From the NCBI GenBank assembly GCA_017510725.1, contig JAFWMD010000049.1, positions 82,478 through 146,477 of the forward strand: a stretch of 64,000 nt of DNA. The letters run 5' to 3'. The translations under genes and the position numbers were made by a program. Below, piece by piece: positions 1-64,000 of this stretch. Each line of letters starts with the position of its first letter. Positions within the stretch are counted from its first letter, which is position 1. Origin of the DNA: Mogibacterium sp. (GTDB lineage Bacteria; Bacillota; Clostridia; Peptostreptococcales; Anaerovoracaceae). The notes beneath the pieces were generated by a model, which worked only from the letters and a program-made list of their open reading frames with translations, ran no database searches and was not told where the DNA came from.

Positions 1-1059
1 GCTTATAATGATCCACATAAAAACGACACAGACAATTGTAAGCACTGCTATCATGATGCAGTTTGCCGCTGTCGTAGTAAACTTGAAAAAGAATATCGGA
101 GCAGTGCCGATGAACAGTCCTATCGTTGTCCATCCGAACGCAAGTCCTGGTGTATGCGGCATGACCGATACAAGAATGCCCAGCGTTATCGCCATGGTCA
201 TGCTGAACAGCATCACGCCAAAGAGCGACACTATCATGTGATTATCTCCAGCCATCAGGAAGGGGGCCGCGAGCAGCGCGCTGATGATTGCTGTCCTTTT
301 GAAACCGCAGCAGTCGGCAAGTATGCCGCCAAGAGCCTTTCCGATCCCCATGAACGAGAACAGCATGACAGTCTGTATCACGGTCTTGTTCCATGATGTC
401 GGTATGCCGTAGCCCATAAACCCGCGGACAGCCACAACCGTCACAGCCATGATTATTATGATGCCGGCAGGTATTCCCGCTTTAGCATATCTGAAGTCCC
501 TGCATTGCTGTGAATAAGGGACTTCGCTGTCACTTATGAACCTCTGGGCATACAGGGCAAGAGGAAGCGCTGTCACTAATAGCACGGCAGGAAGCCAGCA
601 CTGTAATCCGGCTTTTGCCATCAGTCTGCCTGTTACAACTCCGAAAGAGCCTCCCGATACAAAAATTGCGCTGCCCGAAAGTTTGCCTTTTGCAGTTCTC
701 AGGGTAGTCTCTGCACCATTGACATGCACAAAGCAGTTGCCCAGGCAGAGCACTATCAGGGATGCATAGGGATTATCCGATATCTCGAAAACTCCCAGGG
801 CGATTGCCATCATGCCTAGTCCGATGGCACAGAGCGGCACTTTAGGATGCCTGTCGCTGAAGTAGCCTATGATTGCCTGCGGTACGAACGCAAGCATGTC
901 GTAGGAAAGGAATATCAGCCATATAGCAGGCCTGTCCCCTACATACCTTGTCAGGGTAAAAAAGCAGGCAACCTCTGTTACAAAGTGAATGTAGAAGTAG
1001 AGTATGCCTGATATATAATTGTCATTCAATCTTGCTTTTGCACGTTCTTCCATATACAT
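1..1059 (-). CDS. Polytopic membrane protein (MFS-transporter-like); C-terminal part lies beyond the window edge
   Basis: The minus-strand frame stays open from ATG 1059..1057 (MYMEERAKARLNDNYISGILYF...) to base 1, and is preceded by in-frame TAG at 1086..1084. Hand translation gives consecutive hydrophobic helices (VPLCAIGLGMMAIALGVFEI, ASLIVLCLGNCFVHV). It is absent from the ORF track because there is no stop inside the window. Confidence 0.6.
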   Translation of the reverse strand, partial: MYMEERAKARLNDNYISGILYFYIHFVTEVACFFTLTRYVGDRPAIWLIFLSYDMLAFVPQAIIGYFSDRHPKVPLCAIGLGMMAIALGVFEISDNPYASLIVLCLGNCFVHVNGAETTLRTAKGKLSGSAIFVSGGSFGVVTGRLMAKAGLQCWLPAVLLVTALPLALYAQRFISDSEVPYSQQCRDFRYAKAGIPAGIIIIMAVTVVAVRGFMGYGIPTSWNKTVIQTVMLFSFMGIGKALGGILADCCGFKRTAIISALLAAPFLMAGDNHMIVSLFGVMLFSMTMAITLGILVSVMPHTPGLAFGWTTIGLFIGTAPIFFFKFTTTAANCIMIAVLTIVCVVFMWIIIS

Positions 1060-1242
1060 CCGACGCCCGGTCTCTTTAAAGTACTATCAGGCAGATACCG
1101 AGTCCTATCAGAACTACGCCAAGAACAGATGCACCTATCATTGCTGCCCGGATGCCGCCGTCGCTCTTTTTTGCCTGTGTCATGAGCTTGGCAGTGTCCT
1201 CCATAAGCAATCCGTAATCGTTGTTTATTTCGTTCATTTTGA

Positions 1243-1746
1243 TTATCCGATTCCCAATGTAAGTTCGATATTACATGCTTCAGCGGTAGTATCGTCAGTA
1301 ATGCCCGTATTCCTGACAATCACCTTATCGCCCGGAGACAGTCCGGCCGGAATGTTGATCTCGTACCGCTTTCCAGTTCCGAAGTCCACCACTTTGCGGC
1401 AGCCCCGGAGCATCTCATCCAGAGACAGCGTCAGATTGGCCTGTAAATCTTTTCTTCTCTGCTGGCCTGCGTCGTTTGCTCCCCAGAGAAGAACCGTGCC
1501 CTCATGGCTGTCATCAGATTCATATACATTGTTGTTTGGCGCGTTTAAGCGCTTCTTTATTTCCTCATAGCTTGGAATGTTTGCCTGTGCTCTTGACACC
1601 TGTGCTGCAGGCGCTTCCACCTGCTGCATGGCTTGTCTGTTAGGGGCTGCAGAGCCCGGCATTCTTACCGGTGATCCGCATTTGCGGCAGAACTTGTCCC
1701 CGTCTTTTATTGTATTGCCGCATTTTGAGCAAAACCTTGCCTGCAT
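1243..1746 (-). CDS. Zinc-ribbon protein with conserved C-terminal beta-rich domain (paralogue of 54950..55837)
   Basis: N-terminal CxxC...CxxC (FCSKCG...FCRKCG). The C-terminal VDFGTGKRYEINIPAGLSPGDKV...CNIELTL matches [23 protein letters not shown]...CNIRLRI of 54950..55837. Confidence 0.8.
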   Translation of the reverse strand: MQARFCSKCGNTIKDGDKFCRKCGSPVRMPGSAAPNRQAMQQVEAPAAQVSRAQANIPSYEEIKKRLNAPNNNVYESDDSHEGTVLLWGANDAGQQRRKDLQANLTLSLDEMLRGCRKVVDFGTGKRYEINIPAGLSPGDKVIVRNTGITDDTTAEACNIELTLGIG

Positions 1747-1767
1747 CGTTTTCCTCCGAATCCATGA

Positions 1768-2844
1768 TCAGTCTATGCTGACATTGAACGTTATTTCTGC
1801 AACATTTATGCTGTCGCCCGCCTTGAGTTCGCACTTTCTGCCGGCTTCAACTTTTGAGCCGTTCAGGCTGACTCCGTTGGTAGAATTGTCATCTACGAGG
1901 TATACCGAGCCGCCTGATTCCTCGAAGTGCATGTGTTTACGGCTCATGCCTCTTCTTCTGACAGCATAGTCATTCTCATCGGACTTGCGGCCGATCGAGA
2001 ACGGGAACCTGTCGATCCTGAGTTTCTTTGTGTCACCTGTTTCGTCGTCAATCCAGCTGAGCATGAGTACAGGTTTTTTTGTCTCCGGTACTGCAGCAGG
2101 CTTCCTGACCGGTGCTTCAGGTGCAGCCGGCTCAGGTTTTTCGACCGGCACAACTACAGGAGCGGCCTTTTGTGTCTCCGCAGGCGTTACCGGTACCACT
2201 GGAGTTACAGGAGTTACAGGCGCAGCCGGTTTCGCTTTTTCTGCGGTATTTACGATTTCTTCTTTTCTGAGCAGCTTCGTCTGTTTAAGCTCGTCCTCCT
2301 GCGCTTTCTCGATCTCTTTCTTTCTGAGTTCGTTAGTATAGCTCAGGGACTTTTTCTTCGGCCTGAGCCCACAGTCTATGTACACGACCTCGCTCTCATC
2401 ATATTCGTATATGTTGAGCTCTTTTGCATCGATCGTTACCGATTTACTGCGGCTCTCCATTTCTGAACGCATTTCAGACTCATAGGCCATTTTCTTCATG
2501 GACTGGATCTGCTCACGTCTGGCAAGTTCATCATAATCCACGTGAACCGAAAGCTTGACCTTTCCTATCGTCAGCTTACAGCCTTCCTCAAGGTTGTACG
2601 GCACGTTTGCCTCAAGCTGCACACCGTTTATGAAAGTGCCTGCTGTTGAACCAAGATCCTTGACCGTGACCTTTCCGCCCATGCACTCAAAAACGCAATG
2701 TGCCCTGCTTATGCTTTCATGGAAAAGATATATATCTACCATGCCTTCGTTTCTGCCAAGCGTTGAAGGTATATTCGTGATTTCGATCTTCATTTTGCGG
2801 TTGCTGAGAACAGCAACCGGAGGCATTGCACTGTCGTTATACAT
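1768..2844 (-). CDS. Tandem FHA-domain protein
   Basis: Two FHA signatures: TLGRNEG...ISRAHCVF...STAGTFING and FSIGRKSD...MSRKHMHF...NSTNGVSLNG, joined by a Pro/Val/Ala-rich linker. Shares the inter-domain motif EYDESEVVYIDCGLRPKKK with 55868..56953. Confidence 0.9.
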   Translation of the reverse strand: MYNDSAMPPVAVLSNRKMKIEITNIPSTLGRNEGMVDIYLFHESISRAHCVFECMGGKVTVKDLGSTAGTFINGVQLEANVPYNLEEGCKLTIGKVKLSVHVDYDELARREQIQSMKKMAYESEMRSEMESRSKSVTIDAKELNIYEYDESEVVYIDCGLRPKKKSLSYTNELRKKEIEKAQEDELKQTKLLRKEEIVNTAEKAKPAAPVTPVTPVVPVTPAETQKAAPVVVPVEKPEPAAPEAPVRKPAAVPETKKPVLMLSWIDDETGDTKKLRIDRFPFSIGRKSDENDYAVRRRGMSRKHMHFEESGGSVYLVDDNSTNGVSLNGSKVEAGRKCELKAGDSINVAEITFNVSID

Positions 2845-2862
2845 AAAATTCAGGACCCTTCT

Positions 2863-3816
2863 TTACTCTTCATTGCTATCCTTGCGCACTTTCAGTCCGT
2901 AATCCTTCTCGACCGACAGTGCCAGCGGCGTGTCATTGGTAAAGTAATTATCGACACCCATGTCTATCGCTTTTTTGATCTCATCCTCTGTGTTGATTGT
3001 CCATGCTCCGAACTTCTTGCCTGCATCGTGAGCCGCTTTACAGTTGCTTTCCGTTAAAATACCGGTTTCGACAGTAGCTCTTACGGAAATGGTATCGATG
3101 TACGACTGATCCAATGCATAATCGAAGTCTCCCTGGTTCCAGCATACCAGCAGCTTCGGCATGTCCGGATACTTCTTGTCGAGTATGTCAAGTGTATCAG
3201 CTTTCATGGATGCAGCTGTAATAACATCGCTTAATCCGGTATCGTCCACCAGCTTTTCAAAAGCCAGCAGGCACTTGTCGCTGTTATCCTTGATCTCGAT
3301 CACATAATTGATATCCTTGCCGTAATGCTCGAACACCTCGCTCAGGCGCAGTATCTTATTGCCCGCCGCTGTTTTGAGTCCGTCAACGGTCTCGGAGCTT
3401 ATATACTCATACATTCCGTTATAGTCGGTCATCGTATAGGCATTGAGCTCGCTTGAAACATAGAGCACGCCGTCAGATGAGATAACTACATCCACGCCTA
3501 TGTACTGCGATCCGGCATCGATCGCCGCATCATAAGCCTTGAAGCTGTGTTCCTCTGGGCCCTCAGTTCCGCGGTAGGAGTATACATGCGAAGCTGCCAG
3601 CTTCTCTTCAGTCGATTTCTTCATGGCAGACTGCTCTTCTTCCTTCTTCTGCTCTTCTTCCTGTGCGGTTTCCTGTGAAGCCTGCTCATTCTGAGCTTGT
3701 TCCGGCTCACGTGCGGTATTGGCGGCCTTGCCGAGATGGAGTATCCACGCCACTGCAGCAACGACCAGTATGAGCATTACTATTATCAATGTCTTCAGTG
3801 TTTTTCTCTTTTTCAT
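2863..3816 (-). CDS. Membrane-anchored glycerophosphodiester phosphodiesterase (GDPD) family protein
   Basis: N-terminal TM (LIIVMLILVVAAVAWIL), then a GDPD-like core (HSFKAYDAAIDAGSQYIGVDVVISSDGVLYVSSE ... GAWTINTEDEIKKAIDMGVDNYFTND). Its start overlaps the upstream stop by 4 nt. Confidence 0.75.
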   Translation of the reverse strand: MKKRKTLKTLIIVMLILVVAAVAWILHLGKAANTAREPEQAQNEQASQETAQEEEQKKEEEQSAMKKSTEEKLAASHVYSYRGTEGPEEHSFKAYDAAIDAGSQYIGVDVVISSDGVLYVSSELNAYTMTDYNGMYEYISSETVDGLKTAAGNKILRLSEVFEHYGKDINYVIEIKDNSDKCLLAFEKLVDDTGLSDVITAASMKADTLDILDKKYPDMPKLLVCWNQGDFDYALDQSYIDTISVRATVETGILTESNCKAAHDAGKKFGAWTINTEDEIKKAIDMGVDNYFTNDTPLALSVEKDYGLKVRKDSNEE

Positions 3817-4706
3817 CCCTTGTGATCCCTGAACGCTTTGACTGCGTCTTTCATGTCGAGCGGCTCGTAGCCGAGCTCGCTTCTGAGTTTAGTTATATCC
3901 ATGTGGAACGGTCTTCCCTTTTCCGGATACGAATCATCGTAATCGATCGGAACAGGATTTCCGTACACTTCATTGACTATCTGCGCCACCTCTAGATTGC
4001 TGTACGCATGAGGCATGCCAACGTTTACTATAATGTTGCTGTCAGCACTGTACTGCTCATTGCCCAGCGCCAGAATGGCAAGCACTTTCACCAGATCCTT
4101 TACGTATACGTACTGTTTCTTCAGCACGCTTTTGCCCATCACCTTGATGGTGCCGTGGTCGCGCGCAGTGTCGAGAAACACGTTCATCATGCCGCGGCGT
4201 TTTTCGCCCTCGCCCAGCACCTGTGCTATGCGCGCGATGCCGTATGTTATCTCATTCTTCTCTGCGTATTCCCTGATGGTATGCTCGCAGTTTGCCTTGG
4301 AATCGCCGTAGCTGGAGCGTCCTTTCAGCGGTGCATCCTCGGTCCACGGCATAAGGCTGTCATCGTTATAGACCGACATTGTCGATGCAAATACGATGCG
4401 TCTTACGTGACATCTCAGCATCGCCTGTACAATGCTGTCGGTCATTGCCTCGTTTACCATGAATTTAGCCGGGTCGTTCTCGGTACCCCGCACGCCTGCA
4501 AGGTGGATGATCACATCCGCTCCTTCGAGTGCGCTTTCAAGGCTTTCGAGTGAGTAATTCGTACTGCGCCACTCGCAGCGCCCGGAATCCTCACAGGCGG
4601 AGGCATCCCTGGTCAATGCTATGACGCTGATATCTTCTCTCTTATTCAGTAAGGCAAGCAGCTCCGCACCTATGAAGCCGCTCGCGCCGGTGACTGCGAT
4701 CTTCAT
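3813..4706 (-). CDS. NAD-dependent epimerase/dehydratase (extended SDR) family protein
   Basis: N-terminal Rossmann motif MKIAVTGASGFIGAEL; 297 aa, a typical extended-SDR length. Confidence 0.85.
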   Translation of the reverse strand: MKIAVTGASGFIGAELLALLNKREDISVIALTRDASACEDSGRCEWRSTNYSLESLESALEGADVIIHLAGVRGTENDPAKFMVNEAMTDSIVQAMLRCHVRRIVFASTMSVYNDDSLMPWTEDAPLKGRSSYGDSKANCEHTIREYAEKNEITYGIARIAQVLGEGEKRRGMMNVFLDTARDHGTIKVMGKSVLKKQYVYVKDLVKVLAILALGNEQYSADSNIIVNVGMPHAYSNLEVAQIVNEVYGNPVPIDYDDSYPEKGRPFHMDITKLRSELGYEPLDMKDAVKAFRDHKG

Positions 4707-4707
4707 A

Positions 4708-6015
4708 TTATTTTACTTTGCAGACGAAGCATCTCTGCTTGCCTGTCTGATCAGGAGGCAGCTCGTCGAGCCACTCGATGGTGATCTTGAACTCATCGCC
4801 ATAGAGTTTTGTCACTTCGGTAATGAAGCGGTCCTCGATCTCCTCTTTCGTCATCGACTCGTTGAACGGATCTGCGACGAGCTGGATCTTCATGTCGTGA
4901 TATGTTTCCTCAATGAACCTGAACTGCGAGAGTCCTACCGTATGGTTCGCTATTCTCATCAGCTGAAGAGCCGACGAATCAGCTCCGCCCTCATGCTTAA
5001 CAAGGTCGTTCACACGGCCCTCGATATCCGTAAAGTAGCGGATGCCGTCCTTGACGAACGATTTTCCGAGGTCCATGGTCTCGTAGTTGATGAGCGGATA
5101 TGTCTGCTTGTAGAGCGATGTCACCAGTATGCGGCCGTCGTCTGCAAGCTCGTTTTTGTCGTTGTATACGTTTGCGACTGCTATATCGTTCGCGACCAGT
5201 CTGTACGGCTTTCCAGGGATCTCATAGATGAAGCTTCCCATCTCGGATACGCCATACGCGTCGATAAGTCCGTCGCCCAGAGTCTTGGCGAGCATTCTGC
5301 GCGTAACGCCGTCGACCATTTCGCTGATCGGGGCATAGAACTTAGGCTTGTATATGCTGAGTCCGTGCTCTTCCGCATACTGTACCATGCGCACCATTAC
5401 GTTGCGGCGCAGGCAGATGAGATCAGGCTTGTAATCATTGATATCCGCGATCAGATCGGCAATGCCGTCGCCCACGATATGATCTTCGCCTACTACCTTG
5501 CGGCGCATCAGCCCGAACTTCTGTATGATGGAGTCCCTGTTCTTCTTACGGGGACCCTTATGGCTCGTTGAAAAGGAATACATCTTGCCGAACAGCGGTC
5601 TGTAGCCCGCTGCCTTGAGGGCTCTCGCCCAGTTGGCGTCGCTGCATGCCTGCTCTTTCTGTGTGTAGAGCATCTTAAGAGGTGTTCCCGATGATCCGCT
5701 CGTGCTGAGAATGTTGATGTCGTCGTGCTTCTCAGGATGATCGTCCCACTCCTTCTGCATCCAGAGACGGAGCTCCGGTTTTGTAAGCGGAGGGAACTTT
5801 ACGAGATCCTCTGCCGAATGATAATCATTAGGCGTCGTTCCGGACTTCTCAAATTTCTCCCTGTACATCGGGATCTTATATGCCTTCTTCATCAGCTTAT
5901 AGATCCTGCGGTTCTGATCGCCTTTGATCTTCTTTGGATCTCCGTCGAGCGTCTTTCTGAGTGTCAGCAGGTACCAGACTGTATAAACATTTTTTAGCTT
6001 TTTCTGAATGCCCAT
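4708..6015 (-). CDS. Adenylate-forming enzyme, phenylacetate-CoA ligase / CapK / F390-synthetase-like
   Basis: AMP-binding core motif ILSTSGSSGTPLKM. The size (435 aa) and N-terminal region are typical of the CapK/PaaK-like group found in polysaccharide loci. Confidence 0.75.
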   Translation of the reverse strand: MGIQKKLKNVYTVWYLLTLRKTLDGDPKKIKGDQNRRIYKLMKKAYKIPMYREKFEKSGTTPNDYHSAEDLVKFPPLTKPELRLWMQKEWDDHPEKHDDINILSTSGSSGTPLKMLYTQKEQACSDANWARALKAAGYRPLFGKMYSFSTSHKGPRKKNRDSIIQKFGLMRRKVVGEDHIVGDGIADLIADINDYKPDLICLRRNVMVRMVQYAEEHGLSIYKPKFYAPISEMVDGVTRRMLAKTLGDGLIDAYGVSEMGSFIYEIPGKPYRLVANDIAVANVYNDKNELADDGRILVTSLYKQTYPLINYETMDLGKSFVKDGIRYFTDIEGRVNDLVKHEGGADSSALQLMRIANHTVGLSQFRFIEETYHDMKIQLVADPFNESMTKEEIEDRFITEVTKLYGDEFKITIEWLDELPPDQTGKQRCFVCKVK

Positions 6016-6028
6016 TTTCTCCTCCCGG

Positions 6029-7156
6029 TTATATAGTGCGGCCTGTTTTGCGGATGATATATCCGCATTTTTCCATGTAGCCGTTGATCTTCAGTACTCT
6101 GTCTCCGTCGCTGTAGTAGTAGCAGACATATTCCGCGCCTTCTGTATCGAAGTCCGCTTTTGAGAACTTTGTATTAGGTTCCTTGCTCATGAACACAAGG
6201 CTGTATTCTTCGCACGGCATCTCATACTCACCGTCGAGCACCGATTCACCTTCAAGCAGCTGCCTGAAGCACGCCTCGAGCAGATCAGCTCCGCAGTAGT
6301 GCCTGATCAGATTCCACATGTGGCATCCGTCGAGTCTCGGTGTCACCTCGATGATGACCGGCTCCCTTCCGTCCTTGAGTTTTATCTGGAAGTAGCACGG
6401 GCCGTTGTTGATGCCAATTTTTGCCGCCACTCTTGCGGCGAGGTCCATAGTCTTTGCCTGTGCTTCCCTGTCTGCAAACGACGAAGGAACTCTGTGCTCC
6501 TTGATGATGCCGCCCGGCAGTTCGTCGAACGCATAGCGGTCGCTCACCAGAGCGAACTTCATCTTACCGTCCTGCATGTAGGCATTGACCGACACTTCAG
6601 GGCCATCTATATACTCCTCTATTATTACCTTTCCTTCGAAGGAATAGTCCAGAGATGCCGCGAAATGCTCTTTTATATCCTCAGATGACACTACCTTGAA
6701 GCATCCTCTCTGTCCCTGGGAGTCGACCGGCTTCATCATGGCCGGAAAGTCTTTGTACTCAAGAGCTTCCTCAAGCGTACCGCATACCCTGAAAGCAGCA
6801 TTGCCTGCGAAGCCCTCTCCCAGAGTCTCTCTCATCATTCCTTTGGAGTGGCATATCTCTGCAGCTTCAGCTGTGATGAAATGAGGAAGGCCCAGTTTCT
6901 CGCTTACCTGCATGACTGTAGGCATGGCAAGGTCTGAGCCGACCGAATATATGGCCGACACACCGTACTTTTCTGCCAGGGCCGTTACGCCTTCTATGCT
7001 CTTTATGTCTACCTGTTCAAAAATATCGAGATGCGGAATGCCGCAGTCCACCGTCGTGTAGCTGCAGCCTACTACCTCGTAGCCGTGAGCCTTACAGTAT
7101 TCAATTGCATCAATCTGCGCATTTCCTGCGCCAAGTATAAGGATTCTTTTTTTCAT
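6029..7156 (-). CDS. ATP-grasp domain ligase
   Basis: KRILILGAGNAQIDAIEYCK pre-ATP-grasp segment. Central ATP-grasp-like region (MMKPVDSQGQRGCFKV ... IIEEYIDGPEVSVNAY). Confidence 0.75.
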   Translation of the reverse strand: MKKRILILGAGNAQIDAIEYCKAHGYEVVGCSYTTVDCGIPHLDIFEQVDIKSIEGVTALAEKYGVSAIYSVGSDLAMPTVMQVSEKLGLPHFITAEAAEICHSKGMMRETLGEGFAGNAAFRVCGTLEEALEYKDFPAMMKPVDSQGQRGCFKVVSSEDIKEHFAASLDYSFEGKVIIEEYIDGPEVSVNAYMQDGKMKFALVSDRYAFDELPGGIIKEHRVPSSFADREAQAKTMDLAARVAAKIGINNGPCYFQIKLKDGREPVIIEVTPRLDGCHMWNLIRHYCGADLLEACFRQLLEGESVLDGEYEMPCEEYSLVFMSKEPNTKFSKADFDTEGAEYVCYYYSDGDRVLKINGYMEKCGYIIRKTGRTI

Positions 7157-7379
7157 TGATAGTATTTAAATCTCATGCAGCAATAACGGATTATCTCTAT
7201 GGTCCCGGATTCACCTTAACAAGGAAGTCCCTTACAGCTGCCTTTATCCTGCCAGCCACTTTACCGGACTTCTCCTTTATGGTTTTCACTGTTTGCGTCA
7301 GTTTAAACTTGCTCATAGTTATTTACATTTTACCATAATTAACAAAACAAATGCTTATTTTGCCTGTATTTACAGGCAA

Positions 7380-7412
7380 ATAAAACGGCCCCGCCCTTAC
7401 GGTGCGGGGTCG
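7380..7412 (-). terminator. Rho-independent terminator downstream of 7430..8836
   Basis: GC stem CCCCGC (7389-7394) / GCGGGG (7404-7409). Read on the minus strand it is followed by TTTTATTT (7385-7378). A second small hairpin, TGCCTGTA..TACAGGCA, lies at 7361-7378. Confidence 0.7.
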
Positions 7413-7429
7413 CAGCATTCTTATCTGTT

Positions 7430-8836
7430 CTATGCGTTTGGTCCGGTGTATCTCATTACATAGCTCTTTCCGTCCCTGCCGTAGCGGCTCAGTCTTCCGG
7501 ACGCAGCGTTATGCTTGACTGCAATGGAGTTTGCACCCCAGCCGCCGCCGCTGGATTCGACTATGTCATTGCCGCCGATGTACATGCATGTATGACCGCT
7601 GTTGTCGCTGTGTGCAGACCAGTTGATGATAACATCTCCCGGCTGCAGATCGTTGACACTCAGGTTCTTGCACTTTCCGATCTTGGTCCAGCATGAGAAC
7701 TGAGAGAAGTTCTTGTCGTTCTCATACAGAGGCATCTTGCCGTGTGAGCATGCGTAATAGACTTCTGGGTCCTCCGCGCCATGAGCATATGCCGCTGCTA
7801 CGAATGTAAGGCAAACGTATGTCTTCTCGTAGCCCTTTGGCTTATTGTGCTTGACAGGTCCGCAGTTAGTGCCGCAGAAATAGCATCCGATGGCGTTTGC
7901 GGCAGGTTTCTTACCGTATGCGAACGAATCGTCAGCAGCTATATCGACTGCCCATGCGATGGCTGCCGCAGCTCCGTCTCCGGTCCAGACAGCATAGAGA
8001 TCCGTAGTCTCGCCCTTTTCCGCAAGGTCTTCAACTGTATCTCCGTCATGAAATTCCCTGAGGCCGCCATCTTCAGTCGCCCAGCCGAGGAACTTATGAG
8101 ATCCGTTCTCAAATGTGTTTGCATCGAGGTTCACGGCCTTATCCGATTCGATGATCTGTGTCGTAACAGCATCTTCATCGTCGCTTGAATGGAAGTTGAC
8201 GATATATGCGTCAATGGCTTCAACAGAGACGCTGACCTTCTCTTCAACTTCTTCATAGGCACTGCTTCCGATCTGCTTAACAAAGATCTCAGCTTCTCCC
8301 TCTCCTTTTGCCGTTATGTTGCCGTCCGCATCGACCTCAGCTACATTAGGATCGCTCGAAGTATAAATCAGCTTTTCGCCCGATGTAGACTCCGCGTTGA
8401 TGCATGCATCAAGTCCCGGATAGGTCATGGCATACTCAGTGCTGTCCGTTGAGATAGTCTGCTTCTGTCTCTCGATGTACTCGATCTCGACACGCTCACC
8501 TTTGCTGAGATTTTTGCCGTCCTTGCGCTCAACAAGGTAAAGGATCGAAGCGCTCTTTTCGCCGATGTTTTCAGCCGGTACTTTTATCTTGAACTTTGAA
8601 GGCATGCCGGTGTCAGGCAGCTTCTTCTCTGCAAGCACGCGAAGACCGGCCTTGAGGATTATCGACTGACCATTCGCCTCAGATACCTCTCCTTCGATAA
8701 ACGTTGCTTCTTTATCGTTGGTGACGAGTCTGGTGTTGTATACAGTCAGTCCCTGATTTTCCCCGGCCGCTGCAAACTGCGTTCCTATAAGCAGGACAAA
8801 ACATATTAATAATGCGATTCTAAATTTCTTCTTCAC
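7430..8836 (-). CDS. Secreted multidomain protein: Ig-like (Big_2), Listeria-Bacteroides-type repeat, C-terminal Cys/His papain-fold (NlpC/P60-like) domain
   Basis: Signal peptide MKKKFRIALLICFVLLIGTQFAAAG. YTSSDPNVAEVDADGNITAKGEGEAEIFV (Big_2-like). HKFLGWATEDGG...DLYAVW repeat. C-terminal KTYVCLTFVAAAYAHGAEDPE ... LQPGDVIINWS...GHTCMYIGGNDIVESSGGGWGANSIAVK is shared with 9989..11398. Confidence 0.7.
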   Translation of the reverse strand: MKKKFRIALLICFVLLIGTQFAAAGENQGLTVYNTRLVTNDKEATFIEGEVSEANGQSIILKAGLRVLAEKKLPDTGMPSKFKIKVPAENIGEKSASILYLVERKDGKNLSKGERVEIEYIERQKQTISTDSTEYAMTYPGLDACINAESTSGEKLIYTSSDPNVAEVDADGNITAKGEGEAEIFVKQIGSSAYEEVEEKVSVSVEAIDAYIVNFHSSDDEDAVTTQIIESDKAVNLDANTFENGSHKFLGWATEDGGLREFHDGDTVEDLAEKGETTDLYAVWTGDGAAAAIAWAVDIAADDSFAYGKKPAANAIGCYFCGTNCGPVKHNKPKGYEKTYVCLTFVAAAYAHGAEDPEVYYACSHGKMPLYENDKNFSQFSCWTKIGKCKNLSVNDLQPGDVIINWSAHSDNSGHTCMYIGGNDIVESSGGGWGANSIAVKHNAASGRLSRYGRDGKSYVMRYTGPNA

Positions 8837-8906
8837 AGCTCTAAAATTTTATCACAATAATCATGTGTTAACAACGTAAAACATAGCGTAATTTCACATA
8901 CAATTA

Positions 8907-8915
8907 TGGTATAAT
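8907..8915 (+). promoter_or_regulatory. Extended -10 box (TGgTATAAT) for 8923..9915; candidate leaderless transcript
   Basis: TG at 8907-8908 and TATAAT at 8910-8915. Only 7 nt (ctgccac) separate it from ATG 8923, and there is no Shine-Dalgarno sequence. Confidence 0.45.
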
Positions 8916-8922
8916 CTGCCAC

Positions 8923-9915
8923 ATGAGTGAAGAACTGAAGGATTTAGTTAATAGTGAAATCGAAGCTCTCGCAAAAGACACGCCGGAAGAGTCTGAAGAA
9001 GCGGAAACCCCCGCAATTACGGAGGTCCCTGAAGCATCCAGTCTGACCCCTGAGCATATCGAGCATCTTCTTAAAGTTCTCGGTGATGATATCATCGTAG
9101 ACATGCTCGAAAGTGCAGGCCTTACGGAAGAGGATCTTGAAAACGCGCTCGATGATGAACAGGAAGACGGAGAAAAGGATTCTGCATCGGCAGAGGCCCC
9201 TGCTGCCGGCAGGAAGCCTCGCCGCAAGGGCAAAGCGAAGAGGCGCCTTCTTTTCGTATTGATTTTTATAGGCATAATTCTTCTTGTAGCGGCTGTAAAC
9301 AAGATTTTCATGAGTGTTACCATAAACACCAACGCCCCGATACAGTATTCGGAAAGCATCGACGATATATCCGCTGACGAAGGGTCGCTCAACGTAAACA
9401 ACGTGAGCGTATCGGTCCCTACTGACGGTACTGAAGAATACAGCATCTCATATTCATGGGCTGAAGATGATGACAAGTACCCTTCCGTTCCTCACGCGAT
9501 CACCGCGATCTATTCCGGAAAGGCTGAAGAAAGTGAGGAGGAAGGCGAAGAAGAAAGCGGACCTGCAAAACTTTACAGTATTTCGCTCTACCGCAACGAT
9601 ATCACACCGTCAAAGAGTGTGAAGAAGGGCAAAAAGGCGAGCAACTGGTTCGATGACTGGGCAGTCGTGAATGAAGGAGACGTTCTTCAGGTACCGCTCA
9701 AGTCAGGCAGCATAAACGGCTTTTACGTATTCCCGCAGCCGCCTGCAGACGGTGAAACCGCAAGCGAGTATAACGACTTCAGCTATTATTTCGCAGTAAA
9801 GGATAAAGAAGGCATCAGCACATACGTGCTGGAAGGTGTGTGTCTCGACCCTGAGCGCGATGCGGAATTCAGAACGATCATGGACAACTGCATCCACAGC
9901 ATCACAATCAAATAA
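8923..9915 (+). CDS. Single-pass membrane protein of unknown function (acidic N-terminus, extracytoplasmic C-terminal domain)
   Basis: 330-aa ORF with one TM (LLFVLIFIGIILLVAAV) after a Glu/Asp-rich N-terminus. No family recognised. It is one of very few plus-strand genes here. Confidence 0.65.
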   Translation: MSEELKDLVNSEIEALAKDTPEESEEAETPAITEVPEASSLTPEHIEHLLKVLGDDIIVDMLESAGLTEEDLENALDDEQEDGEKDSASAEAPAAGRKPRRKGKAKRRLLFVLIFIGIILLVAAVNKIFMSVTINTNAPIQYSESIDDISADEGSLNVNNVSVSVPTDGTEEYSISYSWAEDDDKYPSVPHAITAIYSGKAEESEEEGEEESGPAKLYSISLYRNDITPSKSVKKGKKASNWFDDWAVVNEGDVLQVPLKSGSINGFYVFPQPPADGETASEYNDFSYYFAVKDKEGISTYVLEGVCLDPERDAEFRTIMDNCIHSITIK

Positions 9916-9934
9916 ACCGGTAATATAAAAATTG

Positions 9935-9969
9935 CCGGATACCAGGCATCTGCCCGGTATCCGGTTTTT
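9935..9969 (+). terminator. Bidirectional rho-independent terminator between convergent genes
   Basis: Stem CCGGATACC (9935-9943) / GGTATCCGG (9956-9964) followed by TTTTT (9965-9969). On the minus strand the same hairpin is followed by AATTTTTATATT. Confidence 0.75.
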
Positions 9970-9988
9970 CATTGTTTGTTTATTGACC

Positions 9989-11323
9989 CTAAGGGAGTCT
10001 GTATCTCATTACATAGTTTTTGGAACTGCTGCTGAGGCTTGCAAGCCTCTTTGCTACTGCATCACGTTTGACAGCGATGGAATTGGCGCCCCAGCCACCG
10101 CCGCTCGATTCTACCAGATCATTGCCCCCGATGTACATGCAGACGTGACCGTTATTGTCGTTGTGGTCAGACCATTTGATGATAACATCGCCCGGCTGCA
10201 GGTCATTGACCGTGAGGTCCTTGCAGGCACCTATCTTCATCCAGCATGAGAACTTTCTGAAGTTGTCATTTGTCTCATACATGGTCATGTAGCGCTTCTG
10301 ACACGCCTTTAGGATCTCCGGATCACCCGCTCCATGAGCATATGCCGCTCCTACGAATGTAAGGCAGACATAGGTCTTCTCATAGCGCTCAGGTTCTTCC
10401 ATTTTCTTTTTTATCGCTGCAGTGACCTTCCTGTCGTTGTTGCCACAGAAGAAGCAACCTTGTTGGTTAGCTATCGGCTTTTCTCCATAGGTAAAACTAT
10501 CATCATTAGCGATCCTAATCGCCCAATTGACAGCTGCCTTTGGTTTAGCACTAGGGAGCACTGTAAACTCTTTGTTGAATGCAATTACAACGCCTTTATC
10601 TGTGTGTAAATACATTCTGTACCTGTAATTACCACCCGGCAGCAAATCGAACCTGAGCCTTGAAGCAATTACACTCAAATCATAATTATAAGTACTTGCC
10701 GATGCGGTATATTTGTAATCTGTCCACTTGTTGGTTGGGGCAAAAACAATGCCGACCTCAACCTTATTAATCTTACTGGAGGAAGATACTACACCTGTAG
10801 TGTTGAACACCTTGCCGCACTGATACGTTCCAGGCGCTCTGACGCCGCTCAGTGTGATGTTAGGGCTTTCAGCTACGGATAAAGCTATTGTCTCAGCCCT
10901 ATTGTCTACAACAGTAAACCTTTGACTAAGCACTCTTTTTTTCTTTTTGCCCTTCAGCTGAACATATATTCTGTAATAGTAAGTCCCTGCTCTGAGATTT
11001 CCGAATTTAAGCTTTGAGTCTGCCTTTTTGATGCTGAATGTCTTTTTGTTTATGCCAGACTTTGTGTACTTGTATTTCCATTTACTTACCTTAGGATTAT
11101 AGATACCAATCTCGACTTTTTTGATCTTAGTTTTTGCTTTGATCTTTCCCTTGATGCTGAATGATTTGCCCAGATCAATAGTGGACGGAACATTGTAACT
11201 CTTCAACGTAATTGTTCCTACACTTGTGGTTATAGCATGCACGTCAGTGACCGCCAGTGAGAATACCATCACCAGCGATAACAGTACTGCCATTACTCTT
11301 TGGTTTCGTCTGAAAATGTACAT
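9989..11323 (-). CDS. Secreted protein with two Lys-rich Ig-like repeats and a C-terminal Cys/His papain-fold (NlpC/P60-like) domain
   Basis: The ORF is open to 11398, but the likely start is ATG 11323 (MYIFRRNQRVMAVLLSLVMVFSLAVTDVHA signal peptide). C-terminal KTYVCLTFVGAAYAHGAGDPE ... LQPGDVIIKWS..GHVCMYIGGNDLVESSGGGWGANSIAVK is paralogous to 7430..8836. Confidence 0.7.
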   Translation of the reverse strand: MYIFRRNQRVMAVLLSLVMVFSLAVTDVHAITTSVGTITLKSYNVPSTIDLGKSFSIKGKIKAKTKIKKVEIGIYNPKVSKWKYKYTKSGINKKTFSIKKADSKLKFGNLRAGTYYYRIYVQLKGKKKKRVLSQRFTVVDNRAETIALSVAESPNITLSGVRAPGTYQCGKVFNTTGVVSSSSKINKVEVGIVFAPTNKWTDYKYTASASTYNYDLSVIASRLRFDLLPGGNYRYRMYLHTDKGVVIAFNKEFTVLPSAKPKAAVNWAIRIANDDSFTYGEKPIANQQGCFFCGNNDRKVTAAIKKKMEEPERYEKTYVCLTFVGAAYAHGAGDPEILKACQKRYMTMYETNDNFRKFSCWMKIGACKDLTVNDLQPGDVIIKWSDHNDNNGHVCMYIGGNDLVESSGGGWGANSIAVKRDAVAKRLASLSSSSKNYVMRYRLP

Positions 11324-11418
11324 AATAAAACCCCGACATTTCCCCCAATAATACCTTATAGTACTAGAAATTTTATATGCCGGGGATGATCGACTCAATC
11401 AATCTGTATGGATATTAA

Positions 11419-12666
11419 TTATTTAATTATGCGCGCCAGCACCCTCTTTGACGAATTGCCGTCTTCATAAGGATTGAACCTCTTTACGAACGCTTTATAC
11501 TTTTCATCTGCTGTCCAGCCATCCGTCTTTCTGATTTCTTCTATGAGTGCCGTCTCATCCTTTACGATCGGTCCAGGCAGTTCATCGAGTGACAGGTAGA
11601 AGCCTCTCATCTCGTTGGCATAATGCTCGAGGTCATACATGTAGAAGATCACCGGGCGCTCGAGTATCGAGTAGTCGAAGAATACGCTCGAGTAGTCTGT
11701 CACGAGTATGTCCGCTGCGATATACAGGTCGTTGATGTCTGGATACGACGATACGTCCATGACAAAGCCTTTGTATTTCTCAAAGTCAAAGCTGTTCGCC
11801 ACGAGATAATGTGCCCTGAAGAGGATAATGTACTCATCTCCGAGCTCCTTCTGCAGCCTGTCGAAATCGACTTCCGTCTTGTATGTGTAACCCTGCCCGC
11901 TTGTGTGCTGGTTGTCACGCCATGTAGGAGCATAAAGTATGGCTTTTTTACCCTCCACTCCGAGCTGCTTTCTGAACTTCTTGCGGTCCTTTTCCGTGGC
12001 GACGGCGAGAGCATCGTTGCGCGGATAACCCTCTTCGATGATCTTGTCTCTCTGACCGGTCTCGTTAAGGTTCCATGCAGTGGCAAACTTGTCGGTCGCG
12101 AAAGGCGACGGCGAAAGGATATAGGAGAACTTTTCAGCGTCAGTTCTGTACTTCTCCTTGATTTCGTTGAGCGAGTTCATGGCATTGTCGCTCTCGATGA
12201 TGTCGTAGCCGAGTCTCTTGAGCGGTGTTCCATGCCAGCACTGCAGGTATACCTGTCCCTTGCGCGGGAACTGGTAATTCAGCATGCGGTAATTGGTGAT
12301 CCAGTATTTTGCCGTACGGAGCGCCTTGTTATCTTCCTTTGTTCTGAACTTCACCAGACTGGTGCGGTCGTTCTGCAGCAGGAAGCTGTATTCATCAGGA
12401 TCCTTGAAGCACCAGATGAATCTGTAGTCCTTATACTCAGGTGCCGTCAGCATGTACTGGTACATGGCCTTAGGCGAGTCGCTGTATCCGCGGCCTGAGA
12501 ACGTACGGAAATAGACCAGCTTGTCATCGATCTTTCCGAACGGATCATCAAGTGTCATCTTGGCGCGGTAAGCGGCGTCCCTGCTCCCCCTGAAGACCAG
12601 GCGGAATGTCTTGTTCTTCTTTGCGATGTCGAATACGACTTTTTTGAATTTTGTTGTGATACTCAT
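11419..12666 (-). CDS. CDP-glycerol glycerophosphotransferase (TagB/TagF family)
   Basis: Family motifs QCWHGTPLKRLGYD, ILYAPTWRD, LFRAHYLV, VTDYSSVFFDY. Confidence 0.85.
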   Translation of the reverse strand: MSITTKFKKVVFDIAKKNKTFRLVFRGSRDAAYRAKMTLDDPFGKIDDKLVYFRTFSGRGYSDSPKAMYQYMLTAPEYKDYRFIWCFKDPDEYSFLLQNDRTSLVKFRTKEDNKALRTAKYWITNYRMLNYQFPRKGQVYLQCWHGTPLKRLGYDIIESDNAMNSLNEIKEKYRTDAEKFSYILSPSPFATDKFATAWNLNETGQRDKIIEEGYPRNDALAVATEKDRKKFRKQLGVEGKKAILYAPTWRDNQHTSGQGYTYKTEVDFDRLQKELGDEYIILFRAHYLVANSFDFEKYKGFVMDVSSYPDINDLYIAADILVTDYSSVFFDYSILERPVIFYMYDLEHYANEMRGFYLSLDELPGPIVKDETALIEEIRKTDGWTADEKYKAFVKRFNPYEDGNSSKRVLARIIK

Positions 12667-12680
12667 CTTTCGTTCCCCGG

Positions 12681-13781
12681 TTATTTTGCGAGTGATATTA
12701 TGAAGTCTGCCAGCGCGGCAGTACAGTAATTTTCGGTATTCCCTGCTCCGGTATCGATGTCTATGTAACGGTCGCGGAATCCCTTCAGGGCATCTTTGTC
12801 ATAATCATCCCTGCCCACAGCTTCAGCGAGAGCTCCTGCATCGCGGAATACGTACGGTGCGATCGGCTCGCTGTCAAAATCTATATTGAGGCCCGTGTTG
12901 GCTTCATACTCTTCGAGATCATAGGCATATATGAACAGCGGCTTGTCTGCGATGGTGGACTCAATCACAAGTGATGAATAATCGCTGATTATTGCATCTG
13001 CAACTGAAAGCCAGTCGAACGACGGAAACTCTTCATCAAAGATGATATTGGAGCCTGCTTTCGCAGCCGACATCGCCTCTCCCCTGTACAGCGGATGGAG
13101 CTTTACTGCTATGTTGTACTTATCCGGATCGAAGGCCGCTATGAGGCCCTGAACATCGACAGCCTTGCCCCTGCGGAATGTCGGTGCATAAAGTACCGTC
13201 TTCTTTCCGTCTGACTTCAGCTGAGGATATGCTGCAAGTATCTTACCGGCTGTGTCGTCATGTCTTTCACCCCTGACTACACTGTTTATATAATCGATAC
13301 GCGGCAGGCCGTACTTAACGATCTTATTTCGGTCTGTCCTGAAAGCCTCACTGAAATGTTCTGCAGTCACATCGCTCGCGCAGACTACATAATCGTAGCC
13401 ATGATGCATCTTCATGAGCTTTGCAGTTTTTTCTGATGAGCCGCCCTCCTTGCCTACAGTCTGCCAGCCGAACTTCTTGATTGCTCCAAGGGCATGCCAT
13501 ATCTGCACCACCTTTGTGCCCCTGCGATGAGGGATCATGCTTGCCGGTATGCAGTACGTGTCCAGCACCACAACATCTGATGCCAGTATCGATGCCTCCT
13601 GCTTAGCCACATGACCGATATATCCAAGCGCTTTGAGCGACTTCTCCTTGGTCAGCAGCTTGCTGAGAACCGTTACATCACAGTCTCTCTTAAGAAGCTC
13701 CGCCTCGAGCATTGCTACATCGAGCGTCTTGCTGTTGCTCTCACGGCTTATTATTGAAATCTTTTTTTTACGTTCTTTCAT
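12681..13781 (-). CDS. CDP-glycerol glycerophosphotransferase (TagB/TagF family), shorter paralogue
   Basis: QIWHALGAIKKFG, VLYAPTFRRG, AVKLHPLY, ISDYSSLVIES. Confidence 0.8.
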   Translation of the reverse strand: MKERKKKISIISRESNSKTLDVAMLEAELLKRDCDVTVLSKLLTKEKSLKALGYIGHVAKQEASILASDVVVLDTYCIPASMIPHRRGTKVVQIWHALGAIKKFGWQTVGKEGGSSEKTAKLMKMHHGYDYVVCASDVTAEHFSEAFRTDRNKIVKYGLPRIDYINSVVRGERHDDTAGKILAAYPQLKSDGKKTVLYAPTFRRGKAVDVQGLIAAFDPDKYNIAVKLHPLYRGEAMSAAKAGSNIIFDEEFPSFDWLSVADAIISDYSSLVIESTIADKPLFIYAYDLEEYEANTGLNIDFDSEPIAPYVFRDAGALAEAVGRDDYDKDALKGFRDRYIDIDTGAGNTENYCTAALADFIISLAK

Positions 13782-13918
13782 ATTTCTTATTTTGTCCGGT
13801 CCCTTTCTGCCCTTACCTGAATTACGGTTACTGAGAGACCCTGATGTTTTATTGTATCATAAAATGCCTTTATTGTCGGCAGACACGGTTCTCATTGTCA
13901 GCAATAAGCACAAATTAA

Positions 13919-13946
13919 GCGGGATGACGCACAGGCGCCATCCCGC
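13919..13946 (-). terminator. Hairpin downstream of 13995..15467 (possible terminator)
   Basis: 8-bp stem GCGGGATG (13919-13926) / CATCCCGC (13939-13946). The clean T-tract (13952-13957) is on the plus-strand side, and the minus-strand trailing sequence is only moderately T-rich. Confidence 0.45.
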
Positions 13947-13994
13947 ATCGCTTTTTTCACAATTCTTCAGTAATGACCGTCTCAGTCGGTACCA

Positions 13995-15467
13995 TTACTT
14001 TGTTTTTATCTTCTTAGTTGAAGACCATTTTCCTACATATTTTACGCCGCTAGCGTATCTTATTGCACGTACCTTTACGTAGTAATTTGTTTTCTTCTTC
14101 AGACCGCTGATCTTCCCGGAAGACTTGCTCTTGCTGACTTCCTTCATCTTAGTATCTGCCTTAGCAAAGTTCTTGTTAGGGCAGGCCCAGATCTCATACT
14201 TCGTAACTTTTGATTTCTTCAGCTGCTTGCTTGTCAGTTTCGTCCACTTCAAAGTAATTGAAGACTTGCTTACTTTTGACTTTTTAGCACCCTTAACTTT
14301 AGGGATCTTGCTGTCAGCGACACCCTGGCGTGCCTTTTCTGCCTTTGCGGCAGCAGCAGCCTGATCTCTCTGGTTTTTCTGTGCCGGAGTATCGACAAAT
14401 ATGGTAACTGGTATTTTTACCTTCCTGTAGTTTACGCTTGCGCTGTTATTACCAGGCTGCAGCAAATTGTCATATTCAAGGTCCAGCAAGATAAAATCGT
14501 CCCCATTTATGAAATACGGAGAGTTGGTGGTTTCTGTGATATCAAAAAGACCCGCTTTGTATGTAACGGTTTTCCCGTCTATATATTTTACCGTCAGGGA
14601 ATCGCCCTTAGCGAACCATGTGTATTCGACACCATCATGTGTTGTCCATTTATATCTTCTGTCGATATCATAAAATGACCCGTGCTGATTCGATACCTGA
14701 ACATCTGGCCCCCATACACTTATGGTTACGGGAGTAAAGCTGACACTTGCTACGCCGCTTATGCATTTGGCATTAAAAGGACCATCTTTTAAGGCAGGAT
14801 CATAATCACATCTGACTTCATATGTGAAGCTCTTGCCGATATTGTCATCATTCTCGATATCAAAGGTTCCATCTTCGTAAATAGCATCAACAACGTAAGG
14901 TAATTCAGTGTTCTTATACAGCCACTTTCCGGAAGAGTATATATACGTCGCATCATTAAAACCACTATACTCCAGTGTGATTTTGTCTCCGTCCATGAAC
15001 TGGTCATATTTCCAGATTTCTCTTACGCCGGATTTAGCAGGAGTAAATGTAAGACCTGTAGGCATGGCATTAGATACATCGTAGAAATTATAATCCTCAC
15101 ATCCGTAAGAGTCGGTAACATAGCAAATGTAAGACCCGGCATGAGCCCCTTTCAGAGTGGATCCTGACCCAGCGTCTTTCTCCACAGTCTCCCCTGCGTC
15201 TTCATCATATACCCGCTCGACCCATCTGTAACTGAATGTAGGGAGCGCATATCCTTCTTCCTCATAATAGTCCATCTGGTTTAAATCCATGATTGCCTTC
15301 AAGTCACACGAGGTTTGCCCCGGCGCCAGAACAACATCATCTCCTTCTACATACCAATACCGTGGCATATCAGGATTCTCGTCTTCAGCAAATGCCAGTG
15401 CAGGCATGTAGGTGAGCACCATCATCAGCGTAAGCATTAGCGCCAGTGCTCTATGCAGCTTCTTCAT
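13995..15467 (-). CDS. Secreted protein with C-terminal Lys-rich FN3-like module
   Basis: Signal peptide (...LTYMPALAFA). C-terminal SSITLKWTKL...KYEIWACP...YYVKVRAIRY..GKWSSTKKIKTK resembles the C-termini of 15649..16872 and 17090..18325. Confidence 0.7.
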   Translation of the reverse strand: MKKLHRALALMLTLMMVLTYMPALAFAEDENPDMPRYWYVEGDDVVLAPGQTSCDLKAIMDLNQMDYYEEEGYALPTFSYRWVERVYDEDAGETVEKDAGSGSTLKGAHAGSYICYVTDSYGCEDYNFYDVSNAMPTGLTFTPAKSGVREIWKYDQFMDGDKITLEYSGFNDATYIYSSGKWLYKNTELPYVVDAIYEDGTFDIENDDNIGKSFTYEVRCDYDPALKDGPFNAKCISGVASVSFTPVTISVWGPDVQVSNQHGSFYDIDRRYKWTTHDGVEYTWFAKGDSLTVKYIDGKTVTYKAGLFDITETTNSPYFINGDDFILLDLEYDNLLQPGNNSASVNYRKVKIPVTIFVDTPAQKNQRDQAAAAAKAEKARQGVADSKIPKVKGAKKSKVSKSSITLKWTKLTSKQLKKSKVTKYEIWACPNKNFAKADTKMKEVSKSKSSGKISGLKKKTNYYVKVRAIRYASGVKYVGKWSSTKKIKTK

Positions 15468-15597
15468 ATTTTCCTCCTATTAATCAGTAATGGAATAGGC
15501 CCGGATGGGTCCGTTCCATCAATACATAATATTAGTGTTTATTAAAGTTATTTTACCTTATGGACATATTTGGAGCAACAACAACGCAACAGAGAAA

Positions 15598-15629
15598 AAG
15601 GTGGGCTCAACTTCTGTTGAGCCCACCTT
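15598..15629 (-). terminator. Rho-independent terminator downstream of 15649..16872
   Basis: 14-bp stem AAGGTGGGCTCAAC (15598-15611) / GTTGAGCCCACCTT (15616-15629). On the minus strand it is followed by TTTTTCTCTG. Confidence 0.8.
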
Positions 15630-15648
15630 GTACTGTTCTGTTTTAAGG

Positions 15649-15960
15649 CTATTTTACTTTGCCGACCTTTACGTTCGACCACTTGCCGTAGATAGTCTCG
15701 CCGTTTACCACATTATACGCGCGTACCATTACAGCATATGTGCCCTTCTTGAGCTTGAGTGTCTTGGTGATCTTGGACTTGCTGCTTGCCTTTACATTAT
15801 AAACCTTTACTTCTTTTGTTTTCTTGTTCTTAACAGCAACCTGATATCCCTTCGTCTTCGCTTTGATACGGTTCCATTTTACAGTAACCTTTTTACTCTT
15901 AACCTTTGCTGAAACGATCTTGGCTCTTGCAGGTGTTACAGGGGCAGGATTAAGCGATGG
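15649..15960. repeat. About 310-bp direct repeat, copy 1 (3' end of 15649..16872)
   Basis: By eye, colinear and roughly 90 percent identical to 17090..17400 (CTATTTTACTTTGCCGACCTT... through ...GCAGGTGTTAC). Confidence 0.85.
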
Positions 15961-16872
15961 AATGGTTGTCGACTTGGTAGCTCCGCATACTGTGCAGGTA
16001 TGAGTCTTTACTCCTGTATGTGTGTATCCGGCAGCCTTTTTAACTACACCACCGTTCCATGTATGAGCATTCGGTGTCCATACGCGGTAAGTGGTTCTGG
16101 ATTCTACCTGGCGTGTGTCTGCATTGGTATACGAGGTTGTTCCCCAGGACGACCAGCTGCCCCAGCTGCCCCATTTCCACCAGTAATAAACCCATGCTCT
16201 GTCACGATAGCGGTACTCTACGTGAGTAGTTGCTGCCACAGCCTGTGTTGATTCAAGCCACCACAGCTCATTAGCATATTTCACTTTGCTCGAATATTTA
16301 TACGCCTGATGACCGTCATAGGATTTTTCCTTTGTCAGCGTATTTCCCTTTGTCCACATTGTGACCTTTTCACCGCCATGATTTTTAGCATAATCAACTG
16401 AGTATGTGAACCATCTCGAGCCATTCATGTACGTGCCGTAATACCAGTTATACCTTGTATAGCCGTTATTGTCTGAGACATTTGTTTGCCCGATCTCTCT
16501 GTAAGAATACGAGGTCGGTTTCGTCTTGCTCCATGAGCTCCAGCTTCCATACGCACCGTCACGTGCTGAGCCATTAGCGTTCCAGCTGCTGTCAGGAGCA
16601 GAGCTCGAAGATGTGGATGTTGTTGTTTTACTTCTGGTTCTGTAGCGCCACTCAGTCCTTGAATCGTATACTTTGCCTGCTGCAGGCTTGGTAGTTGTCC
16701 AGTCTCCCCATGTACCTGTCGAATCACAAGGCTCTACAGCTGCCGACGCAACTCCGCTGTTGTCAGCAGCGATCCACGGCATCATTGCGAACGCCATCAT
16801 GAACGACAGCATTACCGTTAAACCTCTTGTCAGAATGCGTCTTTCTTTTTTTCTTTCCATCTTTAGTTTCAC
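15649..16872 (-). CDS. Secreted Trp/Tyr-rich repeat protein with C-terminal Lys-rich FN3-like module
   Basis: Signal/anchor (LTVMLSFMMAFAMMPWIAA). Recurrent T-x-(Y/W)RYR and W-rich segments (VEYRYRDRAWVYYWWKWGSWGSWSSWG). The C-terminal ~100 aa are nearly identical to 17090..18325. Confidence 0.7.
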   Translation of the reverse strand: MKLKMERKKERRILTRGLTVMLSFMMAFAMMPWIAADNSGVASAAVEPCDSTGTWGDWTTTKPAAGKVYDSRTEWRYRTRSKTTTSTSSSSAPDSSWNANGSARDGAYGSWSSWSKTKPTSYSYREIGQTNVSDNNGYTRYNWYYGTYMNGSRWFTYSVDYAKNHGGEKVTMWTKGNTLTKEKSYDGHQAYKYSSKVKYANELWWLESTQAVAATTHVEYRYRDRAWVYYWWKWGSWGSWSSWGTTSYTNADTRQVESRTTYRVWTPNAHTWNGGVVKKAAGYTHTGVKTHTCTVCGATKSTTIPSLNPAPVTPARAKIVSAKVKSKKVTVKWNRIKAKTKGYQVAVKNKKTKEVKVYNVKASSKSKITKTLKLKKGTYAVMVRAYNVVNGETIYGKWSNVKVGKVK

Positions 16873-17030
16873 CCCTTCTGCTGAATATCCCTCGGGATTA
16901 TTTTATGTTCACGCATATTGCTGATTTGTTGCGCATTTATACATGGTAAATATATCACTAAAAATATAAGCTTTCTATATGAATTCTTAATTTTTTGGAT
17001 GCTTTTTTGCTGGTTTAAAGCATAATAAAC

Positions 17031-17070
17031 GAGGTGCCCAACATTTTTATGCTCCCTTGCTGAGCACCTC
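17031..17070 (-). terminator. Possible terminator downstream of 17090..18325
   Basis: 7-bp stem GAGGTGC (17031-17037) / GCACCTC (17064-17070) with a long, partly self-paired loop. On the minus strand it is followed by GTTTATTATG. Confidence 0.35.
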
Positions 17071-17089
17071 AGTTTCTGTTTGGTTTAGG

Positions 17090-17400
17090 CTATTTTACTT
17101 TGCCGACCTTGACGTTTGACCACTTGCCGTAGATGGTTTCGCCGTTTATCACATTATATGCGCGTACCATTACAGCATACGTTCCCTTCTTGAGCTTGAG
17201 CGTCTTGGTGATCTTGGACTTGCTGCTTGCCTTAACCTTATAATATGTGACTTTTTGAGTCTTCTTGTTCTTGACTGCAACCTGGTATCCCTTGGTCTTT
17301 GCTTTGATACGGTTCCATTTTACAGTAACCTTTTTACTCTTGACCTTTGCCGAAACGATCTTTGCTCTTGCAGGTGTTACCGGTGCAGGGTTGAGCTTAG
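17090..17400. repeat. About 310-bp direct repeat, copy 2 (3' end of 17090..18325)
   Basis: See copy 1 at 15649..15960. Confidence 0.85.
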
Positions 17401-18325
17401 GAATGCTTGCATTCTTTGTTGATCCGCAGTGACTGCAGGTATATGTCTTGACTCCCGGCGTATAGTATTTTGCAGCCCTTGTCACTTTACCGCGGTCCCA
17501 GCTGTGTCCTACATATCCCGCTGTGCGGTATGTGGTTCTGGTCTCTACCTGTCGTGAGCTTGATGAAGACACGGCGCTTGCCTGCCATCCGGACCAGTCA
17601 CCCCATTTATAGTAGTAATATGTGTAACCCTTGGTGCCGTCACGATATCTGTAGTTGGTATAAGCAGCCGCAGTTTGAACCTGTTTCGACGTCTCATTGA
17701 ACCACTGGTTATTGCCATACAGATTGAAGTTTCCACCCATCTGATTGCTGTATTGAGTGCTGGATACCTCAAGCTTTGCGCCCCATCCTCTTTCAAAATA
17801 ATACTGGCAGTAGACACCACTCCAGGTGCCTTTGCAAGGCCCCAATGTACCGGTATTGTTGGAGTTTGAAGCCCATCTGCTATAGTTATACTGAGTCGTA
17901 TATGTAGCTGCTACATTCTGCGTCTGAACTTCTCTCTTTGAAGTTGTGTACTCATAAGCACTGACAGCTGTTCTTGAGTAGCTTGACCAGGCACCCCATG
18001 TCCAGCTTGAGTCGAGCACGCTTCTGTCATAAACCCAGCCTGCGCCCGGGCTTGTGTTTGTTCTGTTGGAAGTAGTGCTCTTGTCCTTGTAACGGTACTC
18101 TGTTCTGGACTCATAAGGAATACTTCCATCAGGCACCGTTGTTGTCCAGTCGCTCCAGGAATTATCATAGTAGCAAACATCTGCTGCCGAGACAGCATTT
18201 GCCTGCAGCTGGATGCCTGTTACCACAGGGATCATTGTGAACGCCATAATGAATACCAGCATACCCGTAAGTACGCGTCTGGTTATTCTCCCCTTCGCTT
18301 TTTTATCAGCTTTCATAGTATCCAC
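17090..18325 (-). CDS. Secreted Trp/Tyr-rich repeat protein with C-terminal Lys-rich FN3-like module (tandem paralogue)
   Basis: Signal/anchor (LTGMLVFIMAFTMIPVV). TEYRYKDK, NYRYRDG and YYYKWGDWSGW motifs. C-terminus NPAPVTPARAKIVSAKVKSKKVTVKWNRIKAKTKGYQVAVKNKKT... is identical in long stretches to 15649..16872. Confidence 0.7.
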   Translation of the reverse strand: MDTMKADKKAKGRITRRVLTGMLVFIMAFTMIPVVTGIQLQANAVSAADVCYYDNSWSDWTTTVPDGSIPYESRTEYRYKDKSTTSNRTNTSPGAGWVYDRSVLDSSWTWGAWSSYSRTAVSAYEYTTSKREVQTQNVAATYTTQYNYSRWASNSNNTGTLGPCKGTWSGVYCQYYFERGWGAKLEVSSTQYSNQMGGNFNLYGNNQWFNETSKQVQTAAAYTNYRYRDGTKGYTYYYYKWGDWSGWQASAVSSSSSRQVETRTTYRTAGYVGHSWDRGKVTRAAKYYTPGVKTYTCSHCGSTKNASIPKLNPAPVTPARAKIVSAKVKSKKVTVKWNRIKAKTKGYQVAVKNKKTQKVTYYKVKASSKSKITKTLKLKKGTYAVMVRAYNVINGETIYGKWSNVKVGKVK

Positions 18326-18503
18326 CCTTCTCTATATCAGTATGTATTATTAATACTCAATCCTTGTTGCAGGCATATTATGCAATAAGCCCGTTCATAT
18401 TATTTTACCATACAGACGGATTCTTTTTTATTAAACAATTAGTTAACAATATCCGGCTTGCCTTGCAATTCCAGGTATCTGATAGCAACTACGCATCCGG
18501 TTT

Positions 18504-20714
18504 CTACCAGTCTCCGTCGCCCCAGCTGCTGCTTCCGCCGCCGCTTGATTTCTTCTTCTTAGAGGACGACTTTTTCTTCTTGCTTCCGCCGCCGCCACCG
18601 CCGCTGCTTACGACAGGCTTAGGTCCTATGCTCTTGCTGATAGTGACGGTTGAACCCTTGTTGGCGGTCTTGCCGCCTGCTACGGACTGCTCTACGATCG
18701 TTCCCGATGCAGCGCTGTTATAAACTTCTACGACTTCTACGCCGAATCCAAGATCCTTAAGCGCCTTGGATGCCTCATCGGCTCCCTTGCCGACTACATC
18801 AGGCACTTCGACCTGTGTGATGCCCTTGCTCTTAACGACATTGATGACCTGGCCTTCCTCACAGTCGGTGCCCTTCTCGATCTCCTGGCTGATTATCATG
18901 TCCTTGCCAAGTGTGTCAGAGAATTCTTCTCCTGTTACCTCAATGACCAGTCCGAGCTTTTTAGCTGCTTTCTCAGCGTCTCCGAGTTTCTGCCCTACGA
19001 GCTCAGGTGCAGGGATTGGTTTTCCCTTACTGACAACAACCTCAACCGGTGATCCCTTCTTGAGGTGTGATCCGGCTTCAGCCGTCTGAGAAATTACTGT
19101 ATCCCTAGGTACATCATCCGAGAACTGGCGATCTTCTGAATATGAAAGGCCCGCATCTTCTATCGCTGCCTTTGCGCTGTCAGCTCCGAGGCCGGCAACA
19201 TCTGGCACAGTGTGATTGAAGTAGGTAAATGCGAAGATACCCAGAGCAACAACCACCACACCTGCTATGATAGGTATTATAGGTGTCTTCTTCTTTTCAG
19301 CCGGCTTGCGGACCGCAGTTTTTTTGCCGGCAGCAGCAGGTTTCTTCTCTTCGACTGCAGTATCAGCCGCAGCCGGAATTCCTGCATTCATTGCCATAAG
19401 AGCAGGATCACCCATCGTTTCTTCGTCTTCGAGCTCCTGCGAATCAGTGATCGGCACCATGACATCATCCAGATCCTCAGTAGCCTCTATTTCAGGCTTG
19501 AACCTGTCGTCGCTTACGCCCGTGCTCAATTCGATTTCAGGCATTGACGGTTCATGCACGGATGGCTCATGTACCGGTGGTTCCGGTCTTGATGGCTCTG
19601 GTCTGGAAATCTCCTGTACTGAAGGCTCAGACACCCTGACAGGTTCCGGATGCGAATATGCACCCATAGACCTCTCTCTGCCTGCAGCCGCTGAACTGAA
19701 TATCGATACCGTGGCATCTTCAGGAACGGCTGCCGACATGGCTGATCCGGTGCTTGCTTCCATTTTGCCCAGCGAATCGCCGGATGGATAAATCAGACTT
19801 GCTTCGTTGTCGTTGTACAGGATCGCCTCAAGAGCCTTACGCATGTCTCCCGGACGCTCATATCTTTCCTTAGGATCATATGCACACGCCTTGAGAATGA
19901 TCTCTGCAAGGCGTCCATGCGCATTGCATGGAGGAGGAAGCTGTTCTCCGTTCATCCTGCGCATGTTTGCTTTTTCGCGGTCGGAGTATTTGATCTCCTG
20001 CGGATACGGCGGCATCAGCGGAGTCCTGTTATTGTTAAGGAAACGGTAAAGAACTATGCCCAGTGAATAGATATCAACCGTTGAGTCATAGTGCTGCCCC
20101 TTATAGACTTCAGGAGCCATGTACGAATATGTGCCCTTCTTGGACATTCCGACGCTGGCTTTCTCCATCTGCCTTGCGATACCGAAGTCTCCGAGCTTAT
20201 ATGATCCGATGCTGGAGACGAAAATATTCTCAGGCTTGATGTCCCTGTGGATCAGGTTGAACTTCTGGCACACTTCAAGTGCCTTGCACATGTCAATACC
20301 GAGATTGATGACGTCACGGATAGTCAGAGGATGCTGCGAGATATATTGATAAAGCGGAGTCAGAAGCTCCATTCTTATGCAGATCTCCCAGCCGTAATAA
20401 TCCGTAATAGGCGTAACAGAGTGGTCTTCGTAGCTGACTATGTTGCTGTGTCCGCGAAGTTCGGACATCAGGGATATCTCGTCAACGATCTCATCTGCCA
20501 TGCCGCGGAAATACTCGGTCACGCTGTGCTCTTCCATTCCCTCGCTTATTACAGAATTCAGTTCTGATTTGCTCTGAGGGATGCGAATGACTTTAAGCGC
20601 GGATTCGTAAGTACGTCCGAATTCCTTTCTGACTACTTTATATACGCTTCCGAACGCGCCTTCACCGAGAAGTGAATCTATGGTCCAGTCTCTCCATTTA
20701 TCACCAATGTTCAT
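18504..20714 (-). CDS. Hanks-type Ser/Thr protein kinase with three PASTA repeats (K1)
   Basis: GEGAFGSVYK, ALKVIRIPQ, HRDIKPENIF, DFGIAR, YMAPE. TM (IIPIIAGVVVVALGIFAFTYF). PASTA-like VPDVAGLGADSAKAAIEDAGL, APELVGQKLGDAEKAAKKLGL, VPDVVGKGADEASKALKDLGF. Low-complexity tail GGGGGGSKKKKSSSKKKKSSGGGSSSWGDGDW. Confidence 0.92.
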   Translation of the reverse strand: MNIGDKWRDWTIDSLLGEGAFGSVYKVVRKEFGRTYESALKVIRIPQSKSELNSVISEGMEEHSVTEYFRGMADEIVDEISLMSELRGHSNIVSYEDHSVTPITDYYGWEICIRMELLTPLYQYISQHPLTIRDVINLGIDMCKALEVCQKFNLIHRDIKPENIFVSSIGSYKLGDFGIARQMEKASVGMSKKGTYSYMAPEVYKGQHYDSTVDIYSLGIVLYRFLNNNRTPLMPPYPQEIKYSDREKANMRRMNGEQLPPPCNAHGRLAEIILKACAYDPKERYERPGDMRKALEAILYNDNEASLIYPSGDSLGKMEASTGSAMSAAVPEDATVSIFSSAAAGRERSMGAYSHPEPVRVSEPSVQEISRPEPSRPEPPVHEPSVHEPSMPEIELSTGVSDDRFKPEIEATEDLDDVMVPITDSQELEDEETMGDPALMAMNAGIPAAADTAVEEKKPAAAGKKTAVRKPAEKKKTPIIPIIAGVVVVALGIFAFTYFNHTVPDVAGLGADSAKAAIEDAGLSYSEDRQFSDDVPRDTVISQTAEAGSHLKKGSPVEVVVSKGKPIPAPELVGQKLGDAEKAAKKLGLVIEVTGEEFSDTLGKDMIISQEIEKGTDCEEGQVINVVKSKGITQVEVPDVVGKGADEASKALKDLGFGVEVVEVYNSAASGTIVEQSVAGGKTANKGSTVTISKSIGPKPVVSSGGGGGGSKKKKSSSKKKKSSGGGSSSWGDGDW

Positions 20715-20768
20715 TAGTTTGCCAATTTCCTTTCAGTTTCAACATAAATAGCAAATTATTATATCATA

Positions 20769-22400
20769 TTATTTGCCCGTGTCATCATCCCATTCGCATA
20801 TATATCCGAAATATTTCGTGGAGCAGTAGTCCGGCGCTTCTTCATGACTGACGCCGTTAACATTGGATGTGCCTGCATTGTTTATATCGTTCCACCTCAG
20901 ATATTCGCCTGCACCCTGGTCTCCCTTAGTCAGCTGTATCTCAAGGTAATCCTGCCCTTCTTTCTTGATATCGTTTACACCGTCGTTAGGCTGGTTATCG
21001 CCCCAGTTTGAGTAGTCCCAGGCTTCTTCCGTTATCCATTTCCATCTGCTTTCTGATTCCTCGTCGGTACCTCCCAGCCAATAGTGATGGACATTTGCAT
21101 TCTGAGTATCATGCTCTTCTATCAGGTCTGAGATGAAGCTCTGCTCCTCTGCGCTTGTTATTGTGGCGAGGTGTCCGCTGTTTTCCTCGCATGCCGCCCT
21201 TGCCTCTGTCCAGGTAAGGTGTTCATCAATGAGCTTATAATAGTGGCCGTTGAACGCTGCTGCCCCTTCAAGGTATTCCAGAACAGCCTTCTCAGCAGGC
21301 TTCGTTGCCAGGAAGACCCCTCCTGCTATAAAAGCCAGGGCTACGGCAGCAGCTATAAGGATCAGCGGTTTTCTGCTGTGTGAAACAGGAACATCCCTTG
21401 CCGCTGCAGCTGTCGTTCCATCTGCCGCAGCTGCTTCATCTGCTACAGTTGCTTCATCCGCAAAGTCATAGACCGGACGATCGCCGTATTGCTGATAAGC
21501 CTCAAGATCACGGCGCATCTGAGAAGCAGTACGGTATCTGTCTGCCGGATCGGCCGCGCATGCTTTAAGTATGATCTGAGACAGCCTGTTTCCGGCATAT
21601 TGAGGCGCGGGGATCTTTTCTCCGCTGAGCCTTCTGACCCTTGCCTCTTCCTCATCCTGCAATGTCACCTTGGCAGGAGGCACCGGCAGGAACGGCGCCC
21701 TGTTTCCGTTGAGCAATGAATACAGTACTATGCCCAGCGAATAGATATCCACTGTCTCATCATAGCGTTCTCCCCTGAACACCTCAGGAGCCATGTATTT
21801 ATACGTTCCCTTTTTGGACATGCCTCCCGTTGTTTTCTCCATCGTTCTCGCAATACCGAAGTCTCCTAGCTTGAAGTCTCCATTATCCGAAATGAAGATG
21901 TTCTGGGGCTTGATGTCCCTGTGTATGATGTTCTTTTTATGACATATTTCGAGCGCCTTGCAGATGTCTGTGCCCAGCCTTACCACTTCACTCTCATCGA
22001 GCTTTCTTTCGATCATGCGGCTGATCAGCGGCGTGAGCAATTCCATCCTTATAAGGATGTCGTAGCCTATGCCGTCATCGTGAGGGATGATCATGTGATC
22101 TTCATAGCTCACTATATTGCTGTTTCCCTTGAGCTGAGCCATGATCTCGTTCTCATTGATTATCTCTTTGAGAACTGTATTGTAATAATCCGAGATCGAT
22201 GCGAGATCTGAGCCCTCACTTAGCAGACTCCTGATATCCTCCTCATCCTGAGGAACAGTGATTATCTTGAGAGCTGCCCTGTAAGTCGTTCCGAACTCCT
22301 CTCTGGTGATTTCGAATACCTTACCGAAGCTGCCCTTACCTATAAGTCTGCTCAGATACCACGACCCGAAAAACGGTTCATATTTTCTGTACTCTTCCAT
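20769..22400 (-). CDS. Hanks-type Ser/Thr protein kinase with extracellular C-type lectin-like domain (K2)
   Basis: GKGSFGKVFE, ALKIITVPQ, HRDIKPQNIF, DFGIAR, YMAPE. TM (LILIAAAVALAFIAGGVFLA). CTLD pattern: WTEARAACEENSGHLATITSAEEQSFI ... HYWLGGTDEESESRWKWITEEAWDYSNWGDNQPND ... RWNDINN ... YICEW. Confidence 0.88.
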   Translation of the reverse strand: MEEYRKYEPFFGSWYLSRLIGKGSFGKVFEITREEFGTTYRAALKIITVPQDEEDIRSLLSEGSDLASISDYYNTVLKEIINENEIMAQLKGNSNIVSYEDHMIIPHDDGIGYDILIRMELLTPLISRMIERKLDESEVVRLGTDICKALEICHKKNIIHRDIKPQNIFISDNGDFKLGDFGIARTMEKTTGGMSKKGTYKYMAPEVFRGERYDETVDIYSLGIVLYSLLNGNRAPFLPVPPAKVTLQDEEEARVRRLSGEKIPAPQYAGNRLSQIILKACAADPADRYRTASQMRRDLEAYQQYGDRPVYDFADEATVADEAAAADGTTAAAARDVPVSHSRKPLILIAAAVALAFIAGGVFLATKPAEKAVLEYLEGAAAFNGHYYKLIDEHLTWTEARAACEENSGHLATITSAEEQSFISDLIEEHDTQNANVHHYWLGGTDEESESRWKWITEEAWDYSNWGDNQPNDGVNDIKKEGQDYLEIQLTKGDQGAGEYLRWNDINNAGTSNVNGVSHEEAPDYCSTKYFGYICEWDDDTGK

Positions 22401-22428
22401 ATGTCTGTACCTGTTTTTCTATTATGAT

Positions 22429-22500
22429 TTTATAACATCCGTATGCGGGGAATGGCCAAAACTGACAGTCTGCACGTCTATACGCCTGAACGGCATATTT
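22429..22500 (-). promoter_or_regulatory. Candidate regulated promoter of K2-K1 unit: 31-bp phased-repeat element plus extended -10
   Basis: Plus-strand 22470-22500 CTGCACGTCTATACGCCTGAACGGCATATTT has TGCA/GGCA cores 21 nt apart. 35 nt further on in minus-strand reading is TGTTATAAAAT (22437-22427). See the related sites at 31040-31070 and 48006-48036. Confidence 0.45.
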
Positions 22501-22574
22501 ATGCCTGTCCTGCTGCGGATTTGATGCGTAATTATAGCACAGCCCGGTCCGGCATTCGGCTAACCTTTATTTAT

Positions 22575-22583
22575 TGTTATAAT
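22575..22583 (+). promoter_or_regulatory. Extended -10 box (TGtTATAAT) for the plus-strand K3-K4-PP2C unit
   Basis: TG at 22575-22576 and TATAAT at 22578-22583, about 60 nt upstream of GTG 22643. A second TATAAT lies at 22593-22598. Confidence 0.4.
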
Positions 22584-22642
22584 GTTTGATGATATAATAA
22601 TCAGACAGCAATTTTTAACAGTATACGGACAATGGTGGATCA

Positions 22643-24379
22643 GTGAATATAGGTGATACATGGAAAGGCTGGACTGTCGACTCCGTCATCGGAGAAGGCA
22701 CGTTCGGCTCAGTTTACAGAATAGTGCGCGAAGAGTTCGGTCATGTATATGAGTCGGCTCTCAAAGTCATCAGAGTACCTCAGAGCAGCACCGAACTGGC
22801 TTCCCTCAGGGAAGAGGGCATGAGCGATGAGAGCATTACCTTGTATTATCAGGGAATGATTGAAGAGATCGTATCTGAGATCTCCATCATGTCAAAGCTC
22901 AGAGGCAACAGCAACATTGTCAGCTACGAGGATCACAAGGTAGTCGAACTTGAGGATGACTTCGGGTGGAACATCTTCATCCGCATGGAGATGCTGACTC
23001 CTCTGTATACGTATATAAAGGATCACCCGATGTCCGAGAAGGATGTTGTAAAACTGGGAATCGATATCTGCAGGGCTCTCGAGGTCTGCCAGCATTTCAG
23101 CATCATCCACAGGGATATAAAGCCTGAAAACATATTCGTTTCATCACAGGGAACTTTCAAGCTGGGAGATTTCGGCATCGCCAAGCAGCTCGACAAAGCC
23201 ACCCAGGCTCTTTCGAAGAAAGGCACCTATACATACATGGCACCTGAGGTTTACCGCGAGGAGCCTTACGGAGCTACAGTCGACACCTATTCACTGGGAA
23301 TCGTTCTGTACAGATTCCTCAATGACGGACGTACACCGTTCATGCCGCCTGCCGACCAGCCAATACGCTTCCAGGACAAGGACAAGGCAACAGCAAAAAG
23401 AATGCTGGGCCAGCCTCTGCCTCCTCCTTCCGGAGCTCAGCCTGCGCTATCAGATATCATACTCAAAGCCTGCGCTTTTGCCCCTGAAGACAGGTACAGC
23501 AGCGCCAGGGATATGCGTCTGGCTCTTGAATCCCTCTATCCTGACGAATTCAGGACTTTATCCGGGACAACTGAAATGGACCTGAGCGACGACCCTACTC
23601 TTGCATGGGATGCGGCTTCCGATGATTCCGATGAAGTGACACTGCCATGGAATGCAGTTCCTGAAAAACCGTCTGCATCCGGCGGCAAAGGCAGGAAAAA
23701 CTACGGTAAGATCATAGGTATCGCAGCAGCAGCTGTAATCGTTATACTTGCCGGTTATCTCATATACAGCAACATGGGCAAGGTAGAAGTTCCATACGCT
23801 GTCGGCCTTAATGAAGATGAGGCACAGACTGCGATAGAGTCAGCCGGCTTTATATATACCGAAAACCGTGAATTCTCTGAAGACGTTGATCAGGGTACAG
23901 TTATATCCCAGTCTACTGCCGAAGGAGGTTCTCTGAAAAAGGGTTCTGAAGTCACAGTAGTTGTAAGCCGCGGTGAGCCTCTGGAAGTGCCGGATACCCT
24001 GCGTACACCAAAGAAAAGGTCTCAGGTGATTATAGAATCGGCAGGCTTTGCCTATGAGTTCGGCGGAGAAGAATATTCCTATGAAGTTACCTCCGGATAT
24101 ATCTGCCGGCAGGAACCGGGTCCGGGTGAACAAGGTGAAGCCGGTCAGACCATAAAAGTATGGCTCAGCAAAGGCCCGGCAAGTAAGACGGTCCCTGACG
24201 TGACAGGAATGACGCCTGACAAGGCAAGAGCCGCCTTGCAGGAGGTAGGACTGAGGATAATGGTAACCTCCATGCACAGCGACAAAGTCCCTTCCGGTCA
24301 GATCATAACCCAGGAACCTGTTCCTGGAACCGAAGTTGATGAAAATTCGCTCGTTAGAGTCACAGTAAGCATCGGATAA
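22643..24379 (+). CDS. Hanks-type Ser/Thr protein kinase with PASTA repeats (K3)
   Basis: GTG start. GEGTFGSVYR, ALKVIRVPQ, HRDIKPENIF, DFGIAK, YMAPE. TM (IIGIAAAAVIVILAGYLIY). PASTA-like VPYAVGLNEDEAQTAIESAGF and VPDVTGMTPDKARAALQEVGL. Confidence 0.92.
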   Translation: MNIGDTWKGWTVDSVIGEGTFGSVYRIVREEFGHVYESALKVIRVPQSSTELASLREEGMSDESITLYYQGMIEEIVSEISIMSKLRGNSNIVSYEDHKVVELEDDFGWNIFIRMEMLTPLYTYIKDHPMSEKDVVKLGIDICRALEVCQHFSIIHRDIKPENIFVSSQGTFKLGDFGIAKQLDKATQALSKKGTYTYMAPEVYREEPYGATVDTYSLGIVLYRFLNDGRTPFMPPADQPIRFQDKDKATAKRMLGQPLPPPSGAQPALSDIILKACAFAPEDRYSSARDMRLALESLYPDEFRTLSGTTEMDLSDDPTLAWDAASDDSDEVTLPWNAVPEKPSASGGKGRKNYGKIIGIAAAAVIVILAGYLIYSNMGKVEVPYAVGLNEDEAQTAIESAGFIYTENREFSEDVDQGTVISQSTAEGGSLKKGSEVTVVVSRGEPLEVPDTLRTPKKRSQVIIESAGFAYEFGGEEYSYEVTSGYICRQEPGPGEQGEAGQTIKVWLSKGPASKTVPDVTGMTPDKARAALQEVGLRIMVTSMHSDKVPSGQIITQEPVPGTEVDENSLVRVTVSIG

Positions 24380-24393
24380 ACGGAGATCTTTTT

Positions 24394-26064
24394 ATGTTAA
24401 ACCCCGGAGATACCTGGAATGAATGGACAGTAGATTCATTTCTCGGTGAAGGACAGTTTGGAAAAGTTTTTAAAATAGTCCGGCGTGACAGTTTCGGCAA
24501 CGTTTACGAATCTGCTCTCAAGGAGATGAGGATCCCTGAGAGCGATGTTGAGCTGGAGACAATCAGAAACGAGGTCCAGGACGAGGAAGGCGTCTACAAT
24601 TACTTCCGCAGCAAAGTTGAGGATATTGTTTCCGAGTTCATTCTGATGTCTGAGCTCAAAGGAAACAGCAACATCGTCAGCTATGAGGACCATCAGGTGA
24701 TCCAGCATCCCGGTGAGCCGGTCTGGGACATCTTTATCCGGATGGAGCTGCTGACACCTCTCAACAAGCACGTCCGCAAGTCCTCTTTCACTATCAAAGA
24801 TGTTGTAAAGCTCGGCATCGATATCTGCAGCGCTCTGGAGCTTTGCCAGGCCAATCACATCATCCACAGGGATATCAAGCCAGAGAATATATTCTATTCT
24901 GAAACAGGAAACTATAAACTTGGCGATTTCGGTATCGCCCGTGAACTGGATGCTACCGCAGCCATGACACGTGTCGGTACGTACTCATACATGGCTCCTG
25001 AGATCAGCAAAGGCCTTGCGTATAACGCTTCCGTAGACATCTACTCTCTCGGTCTGGTTCTGTACCGTTTTCTTAACAACAACAGGCTGCCGTTCACCCC
25101 GCCTTACCCGGAACCTGTAAGGCACAGGGACAGAGAAGAGGCGAACAGAAAACGCATGAGGGGCGAACCAATGCCGCCGCCATGCAACGCTTCAAAAGAA
25201 CTCGCGGATGTAGTCCTCAAGGCCTGTGCATACAATCCTTTATACAGATACAGCAACGCAACGGAGATGCGTAAGGCTCTCGAGATGATCGATCCGGACA
25301 ATGCAAACGTTGTTCTGCAGCCAAAAGATGAATACAGCCGCACCGGCTCATCAGCAATATCAGCTTCTGCATCAGCCTCATCATCAGTTTCATCATCAGC
25401 TTTTGCATCCGATGATGAAGAGAAGACAGTAAAGGAAAAACCTAAGAAGAAAATCGGCAAGATCATCCTTATCTTCTTCCTGGTGCTCTTTCTGCTGGCA
25501 GCAGCCGCAGGCGGTGCAGCATTCTACTTTACCGACTATTACCTGACGTACTTCACACCTGAATATGACAACGGCCCGATCAGTGAAAAAGATCAGGCTA
25601 ACGGGTTCAACGGATCATGGGGCTATAATGAGAAAAAAGTCAAAAAGCTGAAGTACGGTGACGTTACGGCCTATGTCCCTTCCAACTGGAGACGGTACTT
25701 CCTCGACATGGGTATATACGGTAAGGAAGCCGAGGGAAGATACGCAGAAATAGATGACGCTAACGGCAACAGGCTCGCCTGGTTCAAAATCGAATATCTT
25801 GGCGAGTTCTCCTCAATAAAAGAGCTGCGGAAAAGTGATACGGGCAAGGAGCTCTTTCTTAAAGGAAAGTCAAAAGACATTGAGGGCTGCGATGATGCCT
25901 GGGCCATCAAGAGTTTCAGAAACCTTGACGGTGAGACTATCAAGGCGATTGCCGTGATAGTCAACGGCAAGGCGTACTGGATAGGCGGCGGCGCAATAGG
26001 AGATAACTACAGCGTCACCAATTTCAATAAACTGATAGACTCCTGCGAATACGCGCAGGAATAA
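24394..26064 (+). CDS. Hanks-type Ser/Thr protein kinase, single TM, unassigned ~170-aa ectodomain (K4)
   Basis: GEGQFGKVFK, ALKEMRIPE, HRDIKPENIF, DFGIAR, YMAPE. TM (IILIFFLVLFLLAAAAGGAAFYF). Confidence 0.9.
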   Translation: MLNPGDTWNEWTVDSFLGEGQFGKVFKIVRRDSFGNVYESALKEMRIPESDVELETIRNEVQDEEGVYNYFRSKVEDIVSEFILMSELKGNSNIVSYEDHQVIQHPGEPVWDIFIRMELLTPLNKHVRKSSFTIKDVVKLGIDICSALELCQANHIIHRDIKPENIFYSETGNYKLGDFGIARELDATAAMTRVGTYSYMAPEISKGLAYNASVDIYSLGLVLYRFLNNNRLPFTPPYPEPVRHRDREEANRKRMRGEPMPPPCNASKELADVVLKACAYNPLYRYSNATEMRKALEMIDPDNANVVLQPKDEYSRTGSSAISASASASSSVSSSAFASDDEEKTVKEKPKKKIGKIILIFFLVLFLLAAAAGGAAFYFTDYYLTYFTPEYDNGPISEKDQANGFNGSWGYNEKKVKKLKYGDVTAYVPSNWRRYFLDMGIYGKEAEGRYAEIDDANGNRLAWFKIEYLGEFSSIKELRKSDTGKELFLKGKSKDIEGCDDAWAIKSFRNLDGETIKAIAVIVNGKAYWIGGGAIGDNYSVTNFNKLIDSCEYAQE

Positions 26065-26082
26065 TTAAGGGAGGATAGCGCT

Positions 26083-26856
26083 TTGAAATTTACAATATCG
26101 GGAATATCTGATCCGGGAAAGCTCCGGAAAATAAACCAGGACAATTTCTGCTGTGACGGACGCATTCGCGATCTTATACTTGACAGACTGACTTTTGATG
26201 GAGAAGTGAATGAAGACAAAGGCTGGCTGGCAGCTGTCTTTGACGGCATGGGCGGAGAGAAGTTCGGCGAAATAGCCTCTCTGCTTGCTGCTGAAGCCAC
26301 ACTGAAGTATTGCGCCATGACGGAGCCGCCTTATGACATTAACAGTCTTATATACGATATAAACTCAAAGCTGTGCGATGAGATCGATCTCCGCATGTGC
26401 ACCATGGGCAGCACATGTGTCTATCTGGAGTTTGACGGTGACAAGTGCCGCAGCTGGAATCTCGGAGACAGCAGGGCATACATATTACATGACGGCGCAT
26501 TGGAGCAGCTTTCAGAAGATCATACTGAAGCATCCTCTTACCGCGCTGTCTTTGGCGATGCCGCTGTGCGCCTCGGAAGCGAGAACCGCCTGACGCAGCA
26601 CCTGGGCATCCCGGCGGATGATTTCATCGTTGAGCCTTATGTTTCCCAGTGGAACACCCTGGAACCGGGGGATTTACTGCTGCTTTGCAGTGACGGCCTC
26701 TCTCACCTGGTTGACGACGAAGACATCACTGCAGTGATGACCTCTTCATCCTCCATACAGGAAAAAAGAGACCAGCTTCTGGAGCTGGCTCTTGATAACG
26801 GCGGCAAGGACAACGTCACTATTATTCTCTTTGAAGCCGGAGACTCCGACTTTTGA
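26083..26856 (+). CDS. PP2C-family Ser/Thr phosphatase
   Basis: TTG start. AAVFDGMGGEKFGEIAS, GDSRAYIL, LLLCSDGLSHLV, GGKDNVTIILFE. Confidence 0.9.
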   Translation: MKFTISGISDPGKLRKINQDNFCCDGRIRDLILDRLTFDGEVNEDKGWLAAVFDGMGGEKFGEIASLLAAEATLKYCAMTEPPYDINSLIYDINSKLCDEIDLRMCTMGSTCVYLEFDGDKCRSWNLGDSRAYILHDGALEQLSEDHTEASSYRAVFGDAAVRLGSENRLTQHLGIPADDFIVEPYVSQWNTLEPGDLLLLCSDGLSHLVDDEDITAVMTSSSSIQEKRDQLLELALDNGGKDNVTIILFEAGDSDF

Positions 26857-26883
26857 TGATCACCAAGTGATTTGCAGTAGTTT

Positions 26884-28677
26884 CTATATTTCTTCGCAGC
26901 TATTCAGCCAGACCATATTGCCGGGATAAATGTAGTCTTCGCCCTCGCTGATATCCATCGAGCCGAAGTCTTCCATCTTTATCCCTCCATTTTCGATTGA
27001 AACTACTGCATATGTCTGTGATCCCATATGTCCCCATCCTACAACCATACCGTTGTGACCGGGATAGGCATATACTGCTGAATGTCCTCCGTTGAGCTCC
27101 CCTGCCTCGGTCACTTCTCCGGATTTATATGTGAATATCTTCAGCTTCATATCTGATTCAGGCCCGGGTGTGTAAACGATCAGTTCCGGGACCCCATCTA
27201 TATCTATATCTGTGTATCCGCACATTCCGGTAAATCCGTCAGAATCTGTTGCATACTGCTTTGCTACGGCACTGTATGCTGCTGCGATATCTGTCGGCAT
27301 GTTCAGGACTACGCTTTCGTTGACGTATTCCGGATTCTTACCTCCCCATTCTGCAGCCTCATCATAATTTCCATTACGGAATGCGGTCAGGAAATTCTCT
27401 GTATTTATTCCTTCAGTATTGACTGCGGTATCAGACGAAACAGTCTGTTCATCGATCTCCTGAGACTCTTCAGTCTGACCCGTATCCTGCATGCCGGTGT
27501 TCTCACTCTGAGCGGCAGGAGCGGCAGTGTCTCCCTTCCAGAAACCATTAAGCGCCCCTATCAATACGATCACCCCAAGCAAAGCAGCCGCTATACCGGC
27601 AAACACTTTTTTATTTCGACCTGTTTTTCCCGCATAGCCGGTATTATTTAAGCTATTTCTGCTCCTGGCTGAGCCTGTATATGCCGTCTGGCGGCCTGTG
27701 TATGATCCTGGTGAAGTCTGTTCATATACTGTGGATTTCTCATCATCAGCGACATCGAACATCGGCATTGTTCCTTCGCCTGCAAGAGTAAGGTCCTCCA
27801 GCATGTCTTTTGAAGATCTGTACCTGTCTTTCCTGTTATAAGAACATGCTTTCAGGACCACTGCCTGCAGCGGCAGGCTTCCTGAAACCGGCGCCGGTAT
27901 GATTTCACCATTCAGCCTTCTTTGCAGAGATGCTTCTTTTTCACTGGCAGTAGGTATTCTGTCAGGATCAAGAAAAGGCAGTTTACCCTTATTCAGCATT
28001 CTGTACATGACAAGCCCCAGAGAATAAGTGTCCACATCTCTGCCATATTTCTTTCTCATTATGACCTCAGGAGCCATGTATGATTCAGTGCCTGCAACAG
28101 TTGCACTTACCGTATGCTCAAAGGGCCTTGCTGTTCCGAAGTCACCGAGCTTATATGCACCGTTGTCAGTTACCAGAATATTCTGAGGTTTGATATCCCT
28201 GTGGATCAGTTTGTGGTTCTCACATGCGACAAGGGCTTTGCAGATATCCTCTCCCAGTCTCAGCACATCATCTTCAGTGATGTCTCTGTATTTCCACATC
28301 TGCTGCAATGGAGTCAAAAGCTCCATCATTATATAAAGATCGCAGCCGATTCCGTCCCGGTGACCAACCATTTTAAAATCATCACACCTGACGATATTCG
28401 GGTTGCCTCTCAGCTCATACATGATGTCATATTCCCTGCGTATGCTGTTGACTCTCTCTTCACACAGCCTGCGCGCAGAAGCGTCATCATAGCTTGATCC
28501 ATATATGTCATCAAGCATGTCTGCCCCAATTGAAATGACTTTCATCGCCGCTTTCAGAGCCTGCTTACCTCCGGCAGATGGTTTTTCTATTTCATATACT
28601 CTTCCGAAGCTGCCCTGTCCCAGCAGTTTTACAAGCTGCCATCCGGTCCAGGGAACATAAACATCTGAATAATTCAC
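26884..28677 (-). CDS. Hanks-type Ser/Thr protein kinase, single TM, unassigned ectodomain (K5)
   Basis: GQGSFGRVYE, AMKVISI, HRDIKPQNILV, DFGTAR, YMAPE. TM (VFAGIAAALLGVIVLIGALNGFW). About 200-aa C-terminal extracellular region. Confidence 0.9.
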   Translation of the reverse strand: MNYSDVYVPWTGWQLVKLLGQGSFGRVYEIEKPSAGGKQALKAAMKVISIGADMLDDIYGSSYDDASARRLCEERVNSIRREYDIMYELRGNPNIVRCDDFKMVGHRDGIGCDLYIMMELLTPLQQMWKYRDITEDDVLRLGEDICKALVACENHKLIHRDIKPQNILVTDNGAYKLGDFGTARPFEHTVSATVAGTESYMAPEVIMRKKYGRDVDTYSLGLVMYRMLNKGKLPFLDPDRIPTASEKEASLQRRLNGEIIPAPVSGSLPLQAVVLKACSYNRKDRYRSSKDMLEDLTLAGEGTMPMFDVADDEKSTVYEQTSPGSYTGRQTAYTGSARSRNSLNNTGYAGKTGRNKKVFAGIAAALLGVIVLIGALNGFWKGDTAAPAAQSENTGMQDTGQTEESQEIDEQTVSSDTAVNTEGINTENFLTAFRNGNYDEAAEWGGKNPEYVNESVVLNMPTDIAAAYSAVAKQYATDSDGFTGMCGYTDIDIDGVPELIVYTPGPESDMKLKIFTYKSGEVTEAGELNGGHSAVYAYPGHNGMVVGWGHMGSQTYAVVSIENGGIKMEDFGSMDISEGEDYIYPGNMVWLNSCEEI

Positions 28678-28692
28678 TCCATACTCCCGTTT

Positions 28693-28800
28693 TTACCTGT
28701 TCATCCATCCCAGCAAAAGCGAAACGGCGATCAGCACAGCGATCGCCTTGAATACCTTAAAAAGAAGTTCCATCAGCATTTCTTTCTTTTTTTCATCCAT
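28693..28800 (-). CDS. 35-aa single-TM micro-protein
   Basis: Below the ORF-track size cutoff. ATG 28800 is preceded by a strong SD (TTAGGAGGATATTCATT-ATG). Hand translation: MDEKKKEMLMELLFKVFKAIAVLIAVSLLLGWMNR, with stop TAA at 28695..28693. Confidence 0.55.
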   Translation of the reverse strand: MDEKKKEMLMELLFKVFKAIAVLIAVSLLLGWMNR

Positions 28801-28836
28801 AATGAATATCCTCCTAAGATAAATTTCATTGAAAGA

Positions 28837-29271
28837 CTACCTTTCGGACTTTATTGGCCACTCTCCCGTGTCCATGTTTTTCACAGCATCGACGCTGCCG
28901 CTGCCGGTTAGATAGATCCGATACACAGTATCATCCTCCGCTGTTATATCAAGATAACTGTCTCCTCCATCCATTCCAGCCTCTGCACTTTTTATCTGTC
29001 CCGCGCCAATAGTATCAAGGGTTTTAAGTATAAAGCGGATGTTTCTGCTGCCTTCATCGATTCCAAGCGCTTCCGCTATGATTGCTCTGTTATTTTCACT
29101 CATCTCGCCAGTCTCCTCCATTGCATCGTTATCAGCAGGTATCTGTTCTTCAGTCCCGCTTACTGTTGTATCTGCTCCGGCAATACTGTCCTCTTCACCG
29201 CTGTAGTTGCTGCAAGCTGATAGCAGAAGGCACATTATTAGTATATATATGATTGCTATTTTGTTTTTCAT
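28837..29271 (-). CDS. Small lipoprotein; candidate immunity protein for the upstream HExxH effector
   Basis: Lipobox in MKNKIAIIYILIMCLLLSACSNYS. 144 aa, immediately downstream of 29311..30297 on the same strand. Confidence 0.7.
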   Translation of the reverse strand: MKNKIAIIYILIMCLLLSACSNYSGEEDSIAGADTTVSGTEEQIPADNDAMEETGEMSENNRAIIAEALGIDEGSRNIRFILKTLDTIGAGQIKSAEAGMDGGDSYLDITAEDDTVYRIYLTGSGSVDAVKNMDTGEWPIKSER

Positions 29272-29310
29272 TATAACACCATCTTTTCAATATCGCCTGC
29301 CATTTGGTTA

Positions 29311-30297
29311 TTATGCTAATCTGCCGAATCCGCCTGATGGGAAAACCCTGATTACCTGCGGCCCGCTGCTTACTCTGGAATTTCTGTTTACCTGGAAGTC
29401 TCTTGCATCGACCTCAACAGGCTGAGCACGATAGGCATCATAGTCCGTGTCTGAATTGATGTAATTATCAAAATTGTTTTTCCACGTATCTATCGTTTCC
29501 TTAGAAACCATGAATTGTGTAGGGTGATCGATCGCTTCGTGCTGATATGCGTGTCTGAGCTCGTGGCTGACTGTCTCGAGCAGATCATATGAATCCCAGT
29601 TACCCACACTGTCTGCGAGAGCTGCTTCATTCAGTGTAACAGTATGTGTGCCATGAGTATAGTATCCCCAGGTTATGCTCTTACTTGTATACTTCGCATC
29701 CGGATCCCAGTTGATATTCACATTCACATCCTTCAGGCCATATACCTTTATCACTTCATTCATGTAATCCTGAAGTATCTGCTTGCGCTCTTCTATCGAT
29801 GCCTTGTCCCAGTGCTCAGGAGAGTATTTTTCATCCTGAAGGATCTTCCACAGCTCCTTCTTCATCATGGCATCAGCAGCCTTCTCCTGCGCCCTTGTTG
29901 TAGTGTCGTACATGTCAGGATCTTTGTGCCTGAACCAGTCTACGATCTTTTCCCATAGATTTCTCTTATCCGTTCCCGGAAGTACCGGGAAAATATCGGC
30001 TATTGATATTATTATACCGCTCTTACCTGAAAGTATGGCTTTTTCGGCCCTTCTGTAGTAATTTGCGATCGTCTCAAGCGCGCTGCCCATTGAATCCATC
30101 TTGGCGGCTTTGGTCAGAACACTCTCTGACAGATTCATGATCGAAGCATTGATCATAGTATTATAAGCACTGTTGAAGAATCCCGCTTTCTTAACTGCTT
30201 CAATTTCTTTTCCAAGCCTGCTCAGTCTTACTGCAGTCTGGTGTATTTCCATCGAGTAGGAAATAATATTATTTGTATTTACATTGATATCTGTCAT
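29311..30297 (-). CDS. Candidate T7SS effector: N-terminal helical targeting domain plus C-terminal HExxH zincin-like domain
   Basis: The N-terminal ~95 aa are helical; ...SALETIANYYRRAEKAI resembles the Rhs N-terminus (...LQAIASHYEITEIAI) and 47575..47937. The C-terminal region carries LLETVSHELRHAYQHEAIDHP. Confidence 0.7.
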   Translation of the reverse strand: MTDINVNTNNIISYSMEIHQTAVRLSRLGKEIEAVKKAGFFNSAYNTMINASIMNLSESVLTKAAKMDSMGSALETIANYYRRAEKAILSGKSGIIISIADIFPVLPGTDKRNLWEKIVDWFRHKDPDMYDTTTRAQEKAADAMMKKELWKILQDEKYSPEHWDKASIEERKQILQDYMNEVIKVYGLKDVNVNINWDPDAKYTSKSITWGYYTHGTHTVTLNEAALADSVGNWDSYDLLETVSHELRHAYQHEAIDHPTQFMVSKETIDTWKNNFDNYINSDTDYDAYRAQPVEVDARDFQVNRNSRVSSGPQVIRVFPSGGFGRLA

Positions 30298-30308
30298 TTT
30301 GTCACCTC

Positions 30309-30950
30309 TTATACTTCAGGGCTGTCACTTATCTGATCTTCATATATGTCTGTGTCATGCTCACCGGCAGCGATGTTTTCAAGCATCCATATTGTTGCGG
30401 TATTGATCAGGCTGCTTACATCCGGCTGATCCTCCGCGCCGTCTGGCAGGCTGATCTCTGAGATCAATGATCTATCCTTATCCCAGGCTCTTCCGCTTAT
30501 TTTTAAGCACTTGTTTATATCATGCTCCGGTGTAATGGATCCAAGCGCATATGTAAATGCTCCTACAACGAGGTCCAGCCTCGGCAGCAGTTCGATCGTA
30601 TATTTGCCCGGATCATCTGCTTTTGTTATGTTCTTATCGTCTATTACACACAGATAGTATGCATTCCTTATATATACAGTCAGTCCTGCGCTGTTTAATT
30701 CATTATCTATCCTGATTTGCTGCTCAGGTTCTATCATCATGTTCAGCAGGTGATGTGCAAGAGCTCCAAGGTGTATGTTCCCGTCAGTGGATTCGAGAAA
30801 CTCCGCTTCTGCCAGCTCCCTTATCACGCTTTCTTCCTCATCTTCTGTCAGGTCATTTAGTATGTCATTATCTATATCCTCGAACCCTATGAGTTCACCC
30901 TTTCCGTATTTCATCCTGCACAGTGCGATTGCTCTTTGCGATAAATTCAT
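30309..30950 (-). CDS. Acidic cytoplasmic protein, candidate effector chaperone/adaptor
   Basis: 213 aa with no TM or signal peptide, Asp/Glu-rich. First gene of the effector-lipoprotein unit. Good SD (GAGGTGA) upstream of ATG 30950. No family recognised. Confidence 0.6.
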   Translation of the reverse strand: MNLSQRAIALCRMKYGKGELIGFEDIDNDILNDLTEDEEESVIRELAEAEFLESTDGNIHLGALAHHLLNMMIEPEQQIRIDNELNSAGLTVYIRNAYYLCVIDDKNITKADDPGKYTIELLPRLDLVVGAFTYALGSITPEHDINKCLKISGRAWDKDRSLISEISLPDGAEDQPDVSSLINTATIWMLENIAAGEHDTDIYEDQISDSPEV

Positions 30951-30996
30951 ATCCGGTCACCTCGCTTTTTTCATATTGCTCTGATCTGTTATCAAT

Positions 30997-31070
30997 ATCG
31001 TAGCATACAGATTTCGCAATTCTCCTGTATTCCCTTAACATGCAGATATACCGCCCTGAAATGCATATAG
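30997..31070 (-). promoter_or_regulatory. Candidate regulated promoter of the effector unit: 31-bp phased-repeat element plus extended -10
   Basis: Plus-strand 31040-31070 ATGCAGATATACCGCCCTGAAATGCATATAG has ATGCA cores 21 nt apart. 37 nt further on in minus-strand reading is TGCTACGAT (31005-30997). Confidence 0.5.
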
Positions 31071-31073
31071 GTG

Positions 31074-31082
31074 TGCTATCAT
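31074..31082 (+). promoter_or_regulatory. Extended -10 box (TGcTATCAT) for kinase K6, abutting the phased-repeat element
   Basis: TG at 31074-31075 and TATCAT at 31077-31082, about 50 nt upstream of ATG 31134. Confidence 0.4.
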
Positions 31083-31133
31083 ATGAACAGCAGATTTTTC
31101 ATTTTGAAGTTTTGACAGTTCAATTAACAGTAT

Positions 31134-33005
31134 ATGGATGTAGGAAATTACTGGAGAGAGTGGGAAATAACAGAACTTGTCGGTGCCGGATCGTACGGCA
31201 AAGTCTTTAAGATAAGGCGTACCGGCATAAACAATTTTGTTGAAGAGTCCGCTCTTAAAGTCATACGAATACCGCAGAATGCATCTGACTATCAGTCTGC
31301 ATTGAGTGAGGGCATGGATGACGAGAGTGTCAGCGCTTATTTTGAGAGCATAGTAAACGAGCTTTCCAATGAATTTGCACTGATGTCACGCCTTAAGGGC
31401 AACACTAACATAGTAAGTTTCGAAGACTATGAAGTTGTCCGTGTTCCTGACGATTTCGGTTGGGAGATATTCATCCGGATGGAGTTTCTCACTCCACTGA
31501 CATCATACATAGCGAACAAAGAAATTACGGTTAAGGATGTAGCCAGAATCGGCATAGATATATGCAAGGCTCTCGAGGTATGTGAGAAAGAAAAAATAAT
31601 CCACCGCGACATCAAGCCCGAGAACATCTTCGTTTCTTCACGCGAAGATTTCAAGCTGGGAGACTTTGGCATAGCCAAGAAGCTTGAAAACACTTCGGTA
31701 AGCCTTACGAAAAAAGGTACCCTTTCATACATGGCACCTGAAGTATACAAAGGCCAGCCATACACTGCTTCTGTTGATATATACTCGCTGGGAATAGTCC
31801 TCTACAGGCTGCTCAACTACAACAGGAATCCGTTTATGCCGCCTTACCCTGAGCGTATCCAGTATCACCACAGAGAAGAAGCAAGAGTGAGGCGGATGAG
31901 CGGTGAGCCTCTGCCTCCGCCGATCAGTGCACCGGAAGATTTTGCCCGTGTCATACTCAAGGCATGTGCCTACGATCCGGCCAACCGCTTTCCTGATGCG
32001 AGGAGCATGCGGCAAGCTATTGAATCTATCGTTTCTGAGGACGAAGAATCCCTCAAGCTGTATCTTGATCAATCGGCTGCTACCGAAACGACCAAGACTC
32101 TTCGTGAAACGGAAACTATAGCTATCAGCGATGCAGAGGTTCAAAAGCCTTCCGGTACGGGAAAGAAAAAACTGGCAATTGGCGGCGCAGTTCTGGCTGT
32201 CCTGCTCATTGTTGTCATCGCAATCTTTACAATGCCAGGTGATGATTCCGTGAGTGATGCCGCTCTGGGTAATACCGTATCCTGGGCAAATGATAAGATA
32301 ACGGGAGCAGCAGAAGATGCCGTACCGGAGCAGACAGCAGCGAAGCAGGATGAGTCAGCTGATGGAATTGAATATCCGGACTACAGCGGCAAAGTTATCA
32401 GGGTTACAAATTCTCAGGAGCTCAGAAATGCCGTACAAAGTCTCAGCGGCTCTTCTTCAGGAACAATAGAGATAGAACCCGGCGTCTATAATGATGGCAA
32501 GCCGCTGATAATAAACTCATCTGATATCAAACTCATGGGTGTCGGCGACAGCAAGCCTGTAATAGGATTCATGATCCAGGTCGATGCAAACAATGTAATG
32601 ATAGAGAATCTGAGCATCGAAATAAAGGATCCAAAATCGACTGCAACATCTGAAGAAACCGAAAACAACGGCATTCTCTGTCAGTCCCCGGGTGGAAAGA
32701 CATATATAAAGAATACTGACATTGACCTGAGTTACGATACGGACTACATCATTTATGGCGTCATGGTCTACAGTCCTGTTGTAATGTCAGGGTGCAGCGT
32801 AGATGTCAGCCATAGTGCGAACGGAAATGTCGCTGTTGGCGCTAACACCAAGTTCACTGCCAGCGGCAACACATTTATCTCCAACGATCTTGGAATGAGT
32901 GTATTTGGCGATTCGAGCGGAATGACTCAGGAAGACCTTCAGGAAATAGTAAATAATAATACATTCCAGGCTCCTACACGCATATCCGCAGCAACGACAT
33001 TCTGA
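31134..33005 (+). CDS. Hanks-type Ser/Thr protein kinase with extracellular right-handed beta-helix-like domain (K6)
   Basis: GAGSYGKVFK, ALKVIRIPQ, HRDIKPENIF, DFGIAK, YMAPE. TM (LAIGGAVLAVLLIVVIAIF). The ectodomain IRVTNSQELRNAVQSL..GTIEIEPGVYNDGKPLIINSSDIKLMG...VMIENLSIE... is typical of pectin-lyase-fold repeats. Confidence 0.88.
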   Translation: MDVGNYWREWEITELVGAGSYGKVFKIRRTGINNFVEESALKVIRIPQNASDYQSALSEGMDDESVSAYFESIVNELSNEFALMSRLKGNTNIVSFEDYEVVRVPDDFGWEIFIRMEFLTPLTSYIANKEITVKDVARIGIDICKALEVCEKEKIIHRDIKPENIFVSSREDFKLGDFGIAKKLENTSVSLTKKGTLSYMAPEVYKGQPYTASVDIYSLGIVLYRLLNYNRNPFMPPYPERIQYHHREEARVRRMSGEPLPPPISAPEDFARVILKACAYDPANRFPDARSMRQAIESIVSEDEESLKLYLDQSAATETTKTLRETETIAISDAEVQKPSGTGKKKLAIGGAVLAVLLIVVIAIFTMPGDDSVSDAALGNTVSWANDKITGAAEDAVPEQTAAKQDESADGIEYPDYSGKVIRVTNSQELRNAVQSLSGSSSGTIEIEPGVYNDGKPLIINSSDIKLMGVGDSKPVIGFMIQVDANNVMIENLSIEIKDPKSTATSEETENNGILCQSPGGKTYIKNTDIDLSYDTDYIIYGVMVYSPVVMSGCSVDVSHSANGNVAVGANTKFTASGNTFISNDLGMSVFGDSSGMTQEDLQEIVNNNTFQAPTRISAATTF

Positions 33006-33016
33006 TCAAACAAAAC

Positions 33017-33040
33017 AGAGGAGGGTACTTGCCCTCCTCT
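33017..33040. terminator. Bidirectional rho-independent terminator between convergent kinase genes
   Basis: Stem AGAGGAGGG (33017-33025) / CCCTCCTCT (33032-33040). ATCTTTT follows on the plus strand and GTTTTG on the minus strand. Confidence 0.75.
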
Positions 33041-33073
33041 ATCTTTTCACGTTTGTCAGTTGTGTATACAGCC

Positions 33074-35419
33074 TCATTCAATGTGTATGCTGTTCACGAT
33101 CTTCTCCTGCAGCAATTTATCCCGGTCTGTGTATATACCATTATCTTCATAATCTAATGTTACTCTGATCAGCGCCTTCTTTTTGTCAAGAGGGATATAT
33201 AGTGTATATATATGTCTGTCATTTTTGAGTACTCCTTTTCCAACAGTATCCAGCATGGTTCCTTCGCTGTACCAGCAATCTATACCATCGATTGTTATTT
33301 GTTCCTTGATTGCTCCTGTGTACCTGTCAGAATTATTCATTTTGAAAAGGTCGTAATCAGCTGATTTTTCCGCACCCTTTATATAGACATAGTCTTCATC
33401 TTTATACTCATCCACCACGATAGTCATGCTGCACCATTTACCGTAAGCCCATCTCTGAGAATCATATTCCTCATCCCAGCCTTTTGTCTCAAGGTCAGCC
33501 GGAAATGTGAGGCTGATTCCTGCTACATTCTCAGTAGTTTCCTTATACTCAGGCAATATGGCCTCCTTCCCGGGCTCAGCTGTTATCCTGATGCTTCTGA
33601 TCAACGCCTTGCAGACTTTTCTGTTCTCCTCATTGTCAGGGCCATAGAATGTGAACTCATCGATCCATTCTCCTCCGGCTACCGGGATCATAATGTGATA
33701 ATAGTAGGTATCAGAATCATAAATGAATTCCTGATAACAAGACTCCGTTCCGTCTATAACTATATTTCCCTGACTTAGAATATCATAACTTTTATTATCT
33801 TTATTAGGCGTATGGTATTCATTCACAAGTCCTTTAAGACCTTCTTTATAAAAAATCTCATAAGCAGATTCGTTCGAGTCCCGGTCCCAGCGGTATATAC
33901 AAAAAGTTGCTCCGTTTGTGGAATCATCCGAAGCCCAGTACCATCCCAGTGATTCATCTTCAGATTCGATATTACTTTCAGAGCTTTTCCATCCTGCAGG
34001 TAAATCAAAGCTAAGGCCGTGATCTCTTTGCGGCCACGTTGTCTCCCGCACCTCAGTCGTCTGTTCATCAGCAGTCTGTTCTTCTGCGGCCTTTTCTTCT
34101 GAGGACTGTTCTCCTGATACCATCTCTTCAGCCTTCTGCTGTCCGAGCATGTTGATCACGGATGCAATAAGAGTCAAGGCTACGGCTATAACTGCCAGAA
34201 CGACCCATTTAGGCTTTCTGTTATTCTTTTTCCGATCGCTGAATGCTTTGCTCCTGACTTTACCCCCTGAGCCATTACTGCCTGCATGCTCATCACCTGA
34301 TAAACCGGCTTCCGGCTCATCAGGACTACCTGCCAGCGTCTCGTCCATGACAGTAGGTTCCTGCTCCGTCGGGATATCAAACATACCTAGGGTTTCATCC
34401 AGACTGTCTTCTTTTACAAATACCCGGGATTCTTTTTCTTCAGCCGGTTTTGCAGTAGATACAGCCTGAGATGTTTCCTCAGCGCTTTTTACTTCTGCGG
34501 CTTTTGGCTTGCTGCTGTCTTTACAGCTATTCTCAAGAGCGTTGAGGTCATTGAGGAGTTCCCTCGCGGATTTATATCTGTCCTTTCTGTCATAGGCACA
34601 GGCTTTCAGTATGATGTCTTTCAGCCTGCGGCTTCCGTTGACAGGATCCGGAAGTGTTTCTCCTAAAAGCCTCCTGATATTTGCTGCCTGCACTTCTGAA
34701 GCCAGCGGCGTATCATCCGTTGGTACGAATGGATGCCTCCTTTTGTTGAGCAGCCAGTACATTACAAGCCCGAGCGAGTAAACATCTGCATCCATTCCGT
34801 ATTCTTTTCTGGCTTCTATTTCCGGAGCCATAAAAGTAGGCGTACCCTTGAGAGATGCCATTGTAGTATGGTCCATCTCCCTCGCTACGCCAAAATCTCC
34901 GAGCTTGTATACTCCTTCGTCTGAAACAAGGATGTTATCCGGTTTGATATCACGGTGAATTATGCCCTTTTCTTCACAGAAAACGAGCGCTGACGAAATA
35001 TCCTTTCCGAGCTTTATTACTTCTTCTTCCTTTAATTCCCTGCGCATCCTGTAGAGGGAGCTGAGCAGCTCCATCCTGATGCAGACATCCGAGCCCTCAT
35101 CATCTTCATGAGGCACTTCACGGCAGTCATCGCATCTCACTACGTTAGGGTTTTGCTTCAGCTGGGACATCAGCGCATATTCCCTGAAAATATCGCTGAT
35201 TATCGAACGGCACCATTTGCTGACATCATAATTTGAATTGCGCAGGGTCTCCAGCTCATCTTCACTGGATGGCACACTAATAATTTTGAGCGCAGCTTTC
35301 TCCGTAAACCCGTAAGCGTTGCGCTCAATCTCATATACGCTTCCGAACGATCCCTGTCCGATGCGCCTTATTATTTTCCAGTCTTTCCATGGATTGGTGA
35401 TATTGCTGAAATCTTTCAT
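33074..35419 (-). CDS. Hanks-type Ser/Thr protein kinase, single TM, large (~330 aa) unassigned ectodomain (K7)
   Basis: GQGSFGSVYE, ALKIISVPS, HRDIKPDNILV, DFGVAR, FMAPE. TM (WVVLAVIAVALTLIASVINML). Its start overlaps the PP2C stop by 4 nt. Confidence 0.9.
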   Translation of the reverse strand: MKDFSNITNPWKDWKIIRRIGQGSFGSVYEIERNAYGFTEKAALKIISVPSSEDELETLRNSNYDVSKWCRSIISDIFREYALMSQLKQNPNVVRCDDCREVPHEDDEGSDVCIRMELLSSLYRMRRELKEEEVIKLGKDISSALVFCEEKGIIHRDIKPDNILVSDEGVYKLGDFGVAREMDHTTMASLKGTPTFMAPEIEARKEYGMDADVYSLGLVMYWLLNKRRHPFVPTDDTPLASEVQAANIRRLLGETLPDPVNGSRRLKDIILKACAYDRKDRYKSARELLNDLNALENSCKDSSKPKAAEVKSAEETSQAVSTAKPAEEKESRVFVKEDSLDETLGMFDIPTEQEPTVMDETLAGSPDEPEAGLSGDEHAGSNGSGGKVRSKAFSDRKKNNRKPKWVVLAVIAVALTLIASVINMLGQQKAEEMVSGEQSSEEKAAEEQTADEQTTEVRETTWPQRDHGLSFDLPAGWKSSESNIESEDESLGWYWASDDSTNGATFCIYRWDRDSNESAYEIFYKEGLKGLVNEYHTPNKDNKSYDILSQGNIVIDGTESCYQEFIYDSDTYYYHIMIPVAGGEWIDEFTFYGPDNEENRKVCKALIRSIRITAEPGKEAILPEYKETTENVAGISLTFPADLETKGWDEEYDSQRWAYGKWCSMTIVVDEYKDEDYVYIKGAEKSADYDLFKMNNSDRYTGAIKEQITIDGIDCWYSEGTMLDTVGKGVLKNDRHIYTLYIPLDKKKALIRVTLDYEDNGIYTDRDKLLQEKIVNSIHIE

Positions 35420-36240
35420 TCTCCCTGATCAGCTGTAACTTTACAGATCAGTATCGTGACGTTGTCACGGCCGCCGTTCTTAAGAGCCTCGACCAGAAGC
35501 GCCTGTGCTTTTTCCTCTTCGTCCTCATCTCCCATGAGGATCTCAGTGATCTTCTCCGGTGTCACCATGTCCGTAAGTCCGTCGCTGCTAATGAGCAGTG
35601 TATCTCCGTCCTTCAAGCTGTCCCTGAATATTGCAGGGACGACTCTCATCTCTCTGCCGTCAATACCGAGGTAACGGGTCACATAAGGCTTTCTTCCCGT
35701 GATCCCATTGAGCTTCATGGTTTCTGCGTCAGTGTGGTCCACGGAGATCTGCTCGAGCTCTCCATCCCTGAGCCTGCTGCACTTGCTGTCTCCTGTATTG
35801 CAGCACCAGACATCTCCATCATAGAAGTAGCACCCCACCATCGTGGAGCCCATCTGATTTACAGCTCTCTCGCTGCTCTCGGCAAACACGGCATCATTGA
35901 GTATCAGAGTCATATCCGTGAGCATTTCCGCGACATCCGTATAGTCATCCGGAACATGCTCGTCGAGGAATTCATATGTCTTTATCGCTGCCGTATAAGA
36001 AGCTATTTCGCCATACTGACCCCCTCCCATGCCGTCAAAAACAGCAAAGAAACAACCGTCGTCTTCCCCGTGTCCCGAAACCCTGCGGGTACAGGTCAGC
36101 ACGTATTCAAGGCCGTTGTTATCAGAGTCCATGAGCTTGCCGTCAAAGTAGAAATTGTCTTCGTTGTTGGCACGGCGCAGGCCTCTGTTGCAGGCACATG
36201 CAGCTGAAATATTGTAATCACATGAGTTGAAAAGACTCAT
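35416..36240 (-). CDS. PP2C-family Ser/Thr phosphatase
   Basis: FAVFDGMGGGQYGEIAS, NTGDSKCSRL, LLISSDGLTDMV, GGRDNVTILICK. Confidence 0.9.
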   Translation of the reverse strand: MSLFNSCDYNISAACACNRGLRRANNEDNFYFDGKLMDSDNNGLEYVLTCTRRVSGHGEDDGCFFAVFDGMGGGQYGEIASYTAAIKTYEFLDEHVPDDYTDVAEMLTDMTLILNDAVFAESSERAVNQMGSTMVGCYFYDGDVWCCNTGDSKCSRLRDGELEQISVDHTDAETMKLNGITGRKPYVTRYLGIDGREMRVVPAIFRDSLKDGDTLLISSDGLTDMVTPEKITEILMGDEDEEEKAQALLVEALKNGGRDNVTILICKVTADQGE

Positions 36241-36265
36241 TTAATTAACTCTCCTTGTAAAAAAC

Positions 36266-38836
36266 TTATAATCTGACCGCTTCGAGAGCCTTACAGAGCT
36301 CTTCGATATCCTGATATCTTTCATCAGGGTCTATCCTCATACATTTCTCGATAACGGCCGCAAAATCAGATGATATATCATTATGATACTCGTGTGCAGG
36401 CTTTATGGCAAAGAAATTCAGACTCGGCCTTACCCCTGTCAGCAAATGATACAATGTTGCCCCTATCGCATATATGTCAGATCGAGGACCATACCCCTTT
36501 TGTATGCAGTCTATGAGGAATGACCTGTTATCAACAACCAGATCCAGCTGATCCTGTGGAAGTGTCTGTTCATCCGGAATCGCGGATGTTTCATCATCCC
36601 ACTCTGCCGCAACGGTTGCCTCATCCCAGTCTCCGGCTACTGTAGGTTCATCCCATTCCTCACTCCACATATCGCCGGATAAGGCCTTATCCAGATTGTT
36701 CTGTACCGGAGAAACAGCCGGCGGCGAAGTATTAGCGCTGTTGAGCAGACTTCGGCTGAGTTCGTCCGACAGTTTGCTGCTGAGATATCCTGATTCTACT
36801 TTGGCCTTGCTGAATGCCTCTACATCAACGCCTCGCTTCTGAAGCAGATTCAGGTAATTCTTTACAAATCCATACTGTTCGATTGGTGAGTAACCAGGGG
36901 TAGTACCTACCGACTTCACTGTCCCCTTGTCAATAATAGCCGAGATGTTGAAATCTATCAGGCATATATTCCCATCAGGTGTCAGCATTATGTTTCCGGG
37001 CTTGATATCGCTGTGTACGATAGCAGGCTGCATGTTGTGCAGGTATCTGACAGCGTCAGACAGCTGCTTTGCCCATATGAGGACGTATTTCTGTTCAAAC
37101 CTGCGCCCTTCCTTGAGATAGTCAGCAAAGCTCTTCCCAGGGACAAAGTCAGTAACAAGATACAGAGCCTGGTCGGCATCAAACACGTCATATATCTTAG
37201 GCAGATACATGTGCTTGACTCTCTTTAGCAATTCTACCTCGCGTTTGCCCGACACGGAGGTCTTCTGGTCGGCAGCTACCTTCTTCAGAACTACCTTTTC
37301 ATTCAGCCTTGTGTGCCATGCCGAGAACACCTCACCGAAGCCGCCCTTGCCTATCACATCAAGAACAGCATATGTATCATTGTAGATTATACTGTCCCCG
37401 ATACCTGCATGGATGACTCTGCTGATCCCGTTCTCACCAAAGCAGTCGTCAGGAACTTCAGAAGGATTGTCAGCTGCAAGAATAAACATTGCATTTCTGT
37501 CATCAGCTGTATTGCTGATAAAGTCCATCAGTTTCTGAGCTGTTTTTTTACCCGGATCACTTCCGAACAGCGAGTCAAAATGATTGATGAAGAAGCATGT
37601 CGGCTTATTGCTGTCGCATTTCAGTTCTATTTCACCACTGTCCGCCATCCGTCTCATGAGATCAGATGCATCCAGATACTCTATTTCCTGACTGAGCGAA
37701 GAGGAAAGATTCTCTACTACATACTGTTTATTCATTTCAGCATTGCCGTAGAGCAGTATCGTTTTTACCGGTTTTTTCCCCGTAAATATGACTTTGCTGT
37801 AGCTCTTTTCGCTGGAAAGTGTGCCGGCAATTGCTTCGATTTCTTCAGAGAAGTTCCTTTCTACATCTATCGCAGAAATGATCAGCTGGCCTGTGTTTGC
37901 TTCAAGATCCGCCTGTGACATTGCATTTGAGACCTTGAATGATGAGAACGGTCTTGTGATCACATATGCCAGGATGGTCTGTATCAGGACCTGAACGACT
38001 GAAATATTCACAGTAAGTCCGTCGACAAGGTTCAGCAGCGGTCCCGAGCCTGTCAGCAGCGCTGCCATAAGAGCAAATATCACTCCTTCACGAATATCAA
38101 GAGGGATCCTGGTGATCTTCACATTTTCGGATATCAGCAGTCTGCCGGCTATTATGGCAATGATCAGGTTAACTGCAATGACTACTATCAGCGGCAGCAG
38201 CATGCTTCCGGCCTGAGTGGCTCCGAACCCCAGATCAATACCTGCGATAACATTCTCCAGGTTTGATTTCATGCTCATGCCTTGCTGATTCCAAATGCTT
38301 AGCGGCTCCTCGTTAGCTATGTAGATGCCTGACACAAATCCCATAATTGAAAAAACTACCGCCGCTGTATATTTTGGGGAGCTGCTCATCTTATGTCCGC
38401 AAAAAACTATCAGGGTAAACAGCAGATATGCTGCTGCAGGTGAGCCTTCCTTCGAAGTCATCATACATAATGGGATCAGCATAAGTATCAGGCAGTGGAC
38501 CGACTTTGATATGACTCCTTCAAAAATCATAAGAACCGCAGCCACTGTAACAAGAATCGGAGCGGTCCCGCCTATCGTTATGAACAATGCGGCTCCCGAC
38601 AAGGCAACACCCAGTCCAGGGGATAACAGTGTCAGGGCAGCACATCCAAGCGATATAAGAATTACCAGCTGCCCCTCTACCAGGCCCGGCAGAGGTACTT
38701 CTCCAAGCTTGCTGTAAAAACTCAGCATCCTGAAAACGCCTGCACCGCATACTGCGGCGCAGACTATTTTCATGATGATCTCATATTTAACTTTTTTCAG
38801 GAAGAAATTATCCCATCTGAGTCTCAGATTATCCAT
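36266..38836 (-). CDS. Three-part fusion: polytopic membrane domain, degenerate AAA+ (SpoVK/CbxX/EccA-like) module, atypical Hanks kinase (K8)
   Basis: aa ~20-297 form multiple TM helices. aa ~345-465: VIFTGKKPVKTILLYGNAEMNKQYV ... CFFINHFDSLFG ... AQKLMDFISNTADDRNAMFILAADNP has the AAA+ layout with the Walker A/B residues lost. aa ~488-856: GKGGFGEVFS, VVLKKV, HSDIKPGNIML, IDFNIS, TPGYSPIE, SDIYAIGATLYHLLTG, with a WDE-repeat insert. Confidence 0.8.
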   Translation of the reverse strand: MDNLRLRWDNFFLKKVKYEIIMKIVCAAVCGAGVFRMLSFYSKLGEVPLPGLVEGQLVILISLGCAALTLLSPGLGVALSGAALFITIGGTAPILVTVAAVLMIFEGVISKSVHCLILMLIPLCMMTSKEGSPAAAYLLFTLIVFCGHKMSSSPKYTAAVVFSIMGFVSGIYIANEEPLSIWNQQGMSMKSNLENVIAGIDLGFGATQAGSMLLPLIVVIAVNLIIAIIAGRLLISENVKITRIPLDIREGVIFALMAALLTGSGPLLNLVDGLTVNISVVQVLIQTILAYVITRPFSSFKVSNAMSQADLEANTGQLIISAIDVERNFSEEIEAIAGTLSSEKSYSKVIFTGKKPVKTILLYGNAEMNKQYVVENLSSSLSQEIEYLDASDLMRRMADSGEIELKCDSNKPTCFFINHFDSLFGSDPGKKTAQKLMDFISNTADDRNAMFILAADNPSEVPDDCFGENGISRVIHAGIGDSIIYNDTYAVLDVIGKGGFGEVFSAWHTRLNEKVVLKKVAADQKTSVSGKREVELLKRVKHMYLPKIYDVFDADQALYLVTDFVPGKSFADYLKEGRRFEQKYVLIWAKQLSDAVRYLHNMQPAIVHSDIKPGNIMLTPDGNICLIDFNISAIIDKGTVKSVGTTPGYSPIEQYGFVKNYLNLLQKRGVDVEAFSKAKVESGYLSSKLSDELSRSLLNSANTSPPAVSPVQNNLDKALSGDMWSEEWDEPTVAGDWDEATVAAEWDDETSAIPDEQTLPQDQLDLVVDNRSFLIDCIQKGYGPRSDIYAIGATLYHLLTGVRPSLNFFAIKPAHEYHNDISSDFAAVIEKCMRIDPDERYQDIEELCKALEAVRL

Positions 38837-38854
38837 AATTGCTCGTCCTAAGAC

Positions 38855-39355
38855 TTACTTCACCCTTATCTCGATACCCTCTTCTTCCATGCGGTTTACC
38901 CAGTTCATAATATTGCCGCTCATGCTGTCAATAACCATGCGTCTTTTACCTTTAACATAAATCTCATATCCGCCCCGGTCATCAACGCAGAAGTCGATAT
39001 CATGTATATCAATAGTTTTTCTGAATATCCAGAATCTGGAGGATGTCACCTTATCGCCATTAACTGTAACCTCCCAGAAGCCTTTAACCGGCAGGAGGAT
39101 AACGAAAATCCCAAGCAGGAACAGTCCTCCGAAGATAGCTATAAGATAGCCTTCCAAAGCACCGGCAATACTCGCCCCGATAATACAGAACAGGAAAAAT
39201 GCTGCTCCGATAATGCCTATTACCGAAATGGCTCTTCCGGGTCTCATATCAAATTGTTGGGTCGAATCGGTATTAATTGCATTTGATTTTCCGGACAACC
39301 AGCTCAATAATGCCGGAACAACAAGTGCAATTATAAGTATTGTTATTAAGCTCAT
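38855..39355 (-). CDS. Membrane protein, candidate immunity protein for the Rhs C-terminal toxin
   Basis: 166 aa with three hydrophobic helices (ITILIIALVVPALLSWL; VIGIIGAAFFLFCIIGASIAGAL; LIAIFGGLFLLGIFVILL) followed by a soluble tail. It starts 16 nt after the Rhs stop, on the same strand. Confidence 0.65.
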   Translation of the reverse strand: MSLITILIIALVVPALLSWLSGKSNAINTDSTQQFDMRPGRAISVIGIIGAAFFLFCIIGASIAGALEGYLIAIFGGLFLLGIFVILLPVKGFWEVTVNGDKVTSSRFWIFRKTIDIHDIDFCVDDRGGYEIYVKGKRRMVIDSMSGNIMNWVNRMEEEGIEIRVK

Positions 39356-39370
39356 TATTTCACCTAGTCA

Positions 39371-42300
39371 TTATGCAATTCGAAGTAAGCATTTTGTAAA
39401 ACCACCGGCTAATTTTTTGATATATGCACTTGGTTGTATCTTTTTTATGAATTCTTTTACAACTGCACCTTTTATATGCTGCCCGAAAGTATGCAGTAAT
39501 TCAGGCCCCCATGTTTTCGGGCTGCACACTTTAATAACACCAGCCAAATTACTTAACTGTCCCTCATAGAAGTCCTTCGCAGGATTTGCTGTCAGATCCT
39601 GGTACCATTTAGGCATAAAGGTCTTAAGCTTTTTCCCGATGGCTCCAACCGCGGCTCCAATAGCTGCATCGACTGCACCGCAGGCGATGGACTCTCCCCA
39701 GCCTTTTTTATCTACGAACTTTGCTTCGGCAAATCCTCCGACAAATCCTCCGGCTGCTCCAGCTAAAACAGGATTTCCGGTTAAGCCCAAAACACCACCT
39801 TCAACAGCTCCGCCAAGTGCAGATGTTCCAACTTTACCCCAATTTACATTCTTCAGGTTTACATTGCTTAATCCGCCTTCCTTGATCTGTCCGATAAGCT
39901 GCTTGCCGAGCTCCATGCCTCCGCCAACAACTGCTCCTCCAATTGCGCCGATGGCTCCTGCAGCTAAATGTGCAAGGAATCTGCCCTCAGGGTCATAGTA
40001 TGTAAAAGGCATATTCGCGCAGTAAAGATACGGATTCAGAGTTATCGGCCTGACGATATCGCCCTTAACAGGGTCCTGTCCGGCAAAGCGTCCATGCTCA
40101 GGCATGTATTCTCTGGCCTGAGCAAAATACATGTCTGCTGTCGGATCATTCCTGTATCCTATGTATCTCAGTGGCTGGATGCTGTTCTCTGGTTCGTAAA
40201 GAGATGTACCGAATTCATCGTATCCGTAAGTCTCCGCATTGCTTCCATCCATGCCGAGAAGTCTTATCGGGCTGCCTTTATCATCATTTATAACATTGTA
40301 ATCGGTTTCACCTTTAAGTGTTATAAATGTGCCGTCAAAGATATATGCTTCCGACTTACCGTTAATGCTTCTCTCAAACAGGTTGTTGAAGTACTTAGTC
40401 ATGTCGACTGTGTACTTGATCTTCCTGTCTGAATCCGCGCCTCCCAGAATCGTTTCTTCGATACGGTGTCCTAATCCGTTATATGTATAGGATGCTTTGT
40501 TTAAGCCGTTAGCTGCCTCTGCCAGTTTTCCTGCAGGATCATAAACATAGGAGTTGCAGGTCTTGCCATCAATGGCTCTCTCGATGACATTACCTCTCTT
40601 ATCATATCTGAAAGTTTCTTTTACCGGGCCGGCTGCTTCCAGCAGGCGGTCCATAGCATCATATGTATAACTGGTGCTGACACCACCGGATACCAACGAT
40701 TTTCTGTTTCCAAACGCATCATACTCATATGAGCGAAGCGCTGCCCCATTTTTCTTTACAGAAGCAAGTCTTCCGGTCGGATCGTAGCCAAACTCGAACA
40801 GTCCGCTTTCTTCAGGCAGTCCTTCTCTGAAGCGCTCAATCGATGTTCTCTCTCCGTTTGAATCGTAAGTGATACGGGAAGAATCCAGCAATTTTCCGTT
40901 CTGCATGCTTTTGATCTCAGTAAGAAGGCCTCTGTTATCATATGCATACGATGTTGCCAGCCCTGTTCCGACAGTCTTGCTTATAAGATAACCGTAATCG
41001 TCATATCCATAGCGTACATCTGTATCTCCCTCTTTCAGAGATGTCAGTCTCATTGCTTTATCATAACCATATGATACGACTCTGCCGTCAGGATGTTTTA
41101 CGCTGAGCCTCTCACCGGCCTTGCCATATGTATACTCTGCGGATCTGTTATCCGGATATATAACTTTAGTTATTCTGCCGAGGATGTCACTTTCAACTTT
41201 GGTTATTCCAGTCCAGTCACTGACCTCTGAAAGCTTGCCAAGAGCATCATGCTGCATCATGATCTCTCTGCCGTCATCATACTTTACAGAATTGAGTTCT
41301 CCGTTACGGTCATATCCATATTGTGTAAGGTAGCCGTCTTTATCTATTGCCTGAGTAAGCTCTCCTCTGCCATTGTACACAAACTTTTCTGTATACCCGA
41401 GAGGATCCGTAACAGATACGATGTTTCCGCAGAGGTCTCTGACACACTCTGTCTTGTGGATCTCGCCTTCTCCAATCTTTTTGATTTCGACAAGCATGTC
41501 GAGTGCATCATAAACGTATTCAGTTCTGCATCCGAGTTCATCGGTAACGCTGCTCAGTTTACCTGTCAGTGTGTATTCATATACATTCTTATTGCCATTG
41601 CAGTCGCAGGATGATGTCATATTGCCTACTGCATCGTATGTATATGTATTATTTGCACCATTATTGTCTCTGATTGCAATTACGTTGCCTACCGCGTCGT
41701 ATTCATATCTGACAGTATAGCCTCTGTTTGTGCCCTGAGATTCGAGTCTTCCGTTTATATCATAGGTAAAATACTGTTCCCTGCCATCCGGATATGCGAT
41801 TTTTGATGGCTTTCTGATCGAATCATATTCGATTGTAGTTACTCTGCCTGCCTCATCGATAACTTTTGAAACATCACCGTCAGGGGTATATGCATATTTC
41901 CTTGTTTCTCCAAGTGCATTCTTTTCGCAGATGAGCTGATCGGCGTCATCATATTCCAGATGCACTTCTCCGCCGTTTGCATCTTTGATATGTACAAGGT
42001 TGTTATTTGCATCATACTCATATTCAGTTTCATTACCTTCAGGATCCTTGACATAAATCAGATTGTCAAGATTATCGTACCTGAATTCTGCCACAGCTCC
42101 TTCAGGATCAATGCTGAATTTCAGATTGTTGTTACCGTCGTACTCAAAAGTGCTCTCATTACCCATAGGATCGATTTCCTTGGTAACATTGCCGTTTTCA
42201 TCATACTCGAAGTGAACGGTTGCACCATTTGGAAGCTTATGGGATGAGACATTCCACATGTCGTCATACTCTTCTTCCGTTATTCGGCCCAACGGATCCG

Positions 42301-44107
42301 TTATTCTGCTTACAAAGCCCAGCTTGTTGTACGAGAGTCGTGTAGTTGCCCCGTTAAAGTCGGTAAATTCTTCTATACTATTAATTTCATTAAATTTGAA
42401 ACGTCTCGAGTTTCCTGCTGCATCGGTGAAGCGTGTCAGATTTCCATATCTGTCATACTCATAATTGCTGGTATTGTTTGTGGCATCTGTACTGCTAATA
42501 ATTCTGTTGAGTTCATCATATTCATAAGATGTCCTGACACCCTGAGGATCCTTGAACCAGTTTAAGTTGCCTTTTTCGTCATAGCTCAGTTCAACAGTTC
42601 TTCCGCTTGGAAGTCTCATCTCAGTCGGAAGCCCTTTTTCATTATATTTATATGAGACCTTTCTTCCGAGTGCATCTATAGCCTCCAGCAGATTTCCCTT
42701 GCTGTCATAAGCATTTTTGATCTTACGGACACCATTAACTGAAATCGTAACTGGTTTGTTATGCTTCTCGTATGTCATATTAATGACTACACCATCTGGC
42801 CTTACTATTTTACTTATATTGCCACGGTTGTCATACTGATACTTGATCTCATTCTCATTGAGGTCCTTTTCGGATGTCACGAGGTTTTTGTCATTGTATT
42901 CAAATGACTCTGTACCATTTGTATATACATTATCGGTATTCCTTAACAGCTCATCATGGAAGTGATAGCTCTCACTGCCATTCTTCTCTGTTATGGTCGT
43001 AGCAGCATTCTCCTTGTCATATGTATATCTCATTTCTGAGCCATCAGGGAAAAATTGCCTTGATACTCTTCCCTCATCATCATATTCGTTGTGAACAACT
43101 GTTACGCCTCTTGAATCTACTACATCACTTAAGCAGCCTGAACTATCATAATCAAATTTAACGACTCTGTCGCCGCTGGTAACAGATGTCAGATTCCTCC
43201 CATTATACTTATAAAGTATGCTTCTGCCTGAGTGGTCTGTTACAGATTCTATATGATCCGGGTTTTCCTCAGAATACGTAAACTCAAATGAATCGCCATT
43301 ATCTCTGATAACTTTGATAAGTTTTCCTGCTTCATATTCGAGATCATATCCGAATCCGTTGGCATTTTCTGCTCTTAGAAGCGTTCCCTGCTCATCAAAA
43401 ATGGACAGGTCATTGTCGATCGTTGTGTAATGATATTTCCCATCGATAACTTCAAGTGTAGCTGTACCACCCAGAGCAACATAATTTTTATTGTCTTTCG
43501 TAAAGACTTCCTCCGAGCCGTCGCCAAGTCTTACAGCGGCACCTTGTTCATTGATACTGATCTGCATCTCGTAATTATGAGTCCAGCCCAGACCAAATGC
43601 ACCGTTATTTGTATCACTTGAGTTATAGAAACGTGTCAGTGTGAACGGTGTTTCTGTTCCCATCTGAAGATCATCAATTTCCAGTATAAAGTTACCTGAT
43701 TCTACTGCAACAGGATCTCCTACATACTTATTCCACCATTTTTTACCTTTACCCCAAATATCCTGAATAGTTGCTCCGCCTATAACCAGCCCGCCACCTA
43801 TGATCTTGGCCAGGTCGCCAAGACTCATTTTTTTATTGCGCTGATTCTTGATAGCTATTTCAGTTATCTCATAATGCGATGCTATTGCCTGAAGATTGGT
43901 GCGGATCTTGCTTGTAGCTCCCTGTATCACTTCAAGCTTTTCATTACTCTTTTTCAGGGTGCTCTTGATCTGGCCGGTGCTGTTTCCGATATTGACATTA
44001 TTCATTACACTTGTAATTTCCATGCTGGCCTTTTTCAGCCCCAGCCATGAGGTGCGGATATCGCCCGTCGATCCTTTAAGCTTCTTCGTTCTGACTTTGA
44101 ATTCCAT
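39371..44107 (-). CDS. Rhs/YD-repeat polymorphic toxin with T7SS-type N-terminal helical domain and glycine-zipper C-terminal toxin domain
   Basis: Dozens of YD repeats (YxYDxxGN/R..., e.g. YKYNEKGLPT, YEYDELNRII, FEYDENGNVT). Core-end motif PFTYYDPEGRF. The last ~201 aa (39374-39976) are rich in GxxxG runs (AAGAIGAIGGAVVGGG, GGAVEGGVLGLTG, AGAAGGFVGGFA, AAIGAAVGAIG). The N-terminal ~100 aa are helical and resemble 29311..30297. Confidence 0.9.
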   Translation of the reverse strand: MEFKVRTKKLKGSTGDIRTSWLGLKKASMEITSVMNNVNIGNSTGQIKSTLKKSNEKLEVIQGATSKIRTNLQAIASHYEITEIAIKNQRNKKMSLGDLAKIIGGGLVIGGATIQDIWGKGKKWWNKYVGDPVAVESGNFILEIDDLQMGTETPFTLTRFYNSSDTNNGAFGLGWTHNYEMQISINEQGAAVRLGDGSEEVFTKDNKNYVALGGTATLEVIDGKYHYTTIDNDLSIFDEQGTLLRAENANGFGYDLEYEAGKLIKVIRDNGDSFEFTYSEENPDHIESVTDHSGRSILYKYNGRNLTSVTSGDRVVKFDYDSSGCLSDVVDSRGVTVVHNEYDDEGRVSRQFFPDGSEMRYTYDKENAATTITEKNGSESYHFHDELLRNTDNVYTNGTESFEYNDKNLVTSEKDLNENEIKYQYDNRGNISKIVRPDGVVINMTYEKHNKPVTISVNGVRKIKNAYDSKGNLLEAIDALGRKVSYKYNEKGLPTEMRLPSGRTVELSYDEKGNLNWFKDPQGVRTSYEYDELNRIISSTDATNNTSNYEYDRYGNLTRFTDAAGNSRRFKFNEINSIEEFTDFNGATTRLSYNKLGFVSRITDPLGRITEEEYDDMWNVSSHKLPNGATVHFEYDENGNVTKEIDPMGNESTFEYDGNNNLKFSIDPEGAVAEFRYDNLDNLIYVKDPEGNETEYEYDANNNLVHIKDANGGEVHLEYDDADQLICEKNALGETRKYAYTPDGDVSKVIDEAGRVTTIEYDSIRKPSKIAYPDGREQYFTYDINGRLESQGTNRGYTVRYEYDAVGNVIAIRDNNGANNTYTYDAVGNMTSSCDCNGNKNVYEYTLTGKLSSVTDELGCRTEYVYDALDMLVEIKKIGEGEIHKTECVRDLCGNIVSVTDPLGYTEKFVYNGRGELTQAIDKDGYLTQYGYDRNGELNSVKYDDGREIMMQHDALGKLSEVSDWTGITKVESDILGRITKVIYPDNRSAEYTYGKAGERLSVKHPDGRVVSYGYDKAMRLTSLKEGDTDVRYGYDDYGYLISKTVGTGLATSYAYDNRGLLTEIKSMQNGKLLDSSRITYDSNGERTSIERFREGLPEESGLFEFGYDPTGRLASVKKNGAALRSYEYDAFGNRKSLVSGGVSTSYTYDAMDRLLEAAGPVKETFRYDKRGNVIERAIDGKTCNSYVYDPAGKLAEAANGLNKASYTYNGLGHRIEETILGGADSDRKIKYTVDMTKYFNNLFERSINGKSEAYIFDGTFITLKGETDYNVINDDKGSPIRLLGMDGSNAETYGYDEFGTSLYEPENSIQPLRYIGYRNDPTADMYFAQAREYMPEHGRFAGQDPVKGDIVRPITLNPYLYCANMPFTYYDPEGRFLAHLAAGAIGAIGGAVVGGGMELGKQLIGQIKEGGLSNVNLKNVNWGKVGTSALGGAVEGGVLGLTGNPVLAGAAGGFVGGFAEAKFVDKKGWGESIACGAVDAAIGAAVGAIGKKLKTFMPKWYQDLTANPAKDFYEGQLSNLAGVIKVCSPKTWGPELLHTFGQHIKGAVVKEFIKKIQPSAYIKKLAGGFTKCLLRIA

Positions 44108-44134
44108 AGTTGCCGTCCTCTCGGATTATACAGT

Positions 44135-45733
44135 TCAGATATAAGTTATTTCTTCGTTTGCTACACTGATCAAATCTCCGGAGATCAGTCTGATACCATT
44201 GCCTGTGACCCTCTGACCGTTAAGGTAGGTTCCGTTGATCGAGCCCATGTCATGAATGAAATATGTTCCCTTGCGGTTCTCGATCATTGCATGCATTTTT
44301 GCAACATACTCATTACCTTCAATACAGATATCTGCATCGCGGCTCCTGCCGATGGTCATGATATTCTTTTTAAGTTCGTATACCGCGCCTGTTCGTCTTA
44401 CGATTGCTCTTGGTACATTTTCATTATTGCCATTATCCGGCTCCGGTCGAAGAACAGCTGCAGGCATTACCTTATCAGGTGCAGCCTTTACCGGTGCCGC
44501 TTTTGCCGGTGTCGCTTTCACAGGTGCAGCCTTCTCAGGTTTTTTAGCTGCCGCCTTTTGCTTTTTTTCTTTTACCGGTTTCTGTTCTGCCGGCTTGTTC
44601 TTCTTTCCTTTTTTTTGAGGTGCTGCCCCCGGATTGTCTGCTTCATATCTCCTGTTCCATATCACAAGTGTGACAAGCTTGAATACCAGGAAGGCAATGA
44701 GCGCTCCAAGTGCAATTATGAGGTATAGCAGCTTTGATGGCTTGAGTTCGGAAGTATCAAGTGTGGTCTGGAGCTTACTGAAAGCACCCTGAAGGGCTTT
44801 GCGGTTATATCGCGATTCTCCCATGACTTTGATAGCATTCTGTATCGCATCTTTAAAATCGTCCTTATATTCTTTTTTGACCTTCTTGTAAGTTCCGATG
44901 CTCTGATCGCATAATTTATAGAGTTTGCCATACAGAGCGTCTTTGTCTTTGGTCTGATGTTGTATGCCTGCACTGTCAAGAAGTTTATCTGCTTCCTGTA
45001 TCAGAAGTGCGCAGCTGCCATCATCCCCTGAAGCTTTTGGATTGTTAATACCGATTACGTAGCCATGCTCATCTACGAGAGGGCCTCCATCAAGGCCTCC
45101 GCTGATGTCTGCAGTATGGCTTATATATGTTGCGCTGTCTTTTTTGAGCGCCATGGACTTTATGGTCCCTGTATTCACTTTTACATCTGAGGCACTGAAC
45201 TCTGTCCCCGAGGCAGCTTCGGAATTAAAACCTAGAGCTTTGACCTCTGCACCCTCTGACAGTGTATCGCCTTCTTCGTCATATTCCGTTATTCTGAGCG
45301 GCAATGCCGTCTTGCCGTTCAAACCTCCCGCACTGATTATGCAGAAGTCCTGCTCGACGCTGTATGATTCTACCAATGCGTCAACAGCTGTATCGTTCTT
45401 GACTATTACATGGATGGCCGCGTCCTGTCCATGATTGACATTATGCCATGTAGTGACTATGTATACGCCACCGTTTCCGGTATCACCTACAACAAATCCG
45501 CTGAAGGTATGATCAGCTTTGAACTTTCCATTTGTATCGTTGATTCCGGTCACTATCCGTACTACCCCGGTTGCAGCATCTACATCAGAAACCGTCTGTG
45601 GCTCTGCCAGTCCGTTCATCTCACTGTGGGAAGATGCCGCAAGGGCAGCCTGCGGCATGATGATCATTATCAGCGCGATCATAAACGCAAGGCTGCCCGT
45701 TATTCTTTTTCTGATTCTTTTTGTTTCGATCAT
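44135..45733 (-). CDS. Bitopic protein: extracytoplasmic trypsin-like (probably inactive) domain, TM, Lys/Ala/Pro linker, cytoplasmic FHA domain
   Basis: N-terminal anchor/signal (LAFMIALIMIIMPQAALA). His (VTTWHNV) and Asp (EQDFCII) are present, but the GxSGGP serine box reads GGLDGGPL (Asp codon GAT at 45091..45089). Second TM (LLYLIIALGALIAFLVFKLVTLVIW). C-terminal FHA: MTIGRSRD...AKMHAMI...GSINGTYLNG. Confidence 0.8.
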   Translation of the reverse strand: MIETKRIRKRITGSLAFMIALIMIIMPQAALAASSHSEMNGLAEPQTVSDVDAATGVVRIVTGINDTNGKFKADHTFSGFVVGDTGNGGVYIVTTWHNVNHGQDAAIHVIVKNDTAVDALVESYSVEQDFCIISAGGLNGKTALPLRITEYDEEGDTLSEGAEVKALGFNSEAASGTEFSASDVKVNTGTIKSMALKKDSATYISHTADISGGLDGGPLVDEHGYVIGINNPKASGDDGSCALLIQEADKLLDSAGIQHQTKDKDALYGKLYKLCDQSIGTYKKVKKEYKDDFKDAIQNAIKVMGESRYNRKALQGAFSKLQTTLDTSELKPSKLLYLIIALGALIAFLVFKLVTLVIWNRRYEADNPGAAPQKKGKKNKPAEQKPVKEKKQKAAAKKPEKAAPVKATPAKAAPVKAAPDKVMPAAVLRPEPDNGNNENVPRAIVRRTGAVYELKKNIMTIGRSRDADICIEGNEYVAKMHAMIENRKGTYFIHDMGSINGTYLNGQRVTGNGIRLISGDLISVANEEITYI

Positions 45734-45791
45734 AATTGCGGTTTTGGGTACTTATTGTTGAATAAGTATTTGGTTTTTCTTTTGCTTTGTC

Positions 45792-46109
45792 TTATGCGAA
45801 GATCTCTGAATTCAGTGAAGAAGCTGTCTGAGTTGCTTCATTTTCTGCTCTCTCATACTCTGCTGCCATCTCATTGAGGTCCTTTACATGTTCCTGAATC
45901 ATTTTATCGATCTTCTGGATCTCATCCTGGAGGCCATTGAACTTGTTAGCATATGCAGTTGCTGCATCGCCCGACCATACGGAGCCTGAAAGCTGCCCGA
46001 CTGTCTGTGTCATAGTGTTTGTAGCGTTCTTGATCTGTGCGCTTGTGTTGGAAAATTCACTTGCTGCTGCTTTGAGTCTAGAGGTTTCAACCTTAATTGT
46101 ATTTGCCAT
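45792..46109 (-). CDS. WXG100-family (EsxA-like) protein 5 of 5
   Basis: 105 aa helical hairpin; W-x-G in SVWSGDAATAYANKF. Confidence 0.88.
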   Translation of the reverse strand: MANTIKVETSRLKAAASEFSNTSAQIKNATNTMTQTVGQLSGSVWSGDAATAYANKFNGLQDEIQKIDKMIQEHVKDLNEMAAEYERAENEATQTASSLNSEIFA

Positions 46110-46200
46110 TTTTCTGTCTCCTTTTCTATTTCAAGACTGTGAGGTCTGTTGTTTCCTGAAAGTTTTTTATTTAAGTCCCTATCCGGTTTTAAGTTCGGTT

Positions 46201-46500
46201 TTATACGGTTCTTGCATTTGCTGTGCTTACGTTCTTGTTCTCAGCCACATCATACTTGTCTGCAATTGTATCAAGTGCTGATGCATACTGATCTATAGCT
46301 GCACAGAACTCTGTCATTTTAGCAATGTCTGTTGAGAATGCGTTTCTGAACGAGTCACGTGCTTCACCTTCCCACATTCCGCTGAGTGAATTCTCCTGTG
46401 CTCTCAAATTTTCGATCTGGTTTCTGACATTGTTGTTCTGACTTCTCAGATCTGCTGCCTTGTCTCTGAGCTGCTGCGATGTTACCTGAATAAGTGCCAT
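46201..46500 (-). CDS. WXG100-family protein 4 of 5
   Basis: 99 aa; W-x-G in SGMWEGEARDSF. Confidence 0.88.
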   Translation of the reverse strand: MALIQVTSQQLRDKAADLRSQNNNVRNQIENLRAQENSLSGMWEGEARDSFRNAFSTDIAKMTEFCAAIDQYASALDTIADKYDVAENKNVSTANARTV

Positions 46501-46568
46501 TTGTTTTTCCTCCTGTTAATTAGTTTTAGATTTATGGATTAAGTTAAATTTTATATCGTTTTTTGGTG

Positions 46569-46925
46569 TTAGCCCCTGCGGCCGCCTCCGCCGCCTCCGC
46601 CGCCTCCACCGCCGCTGTAAGTTCTCATGTCGGCGATTCTCTTGGCTTCCATCTCTGCATCGTAGATGGTCTTGGCGTTTTTCCTTATAGCTGCTGCTGT
46701 CTTTTCCAGGTTGCTTGCTATTTTATCAAGATCTTCGGAGACCATGCCCATCTTATTGGTGAACTTTGACGCGTTGTCTCCTGTCCAGGCGGATGCTACG
46801 TCGCTTCTGCAGCTGCTGAAGCGATTACTTTCCTTTCTAAGGGTTCTTGCTGCATCTTCAAGTCTGCTTGCCTGGTTTTTGGACTTCTGGAAGTCCATGT
46901 TTATCTGAAAACTACTTTTAGCCAT
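46569..46925 (-). CDS. WXG100-like protein 3 of 5 with poly-glycine C-terminal tail
   Basis: 118 aa; W-x-G in ASAWTGDNASKF. C-terminus YSGGGGGGGGGGGRRG is encoded by (GCCGCCTCC)x3-type repeats at 46581-46616. Confidence 0.8.
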   Translation of the reverse strand: MAKSSFQINMDFQKSKNQASRLEDAARTLRKESNRFSSCRSDVASAWTGDNASKFTNKMGMVSEDLDKIASNLEKTAAAIRKNAKTIYDAEMEAKRIADMRTYSGGGGGGGGGGGRRG

Positions 46926-46937
46926 TTCTGCCTCCTA

Positions 46938-47249
46938 TCAGAATATATCATCCGGTAAACTGTTGCCTACTGCTGCTGCTTCCTGTTCTGCTGCTTCATA
47001 CACGCCTGCTTCCATCTGAAGTTTTACAGGATTTTCATTCAGTCTCTTGAGAACCTTTTCTACATCCGGCTCTATATCCCTGAAGATTTTGATGTGTGCA
47101 TCGCTCGCCTCTCCTTCCCAGTAGGTTTTGGTGTTCTTTATCAGCTGGCAGATGCTTTTCCAGTGTCTCTCTATGTTTTTTACGTCATTTCTCACCAGGT
47201 TTGACTGATCTTTCATGACGTTGGTGTCTACTCTAAGATTGATGCTCAT
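46938..47249 (-). CDS. WXG100-family protein 2 of 5
   Basis: 103 aa; W-x-G in KTYWEGEASDAH. The C-terminal ...NSLPDDIF resembles ...SSLNSEIFA of 45792..46109. Confidence 0.85.
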   Translation of the reverse strand: MSINLRVDTNVMKDQSNLVRNDVKNIERHWKSICQLIKNTKTYWEGEASDAHIKIFRDIEPDVEKVLKRLNENPVKLQMEAGVYEAAEQEAAAVGNSLPDDIF

Positions 47250-47259
47250 GTCTATCCCC

Positions 47260-47565
47260 CTATCTCACATGTATCTGATTGACAAGGTCCCCGACCTTAC
47301 TTTCGCAGTTATTATATTTGGTTCTGGCGTTTTCTTCGAAACGGTTGATTCCCTCGAGGGTTTTGACCACTTCCTCCATCGCCTTGATGTCTGATTCAAA
47401 ATTGATCTTGAATGCCTCACTGGCCGGGCCGTCCCACATTCCGTCAAGTACTCTGTTGTGGTTCCTCAGATCGGTAATCGCCTTCTGGATCGCCTTGATA
47501 TGATCTCCGAATTCCTTCAGGTCTGTATCAAGTCTGTTTGTGTTGACTTTAATTAAATCTGCCAT
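47260..47565 (-). CDS. WXG100-family protein 1 of 5
   Basis: 101 aa; W-x-G in DGMWDGPASEAF. Confidence 0.88.
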   Translation of the reverse strand: MADLIKVNTNRLDTDLKEFGDHIKAIQKAITDLRNHNRVLDGMWDGPASEAFKINFESDIKAMEEVVKTLEGINRFEENARTKYNNCESKVGDLVNQIHVR

Positions 47566-47574
47566 ATCTGCCTC

Positions 47575-47937
47575 CTAATATTCCTCGAAGTGCTCTTTTG
47601 CCTTTACCGTCACATCTCCGAGGAAAATCGTTCCATATGTGACCGGAGCTATATATATCTGATCGCCGTATTCAAGGGAGTCTCTTTCTGTTCTCAGGTA
47701 TTCCTCTGCTACCTTCTCAAGCATCAGGCTCATGCTTTCGGATACCCGGCTCTCCCATTCGATATCTGATACATACCGTTCAAGCTTTTCTGCTATACTG
47801 TGCATCGCCTCATCCGGGTCACTCCTCAGGTAGCTGCAGACCTCTGTTACTATGTCTGCCTGCTGTAGAAGTACTCGTCTGGTCCCTGACAGCTCTTCCG
47901 CAGATCTTATGCATCTGTTTGGATTTACGTCTATCAT
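47575..47937 (-). CDS. Small helical T7SS-associated protein without WXG motif
   Basis: 120 aa. The N-terminus MIDVNPN... and LEKVAEEYLRTERD echo MTDINVN... and LETIANYYRRAEKA of the HExxH effector. It is the first gene after the internal promoter. Confidence 0.7.
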   Translation of the reverse strand: MIDVNPNRCIRSAEELSGTRRVLLQQADIVTEVCSYLRSDPDEAMHSIAEKLERYVSDIEWESRVSESMSLMLEKVAEEYLRTERDSLEYGDQIYIAPVTYGTIFLGDVTVKAKEHFEEY

Positions 47938-47963
47938 TTGTCTGTCTCATCCTTTCTGTCTGT

Positions 47964-48036
47964 AGTATAGCACGCATCCGGGACTTATAACGCAATCTGC
48001 ATAAAATGCATATATTTCATCCCGAAATGCACATTT
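47964..48036 (-). promoter_or_regulatory. Candidate regulated internal promoter of the WXG100/effector unit: 31-bp phased-repeat element plus extended -10
   Basis: Plus-strand 48006-48036 ATGCATATATTTCATCCCGAAATGCACATTT has ATGCA cores 21 nt apart, and an extra TGCAT lies at 47998. 36 nt further on in minus-strand reading is TGCTATACT (47972-47964), then SD AAAGGATGAG and ATG 47937. Confidence 0.55.
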
Positions 48037-48285
48037 CTATACCAGGATGAGTCTGTCGGCATCTCTCACGCCGCTTTCGTACAGTGTTCGGTCAGCTGAG
48101 AGTGGCATTCTTTTGTCTGTGTAGTACAGAACAAATCCGTCATCGCCCGGTTTGAGCTCGCTCTTGGTCCTCCTCGCGATCATCTCCGTCACCTCAAGTA
48201 TGACGACTTCAAGGTCCGCATTCTCATCGAGCATAAAGTCGAAACTCTCGTCCAACGCAGGCATATATATGTCTACCATTATCAT
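48037..48285 (-). CDS. esaB: YukD/EsaB-like ubiquitin-fold T7SS protein
   Basis: 82 aa; MIMVDIYMPALDESFDFMLDENADLEVVI...YYTDKRMPLSADRTLYESGVRDADRLILV fits the YukD beta-grasp pattern. It has a 4-nt overlap with the upstream gene and lies in the essC/WXG100 context. Confidence 0.8.
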   Translation of the reverse strand: MIMVDIYMPALDESFDFMLDENADLEVVILEVTEMIARRTKSELKPGDDGFVLYYTDKRMPLSADRTLYESGVRDADRLILV

Positions 48286-48950
48286 TGTGATTTACCTCCT
48301 GCCCAGCTTCTCATAATTTCTTTTATACTTTCCATGGTGAACATCTCTCTCATTGAAAATGTCCGGCTGTTTTGTATAATCATCCCATATGTGCCGCAGT
48401 CGAAAAGCATAAGCTTCTCCAGCAGCTTCCCGTCCGGAATGCTGCGCACAGCAAACTCTGATATCAGGTCGCCATTCTCGGGAAACATGTGCTCCGCGTC
48501 CATGTCCGGAGGAGCCTCCATTACCTTAGGGAGGTATCCTCCCTTTTCGAACATTGAGATCCATTCATCTGCGGACATCAGCGTCAGTTTGATCTCATCG
48601 GTTCCCAGCAGGCTTCTCTCGCTGATAACTACCCTGCCATCGCTGCAGTAACTCCCGATGTCGGAATTCTGCTCTCTTAAGTTTGTACTTGTAATACATA
48701 CCGGAGCGCTCCTCAGGACATCAAACACCGGCCTTACATTGTCGGATACCCTTGCCTTGCTCTCTCCCCACTCTATCAGGCCTTTGCGGTACAGCCCGGC
48801 GATACATCCGTTGAGCCTTATATCATCATTTGCAAAGCCTGTATCTCCGCTGAGTTCTATGCCGTACCATCCGCTGATTCCTGCTGCGGAGAGAAGGAGA
48901 ATGAACTCTTCATTATTCAGTATCAATGTTTCTGCTGCCCGAAATTCCAC
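48282..48950 (-). CDS. T7SS-associated cytoplasmic protein of unknown function
   Basis: 222 aa with no TM, located between the LytTR gene and yukD. The start may be internal, because it overlaps the upstream gene by 38 nt. Confidence 0.6.
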   Translation of the reverse strand: MEFRAAETLILNNEEFILLLSAAGISGWYGIELSGDTGFANDDIRLNGCIAGLYRKGLIEWGESKARVSDNVRPVFDVLRSAPVCITSTNLREQNSDIGSYCSDGRVVISERSLLGTDEIKLTLMSADEWISMFEKGGYLPKVMEAPPDMDAEHMFPENGDLISEFAVRSIPDGKLLEKLMLFDCGTYGMIIQNSRTFSMREMFTMESIKEIMRSWAGGKSQ

Positions 48951-49662
48951 GCAGGTACTCCTTTACTGACGCTTTGTATGATCTTGACAGAGGCACTATT
49001 ATGTTGTTTTCCAGGTATACCGCATTATCTGAAAGCTTGATTCGCTCAAGAAATCCGGAGTTGAACATGAAGCTGCGGTGGCTCTGCACGAATGTCTGCG
49101 GCAGATCCTTTCTCACATTATCCAGAGTATCATACTTGCTGTATTCCCTGTCCCGGAGTCTGAAATAAACTTTCTTGTTTCGTGCCTCTATATAATATAT
49201 CTGATTATACGGTACGACTGTTTTGCCGTCCCTGTTTTCTATAACTATGGAATTTCCTTCATCCGGTACATCCTTTTTACGGAAATAAGATGAAAGGAAT
49301 TCGCGTATGACCGAACGCATCGCTTCTTCCTGATATGGTCGCAGCAGAAGTGAGCATGCCCGTATGTCCGGCGTGAGATATTTCATGGGTGAAACAGTCC
49401 CGTCGGCTACAAGCATGATATCAGCGTCTGTCCTGCCGGATCTCACCGTTCTGCTGAGATCTACATCCCCATCATCTTTGATTTCAAGCACGGAGAGATC
49501 AAACGGATCATCCTTGCCGAGGTATTTATATAACCCGCCGGCATCCAGAAACCCCTTGCAGGAAAGGCTGTCGTCAGACATGTAAGCGACCATGTCTCTT
49601 GCATGCCTGGCAACACGCTCCATTTCCTTTTTATCACGGTCATAAATCAGCAGATCTATCAT
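48913..49662 (-). CDS. LytTR-family DNA-binding protein with degenerate receiver-like N-terminal domain
   Basis: C-terminal LytTR pattern: IVIENRDGKTVVPYNQIYYIEARNKKVYFRLRDREYSKYDTLDNVRKDLP.TFVQSHRSFMFNSGFLERI. The N-terminus (MIDLLIYDRDKKE...) resembles a receiver, but the acidic pocket reads YDRD. It overlaps the essC stop by 4 nt. Confidence 0.8.
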   Translation of the reverse strand: MIDLLIYDRDKKEMERVARHARDMVAYMSDDSLSCKGFLDAGGLYKYLGKDDPFDLSVLEIKDDGDVDLSRTVRSGRTDADIMLVADGTVSPMKYLTPDIRACSLLLRPYQEEAMRSVIREFLSSYFRKKDVPDEGNSIVIENRDGKTVVPYNQIYYIEARNKKVYFRLRDREYSKYDTLDNVRKDLPQTFVQSHRSFMFNSGFLERIKLSDNAVYLENNIIVPLSRSYKASVKEYLRGISGSRNIDTE

Positions 49663-52600
49663 TTGCTCTTGTCTTCCTGCTCAATCTTCTTAACAAGCGG
49701 AACTACTACCTTACGCGTAGCGTTCTCATCATATACATCAGGCAGCTGGCCCACGCCGACCTTGGCGTTTTTGTTCTGTTCGGAATAAGGCATATACTCA
49801 AAATTGAGCAATGTGTTGGCTGCGACATTGCCGCCCATGTGGATACCCTTCTTGTAACCCGTGAAGCTGTCGAATGCAGCATATCCGCTCGCATTTGCCT
49901 TATTCTTGATCGAAAGATCTCCAATAAAGTATATATTGTTTCCACTGCCCTTGGCGATTATGTTTTCAAACAGTGGTGCAAGATTGATAGTCGACTTGTA
50001 AATCAGATTGATGAACTGGTCGATCTGCGGCAGGAAGAAGAATACCGGCTTGAATTCGCTGCTCATCACCTCGAATATCTCGTCAGCCTCCTTGCCCTCG
50101 CTAATGAGTACATCCTTGCGTTTTCTGCGCTCAATAAAGTCAGGAATAAGCTTTCCAAGGTAGCTTTCGAGTTCCTTCTCTGTCACTACATACGTGACTC
50201 CCGGAGACTCCTTGAACATGCTGAGATCGTTCTCACCATTGTCCACTATGCAGATCTCAGCACCCTTCTTAAGTGCACCAAGCACGCATATCTTGAGCAG
50301 GTTTGTCTTGCCGGTCTGCATCGCGCCGTAGATACCATAACAGAATGTCTCGTTCAGAGGTATTCCGTATACCGCAGCGCTTGCGGCATCGTATCCGATT
50401 GGCAGCAGATCCTTGCGTGCAATCATGTTCTCGTATTCTTCCAGTCTTGAGAACGACTGCCATACCGGCTTCTCAGGTATCTCAGGTACCGGTCTAGCAA
50501 GTCTTCCCGTCCACGTCTCTGCCATTTTGTCGCAAATGGCTCTGATACCTTCCATACGCTCATAGTCGTTGTCTGCTCTGACCGCAAGTGCAGTCTGATA
50601 CTCAAGGATCCTGGTGCCATAGTAAGCAAGGCCTCTTCCCTTGACTCCACTCTCAGGCAGAACGCTTATCTGTGTTGTATGCAGCAGGTCGCCGTACTCG
50701 AACTTATCCTTAAGCGACAGAGTAAGCACTGTGCTCATGTTCTCTCCTACGCGGGAGGTGATCTCTGCGGCGCTGTATCCTCCTCCGGATACGAGCAGGA
50801 AGATACCATTGCTGATGCCTTCCTTTGACAGCCTGATCATATCTTCTTCATAAGCTTCATTGGTCTTCTGCTTGAATGCACCGTAGTTGTCTATCATGAT
50901 GAAGATGGCAGGCATTGTTACTCCGTTTACACGGACGTACTGCTTATAGCTTCCGCCGCGGAAGATCTTCTTTCTCTCTTCAAGTATGCCGTTGATCATG
51001 TTGAAGAATTTGCCGATCTTCTCCTTGTCATTTTCATACATGACTCCGCCGAACTGAGGAGCGTTCTCAAACGCAGACATCATCTTGCTGCTGAAGTCCA
51101 GTGCGTAGATATTCACCACCTCAGGCGAGTATCTCTGTATCAGCGAGAATGCGATCGTCTGCATCGTGGTACTCTTACCGCTGACGATGGATCCGCAGAT
51201 CGCCATGTTGCCATCTTCAGCAAAGTCGATGTCGAATGGCATCTGTGCCTGATTCTCAGGGTCATCCATCTGTCCGATGGTGACAGCCAGATTCCAGTTG
51301 CTGTCAGCCGGTTTCCACGACCCGTTTGTAGTAAAAGCATTGTCTCTGTATGCCGGGAATTCCTCCAGGAATATCCTCTCTCTGAGGACAGGCAGCCACA
51401 GCTGGTGCTTGGCTGTATATCCATTCTCTTTTGCAACTACAGCCAGGTATTCCTTGATGGCATCGAGCTCTGTGTGCTCCTTCTGCTGCGGCAGCTTTCT
51501 TCCGGTCTCGGCAGAATATGCTACAAGGCCCTCTGCATCAGGAATGTCTCCCTCTGCGCTGAGCTCTGCGTACATGCGTACAAGGTCCTGAAGTCTTGCA
51601 GTATTGAACTTGCTCTCCTGATAGTCAATGTTGCTCCTGGCCATGATGTCGTACATGCCAGTGATAATTGCCTGTACGTTATCCGGATCACCGAGGCTTC
51701 CGTCAGATTCCGCGAGTACTGCTGCTGCAGTCTGTTCCAGCATGTCTATGAGCTTCTCCGCCCATCTGATTTCCGCTGTCTTCTTGCGGGCCTGCTTGAT
51801 CGAGTTACCGGTCATGTCGACCTTTCCTGTAAGGCTGATCAGCTTGGCGACGTCAGCATTGCCCTCGTATGAGCTTTCATCATATGCAGCTCCGCTGTAT
51901 CCTGACTGGAACAGCTCGTACAGCTCGTCATTACCTACCTGCAGGTAACATCTTCCGGCCTGTGTGATGTAAGCAGCATCAGGCTTGTGCAGCATGTCGT
52001 TACTGTCCTGCTTATCCTGTACTCTTAAGCACAGTCTGAATTTGGAGTTACTCCAGATGTTATCGTCTACTGTACCGCTAGGCTTCTGTGTGGCGAGTAT
52101 CAGGTGTACTCCGAGGCTTCGTCCTACCTGGGCTACGCTGATGAGCTCGCGCATGAACTCAGGCTCTTCGCGCTTCAGTTCGGCGAACTCGTCTATTATG
52201 ATGAAGAGGTGCGGAACCGGAGTCGTGACCTCTCCGTTTTTGTACAGTTTTGTGTATGCGTTTATGTTGTTGACGCCGTTCTCCGTAAAGATCCTCTGTC
52301 TGCGCCTGTTCTCACTCTTGATGGAGATCATCGCACGCTTGACTTGGTTGCCCGACAGGTTTGAAATGGATCCTGCCATCTGAGGCATTCCGTCGAAGAG
52401 GTTGGCCATTCCACCGCCCTTATAGTCTATGATGAAGAACGCTACATCATCCGGGCTGTAGTTGATAGCAAGTGAGAGGATGTATGTCTGAAGCGTCTCA
52501 CTCTTTCCGGATCCGGTAGTACCCGCAACCAGGCCGTGAGGTCCGTGGTATTTTTCGTGTACGTCCAGATAGCAAGGCACGCCGCCGGCTTTCTGTCCGA

Positions 52601-54698
52601 CAAGGCCTTTAATGTTCTCATATACCCTGCTCTTTGCCCAGAGTTCTTCAACCGGCAGGTCTTCAGGCTTCTTGATACCCATCATGTCGAAGAACGTGAG
52701 TGAGTTAGGGATCTCGCCTCCGGATTCGATCTCAAGAACCTTAAGTTTGGATACGCGTCTTGCAAACTGTTCGAGATCGTCCTTGTTTACCTGGTCGAAT
52801 ACTATGGATGCATCCTGATCCGACTCAGCTGTCGTCTCATAGTAACCTCTGAAATTATTAGTATTTTCTATGATGAACTCACAGCTGTTTGGAAGTTCTT
52901 CATATCTTTCTGCCAGCATGATTGTTGTCAGGCCGTACAGTGCGTTATCTTCGAATATGTATTTTGAGAACATCTCGCCTTCAATCAGAGACTGATCTGA
53001 TATGAAGAGCACGAAGTATGGTTTAGGGAATGCCGCTTTTGGAGAGGAATTGTTGCTGGTGGCTTCCTCAGCCCTTGCACGCATGACATTACCCATTTCA
53101 TACAGGATGTCTCCTACTTCATCACGGTTGGATGCTACATACCTGGTTTTTCTGTCCTCTGACCAGACATGAGGCAGCCATTTTGCAAAGCCCCACTCAT
53201 CATGGTCGGCAGATTTGCTTCCGTCATAAATGTATGCCAGCTTGACATCCGTATAGCAATTGTTGGTTGCGATCTGGGCACTGAGTACTCTTGCTATGTC
53301 GATAGCGCCCTTCTTCATTTCACCTCCAACGATACCTATAATATGATGTTCGCTGAGGTCTACTGTTATAGGAACATTGCTGAGCGTCCTGTATGATGAT
53401 TTGATCATCTCAGGTCTCTCTGCAAGGTCATCTTCATACAACGAGAACCGGCTGGAAGGTATTCCGATCTCCATGTTGAACGGTGCATTACCCATTCCAA
53501 GCCTGTGAACAAGGAAGTCTCTGTGTGATACGTTTCTGCTCCACAGAGAACCCGACGTTTCATCGTACTGCAGGCACTTGTTTACTTCCGGATAGTTCTC
53601 ATGCAGGCTCTGAGTCGTTTCTTCATATACTTTCTTGATTTCTTCACTCTTTTTGATCAGATAATCGCCGTATTTATTGAGTCGGAGTTCCTTAAGCGCC
53701 GCAAGCTCTTTCTTTGATTGCTTGCGGTTGATAAGAGTCCACATGACTCCGATGAAGGCAGACGAAACAGCCATTACAAGGCCGGAGAACATGAAGAGGT
53801 TTCCTCCGCCACCCATCGTTCCCTGAGATCTGTACGACATGATCATGAGCGAGCATCCCAGCAGCATAGGCAGTGACATTGTCAGGGCCGGGCCGACAGA
53901 CATGAACAGGGACTGGTTCCTCTCCTGAGGGAGCGGCGGTGGTCCTTCGATCTCGATTTTCTCATGACGGATACTCTCTACATAACGAGGCGCTCTTCTG
54001 TAGGTCGTTTTACCCTGAGACAACGTTTTATTGGTTCTGGTCGGTCTCTTTGCATTTGCGGAAGGTGTTATCAGTCTCTTCAGCTTGGCCTCATTGATCG
54101 TTACTTTGTAATTCTTGGTATCGATTGCCAGGAGTGATCCGAGGTACACCATGTGAAGGCCGATGATGTTGATGTAGTCTCCAAATTCGAGCCTGATGCG
54201 ATCCTGGATCTTGACTGAGTTGACATAAATACCGTTGTCACTCATGTTCCTTATGTATGTTTCGCCTCCGCTTGACGTGATTTCGGCATGATGTCGCGAT
54301 ACCATTCCTCCGAAGTTGTATGCGATATCGTTCGAAGGGTCCTTTCCGATGGTGATACTATCTACATTACTGATTCTGTACTTGGACATCGAATGGAACG
54401 GACTGTCTGAATCCGACACGATGAGTGACAGGAGGTCTCCCTTGATCGTGGAAATTCCCACCATAAGTCTGTCAGACAGCTCGACCTCGCTGTAGCGGTC
54501 TTTGAGTACCGTCAGGCTGTATTCCGGACGCTCCTTGATTTTCCATACGTTGTTCATGACCTCAAGTGAAAGTTCGAGGTCGTCAGAAAGCTTGAACTGA
54601 TCCTTGAGGATGGTTATCTCGCAGTCTGAGTTGTTGATTGAAGGAAGAATGAATTCTTTGAAAGCTTCCTTTGAATAGATCGACAGAATAAGGCTCAT
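49659..54698 (-). CDS. essC: EssC/YukB-type FtsK-SpoIIIE T7SS ATPase (two N-terminal FHA-like domains, two TM, three P-loop domains)
   Basis: FHA-like ITIGKDPSNDIAYNFGGMVSRHHAEI...MSDNGIYVNS. TMs LFMSVGPALTMSLPMLLGCSLMIM and LFMFSGLVMAVSSAFIGVMWTLI. Walker A boxes GTTGSGKSE, GSIVSGKST, GAMQTGKTN. Walker B LFIIIDEFAEL. Confidence 0.93.
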   Translation of the reverse strand: MSLILSIYSKEAFKEFILPSINNSDCEITILKDQFKLSDDLELSLEVMNNVWKIKERPEYSLTVLKDRYSEVELSDRLMVGISTIKGDLLSLIVSDSDSPFHSMSKYRISNVDSITIGKDPSNDIAYNFGGMVSRHHAEITSSGGETYIRNMSDNGIYVNSVKIQDRIRLEFGDYINIIGLHMVYLGSLLAIDTKNYKVTINEAKLKRLITPSANAKRPTRTNKTLSQGKTTYRRAPRYVESIRHEKIEIEGPPPLPQERNQSLFMSVGPALTMSLPMLLGCSLMIMSYRSQGTMGGGGNLFMFSGLVMAVSSAFIGVMWTLINRKQSKKELAALKELRLNKYGDYLIKKSEEIKKVYEETTQSLHENYPEVNKCLQYDETSGSLWSRNVSHRDFLVHRLGMGNAPFNMEIGIPSSRFSLYEDDLAERPEMIKSSYRTLSNVPITVDLSEHHIIGIVGGEMKKGAIDIARVLSAQIATNNCYTDVKLAYIYDGSKSADHDEWGFAKWLPHVWSEDRKTRYVASNRDEVGDILYEMGNVMRARAEEATSNNSSPKAAFPKPYFVLFISDQSLIEGEMFSKYIFEDNALYGLTTIMLAERYEELPNSCEFIIENTNNFRGYYETTAESDQDASIVFDQVNKDDLEQFARRVSKLKVLEIESGGEIPNSLTFFDMMGIKKPEDLPVEELWAKSRVYENIKGLVGQKAGGVPCYLDVHEKYHGPHGLVAGTTGSGKSETLQTYILSLAINYSPDDVAFFIIDYKGGGMANLFDGMPQMAGSISNLSGNQVKRAMISIKSENRRRQRIFTENGVNNINAYTKLYKNGEVTTPVPHLFIIIDEFAELKREEPEFMRELISVAQVGRSLGVHLILATQKPSGTVDDNIWSNSKFRLCLRVQDKQDSNDMLHKPDAAYITQAGRCYLQVGNDELYELFQSGYSGAAYDESSYEGNADVAKLISLTGKVDMTGNSIKQARKKTAEIRWAEKLIDMLEQTAAAVLAESDGSLGDPDNVQAIITGMYDIMARSNIDYQESKFNTARLQDLVRMYAELSAEGDIPDAEGLVAYSAETGRKLPQQKEHTELDAIKEYLAVVAKENGYTAKHQLWLPVLRERIFLEEFPAYRDNAFTTNGSWKPADSNWNLAVTIGQMDDPENQAQMPFDIDFAEDGNMAICGSIVSGKSTTMQTIAFSLIQRYSPEVVNIYALDFSSKMMSAFENAPQFGGVMYENDKEKIGKFFNMINGILEERKKIFRGGSYKQYVRVNGVTMPAIFIMIDNYGAFKQKTNEAYEEDMIRLSKEGISNGIFLLVSGGGYSAAEITSRVGENMSTVLTLSLKDKFEYGDLLHTTQISVLPESGVKGRGLAYYGTRILEYQTALAVRADNDYERMEGIRAICDKMAETWTGRLARPVPEIPEKPVWQSFSRLEEYENMIARKDLLPIGYDAASAAVYGIPLNETFCYGIYGAMQTGKTNLLKICVLGALKKGAEICIVDNGENDLSMFKESPGVTYVVTEKELESYLGKLIPDFIERRKRKDVLISEGKEADEIFEVMSSEFKPVFFFLPQIDQFINLIYKSTINLAPLFENIIAKGSGNNIYFIGDLSIKNKANASGYAAFDSFTGYKKGIHMGGNVAANTLLNFEYMPYSEQNKNAKVGVGQLPDVYDENATRKVVVPLVKKIEQEDKSK

Positions 54699-54901
54699 CT
54701 GTTATTTCCTCTCTTATTTGTTATCTGTTCATCAAGCATATTGAATTTGCTTAATTCCTGCTTGCTGTTGATTTCAGCTACCCTGGCTTTTTTCAGACGT
54801 GAGAATTTTACGGTAAAAAATATGAGAACTGCTGCGACAACGACCTCAACCGCAAGCCAGAAATAATATGATGTGAATATTTCCTTGAGTTGTTCTTCCA
54901 T
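54695..54901 (-). CDS. 68-aa single-TM protein translationally coupled to essC
   Basis: TM YYFWLAVEVVVAAVLIFFTV followed by a basic segment. It has a 4-nt overlap with the essC start. Confidence 0.6.
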   Translation of the reverse strand: MEEQLKEIFTSYYFWLAVEVVVAAVLIFFTVKFSRLKKARVAEINSKQELSKFNMLDEQITNKRGNNR

Positions 54902-54949
54902 GAGGTGATCCTGTTTCTCCTTTATAACAGAAATATCTTCTTTTTTAAG

Positions 54950-55837
54950 TCAGATCCTGACTATTCTTAACCTTATATTGCAGGCAGAGCCTGTTGCATG
55001 ATCCCTGAGGCCGGTATCCGTGATGAGCAGGCAATCGCCCTCTCTCACTCCTGCAGGAATGGTGATTTCAAACCTCTCACCTGTACCGAAATCAACTATC
55101 CTGACAACCCCTTTCTGCATTTCAGAATCACTGAGGTAAAATATACCGTTTTTCTCTTTTACAGTTCCGGGATGGGCACTATGTTGTCCGACCAGGAAGA
55201 CGGTTCCTTCGTTCAGGCCATTATACATGTCGAACATATTGTCATTTATGTCGACTTTTTTATCTATATTATTATCGAAATGGACCTCTCCCTCCGGAGC
55301 AGCCTCCGCCGGCTCATGTGCAGGTTCTGCTGCCGGCTCTGCGATCACCGGTACCGCTTCTGGTATTGGTTCCGGTTCTGGCACATATACTGGCTCTTCG
55401 ATCACTGGTTCCGGTTCTGGCACATATACCGGTTCCTCGATAACTGGTTCTGGTTCCGGTATCGGTTCTGGTTCTGCCATATATACCGGTTCCTCGATCA
55501 CTGGTTCCGGTTCTGGTTCTGGCACATATACCGGCTCCTCGATCACCGGTTCTGGTTCTGGTTCCGGCTCCGGTATCGGTTCAGGTTCTGCCATATATAC
55601 CGGCTCTTCGATCACCGGTTCTGGTTCTGGTTCCGGCTCCGGTATAGGTTCAGGTTCTGCCATATATACCGGCTCTTCGATCACCGGTTCAGGTTCAGGA
55701 ATAGGTTCCGGCTCCGGCTTTGCAGTCACCACCGGTTCCTCTACTTCCGGAACGAGCAGTTTAGCTCCGCAATATGCACAGAACAGTGCGCCTTCTATTA
55801 TTTTTTCTCCGCATTTAATACAAAATCTCTGCCGCAT
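54950..55837 (-). CDS. Zinc-ribbon protein with PEPEP-type tandem repeats and conserved C-terminal beta-rich domain
   Basis: FCIKCG...FCAYCG zinc ribbon. About 150 aa of ([23 protein letters not shown])n. The C-terminal [32 protein letters not shown]...CNIRLRI is paralogous to 1243..1746. Confidence 0.8.
55300..55750. repeat. Coding tandem repeat (69-bp unit and shorter derivatives)
   Basis: Units 55548-55616 and 55617-55685 differ at one base (ggtatcggt vs ggtataggt). More diverged copies flank them. Confidence 0.9.
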
Positions 55838-55867
55838 CTCTTAACCTCCTGGTGCTCCGTATGCAGC

Positions 55868-56953
55868 TTAGCGCTTTTCCGGAAACCCTATTCTGTAAAC
55901 ATTATCAGATAATTTAATGGTATCACCCTCTGATATGCGGTACTCAACCGACTTATCTATCCTGATGCCGTTCACCCTGACGCCGTTTGTTGAATTGGCA
56001 TCGGTTACATAATACATGCCTCCCTTTTCTGTAAAGATGGCATGCTCGCGGCTTATCTTGTCGATTTTCAGTATGTAATCATTAGCCTTGCTGCGGCCGA
56101 TTTTGAACGGGAAGTGATCTATAAGGATCTCTTCTCCTACTCCGACACCCCTTATGCAGGTAAGACTCATAGGTTTCTCTGCTAAGCGCTTTACTTCTTC
56201 TATCGGCATTGCTACCGTTTTTTCCAATTCGGCTGGTCCGTCATCAGGCTCAGGTATAAAAACAGGAATCGAATTCTGCAGGGAAGGACGTTCCTGTGCA
56301 GGAGCCGGTACGTCGTACACCGGGCCTGCGGCAGGCATTTCTTCCACCTTTCTCTCTTCTGCTGCTTTCAGAGCCTCGCGAATCTGTTCGGTTTTTATTT
56401 CCTGTGTATATGCAGCTTTTTTCTTCTCAGGCTCAAGGCCGCACGAAACATAAACAACCTCCGGCTCATCATACTCCATAGGCAGGACAGGTCTTGCCTT
56501 TATGGTGTAAGTCTTCGGCTCAGGTTTTTCTGCTTCCTGCACCTGCAGAGCTTCCCGGCTTCTCTTTTCAAGCACCGGATAGTTTATAACAAACTCAAAT
56601 TCAACTTTGCCGAGTATTATGCTGTCCCCGTTATTCACACTATAAGGAACTCCGGACTGGATCTTCTGCCTGTTGATCTTTGTTCCTTCTCTTGATCCAT
56701 TGTCCATGATGGTGAACTGTCCGTTATGGCAGTCTATGGTGCAGTGGACATTATCAACACTGTTGTGAAAAAAAGAAACATCTGCCGCATTAGGGTTTTT
56801 CCCTATAGTTGCAGGTACTTTGCTGATACCCCTTTTGATCTTCTTGTTGAAAAGGACTGCCAGCATTTCTTCTTCCTGAGTGTCGGACATATTGCTGGTC
56901 TTTTCAGCTTCTGGTTCCGCTACGCTGTCTTCTTTTTTGAACCATTCAAGCAT
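55868..56953 (-). CDS. Tandem FHA-domain protein (paralogue of 1768..2844)
   Basis: N-terminal FHA-like ATIGKNPN...VDNVHCTI...GSREGTKINR. C-terminal canonical FHA FKIGRSKAND...ISREHAIF...NSTNGVRVNG. Inter-domain motif EYDEPEVVYVSCGLEPEKKK. Confidence 0.9.
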   Translation of the reverse strand: MLEWFKKEDSVAEPEAEKTSNMSDTQEEEMLAVLFNKKIKRGISKVPATIGKNPNAADVSFFHNSVDNVHCTIDCHNGQFTIMDNGSREGTKINRQKIQSGVPYSVNNGDSIILGKVEFEFVINYPVLEKRSREALQVQEAEKPEPKTYTIKARPVLPMEYDEPEVVYVSCGLEPEKKKAAYTQEIKTEQIREALKAAEERKVEEMPAAGPVYDVPAPAQERPSLQNSIPVFIPEPDDGPAELEKTVAMPIEEVKRLAEKPMSLTCIRGVGVGEEILIDHFPFKIGRSKANDYILKIDKISREHAIFTEKGGMYYVTDANSTNGVRVNGIRIDKSVEYRISEGDTIKLSDNVYRIGFPEKR

Positions 56954-56991
56954 ATGTACAACTCCTTTTATCGCTTAATGACGATGCATGC

Positions 56992-57594
56992 CTACTTTTC
57001 AATATTGAAAGTAAACTCTACATCGGCAAATTTTATCCTGTCTCCGTCATTGACAGGCATCTGCTGAGTCTTAGGTACTGGTACTCCGTTCACGGTGGTT
57101 CCGTTTTTGGAGTTATCTACTATAAAATAATTGCCGTCTCTTTCATAGAAAGTCGCATGCAGCCTGCTGATCTTCTGACTACCCGGAATCATGTAATTAG
57201 AGCTGTTAAGGCTTTTGCCTACAGAGAACAGATCTCCTGTGCACTCTATCCTGTATCCATCAGAACATCTTGTCAGTACTACTTTGCATTGCGGCTTTTC
57301 TTCCATGAAGAACGGCAGCGTTTTATCATCATCATCGTCATCAACCGGTACAGTTGCATCATCATACGAAGCAATGGTTTTCTCATCGTAAAAATCATCA
57401 TCTACTTCAGGGACCAGAACCATGTTCTGAGGTGTCACTGCAGGTCCCTGGTTGTATGCTTCAGCGCGGACGTCGGACGGGCTGCTGCCGGCACTGTCAG
57501 TTTTACTTTTCTTTTTATTTCCGCTAATCACCGCAAAAATAATACCACCGACTATAACCACGGTAGCTAAAACTGCAATCCATACTTCTGCCAT
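56992..57594 (-). CDS. N-terminally membrane-anchored FHA-domain protein
   Basis: TM VWIAVLATVVIVGGIIFAVI followed by KKKSK. C-terminal FHA: FSVGKSLNSSNYMI...ISRLHATF...NSKNGTTVNG. Confidence 0.88.
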   Translation of the reverse strand: MAEVWIAVLATVVIVGGIIFAVISGNKKKSKTDSAGSSPSDVRAEAYNQGPAVTPQNMVLVPEVDDDFYDEKTIASYDDATVPVDDDDDDKTLPFFMEEKPQCKVVLTRCSDGYRIECTGDLFSVGKSLNSSNYMIPGSQKISRLHATFYERDGNYFIVDNSKNGTTVNGVPVPKTQQMPVNDGDRIKFADVEFTFNIEK

Positions 57595-57747
57595 GATCTG
57601 TAAACCGTCCTTTCAGATGATGTCTGTAATAATACTTACATAAAAAAAGAATGCACTATTCTATACTATAATAACACATTCTCTCCCTTGAATCTATGAA
57701 TCTATTGCCTCCCGCATCGTATCCCATGCAGGATAAAAAGTTGCATT

Positions 57748-58581
57748 CTAATCAAGTCCGCCTCCATCGTCGGAATATTCATCTCCATCATCGGAGCCAT
57801 CATCAGATATCTCCGCTTCTGCTTCTGCCTCTTTCTTTCTTCTCGCAGCTGTTGCACCAAGGTTTTCCACATAATAAGCAGACGCTTCCTCATAGCTGCC
57901 GTCAAACTCCACCTTGCCTTCATTAAGAATTATTCCTCTTGTACAGTAATTTGCCGCCGTGCTAAGTCTGTTTACGGCCATAACCAGCGTGACCTCAGGA
58001 TCGAGAAGCAAAGCCTTCAGATGTTCCATATATTTCGGGGTATACGATTTGCCGCCAAAAGTTAGCTTTTCATCAAACAGCATGATATCGGGCTTATCAT
58101 ATGTAGAAATTGCAAATCCGAGTCTGTTTGCTCCAGTGCTTTTTACACTTCTCAACTGTTGATCTGCAGCCTTACTCAGGCCGGCAAAATTCAGTATCTC
58201 CTCTTCACGCTCCTTCATGCTCTCACGGGACCAGCCGAGCAGAGTACACCTGATCTCATAGTTATCTCTTATAGTAAGGCTGTTGTCAAAACCATATCTG
58301 AAATCAAGAAGAGTAGTAATATCGCCCTTGACTTCGACGCTTCCTTTTTCAGGCGTTAAAATACCTGCAAGAAGACGCATCATCGTAGTCTTGCCGCCTC
58401 CGGGTTTTGTTATGATTCCAACTTTTTCGCCTTTACATATCTCGAATGAGACATCACTGAAGACGTTCCTAATATCTCCTGTGCGCCTGAGCAGCAGCAT
58501 ATGCTGCATCTTCTGTATGTTCCTTTTATAATGCCTGAACGTTTTTCTGAGGTGATTAGCTTTGATTACTACTTCGCTCAT
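57748..58581 (-). CDS. tagH: Teichoic-acid/polysaccharide export ABC transporter ATP-binding protein (TagH-like)
   Basis: Walker A TKPGGGKTT. Signature-like KSTGANRLGFAIS. Walker B DIMLFDE. It is adjacent to an ABC-2 permease and has an acidic C-terminal tail. Confidence 0.8.
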   Translation of the reverse strand: MSEVVIKANHLRKTFRHYKRNIQKMQHMLLLRRTGDIRNVFSDVSFEICKGEKVGIITKPGGGKTTMMRLLAGILTPEKGSVEVKGDITTLLDFRYGFDNSLTIRDNYEIRCTLLGWSRESMKEREEEILNFAGLSKAADQQLRSVKSTGANRLGFAISTYDKPDIMLFDEKLTFGGKSYTPKYMEHLKALLLDPEVTLVMAVNRLSTAANYCTRGIILNEGKVEFDGSYEEASAYYVENLGATAARRKKEAEAEAEISDDGSDDGDEYSDDGGGLD

Positions 58582-58593
58582 TTATCCACCTCC

Positions 58594-59397
58594 CTAAACG
58601 AATTCCGGCATGCGTTTAGCCATGCGCTTATATAGCAGGAATGTAACAAAAGTCATTATCAGCATAACGACACAGTAATTGAACAAAAGTCTCTTCTGCT
58701 CCCATATCCAGACATGGTAAGCAAAGACATTTCTGTAGCCTTCTGCTATGAAACGAATCGGGTTTAAAGTGAAGAAAAGACTTTTCTTCCCCCGTGAGTT
58801 AAACAGAATACCGGACAGCCAAAAGAATGCCGTCCTTATTGTCTTTATGAATTCAAGTATATCTGCGCTCATCACGTTCATGAGACCAGTCATCATGACC
58901 CACACATATACGAATATAATTGTGAGAAGCATATATATCGGCAGCTGAAGCCAATAGATGCTCGGCTTTACCCCCATAAGGACTGCGATTAACATCAGTA
59001 TGACCACCATAATGCAATGAATAAGCAGCTTGGATATTACAGGAATCGTCGGAATGGCTGATACCGGATACTTTGTGCCTTTGATGATGCTCTTGTATCT
59101 GTTGAAGCAGTTTGCACCTCCTACCAACAGGTCAGAGATGTACTGCCATGGAACAATCCCTGATGCAAGCCAGATGAAGTACGGACATACAGAACCTTCT
59201 ATGTCACGGGCATTTCTGAATCCAGTGGATATGGCAAAATAAAACATCATAATATAAAAGAGCGGTTTTGCGATCGCCCAGAACCAACCAAGATCGGACT
59301 TCATGTGCGCTCTCTTAATATCCTTGCGGGCAAGGCATAGCGTTGACCTCAGGCATTTTATATTATCTCTGATGATTGTTATTAACCAGCTAATCAT
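58594..59397 (-). CDS. tagG: ABC-2 type polysaccharide/teichoic-acid export permease (TagG-like)
   Basis: 267 aa with six hydrophobic helices, immediately upstream of the TagH-like ATPase. Confidence 0.8.
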   Translation of the reverse strand: MISWLITIIRDNIKCLRSTLCLARKDIKRAHMKSDLGWFWAIAKPLFYIMMFYFAISTGFRNARDIEGSVCPYFIWLASGIVPWQYISDLLVGGANCFNRYKSIIKGTKYPVSAIPTIPVISKLLIHCIMVVILMLIAVLMGVKPSIYWLQLPIYMLLTIIFVYVWVMMTGLMNVMSADILEFIKTIRTAFFWLSGILFNSRGKKSLFFTLNPIRFIAEGYRNVFAYHVWIWEQKRLLFNYCVVMLIMTFVTFLLYKRMAKRMPEFV

Positions 59398-59409
59398 TTT
59401 TCTTATGTC

Positions 59410-60633
59410 TTACTTATCGGAATACAGCAGTCTTCTGGTATACTTCTTCCTCAATCTGTTATATCTCTTTTCTGGTACGATTTGTCTTATCACAGAGAAC
59501 ATCATTCTTCTAAATGGCTTATGGTGCTTCCTCAGATCATCCTTGAAGACAGCCTTATAAACCTGAGCCGATGAAGTACCCGTCTCATATGTCAGGTACT
59601 TTGCACGGAAACCTTCTATGCGCCTGCCATTGATCTCATAGTGTCTTTTTATGTCTTTGACCGCTCTGATGACATCTTCCGTGGTCTCCGCAAGTGCACC
59701 GGGCGCTTCGGTGGAGATGTCGAAATACGCTCCGCGAGTATCCTTTGTATACTCTTTCAGATCATAGGCAAAGAATACCATTGGCTTCTCTGTCAGAGCA
59801 AAATCAAACATCACCGAGGAGTAATCAGTGATCAGTATGTCCGTTATCGGGAAAAGGTCCTCTATCTTGCCCGTCCTGCCGCCGTCAAAGATAAACTTGC
59901 CGTCATCAGGCATATCGTATTTGTCAGCCACAAAATAGTGCGGCCTTACAAGGATCACGTATTCGTCAGAGAGAGCCTTGCGCATTTCTTCGAGATCGAG
60001 CATCATATCGAAGCGGTCCATGTCTCTCCATGTAGGAGCATACAGCATCACCCTCTTGTCTGCAGGTATGCCAAGCTCAGCTTTCAGCTCCTTCGCCGTC
60101 TCTTCATCCTGCCTGTAGATAGAATCCGTGCGCGGATAACCTGTCTCGAGCACTACATTGTCGAAGCGGAACCATCTCCACGCCATATTCTTCGTGAACT
60201 CGCCTTGGGCTACCAGGTAGTCCCAGATGATACTGCGGCTCACGACACGGAGTTCCTCCTTCTCTGTCGGAAGCTCCTCCTTGACATCGAGGCCGAAGGT
60301 CTTGAACGGTGTTCCATGCATGGTCTGCACTATGATCTGCCCTTCGCGTTTTTTGAACGACACCGGAAAGTTGGCATTGTATATGAAGTATTTGGCGGTC
60401 GCCAGGTAATGATAATACTCCTCAGAATTTCGCTCTACCTTCCTTGCGTTTCCCCTGATTGGCGTGTTTACATCATTCAGGAACCAGACGCACTCATACT
60501 CCGGGTAGTTTTCAATAATGTACTCATACAAAGCTGCGGGATTACAGCTGTAGCTGCGTCCCCAGAGAGATTCGAACACTATGCAGTTTTCTCTGATTGG
60601 CTCCTTGCGGAATTCCTCATACTTTTGCTTCAT
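59410..60633 (-). CDS. CDP-glycerol glycerophosphotransferase (TagB/TagF family)
   Basis: VQTMHGTPFKTFGLD, MLYAPTWRD, LVRPHYFV, ITDYSSVMFDF. Confidence 0.85.
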   Translation of the reverse strand: MKQKYEEFRKEPIRENCIVFESLWGRSYSCNPAALYEYIIENYPEYECVWFLNDVNTPIRGNARKVERNSEEYYHYLATAKYFIYNANFPVSFKKREGQIIVQTMHGTPFKTFGLDVKEELPTEKEELRVVSRSIIWDYLVAQGEFTKNMAWRWFRFDNVVLETGYPRTDSIYRQDEETAKELKAELGIPADKRVMLYAPTWRDMDRFDMMLDLEEMRKALSDEYVILVRPHYFVADKYDMPDDGKFIFDGGRTGKIEDLFPITDILITDYSSVMFDFALTEKPMVFFAYDLKEYTKDTRGAYFDISTEAPGALAETTEDVIRAVKDIKRHYEINGRRIEGFRAKYLTYETGTSSAQVYKAVFKDDLRKHHKPFRRMMFSVIRQIVPEKRYNRLRKKYTRRLLYSDK

Positions 60634-60636
60634 ATC

Positions 60637-62760
60637 TTAGTCATGTTCTGAAGCTGACCGTGCGAATGCCTTGCGGTATCCATCGAGCTTCTGTTTCTTG
60701 TCGAAGACTTTGAGTCTGAGACGTTTGCGCTTGTCAAGAGCTGCAAATACACGGTCCCAGTCCACGCTCTCATCGATAAGCCTGTAGTAATTGTTGGCAC
60801 TTATCTCGTAATCCACCCTGAACGCATGGCTCTTTCGGCCTGCACCTTCAGGGATCACATTCCAGTCGCTGCCGTACTGCATCTCGAGGCACTCAACGGC
60901 TCTCACCGGAACCGGGAACTCGGTATCCTCGAACTTATGATATACCGGATCGTCCATCTGACCCGGCTCGTATATGCGCGGACGTCTTGCCCAAAGCCTT
61001 ACCACCTGCAGGTCATCCGGCTTGCGCGATCCGTATTTTTCAAGCGCTTCTATGCGTCTTGCGGTCTCCTCTGCCTTGCTGGTTGCGTCTTCGCGCTCCT
61101 TGCATGCGTAGTATTCGTCCTTGTACTCGAGTATCCTTGCATTGTTGATGAATACGTCGGACAGTATCTCCTGATAAAGCAGGCTGTCGCGCAGGTATTC
61201 ATCGAGATGCTCGCGCGGAACGTTGTCCATGACGAATACATCGATGCCTGTGCCCATGCCGACTCCGCCCATGAAGATTCGAGTCTTAACGAAGCGAGTG
61301 TCACTCAGCTGTGTGAACATGCCGAAAGGCCTCTGGAACGCGTGATTCTTCTCGTAGCAGTCGAAGGTGATGTCGTCCCAAGGCAAGTCATCAGACACGG
61401 CTATAAGCTTGTAGTAGTTATCCCTGCTCATAACGATGTCGATGTCGTCATCCCACGGTATGAATCCATCATGTCTGATGGCTCCGAGCAGACTGCCTCC
61501 GAAGAGGAAGTACTCGATATCCTTCTCACGTAGGAAGGCATCGACTTTCTTCATCAGTGTAAGGAGTCTCTCCTGCGTCTCGGAAAGCACTCCGTTTTCG
61601 AGGTCCTTTTCGCTGTCGCGCGGATCAGTCCTCGGTGGAAGCACTTCGAGCGGTCTGCCGCTGTAATCGGTCAGCGCCACAGGCTTCCTGTTCTGAGGGA
61701 TTAGCTTCGTGATGTCCTTCACGAAGGCTGTCATGCCCTTATGCTCCAGGAGCGCGGTTACTATATCCGTGAGCCTTTCATCTATATACAGATCGAGACC
61801 TGCATCATGGTGCTTCTTGATTGCGTAAAGATAAGGCTTCAGCTCAGCTTCGAGCAGGTCATAACTGCCTTTATCAAGCATGGCTTTAAGCTCATCCTCA
61901 CGTCCGCTGAGTTCTCTGTAAAAAAATATCTTGTCTGCCGCCTGATCACTCACGCGGTAGCACTTCTCTATCTCTCTGTGAGTCTTGCGGAACTCTGCAC
62001 TTTCCGTACGATACTCCTTAAAGAGCTTCTCGTACGCGCTTATGTCTTCTGCCGGTACGCGTGACTTCCATTCCTTCCAGCTGATATCCGTGCTGAGGAA
62101 TCGGTCATCGTCAGGCGTGAACTCAGCAATCTCCGCATACTCCCAGCCCGGCCCGAACTGAGCCGTGAAAAAAGCATCATAATCTTCAGGGATGCTGAAG
62201 GCCTTGCCGTAAAGGGACAGCTCCTTGCTTTTTTCAAAAAGGCCTCTTTCGAATACACAGCCCGCGGCTTTTAAACTGCCCTCCTGTTTCGAAGCCTCGG
62301 CAGACCATCTTGCGAAAAGCCTGTCCGCTCTGAGAAGCTTTTTTTCGAGCCTCTTAAGGTATCCGGCTGCCTTTCCCTTTGCAGCATCCGACGGTCTGAG
62401 GAGATGCACGGTCACATGCATGCAATTATTTTCAATATTGAAAAAATCATTCGTGTCGCAGTCGATGGTGGAAGGATCGAACAGTCTTATCTCATACCTT
62501 GGATAATCGCCGTTGGTGATCATCGATTCCACACCAAATGACCCGGTGGTCTCGCCCCTGAGAGCCTTCTCAAGTCTGACCGCATCCTGGGCGCGCGCGT
62601 AAACGTTCACATCCGTGAACGTGAGCCGCCCGTCCCTGAACGCACTGAGGGCGGCAGCATCGGCGAGCCAGAGCCCGATGCCCTCGCGCGCGCATACATC
62701 CTGCGCCTTGCTCAGAATATTAAAGTATATTGATTCCCACTTTTCCAAAACGGCTGTCAC
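60637..62760 (-). CDS. Double LicD-family phosphotransferase-like protein
   Basis: The C-terminal half has the LicD motif YFLFGGSLLGAIRHDGFIPWDDDIDIVM. The N-terminal half has a degenerate version (GLWLADAAALSAFRDGRLTFTDVNVYA). Confidence 0.8.
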   Translation of the reverse strand: MTAVLEKWESIYFNILSKAQDVCAREGIGLWLADAAALSAFRDGRLTFTDVNVYARAQDAVRLEKALRGETTGSFGVESMITNGDYPRYEIRLFDPSTIDCDTNDFFNIENNCMHVTVHLLRPSDAAKGKAAGYLKRLEKKLLRADRLFARWSAEASKQEGSLKAAGCVFERGLFEKSKELSLYGKAFSIPEDYDAFFTAQFGPGWEYAEIAEFTPDDDRFLSTDISWKEWKSRVPAEDISAYEKLFKEYRTESAEFRKTHREIEKCYRVSDQAADKIFFYRELSGREDELKAMLDKGSYDLLEAELKPYLYAIKKHHDAGLDLYIDERLTDIVTALLEHKGMTAFVKDITKLIPQNRKPVALTDYSGRPLEVLPPRTDPRDSEKDLENGVLSETQERLLTLMKKVDAFLREKDIEYFLFGGSLLGAIRHDGFIPWDDDIDIVMSRDNYYKLIAVSDDLPWDDITFDCYEKNHAFQRPFGMFTQLSDTRFVKTRIFMGGVGMGTGIDVFVMDNVPREHLDEYLRDSLLYQEILSDVFINNARILEYKDEYYACKEREDATSKAEETARRIEALEKYGSRKPDDLQVVRLWARRPRIYEPGQMDDPVYHKFEDTEFPVPVRAVECLEMQYGSDWNVIPEGAGRKSHAFRVDYEISANNYYRLIDESVDWDRVFAALDKRKRLRLKVFDKKQKLDGYRKAFARSASEHD

Positions 62761-63800
62761 TCCTGATTATCCAAAACCATATTCATGAACATTTCTGTGA
62801 TATATATGTACCACTTCTGATCGGGCGTCATGTCCCTTCCGACGCCCGGATAAAACTCCGGTCTCTTCGCGCCTTCAAAATCCGCCATCCACTGAGCCAA
62901 AGCCCTTGGCATAGGCAGCTTCTTAGGCTGGCCCATGTCCGGATAAAGCCTGTGGAACACCTCACGCACCAGATACTTGTTCTCTCCCGAGCGTATGCGG
63001 TCGAGATCGAGTTCGATGCCGAGCTTCGTGGTCAGATAAGGTGCCACGAATTCGATATTCGCCAGAGTACATGAATTTATATAAGAATTCGGCGATTGTC
63101 TCAGATGCACATCGTTCAGGAATCCGTAAACATCCATCCTTCCGTCCTTAAAATGCCTTTCGTAAGGCTCGCGTATAATGACGCCTTCTTTCAGCACCTC
63201 TCTTGGGTCAATGAAGTTGTGATAATCGATATACTCATCAAGGCCAAACTCCCTGCAGAGCTGTATGCTGTGTCCGCCGTAGATTATATCCGCCGTCTCA
63301 CCGAAAATGAGTTTGTCGAAGCCTGCGTTTACCGCTGTGAGTGCTGCCTTGTATATCTGCGGCTCTATCGAATGCACCGGTTGGCCCATATGTTTCAGCA
63401 GTTGCGGTGTGTACTTGATGTAGTCGTCCCATGTAATGTCGATTATCTCGTGATCGAGCCCGCAGATTTCCGCATATTTCGCAGCCTGCGAGGTCTCGTC
63501 GACCGCACCCGGAGCACAGCAGCGCAGCGTATACGCCTTTGTACCCTCAGGCATCATCCTGGCAAGTATTGCCGAGTCGATGCCGCTGCTGAGCATCAGC
63601 GCGCACTTTCCCTCTGCCAGGGCTTTCTCCGTCTCATTGCGCAGCGCCTCCTCCAGCTCAAAGCTGTCGTGAATGAGAGTCCTGTTCTCTGGTATCCTGA
63701 ATCTGCGCGGAACAACGCCCTCCGCAAATGTATAATTCTCATCTTCAACCATGCGAAACTCAAAGAATGAGCTGGCACAATAAACCGCATCGGCTTTCAT
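62757..63800 (-). CDS. Asparagine-synthetase-domain (PP-loop ATP pyrophosphatase) protein lacking the glutaminase domain
   Basis: PP-loop-like ALMLSSGIDSAILARM. At 347 aa it corresponds only to the AsnB C-terminal synthetase domain. Confidence 0.7.
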   Translation of the reverse strand: MKADAVYCASSFFEFRMVEDENYTFAEGVVPRRFRIPENRTLIHDSFELEEALRNETEKALAEGKCALMLSSGIDSAILARMMPEGTKAYTLRCCAPGAVDETSQAAKYAEICGLDHEIIDITWDDYIKYTPQLLKHMGQPVHSIEPQIYKAALTAVNAGFDKLIFGETADIIYGGHSIQLCREFGLDEYIDYHNFIDPREVLKEGVIIREPYERHFKDGRMDVYGFLNDVHLRQSPNSYINSCTLANIEFVAPYLTTKLGIELDLDRIRSGENKYLVREVFHRLYPDMGQPKKLPMPRALAQWMADFEGAKRPEFYPGVGRDMTPDQKWYIYITEMFMNMVLDNQE

Positions 63801-63815
63801 CTGAAGCTTTCCTTT

Positions 63816-64000
63816 CTATTTCACATCGTTGAGTATGTGTTTACGTACGGATCTGAGCGCCTCTGAGATTCTTGTCGATGACACGCCCTTGGTGTATGGG
63901 AAGTAGATGATCTGTATGCCTTCCCTGGTGAATTCCTTCTCATACTCCTTCCACTTTTCGGTTCCGTACCAGTCGTCGCCTACGAAGAGATACTTCGCGC
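63816..64000 (-). CDS. tagD: Glycerol-3-phosphate cytidylyltransferase (TagD-like), C-terminal fragment; N-terminus beyond the window
   Basis: Hand translation of the minus strand: ...AKYLFVGDDWYGTEKWKEYEKEFTREGIQIIYFPYTKGVSSTRISEALRSVRKHILNDVK, with stop TAG at 63818..63816. This matches the TagD/TarD C-terminal pattern (VGDDW...K...Y.PYT.G.S(S/T)T.I). Confidence 0.7.
   Translation of the reverse strand, partial: AKYLFVGDDWYGTEKWKEYEKEFTREGIQIIYFPYTKGVSSTRISEALRSVRKHILNDVK

Follow-up and report, generated by a model that had tools for sequence, protein, structure and literature searches.

Does the large Rhs/YD-repeat gene of this Mogibacterium sp. contig encode a toxin that leaves the cell through the neighboring type VII secretion system (T7SS), and is the small membrane protein encoded behind it the cognate immunity protein? 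We addressed this question by computational analysis of a 64,000-nt stretch of DNA (contig JAFWMD010000049.1, positions 82,478 to 146,477), referred to as the window, whose numbering is used throughout. The reading that we favor, with somewhat better than even confidence, is that the two genes constitute an interbacterial-competition toxin-immunity pair of a kinase- and FHA-rich type VII secretion cluster.

The Rhs protein and its C-terminal tail

The Rhs/YD-repeat polymorphic toxin gene lies on the minus strand at 39371..44107 and encodes a protein of 1578 aa, as originally predicted. Searches with Pfam matched RHS_repeat (PF05593) in 16 stretches (E = 4.3e-110) as well as TEN_YD-shell, and NCBIfam gave 16 matches to TIGR01643 together with RHS_core, YD_repeat_2x and Rhs_assc_core. 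Residues 130–202 (43502..43720, minus) correspond to DUF6531 (PF20148; E = 4.6e-19), which plugs the Rhs shell at its N-terminal end, a role described for this domain in Tse5 (PMC10684867). The Rhs-associated core, or C-terminal plug, occupies residues 1296–1375 (39983..40222, minus; TIGR03696, E = 2.8e-13) and ends at PFTYYDPEGRF (residues 1367–1377), where the earlier reading had placed it. Two aspartates in this region, D1345 and D1372, occur in the arrangement ..GQDPVKG..x22..YYDPEGRF, are identical in the window protein and in P0001, and are presumed by analogy to be the aspartyl autoprotease residues of the Rhs core. Their counterparts in Tse5 are D1141 and D1164 in the motif DPxG-x19-DPxG (PMC10684867), a spacing of 23 residues as opposed to 27 in the window protein. 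As expected of polymorphic toxins when tips are compared between loci, relatives of the Rhs protein bear at least four unrelated C-terminal tips.

The 201-aa tail was located directly after PFTYYDPEGRF, at 39374..39976, and consists of two dissimilar parts. Part 1 (residues 1378–1502; 39602..39976, minus) is a Gly/Ala-rich module, the first 120 residues of the tail being 25% Gly and 17% Ala, and is modeled by AF2 as four helices (tail residues 2–34, 46–66, 69–88, and 93–120; pLDDT about 80). Part 2 (residues 1503–1578; 39374..39601, minus) is Lys-rich and ends in a conserved ..LKC(L/W/Y)L.. motif, whose Cys is common to P0001, P0002, P0003, and L031. The isolated tail matched no family in Pfam or NCBIfam, enzymatic or otherwise. 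A phmmer search of the PDB, in contrast, retrieved 8cp6_C, which is Tse5-CT (E = 1e-5; tail residues 4–74 vs. chain residues 11–87), with a score 14–16 standard deviations (z) above shuffled controls. A profile of seven tails again found Tse5-CT and no other PDB entry, although with a weaker E value (6e-5) than the single sequence. The homologous stretch comprises tail residues 2–74 (1379–1451) and Tse5-CT residues 9–88, covering no more than about 75 of the tail's 201 residues, and sits immediately behind the Rhs DPxG cleavage motif. On the strength of these alignments, tail residues 2–74 are homologous to Tse5-CT, the depolarizing, pore-forming tip of the Pseudomonas aeruginosa T6SS effector Tse5. 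Tse5-CT depolarizes cells by forming ion-selective pores, the toxin is enclosed by its Rhs shell, and Tsi5 is the membrane immunity protein (PMC9637101, PMC10684867, PMC12744356). The expectation of a non-enzymatic tail of the membrane-depolarizing type was therefore supported, by homology to Tse5-CT in place of any enzymatic family.

The tail had also been described as a glycine zipper. The quoted Gly/Ala strings are indeed present, but their excess over composition is not significant: six [GAS]xxxGxxxG motifs were counted in the first 120 tail residues, compared with 3.0 ± 1.7 in composition-preserving shuffles (p about 0.09), so the zipper is largely an effect of composition. Foldseek matches of the tail to four-TM proteins of the Tim17 family and NDUFA11 were non-significant (E at least 0.03); we rejected these proteins as homologues and read the fold similarity as suggesting a Gly-rich helical membrane bundle. 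An exhaustive search of representative proteins with the tail returned only six proteins, with every match falling within tail residues 2–122. A metagenome scan with a two-sequence tail alignment yielded a sole distinct further locus, L033, in which another Rhs fragment with a Tse5-CT-like tail is followed by an overlapping gene for an 82-aa, two-TM protein, an arrangement like that of Tsi5.

The length of the tail (201 aa vs. 149 aa for Tse5-CT) and an alignment restricted to its residues 2–74 allow another reading, namely that the first 120 residues are solely a membrane-insertion or translocation module and that the toxic or targeting activity resides in the last 80 residues. Part 2 is kept in outline across the subfamily, ..LKCxL.. 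included, and in the natural variant L004 precisely this end of the tail is replaced through a frameshift. On the other hand, these last 75–80 residues found no match in Pfam, NCBIfam or the PDB and no fold match (AF2 pLDDT below 50), form the most divergent segment among orthologues (16–35% identity), and would be short for an enzyme; moreover, a membrane-embedded immunity candidate suits a membrane-acting toxin. We consider it unlikely that the activity is confined to part 2, and favor a pore-forming tail.

Base composition was also assessed. The impression that the stretch is more A+T-rich than its flanks proved true but mild: the GC content is 0.429 in the region, 0.465 and 0.458 in the flanks, and 0.471 in the window. 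With a GC3 of 0.409, the Rhs gene ranks below all others among 46 genes (mean 0.523, sd 0.068). Recent horizontal transfer is not favored as the cause, since the dip amounts to about 1.5 sd and the related Rhs genes in L027, L031, L010, and L011 dip likewise, by 1–4 GC points under their upstream flanks.

The downstream DUF6560 gene

The immunity candidate is a 166-aa membrane protein encoded at 38855..39355 on the minus strand. It belongs to DUF6560 (PF20197; E = 7.8e-9), scoring 36.4 bits against a gathering cutoff of 27.8, and a full-text literature search for the family's name found no paper. The three TM helices predicted earlier coincide with hydrophobic segments at about residues 3–24, 41–66, and 70–87. 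The gap between the two genes, previously given as 16 nt, was counted as 15 nt, and it contains a ribosome-binding site for the downstream gene (AGGTGA; 39360..39365, minus). Low-depth bovine metatranscriptome contigs span parts of the Rhs and downstream genes and the upstream junction. An AF2 model made from three sequences (mean pLDDT 68) has a C-terminal PH-like beta domain, and the best Foldseek matches of the model were PH/PTB folds (E = 0.02–0.05), which is only suggestive of such a fold.

In L027 (E = 1e-36), L029 (E = 3e-31), and L031 (55% identity), the related tail is followed after 12–16 nt by a gene for a DUF6560 homologue, and none was found in the retrieved loci with a different or more diverged Rhs tip, such as L010–L016 and L026. 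The proposed pairing of tail and three-TM protein thus recurs at three further loci and is not seen with other tips. Because L010 and L011, whose more distant tails belong to the same superfamily, have no DUF6560 gene downstream, the pairing is confined to the closest subfamily, and since that subfamily may be a single orthologous clade, co-inheritance is hard to tell from functional coupling.

These two circumstances, a clade that may account for all four paired loci by co-inheritance and the missing gene behind the distantly related tails of L010 and L011, would also fit a DUF6560 protein that is an accessory factor (e.g., for Rhs release or secretion) or a membrane protein retained by synteny, with immunity provided elsewhere or by the shell alone. 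We regard this as quite improbable in view of the tight coupling to the toxin gene, with a 12–16-nt gap and a ribosome-binding site of its own, and of the pace of divergence: identity among the DUF6560 proteins is 40–55%, near that of the tails (33–43%) and lower than that of the core (54–62%). In addition, L032 has tandem DUF6560 copies and L029 has one beside an apparent orphan Rhs tip fragment, arrangements reminiscent of orphan immunity genes and orphan toxin tips, and channel-forming effectors usually have polytopic membrane immunity proteins (PMC12744356). From its linkage and co-occurrence with the tail, the DUF6560 protein probably protects the producer.

N-terminal domain and type VII secretion context

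The linkage of the Rhs gene to a T7SS was confirmed by its neighbors, all on the minus strand. Directly upstream is a gene for a membrane protein with trypsin-like and FHA domains (44135..45733; Pfam), which holds the same position in L001–L003, L027, and L031. Farther upstream lie five tandem WXG100 genes (45792..47565; Pfam WXG100, E = 1e-15 to 8e-8), whose products are candidates for co-secretion partners or for EsxA-like core components, and genes for an 82-aa YukD/EsaB-like ubiquitin-like protein (48037..48285; an ORF in the window, with a weak PF08817 match in the identical contig L001) and an EssC/TsxC-like T7SS ATPase (49659..54698; FtsK_SpoIIIE, E = 3.5e-47; FHA, E = 1.9e-13; Pfam). 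The cluster also holds FHA proteins, kinases, and a PP2C; it is of the kinase/PPM-phosphatase/FHA-rich type and resembles T7SSe/j. Within it, the Rhs gene separates the kinase and PP2C genes from the WXG100, YukD-like, and EssC-like genes. This T7SS gene order around the Rhs gene is kept in L027 and L031.

The first 90 residues of the Rhs protein (43838..44107, minus) form a WXG100-like helical hairpin by profile comparison and are presumed to be the T7SS targeting domain. Seven related Rhs N-termini aligned with the window's five WXG100 proteins over residues 2–86 (hhalign probability 95.4%, E = 1.9e-8), and four of the seven family members matched Pfam WXG100 (PF06013) weakly. The window N-terminus by itself matched no Pfam or NCBIfam model, WXG100 and LXG included. 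It carries a conserved Y79-x-x-T-E83-x-x-I motif, but the W-x-G/L-x-G turn motif is absent, the turn (..NIGNSTGQ..) having neither W nor L in the window protein or P0001. The T7SS-type assignment of this domain hence stands at the profile level and not at that of the WxG motif. Its proposed likeness to the N-terminus of the HExxH protein (29311..30297) fared similarly, holding between profiles (hhalign probability 92%, E = 5.9e-7) but not pairwise (E about 2); when the Rhs N-terminus was compared pairwise with every ORF of the window, nothing significant emerged.

It is very unlikely, in our estimation, that the Rhs protein leaves by lysis or an unrecognised exporter and that its position in the cluster is coincidental or regulatory. 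Such a route would agree with an N-terminus that has neither the WxG/LxG motif nor a direct Pfam match, with the fact that export of a folded Rhs cocoon is not known for any T7SS, and with the use of Sec by other Gram-positive Rhs/WapA proteins (PMC10327511). However, a signal peptide is absent from the Rhs protein, as predicted, its N-terminus having no hydrophobic signal-like segment, and the domain combines profile-level homology to WXG100 with the conserved YxxxE motif. A second putative effector of the cluster, the HExxH protein, has the same type of N-terminal domain, the order with the WXG100 genes is kept in three species-level relatives, and linkage of Rhs genes to T7SS is recurrent in the literature (PMC10327511, PMC11217815). 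Export through the T7SS is the route assumed below.

Proposed mechanism and known systems

In our proposed mechanism, the 1578-aa protein would fold into an Rhs cocoon comprising the DUF6531 N-terminal plug, the YD-repeat shell, and the Rhs core as C-terminal plug. D1345 and D1372 would cut after DPEGR, and the hydrophobic C-terminal fragment of ~200 aa would be kept inside the shell, where it would be harmless to the producer's cytoplasm. For export, the protein would be directed to the EssC-type ATPase by its WXG100-like hairpin, which probably bundles with some of the five WXG100 proteins encoded next to it. In the target cell, the Gly/Ala-rich helices of the freed tail may insert into the cytoplasmic membrane in the manner of the homologous Tse5-CT, and the tail would form ion-conducting pores through which the membrane potential would be lost. 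The DUF6560 protein, presumably co-transcribed with the toxin and residing in the producer's membrane, would stop insertion or assembly of the toxin.

New here are the candidate function proposed for DUF6560 and the occurrence of a Tse5-type tip in Bacillota. If the reading is true, immunity to a pore-forming toxin would be the first candidate function for this uncharacterised Pfam family, and the Tse5-CT family of pore formers, studied in a Pseudomonas T6SS effector, would extend to Rhs proteins linked to the T7SS in gut Bacillota, with one membrane-active tip reused across phyla and secretion systems. A bolder version, which we hold to be possible although doubtful, is that DUF6560 is an unrecognised immunity family against Tse5-type pore formers and that the Bacillota toxin has gained an extra C-terminal module of ~80 aa. 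The build of DUF6560, with three TM helices and a cytoplasmic PH-like domain in the model, may differ from that of Tsi5, and the module with its conserved near-terminal Cys (..LKCxL..) could fit the toxin for Gram-positive targets, for instance by engaging a receptor or lipid or through a disulfide or acyl modification. The pair points to interbacterial antagonism in the ruminant gut. It also adds a clear example to the T7SS-associated Rhs toxins and would offer a tractable case for how an Rhs cocoon of ~175 kDa exits via a type VII system.

The closest parallel is Tse5 (PA2684, RhsP1)/Tsi5 of the P. aeruginosa T6SS, which likewise combines a DUF6531 plug, a YD shell, an aspartyl-protease plug, and a hydrophobic Gly/Ala-rich C-terminal fragment with a membrane protein encoded immediately downstream. 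The two differ at the N-terminus, which is PAAR-like for the T6SS in Tse5 and WXG100-like within a Bacillota T7SS cluster in the window protein, in the additional C-terminal part of the window tail, and in the immunity candidate, Tsi5 having two predicted TM regions. WapA of Bacillus subtilis and Streptococcus suis shares with the window locus a YD-repeat carrier, a variable C-terminal toxin, and a downstream immunity gene. The difference lies in a Sec signal peptide and cell-wall-binding domains, which belong to WapA and are absent from the window protein.

Among T7SSb depolarizing toxins, EsxX and TspA of S. aureus and TelE of S. gallolyticus have glycine zippers and, by their description, Gly-rich, membrane-active C-termini like the window tail (PMC12744356), and such toxins are countered by polytopic membrane immunity proteins (ExiCD, TsaI; PMC12744356). 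Unlike the window protein, these three carry an LXG domain and no Rhs cocoon. EsxX requires a further, cytoplasmic immunity pair (ExiAB), the like of which would be needless in the window system because of the Rhs shell. T7SS-linked Rhs toxins have been described as well, so far as a purely genomic class (PMC10327511, PMC11217815). LrhA/LrhI of the Listeria T7SSb essC8 locus and the T7SSc/T7SSd Rhs proteins (Bowran 2023; Garrett 2024) are also of ~1600 aa with DUF6531 and 16 RHS repeats, and, as in the window, their loci adjoin genes for an EssC-type ATPase and small WXG100/helical partners and have a membrane-anchored immunity candidate downstream. These systems differ from the window pair in C-terminal toxin and immunity family, LrhI consisting of a single TM helix and an extracellular domain. 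Because both T7SS-linked Rhs proteins and glycine-zipper T7SS toxins have already been described, the window pair represents a further case of a known type of weapon.

The Rhs carrier and its C-terminal tail

Both ORFs were found as originally predicted, the Rhs gene (39371..44107, minus strand) encoding 1578 aa and the downstream gene (38855..39355, minus strand) 166 aa. Pfam identified DUF6531 (residues 130-202), 16 RHS repeats and TEN_YD-shell in the Rhs protein, and NCBIfam identified RHS_core, YD_repeat_2x and Rhs_assc_core (residues 1296-1375). The core ends in GRFAGQDPVKG followed, after 22 residues, by YYDPEGRF; the predicted boundary PFTYYDPEGRF was located at residues 1367-1377, with a 201-aa tail (39374..39976, minus strand) behind it. 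D1345 and D1372 are invariant between this protein and P0001, a 50%-identical orthologue. In Tse5, DUF6531 forms the N-terminal plug, and the equivalent aspartates, D1141 and D1164 of a DPxG-x19-DPxG motif, cut the toxin loose within the shell (PMC10684867); by analogy, the window Rhs protein would be cleaved after R1376. The A+T bias suspected by eye is real, though modest: GC is 0.429 in the Rhs region vs. 0.465 and 0.458 in the flanks, and none of the 46 window genes has a lower GC3 than the Rhs gene (0.409; mean 0.523, sd 0.068). A mild GC dip relative to the upstream flanks was also seen in the Rhs genes of four other related loci.

The Gly/Ala runs quoted for the tail are present, and its first 120 residues consist of 25% Gly and 17% Ala; the last 81 are Lys-rich with ordinary Gly/Ala content. 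The first 120 residues contain 6 glycine-zipper motifs where shuffled sequences have 3.0 ± 1.7 (p about 0.09), so the zipper appearance is mostly a matter of composition. No Pfam or NCBIfam family matched the tail, and its sole significant PDB sequence match was 8cp6 chain C (E 1e-5), which is Tse5-CT, with tail residues 4-74 aligned to residues 11-87. The two share the blocks G-x-ELG/QTG-KQ-x-x-GQ-x-K and NW-x-x-VG-x-SA-x-x-G-x-V-x-x-G. The local score of 112 compares with 31 ± 5 in composition-preserving shuffles (z 14-16; 0/4000 reached it); given this score and the specific blocks, we take the match to reflect homology and not low complexity. None of the outcomes named beforehand as refuting the original prediction was observed: the match is with a pore former and not an enzyme. 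Tse5-CT depolarizes cells; it enters lipid layers unaided, makes ion-selective pores and is neutralized by the membrane protein Tsi5 (PMC9637101; PMC10684867). When 1.84 billion representatives were searched exhaustively with the tail, only six relatives emerged; each is an Rhs tip or an orphan fragment of one and matches residues 2-122. Tse5-CT was again the sole PDB match of their profile. The tail profile also picked up two other Lachnospiraceae Rhs proteins, L010 and L011, through their diverged Gly-rich tips (E about 3e-9 at Z = 1e6). AlphaFold2 placed four long helices in tail residues 1-125 (pLDDT about 80) and nothing confident in residues 128-201. Foldseek returned nothing significant for the tail model, the nearest structures being Gly-rich four-TM proteins of the Tim17-family/NDUFA11 type.

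The last 75-80 tail residues matched no Pfam or NCBIfam family and no PDB sequence, and end in a Cys-containing motif (..LKCxL..) common to the subfamily. It is unlikely that the real activity resides in these last 80 residues. When tips were compared (window 39374-39400, L027, L029, L028, L031, L010, L011, L012 and L026), nearly all Gly-rich ones had a Cys that sits 3-7 residues before the C-terminus (..FTKCLLRIA, ..LLKCWLV, ..YLKCLIAA, ..MLKCYLDA, ..FLKCDLGVA, ..TVCAAA, ..TVCAV) and the non-Gly tip of L026 had one further in (..RARCAAGHGGGGGFR); the placement of the Cys looks CaaX-like. A metagenome variant of window 39356-39870 (L004:3-490) has a frame-shifting deletion immediately behind ..HTFGQH; the last ~40 tail residues are replaced, and the ORF now ends 4 nt away from the start codon of the immunity candidate. 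The variant is possibly a loss-of-function or altered-tip allele of natural origin.

The DUF6560 protein and its pairing with the tail

The small downstream protein has the three hydrophobic segments predicted for it and scores above the Pfam cutoff for DUF6560 (36.4 vs. 27.8 bits), a family of which a full-text search of one paper library found no mention. Its gene follows the Rhs gene after 15 nt, one fewer than first reported, and this gap contains an AGGTGA ribosome-binding site. In the AlphaFold2 model (mean pLDDT 68), residues 3-24, 41-66 and 70-87 form TM helices, behind which comes a beta-rich domain that has a helix at its C-terminus; the best Foldseek matches were PH/PTB folds, all sub-threshold (E 0.02-0.05). 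DUF6560 homologues directly follow related tails in three other loci, namely that of P0001 (L027; 40% identity, E 1e-36), that of P0002, which carries a related tail (L029; E 3e-31), and L031 (55% identity). Between orthologues, identity is 54-62% in the core, 33-43% in the tail and 40-55% in the DUF6560 protein, the tail and its partner both diverging faster than the carrier. No DUF6560 homologue was detected by tblastn in any fetched locus with different or more diverged tips, where the downstream genes differ (e.g., lipoprotein-like proteins after the 'TIWMWKGDYLNLGAG' tip). That the DUF6560 protein is an accessory protein and does not confer immunity is quite unlikely.

Two tandem DUF6560 genes on a short contig from a ruminant metagenome (L032:3-886) resemble an array of immunity genes; the second encodes 213 aa and has one more TM segment, at the C-terminus. 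In the related locus L013 (7254-13178), a 1974-aa Rhs ORF continues in frame from the 'TIWMWKGDYLNLGAG' tip into lipoprotein-like sequence similar to what L015 and L016 encode in separate, immunity-like genes downstream; either a fusion of toxin and immunity protein or a faulty assembly may account for it.

Independently, a metagenome contig of another organism yielded a further Tse5-CT-like tip (..INWGKVGVSAAAGAITGG..), borne by the C-terminal fragment of an Rhs protein (L033:3590-4740, equal to L034:4-890). An 82-aa two-TM gene comes next and overlaps it, an arrangement like that of Tsi5. The rule that a Tse5-type tip is paired with a neighboring membrane protein is therefore not confined to one lineage, but the immunity family varies.

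The N-terminus and the type VII cluster

As predicted, the Rhs N-terminus lacks a hydrophobic signal-like segment. Scanning genomes turned up related Rhs genes in MAGs of Lachnospiraceae and Clostridiales, several with the same type of N-terminus, and in an alignment of seven such N-termini Y79 and E83 were invariant, inside a YxxTExxI motif. This alignment matched that of the window's five WXG100 proteins over residues 2-86 (hhalign probability 95.4%, E 1.9e-8), and four of its seven members gave a weak Pfam WXG100 match; the WxG turn motif is absent from the Rhs N-terminus. The HExxH protein (29311..30297) matched the Rhs N-terminal profile (hhalign probability 92%, E 5.9e-7). The resemblance originally claimed between the two therefore holds at the profile level, whereas residues 1-135 of the Rhs protein alone matched no Pfam or NCBIfam family, PDB chain or other window ORF. 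A WXG100-like N-terminal domain without WxG, common to at least two putative effectors of the cluster, is a fresh point.

The Rhs gene sits within a T7SS cluster comprising an EssC-like ATPase with FHA and FtsK domains (49659..54698), a YukD-like protein (48037..48285), five WXG100 genes (45792..47565) and a trypsin/FHA membrane protein (44135..45733), together with other FHA proteins, four Ser/Thr kinases and one PP2C phosphatase. T7SS-independent export of the Rhs protein is very unlikely.

The cluster is unusually rich in signaling genes (window 26884-38836 and 55868-57594). The kinases lie at 26884..28677, 31134..33005, 33074..35419 and 36266..38836, the last with a long hydrophobic N-terminal region and an AAA-like segment ahead of its kinase domain; the phosphatase lies at 35416..36240, and three additional FHA-domain proteins are found among these genes. 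The HExxH protein (328 aa; HExxH at residue 250; only sub-threshold, metallopeptidase-like Pfam matches) is likely a second T7SS effector, and the small ORFs flanking it within 28837-30950 (minus strand), 28837..29271 and 30309..30950, could be its immunity or partner genes. A LytTR-domain protein (48913-49662, minus strand) between the ATPase gene and the YukD/WXG100 genes may be a transcriptional regulator of the cluster. The WXG100 protein at 46569-46925 (minus strand) ends in an eleven-glycine run (..YSGGGGGGGGGGGRRG), and the L010 and L012 Rhs proteins have Gly/Asn-rich N-terminal linkers.

Identical or near-identical copies of the locus occur in ruminant and bovine gut metagenomes. Three bovine metatranscriptomes contained short, low-depth contigs (word depth 3-7) matching window 36000-47000, which cover parts of the DUF6560 gene, tail, Rhs core, kinase gene and one WXG100 gene and span the FHA-trypsin/Rhs start junction (43959-44192). 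These weakly suggest expression of the locus, DNA carry-over being possible.

Proposed mechanism and known systems

We consider the following chain of events, which is the model with the best support, moderately probable when taken whole. The protein would fold as an Rhs cocoon, within which aspartyl autocleavage would free the tail while the shell shields the producer's cytoplasm. The WXG100-like N-terminus, with WXG100 partner proteins, would direct export via the T7SS; the Tse5-like tail would then enter the target's membrane and depolarize the cell, and the DUF6560 protein would protect from within the producer's membrane.

The cluster resembles the kinase/phosphatase/FHA-rich T7SS variants of Garrett et al., who list Rhs proteins as candidate T7SS substrates (PMC11217815). 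In architecture, the Listeria LrhA locus comes close, with its DUF6531, 16 RHS repeats and small genes for helical partners (PMC10327511). T7SS-linked Rhs toxins (PMC10327511, PMC11217815), the Rhs-borne pore former Tse5 (PMC9637101) and T7SS toxins that carry glycine zippers and are countered by membrane immunity (EsxX, TelE, TspA) have already been described, and the window locus unites a T7SS-linked Rhs protein, a putative Rhs-borne pore former and a predicted T7SS toxin with a candidate membrane immunity protein. What it adds to these systems is a candidate function for DUF6560 and a Bacillota Tse5-type tip with an extra C-terminal module.

Follow-up and report, generated by a model that had tools for sequence, protein, structure and literature searches.

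Three 31-bp elements of fixed geometry occur on a 64,000-nucleotide stretch of DNA (the window, by which we mean the whole of that stretch), in a locus which also encodes a type VII secretion system (T7SS) apparatus, its WXG100 proteins and a regulator with the REC-LytTR fold. Each element is likely to be a LytTR-type operator which the locus-encoded REC-LytTR protein binds and through which it activates the adjoining promoter. The main site, site A, co-occurs with the regulator gene, and sequence alignments give strong grounds for concluding that its position is kept in some 25 to 30 related loci of gut and rumen bacteria.

Three direct-repeat elements, their predicted promoters and their genes

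The elements lie at 48006-48036 (site A), 31040-31070 (site B) and 22470-22500 (site C) in plus-strand coordinates and match exactly the sequences reported in the earlier note, the structural claims of which all held, with none contradicted. The identities it gave of 22/31 between sites A and B and 19/31 between sites B and C were reproduced (sites A and C also share 19/31), as was the 21-nt phasing, each site consisting of two direct repeats of about 9 bp placed 21 bp apart. Read on the minus strand, the distal box of site A (box 1, AAATGTGCATTT, 48025..48036) starts one base past the YukD stop codon and scores 14.6 bits with a matrix derived from other genomes, and the proximal box (box 2, ATATATGCATTT, 48004..48015) follows 21 bp from box 1 and scores 10.2 bits. 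Site B (31040..31070, minus strand) carries the boxes CTATATGCATTT and ATATCTGCATGT and is supported by its identities, by the triple search described below and by its conservation; site C (22470..22500, minus strand) carries AAATATGCCGTT and AGACGTGCAGAC and is supported by its identities, by the same search and by the family matrix. An exhaustive ungapped search of the three intergenic regions for the best-scoring triple of 31-mers returned exactly these three sites with a sum of pairs of 60; dinucleotide-preserving shuffles scored 48.9 +/- 1.66 with a maximum of 56, and 0 of 1000 reached 60. A matrix built from the three sites found no fourth copy in the 64-kb window, the next best match scoring 11 bits versus 40-44 bits for the sites.

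Each element is followed on the minus strand by an extended -10 of the pattern TGnTAnnn[T/A]: TGCTATACT at 47964..47972, 33 nt past site A; TGCTACGAT at 30997..31005, 34 nt past site B; and TGTTATAAA at 22429..22437, 32 nt past site C, with predicted transcription starts near 47957, 30990 and 22422, respectively. The distances of 36, 37 and 35 nt claimed previously are the same spacings measured to the -10 hexamer. This pattern occurs in the window at a frequency of 0.002 per position, so that three matches within a 4-nt slot would arise by chance with a probability of about 6e-7. None of the three sites showed a -35 match or a sigma-70 -35/-10 pair. Relative to the expected -35 position, the end of the 12-mer box lies about 10 nt upstream and that of its 9-mer core about 13 nt upstream, and TGnTAnnnT lies 32-35 nt past the 9-mer core. 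Published LytTR promoters, whose core elements are weak, have 9-bp repeats with a 12-bp spacer located about 10 bp upstream of the -35, together with an extended -10 (PMC6193735, PMC4005675); the rule for the spacer is 12 bp (a 21-bp period), with 11-13 bp tolerated (PMC6193735, PMC4005675).

The gene starts at 47937, 30950 and 22400, which had been placed downstream of the elements, are indeed the starts of ORFs of 120, 213 and 543 aa, and Pfam and NCBIfam recovered the gene content that had been named from the sequence (LytTR, YukD, EssC, the WXG100 array, FHA-trypsin, Rhs, eight Hanks kinases and PP2C). On the minus strand, site A is followed by a gene for a helical 120-aa protein with no Pfam match (47575..47937), by five WXG100 genes (47565-45792; Pfam/NCBIfam) and then by FHA-trypsin, Rhs, DUF6560, kinase, PP2C and kinase genes, in a predicted unit that reaches 33074. 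Site B heads a minus-strand module of genes for 213-aa, 328-aa and 144-aa proteins (28837..30950), the 328-aa product having a helical N-terminus and a HELRH motif; kinase K5 (26884-28677, minus strand) comes after this module, separated from it by a 159-bp gap. The site C unit (18504..22400, minus strand) consists of kinase K2 (20769-22400), which joins a Pkinase domain to a C-type lectin domain and is the first gene after the site, and kinase K1 (18504-20714), which has Pkinase and PASTA domains. The T7SS apparatus genes (48037..54698, minus strand) are predicted to be cotranscribed with the regulator and comprise EssC (49659-54698), an FHA-bearing EssC-type ATPase, the LytTR gene, a gene for a 222-aa protein (48282-48950) between LytTR and YukD, and YukD itself (48037-48285), the last apparatus gene before site A. 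The 222-aa protein found no match in Pfam, NCBIfam or a PDB profile search (its single-sequence AF2 model has a pLDDT of 34), is predicted to lack membrane helices (the highest Kyte-Doolittle mean over 19 residues being 1.36) and showed no similarity to the 213-aa protein of the site B module.

Conservation of the sites in related loci

The earlier note had proposed that conservation of the element be checked in orthologous loci, and this comparison yielded the layout of site A in 24 loci and of site B in its orthologues. The gene order EssC, LytTR, a protein of about 220 aa, YukD and WXG100 array is kept in 24 loci from Anaerovoracaceae, Mogibacterium, Lachnospiraceae, Eubacterium and Clostridium; the apparatus gene order of the window is also found in loci L001-L030, where the LytTR gene again lies two genes upstream of site A. 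This co-occurrence holds among loci which were all retrieved through the LytTR gene. In the 24 loci the gap between YukD and the WXG genes always contains, directly after the YukD stop codon, a box, 12 bp, a second box, 33-35 nt and TGnTA. Between box 1 and the -10 the alignment of these loci is ungapped, the -10 occupying a single column, and the box period is exactly 21 bp throughout this alignment and in the three window sites. Mean information content across the 24 loci is 1.07 bits for box 1, 0.98 bits for box 2 and about 1.9 bits for the TG of the -10, as against 0.40 bits for the linker and 0.18 bits upstream, the intervening sequence not being conserved. The orthologous regulators of these loci range from 86% down to about 35% identical.

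The family consensus of the box is A-A-A-Y-R-K-G-Y-M-n-T-T, with AAATGTGCATTT as the box of the window's own clade. Among 46 tabulated half-sites (44 from other genomes and the two of site A), position 7 is G in all 46 and position 3 is A in 45. There was no clean covariation between the clade of the regulator and the flavour of the box, and the TGTGCA and CAGGTC variants occur side by side in single sites. The canonical LytTR consensus is [TA][AC][CA]GTTN[AG][TG]; the window-clade box AATGTGCAT agrees with it at only 6-7 of 9 positions, and the family variant AACAGGTCA at 8 of 9. Functional boxes often diverge from the canonical consensus, as described for the LRS (PMC6193735).

A half-site matrix trained on other genomes only was used to scan 127,934 positions of the window. 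The box pair of site A ranked first with 24.9 bits and that of site C second with 24.4 bits, the next match scoring 16.2 bits, and none of 100 local shuffles reached 24 bits with this matrix. Site B is weak by the family matrix (5.9 bits, rank 48) and scores 13.9 bits (rank 5) with a clade matrix. Sites absent from the training set were recovered upstream of WXG100-type genes at position 14568 of L019 and position 788 of L066. A candidate box pair at 57649-57681 on the minus strand, upstream of the apparatus operon, scored 15.9 and 18.2 bits (ranks 4 and 2), with the wrong spacing to a -10. Box pairs were also present upstream of Zn-ribbon-EssC-LytTR operons in L021 and L022, the pair in L022 being followed by an extended -10 at the right spacing.

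In L001-L007 the gene which opens the apparatus operon differs at its N-terminus.

A metagenome scan for the pattern AAATRTGCATTTCRG-N11-TGCAT, which is unbiased for gene content, returned 22 stretches, most of which were set aside as unrelated chance or marine matches, with only L048 and L044 being informative. L044 is an agr-type locus which encodes a REC-LytTR regulator, and its agrB is preceded by four tandem 21-bp copies of AAATGTGCATTTCAGGTCGAA.

Site B is conserved in its orthologues at 26/31 positions in L062 and 29/31 in L065, compared with 17/30 and 23/30 for the linker and 7/30 and 17/30 for the flanks, and the -10 is found at the same distance (TGCTACGAT in L065 and TGTTACGAT in L062). 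The three-gene module is kept in L062, L065 and L066 without the trailing kinase. The L066 gene product is a distant homologue of the 213-aa protein (34% identity), and that locus was rejected as a source of a site B equivalent, having none. Site C is kept in position in a single orthologue, L069, where it is no better conserved than its linker (20/31 versus 19/30). The homologues of K2 in L070 and L071 lie inside operons and have no boxes, and a second kinase/PP2C cluster in L072, a 22-kb segment elsewhere on the probable source contig, has no box pair above 13 bits. The previous claim of kinase genes at the end of every unit is therefore correct for this window but does not extend to other loci (the L062 module, L070/L071, L072); the "kinase regulon" aspect is specific to the lineage of the window.

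The locus-encoded regulator and the proposed circuit

The candidate cognate regulator is a protein of 249 aa (48913..49662, minus strand) consisting of a degenerate receiver and a LytTR DNA-binding domain (residues 148-237; Pfam, E = 5.6e-17). Its family profile matches full-length ComE (4cbv) over residues 11-241, and its AF2 model (pLDDT 87) has the (beta-alpha)5 topology of a receiver, in agreement with Foldseek matches to ComE (E = 2e-15), to the LytTR domain of AgrA (TM 0.85, rmsd 1.4 A) and to receiver domains. Residues His195, Arg196, Asn201, Arg227 and Lys230 are invariant. The phospho-acceptor Asp is missing, Glu60 standing at the end of beta-3 (residues 56-61), and Arg108-Pro109 is found where Lys-Pro is expected after beta-5; across the family the acceptor position is taken by E, S, K, R or A, with Asp confined to the three members that are most distant. 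No HisKA/HATPase domain was found among the 46 window ORFs scanned. Given the Glu at the acceptor position and the lack of a nearby histidine kinase, His-Asp phosphotransfer is probably not what sets the activity of the regulator.

In the circuit we propose, the two imperfect direct-repeat boxes, whose starts are 21 bp (about two helical turns) apart, would be centred near -75 and -54 (about -79 to -47 overall) of a promoter which has an extended -10 and no -35. A dimer of the REC-LytTR protein (48913-49662) would occupy both boxes in tandem and recruit RNA polymerase, as do ComE, AgrA and HdrR. The conserved primary target would be the promoter between the apparatus genes and the WXG100 substrate and effector genes, and this genome would have two further operator promoters, one for the 213-aa/HExxH/144-aa module and one for the kinase pair K2-K1. 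The reading of the elements as LytTR operators, advanced in the earlier note, is supported by the layout common to the 24 loci, the other-genome matrix, the site B orthologues, the L044 locus and the published promoter layout; from these we infer binding, and activation rather than repression, and the extents of the operons and the input signal are likewise predictions. It is conceivable, though unlikely, that the regulator is a pseudo-receiver LytTR protein set by Ser/Thr phosphorylation through the Hanks kinases, PP2C phosphatases and FHA proteins of the locus. With the kinase genes K2-K1 and, closing the substrate unit, K8-PP2C-K7 located behind the regulator's operators, such phosphorylation would create a positive loop from kinase to LytTR protein to kinase. 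If true, this loop would couple the sensing of envelope or contact, through ectodomains of the PASTA and lectin kinds, to a burst in the expression of T7SS substrates and toxins, and the Ser/Thr-kinase input would be a new wiring of a secretion system to eukaryote-like kinases.

The boxes could be real LytTR operators and still be bound by another regulator, such as an agr-type quorum-sensing response regulator encoded elsewhere, with the locus-encoded protein having other targets or serving only as a co-factor. We regard this as quite unlikely, since the boxed promoter is conserved together with the regulator gene, at a distance of two genes, in at least 24 loci of several families, the LytTR domain of the locus-encoded protein is intact (His195, Arg196 and Asn201 being invariant) and no agr-like genes were found in the window. 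What speaks for such a binder is that the conventional REC-LytTR/GHKL kinase/AgrB system of L044 uses virtually the same box, so that the occupant could be some other LytTR regulator encoded by this genome, together with the degenerate receiver of the locus-encoded protein and the portion of the genome inspected, which amounts to 64 kb plus 22 kb.

A protein that binds the boxes might also repress or only modulate, the substrate genes being driven mainly by read-through from the apparatus operon. The absence of a terminator between YukD and the first substrate gene, which suggests that read-through also contributes to expression of the WXG genes, is compatible with this alternative, as is the ability of LytTR proteins to repress in some contexts, for example AgrA at bsaA (PMC4227749). 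It is nevertheless improbable: boxes at about -79 to -47 of a promoter lacking a -35 are in the activator position of ComE, AgrA and LRS promoters (PMC6193735), a roadblock would not need a conserved extended -10 at a fixed distance, and sites B and C head their own units, behind divergent genes or a terminator (L062).

Paralogy among the kinases and the mosaic nature of the locus would agree with a third view, in which the three copies are functionless leftovers of duplicated promoter DNA carried along with kinase and effector modules. The retention of boxes and -10 where the flanks are unalignable, the same architecture in genera whose regulators are only 35-45% identical and the return of sites A and C as the top two matches of a matrix from other genomes make this very improbable. 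An action of the element as RNA (a leader structure, riboswitch or terminator of the YukD transcript) would suit the position of site A directly after a stop codon and has next to no likelihood, as the window has no Rfam match, the folds are no more stable than those of shuffles (z = -1.2, 0.0 and -0.5), no terminator-like hairpin was found at any of the three sites, the repeats are direct rather than inverted, and the predicted transcription start at sites B and C falls downstream of the element.

Significance and comparison with known systems

Almost nothing is known of the regulation of non-canonical T7SS in gut and rumen Clostridia. No paper connecting LytTR with T7SS or type VII secretion came up in our literature searches, and the only published hint we found is one sentence on a LytR-like gene in the T7SSi cluster of Vallitalea (PMC11217815). 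The present analysis supplies a concrete cis-element, coordinates of the transcription start for a predicted promoter, and a likely regulator which is apparently independent of His-Asp phosphorylation. The conserved logic that we propose is one in which the apparatus operon would encode the activator of the substrate and effector operon, and the half-site matrix can be used to predict effector genes coregulated with T7SS in many uncultured Lachnospiraceae and Anaerovoracaceae.

Of the characterized regulators, ComE of Streptococcus pneumoniae is the best structural match (4cbv). Its boxes at comAB, comCDE and comX consist of two imperfect 9-bp direct repeats with 12 bp between them (PMC4005675), and the repeat spacing, the two-domain fold and, as proposed here, the tandem binding of LytTR domains are points of likeness. 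In contrast, the sequence of the ComE box is not that of the window; ComE is phosphorylated on Asp58 by ComD, whereas the window regulator has no adjoining histidine kinase and carries Glu60 at the equivalent position, a substitution like that of the ComE D58E mimic; and ComE acts on competence genes, whereas the window regulator is predicted to act on T7SS substrate, effector and kinase genes. AgrA of Staphylococcus aureus likewise acts at P2/P3 through paired direct repeats, which lie upstream of promoters whose core elements are poor (PMC4227749), the window LytTR domain superposes on that of AgrA, and the box of the agr-type locus L044 is nearly that of the window; however, the window has no AgrB, AgrC or AgrD, and its regulator gene lies inside a secretion-apparatus operon. 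The LRS of S. mutans (HdrRM/BrsRM; PMC6193735) match in promoter anatomy and also have boxes that diverge from the textbook consensus. They differ in that LRS regulators are receiver-less and held by a cotranscribed membrane inhibitor, whereas the window regulator has a receiver-like domain and is followed by a gene whose 222-aa product has no predicted membrane helix, and in that autoregulation is not clearly seen in the window.

In gene content the locus resembles the T7SSi of Vallitalea, which includes TsiN, a predicted LytR-like regulator that may control the cluster (Garrett and Palmer 2024, PMC11217815). Both have an FHA-bearing EssC-type ATPase, a YukD-like protein, WXG100 genes beside candidate toxins and a LytR-like gene within the cluster. 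T7SSi clusters further include an EspG-like chaperone; in the window the protein considered for this role was the 222-aa product, which matched nothing in Pfam, NCBIfam or PDB sequences. In the published account the type is confined to Vallitalea, and neither an operator nor a promoter is described (PMC11217815), whereas about 30 syntenic loci from Lachnospiraceae, Eubacterium, Anaerovoracaceae and Clostridium are described here and the cis-element is defined. The proposed operator belongs to a known kind, and what is new is its occurrence in a type of T7SS in which a LytR-like gene had only been noted.

Three predicted promoters with a common element

Three 31-bp elements, read on the minus strand, lie at 48006-48036 (site A), 31040-31070 (site B) and 22470-22500 (site C), each consisting of a distal (box 1) and a proximal (box 2) direct repeat whose starts are 21 bp apart. 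Re-reading of the window confirmed both the coordinates and the letters proposed for them in the earlier note, with pairwise identities of 22/31, 19/31 and 19/31. An exhaustive search of all ungapped 31-mer triples over the three intergenic regions (47938-48036, 30951-31133 and 22401-22642) returned these same elements as the optimum; their sum of pairs was 60, compared with a mean of 48.9 +/- 1.66 (maximum 56) for the best triple in 1000 dinucleotide-preserving shuffles. A scan of the 64 kb with a matrix built from the three copies found no fourth copy.

On the minus strand, the elements at sites A, B and C are followed after 33, 34 and 32 nt by the extended -10 sequences TGCTATACT, TGCTACGAT and TGTTATAAA, respectively, and then by ORFs of 120, 213 and 543 aa; the 36, 37 and 35 nt of the earlier note are the same spacings counted to the -10 hexamer. 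Since TGnTAnnn[T/A] occurs in the window at 0.002 per position, the chance of finding all three within a 4-nt slot is ~6e-7. A -35/-10 consensus scan detected no ordinary sigma-70 promoter at site A, B or C, which is how activator-dependent extended -10 promoters would look. A third TGCA (TTTTATGCAGATT, minus strand, 47998-48001) is located ~10 nt downstream of the site A proximal box and is retained in L001 alone, the closest relative (TTTTGTGCTGATT), and not across the wider family.

Genes were assigned by Pfam and NCBIfam. The minus-strand run begins with FHA, FHAx2 and zinc-ribbon proteins, followed by a 67-aa ORF with a single hydrophobic transmembrane helix (MEEQLKEIFTSYYFWLAVEVVVAAVLIFFTV...; 54700-54901), which fills the interval before EssC (TIGR03928, above cut-off), such that this gap is no promoter region. 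Next come the 249-aa LytTR regulator (48913-49662), a 222-aa protein (48282-48950), YukD and then site A, downstream of which are a 120-aa helical protein, five WXG100 genes, FHA-trypsin, Rhs and DUF6560 genes and, at the end of the run, AAA-kinase, PP2C and kinase genes. For the 222-aa protein, Pfam, NCBIfam and PDB-sequence searches gave no match and no membrane helix was predicted; it may be the counterpart of the EspG-like component of T7SSi. Site B precedes a module of 213-, 328- and 144-aa proteins, with the Hanks kinase gene K5 next after a 159-bp gap; the N-terminus of the 328-aa protein (29311-30297, minus strand) is helical, and an HELRH motif lies towards the C-terminus, suggesting a metallopeptidase-like T7SS effector. 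Behind site C are K2 (kinase and C-type lectin) and K1 (kinase and PASTA). Altogether the window encodes eight Hanks kinases, two PP2C phosphatases and several FHA proteins, in addition to teichoic-acid-type and further envelope genes, and its closest genome loci are from rumen Anaerovoracaceae and Mogibacterium MAGs.

Conservation of the box pair

The regulator has ~109 relatives in the protein collection, and a genome scan with their alignment yielded 39 loci, ~30 of them with full-length relatives. These share the gene order EssC, LytTR, a 205-271-aa protein (always present in the LytTR-YukD interval, as in the window), YukD (82-99 aa) and, beyond a gap, a ~115-125-aa protein and a WXG100 array; they come from Anaerovoracaceae, Mogibacterium, Lachnospiraceae, Eubacterium, Robinsoniella, Clostridium sp. 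MCC353, Oribacterium and E. plexicaudatum. The proposed element proved conserved in these orthologous loci: 24 YukD-WXG gaps align gap-free from the distal box to the -10, with box 1 (12 nt), 9 nt, box 2 (12 nt) and, 34-35 nt past the 9-nt core of box 2, TGnTAnnnT. Mean information content in this alignment was 1.07 bits for box 1, 0.98 bits for box 2 and about 1.9 bits for the TG of the -10, compared with 0.40 bits for the linker and 0.18 bits upstream of box 1. In pairwise comparisons with L001-L006, 21-26 of the 31 positions of the site A element are kept, versus 9-21 of 30 in the linker. The half-site consensus (n=46; 44 from other genomes and two of site A) is A-A-A-Y-R-K-G-Y-M-n-T-T, with G7 invariant (46/46) and A3 in 45/46. 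Two flavours, (A)ATGTGCA and (A)ACAGGTC, are mixed even inside single sites, the latter resembling the textbook LytTR box.

The 44 half-sites of other genomes, with the window left out, gave a half-site matrix with which all 21-bp-spaced box pairs on either strand were scored (127,934 positions). Sites A and C ranked first and second (24.9 and 24.4 bits), the next best position scored 16.2 bits, and site B ranked 48th (5.9 bits); in 100 local shuffles of the window no pair scored 24 bits or more. With a matrix restricted to the clade of the window, the window itself again being excluded, sites A, B and C ranked 1, 5 and 6. The half-site matrix also recovered two sites outside its training set, one preceding a WXG-type first gene (L019, position 14568) and one preceding WXG100 genes and correctly spaced from TGATACGAT (L066, position 788).

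Extent of the predicted regulon

The 213-aa protein behind site B has few relatives. Where it is 65% (L062-L064) or 67% (L065) identical, 26/31 and 29/31 positions of the element are kept, respectively, with TG(T/C)TACGAT 34 nt past it, while a 34%-identical homologue (L066) has no site B equivalent. In L062 the flanks have diverged (7/30 in the upstream 30 nt, 17/30 in the linker) and the next gene upstream, on the same strand, encodes PP2C and has a terminator hairpin; this assigns the element to the 213-aa gene as part of its promoter and not to the divergent kinase. The 213/328/144-aa module was found again in L062, L065 and L066.

For site C, a K2 orthologue (L069, 80% identical) has the same divergent arrangement. 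Its box pair stands at a distance from TGTTGTAAAAT identical to that in the window, with box 1 changed from AAATATGCC to AAAAAGGTC, both of which occur elsewhere in the family; the element as a whole (20/31) is no better conserved than the linker (19/30). No boxes were found at the K2-type kinases of L070 and L071, whose genes are inside operons. Boxes were also absent from L072 (ERZ27256855 k141_1794178, 61237-83288), a further 22-kb stretch of the probable source contig, whose second kinase/PP2C cluster combines lectin-domain Hanks kinases and PP2C with zinc-ribbon proteins and cell-wall enzymes. From these orthologue comparisons, the WXG promoter would be the conserved core target, and the effector module and kinase pair lineage-specific additions. 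Of the earlier claim of a LytTR operator defining a T7SS/kinase regulon, the operator reading has comparative support, and the kinase part is lineage-specific. A second, perfect extended -10 (TGCTATAAT, 22531-22539, minus strand) faces the same direction ~30 nt upstream of site C, is retained as TGATATACT in L069, and could serve K2-K1 as a tandem constitutive promoter.

Additional box pairs were observed elsewhere. In L021 (1067-1099) and L022 (3096-3128; TGTTATACT at the right distance) a pair lies upstream of the zinc-ribbon gene preceding EssC and the LytTR gene, which suggests positive autoregulation of the apparatus/regulator operon in these two lineages. A window candidate at 57649-57681 (minus strand; GAATGTGTTATT-N9-AATAGTGCATTC; 15.9 bits with the family matrix, 18.2 bits and rank 2 with the clade matrix) lies in the gap before the first gene of the regulator-encoding apparatus operon, an FHA gene with its start at 57594; this candidate breaks the spacing rule because the nearest -10-like hexamer is ~17 nt too close, and could be an autoregulatory site or chance. 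Furthermore, a strong box pair with TGCTATAAT in L004 (9331-9363) and L048 (52-82) precedes the gene for a 253-aa zinc-ribbon membrane protein, located downstream of the WXG array, which appears to be a further lineage-specific regulon member.

The regulator and known LytTR and T7SS systems

The obvious candidate for binding the boxes is the locus-encoded 249-aa protein. A LytTR domain (Pfam E = 5.6e-17) makes up its C-terminal half, with His195, Arg196, Asn201, Arg227 and Lys230 invariant across the family, whose profile aligns with full-length ComE (4cbv, E = 3e-7). In the AF2 model (pLDDT 87), a (beta-alpha)5 receiver precedes the LytTR beta fold, and Foldseek ranked ComE first (E = 2e-15), followed by AgrA LytTR-DNA complexes (TM 0.85, rmsd 1.4 A) and numerous receiver domains. 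The receiver is degenerate, with Glu60 at the end of beta-3 in the place of the phospho-Asp and Arg108-Pro109 for Lys-Pro; across the family the acceptor position is E, S, K, R or A, and Asp only in the three most distant members. Given that ComE D58E is an active, dimeric mimic (PMC4005675), the natural Glu60 suggests that the regulator would act independently of His-Asp phosphotransfer. The window ORFs scanned include no histidine kinase.

An unbiased metagenome pattern scan matched L044 (ERZ779829 contig), an agr-type locus (REC-LytTR regulator, AgrC-type GHKL kinase, AgrB) with the same box as the window: AAATGTGCATTTCAGGTCGAA is repeated four times in tandem, with a 21-bp period, upstream of agrB, and a 1714-aa gene is preceded by two further copies (about 8730-8830 and 2213-2250, motif orientation on the reverse strand). 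This locus provides independent support for the window box being a LytTR box. It also makes cross-talk conceivable, with another LytTR regulator as the binder, but the tight co-conservation of the boxes with the locus regulator gene speaks against that. That the three copies are duplication relics is disfavoured by their cross-genus conservation with unalignable flanks.

We propose that an activator encoded by the apparatus operon would bind both boxes as a dimer, centred near -75 and -54, and recruit RNA polymerase to a promoter without a -35, thereby raising substrate and effector genes over the read-through level. In this scheme the element, its geometry, its conservation, its linkage to the regulator gene and the fold of the regulator come from the analysis above, and the input signal, the operon extents, binding and an activating effect are inferred. 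Repression or mere modulation by the regulator is argued against by the box position and the missing -35, and action as an RNA element by ordinary folds and the lack of any Rfam match in the window.

This architecture agrees with that of published LytTR promoters, in which 9-bp repeats with a 12-bp spacer lie ~10 bp upstream of the -35 with an extended -10 (PMC6193735), and of the ComE operator, with DR1 and DR2 of 9 bp and a 12-mer linker (PMC4005675). The library searched contained no paper connecting LytTR with T7SS. Garrett and Palmer (2024) described the T7SSi type, reported in Vallitalea only, whose cluster is unique in having a LytR-like regulator, TsiN, which "may potentially" regulate it (PMC11217815); an FHA-bearing ATPase, YukD, a regulator and WXG100 genes adjoining toxins are common to that cluster and the window. 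LytTR operators as a kind, and a LytR-like gene in one T7SS type, are thus already known, and the present result, conceptually unsurprising, is a solid regulatory prediction, open to direct testing, for a secretion-system family that is poorly understood. What is new is the predicted operator itself, its conserved placement at the apparatus/substrate gene boundary, its apparent occurrence at about 30 loci from several families, and the putatively non-phosphorylatable receiver.
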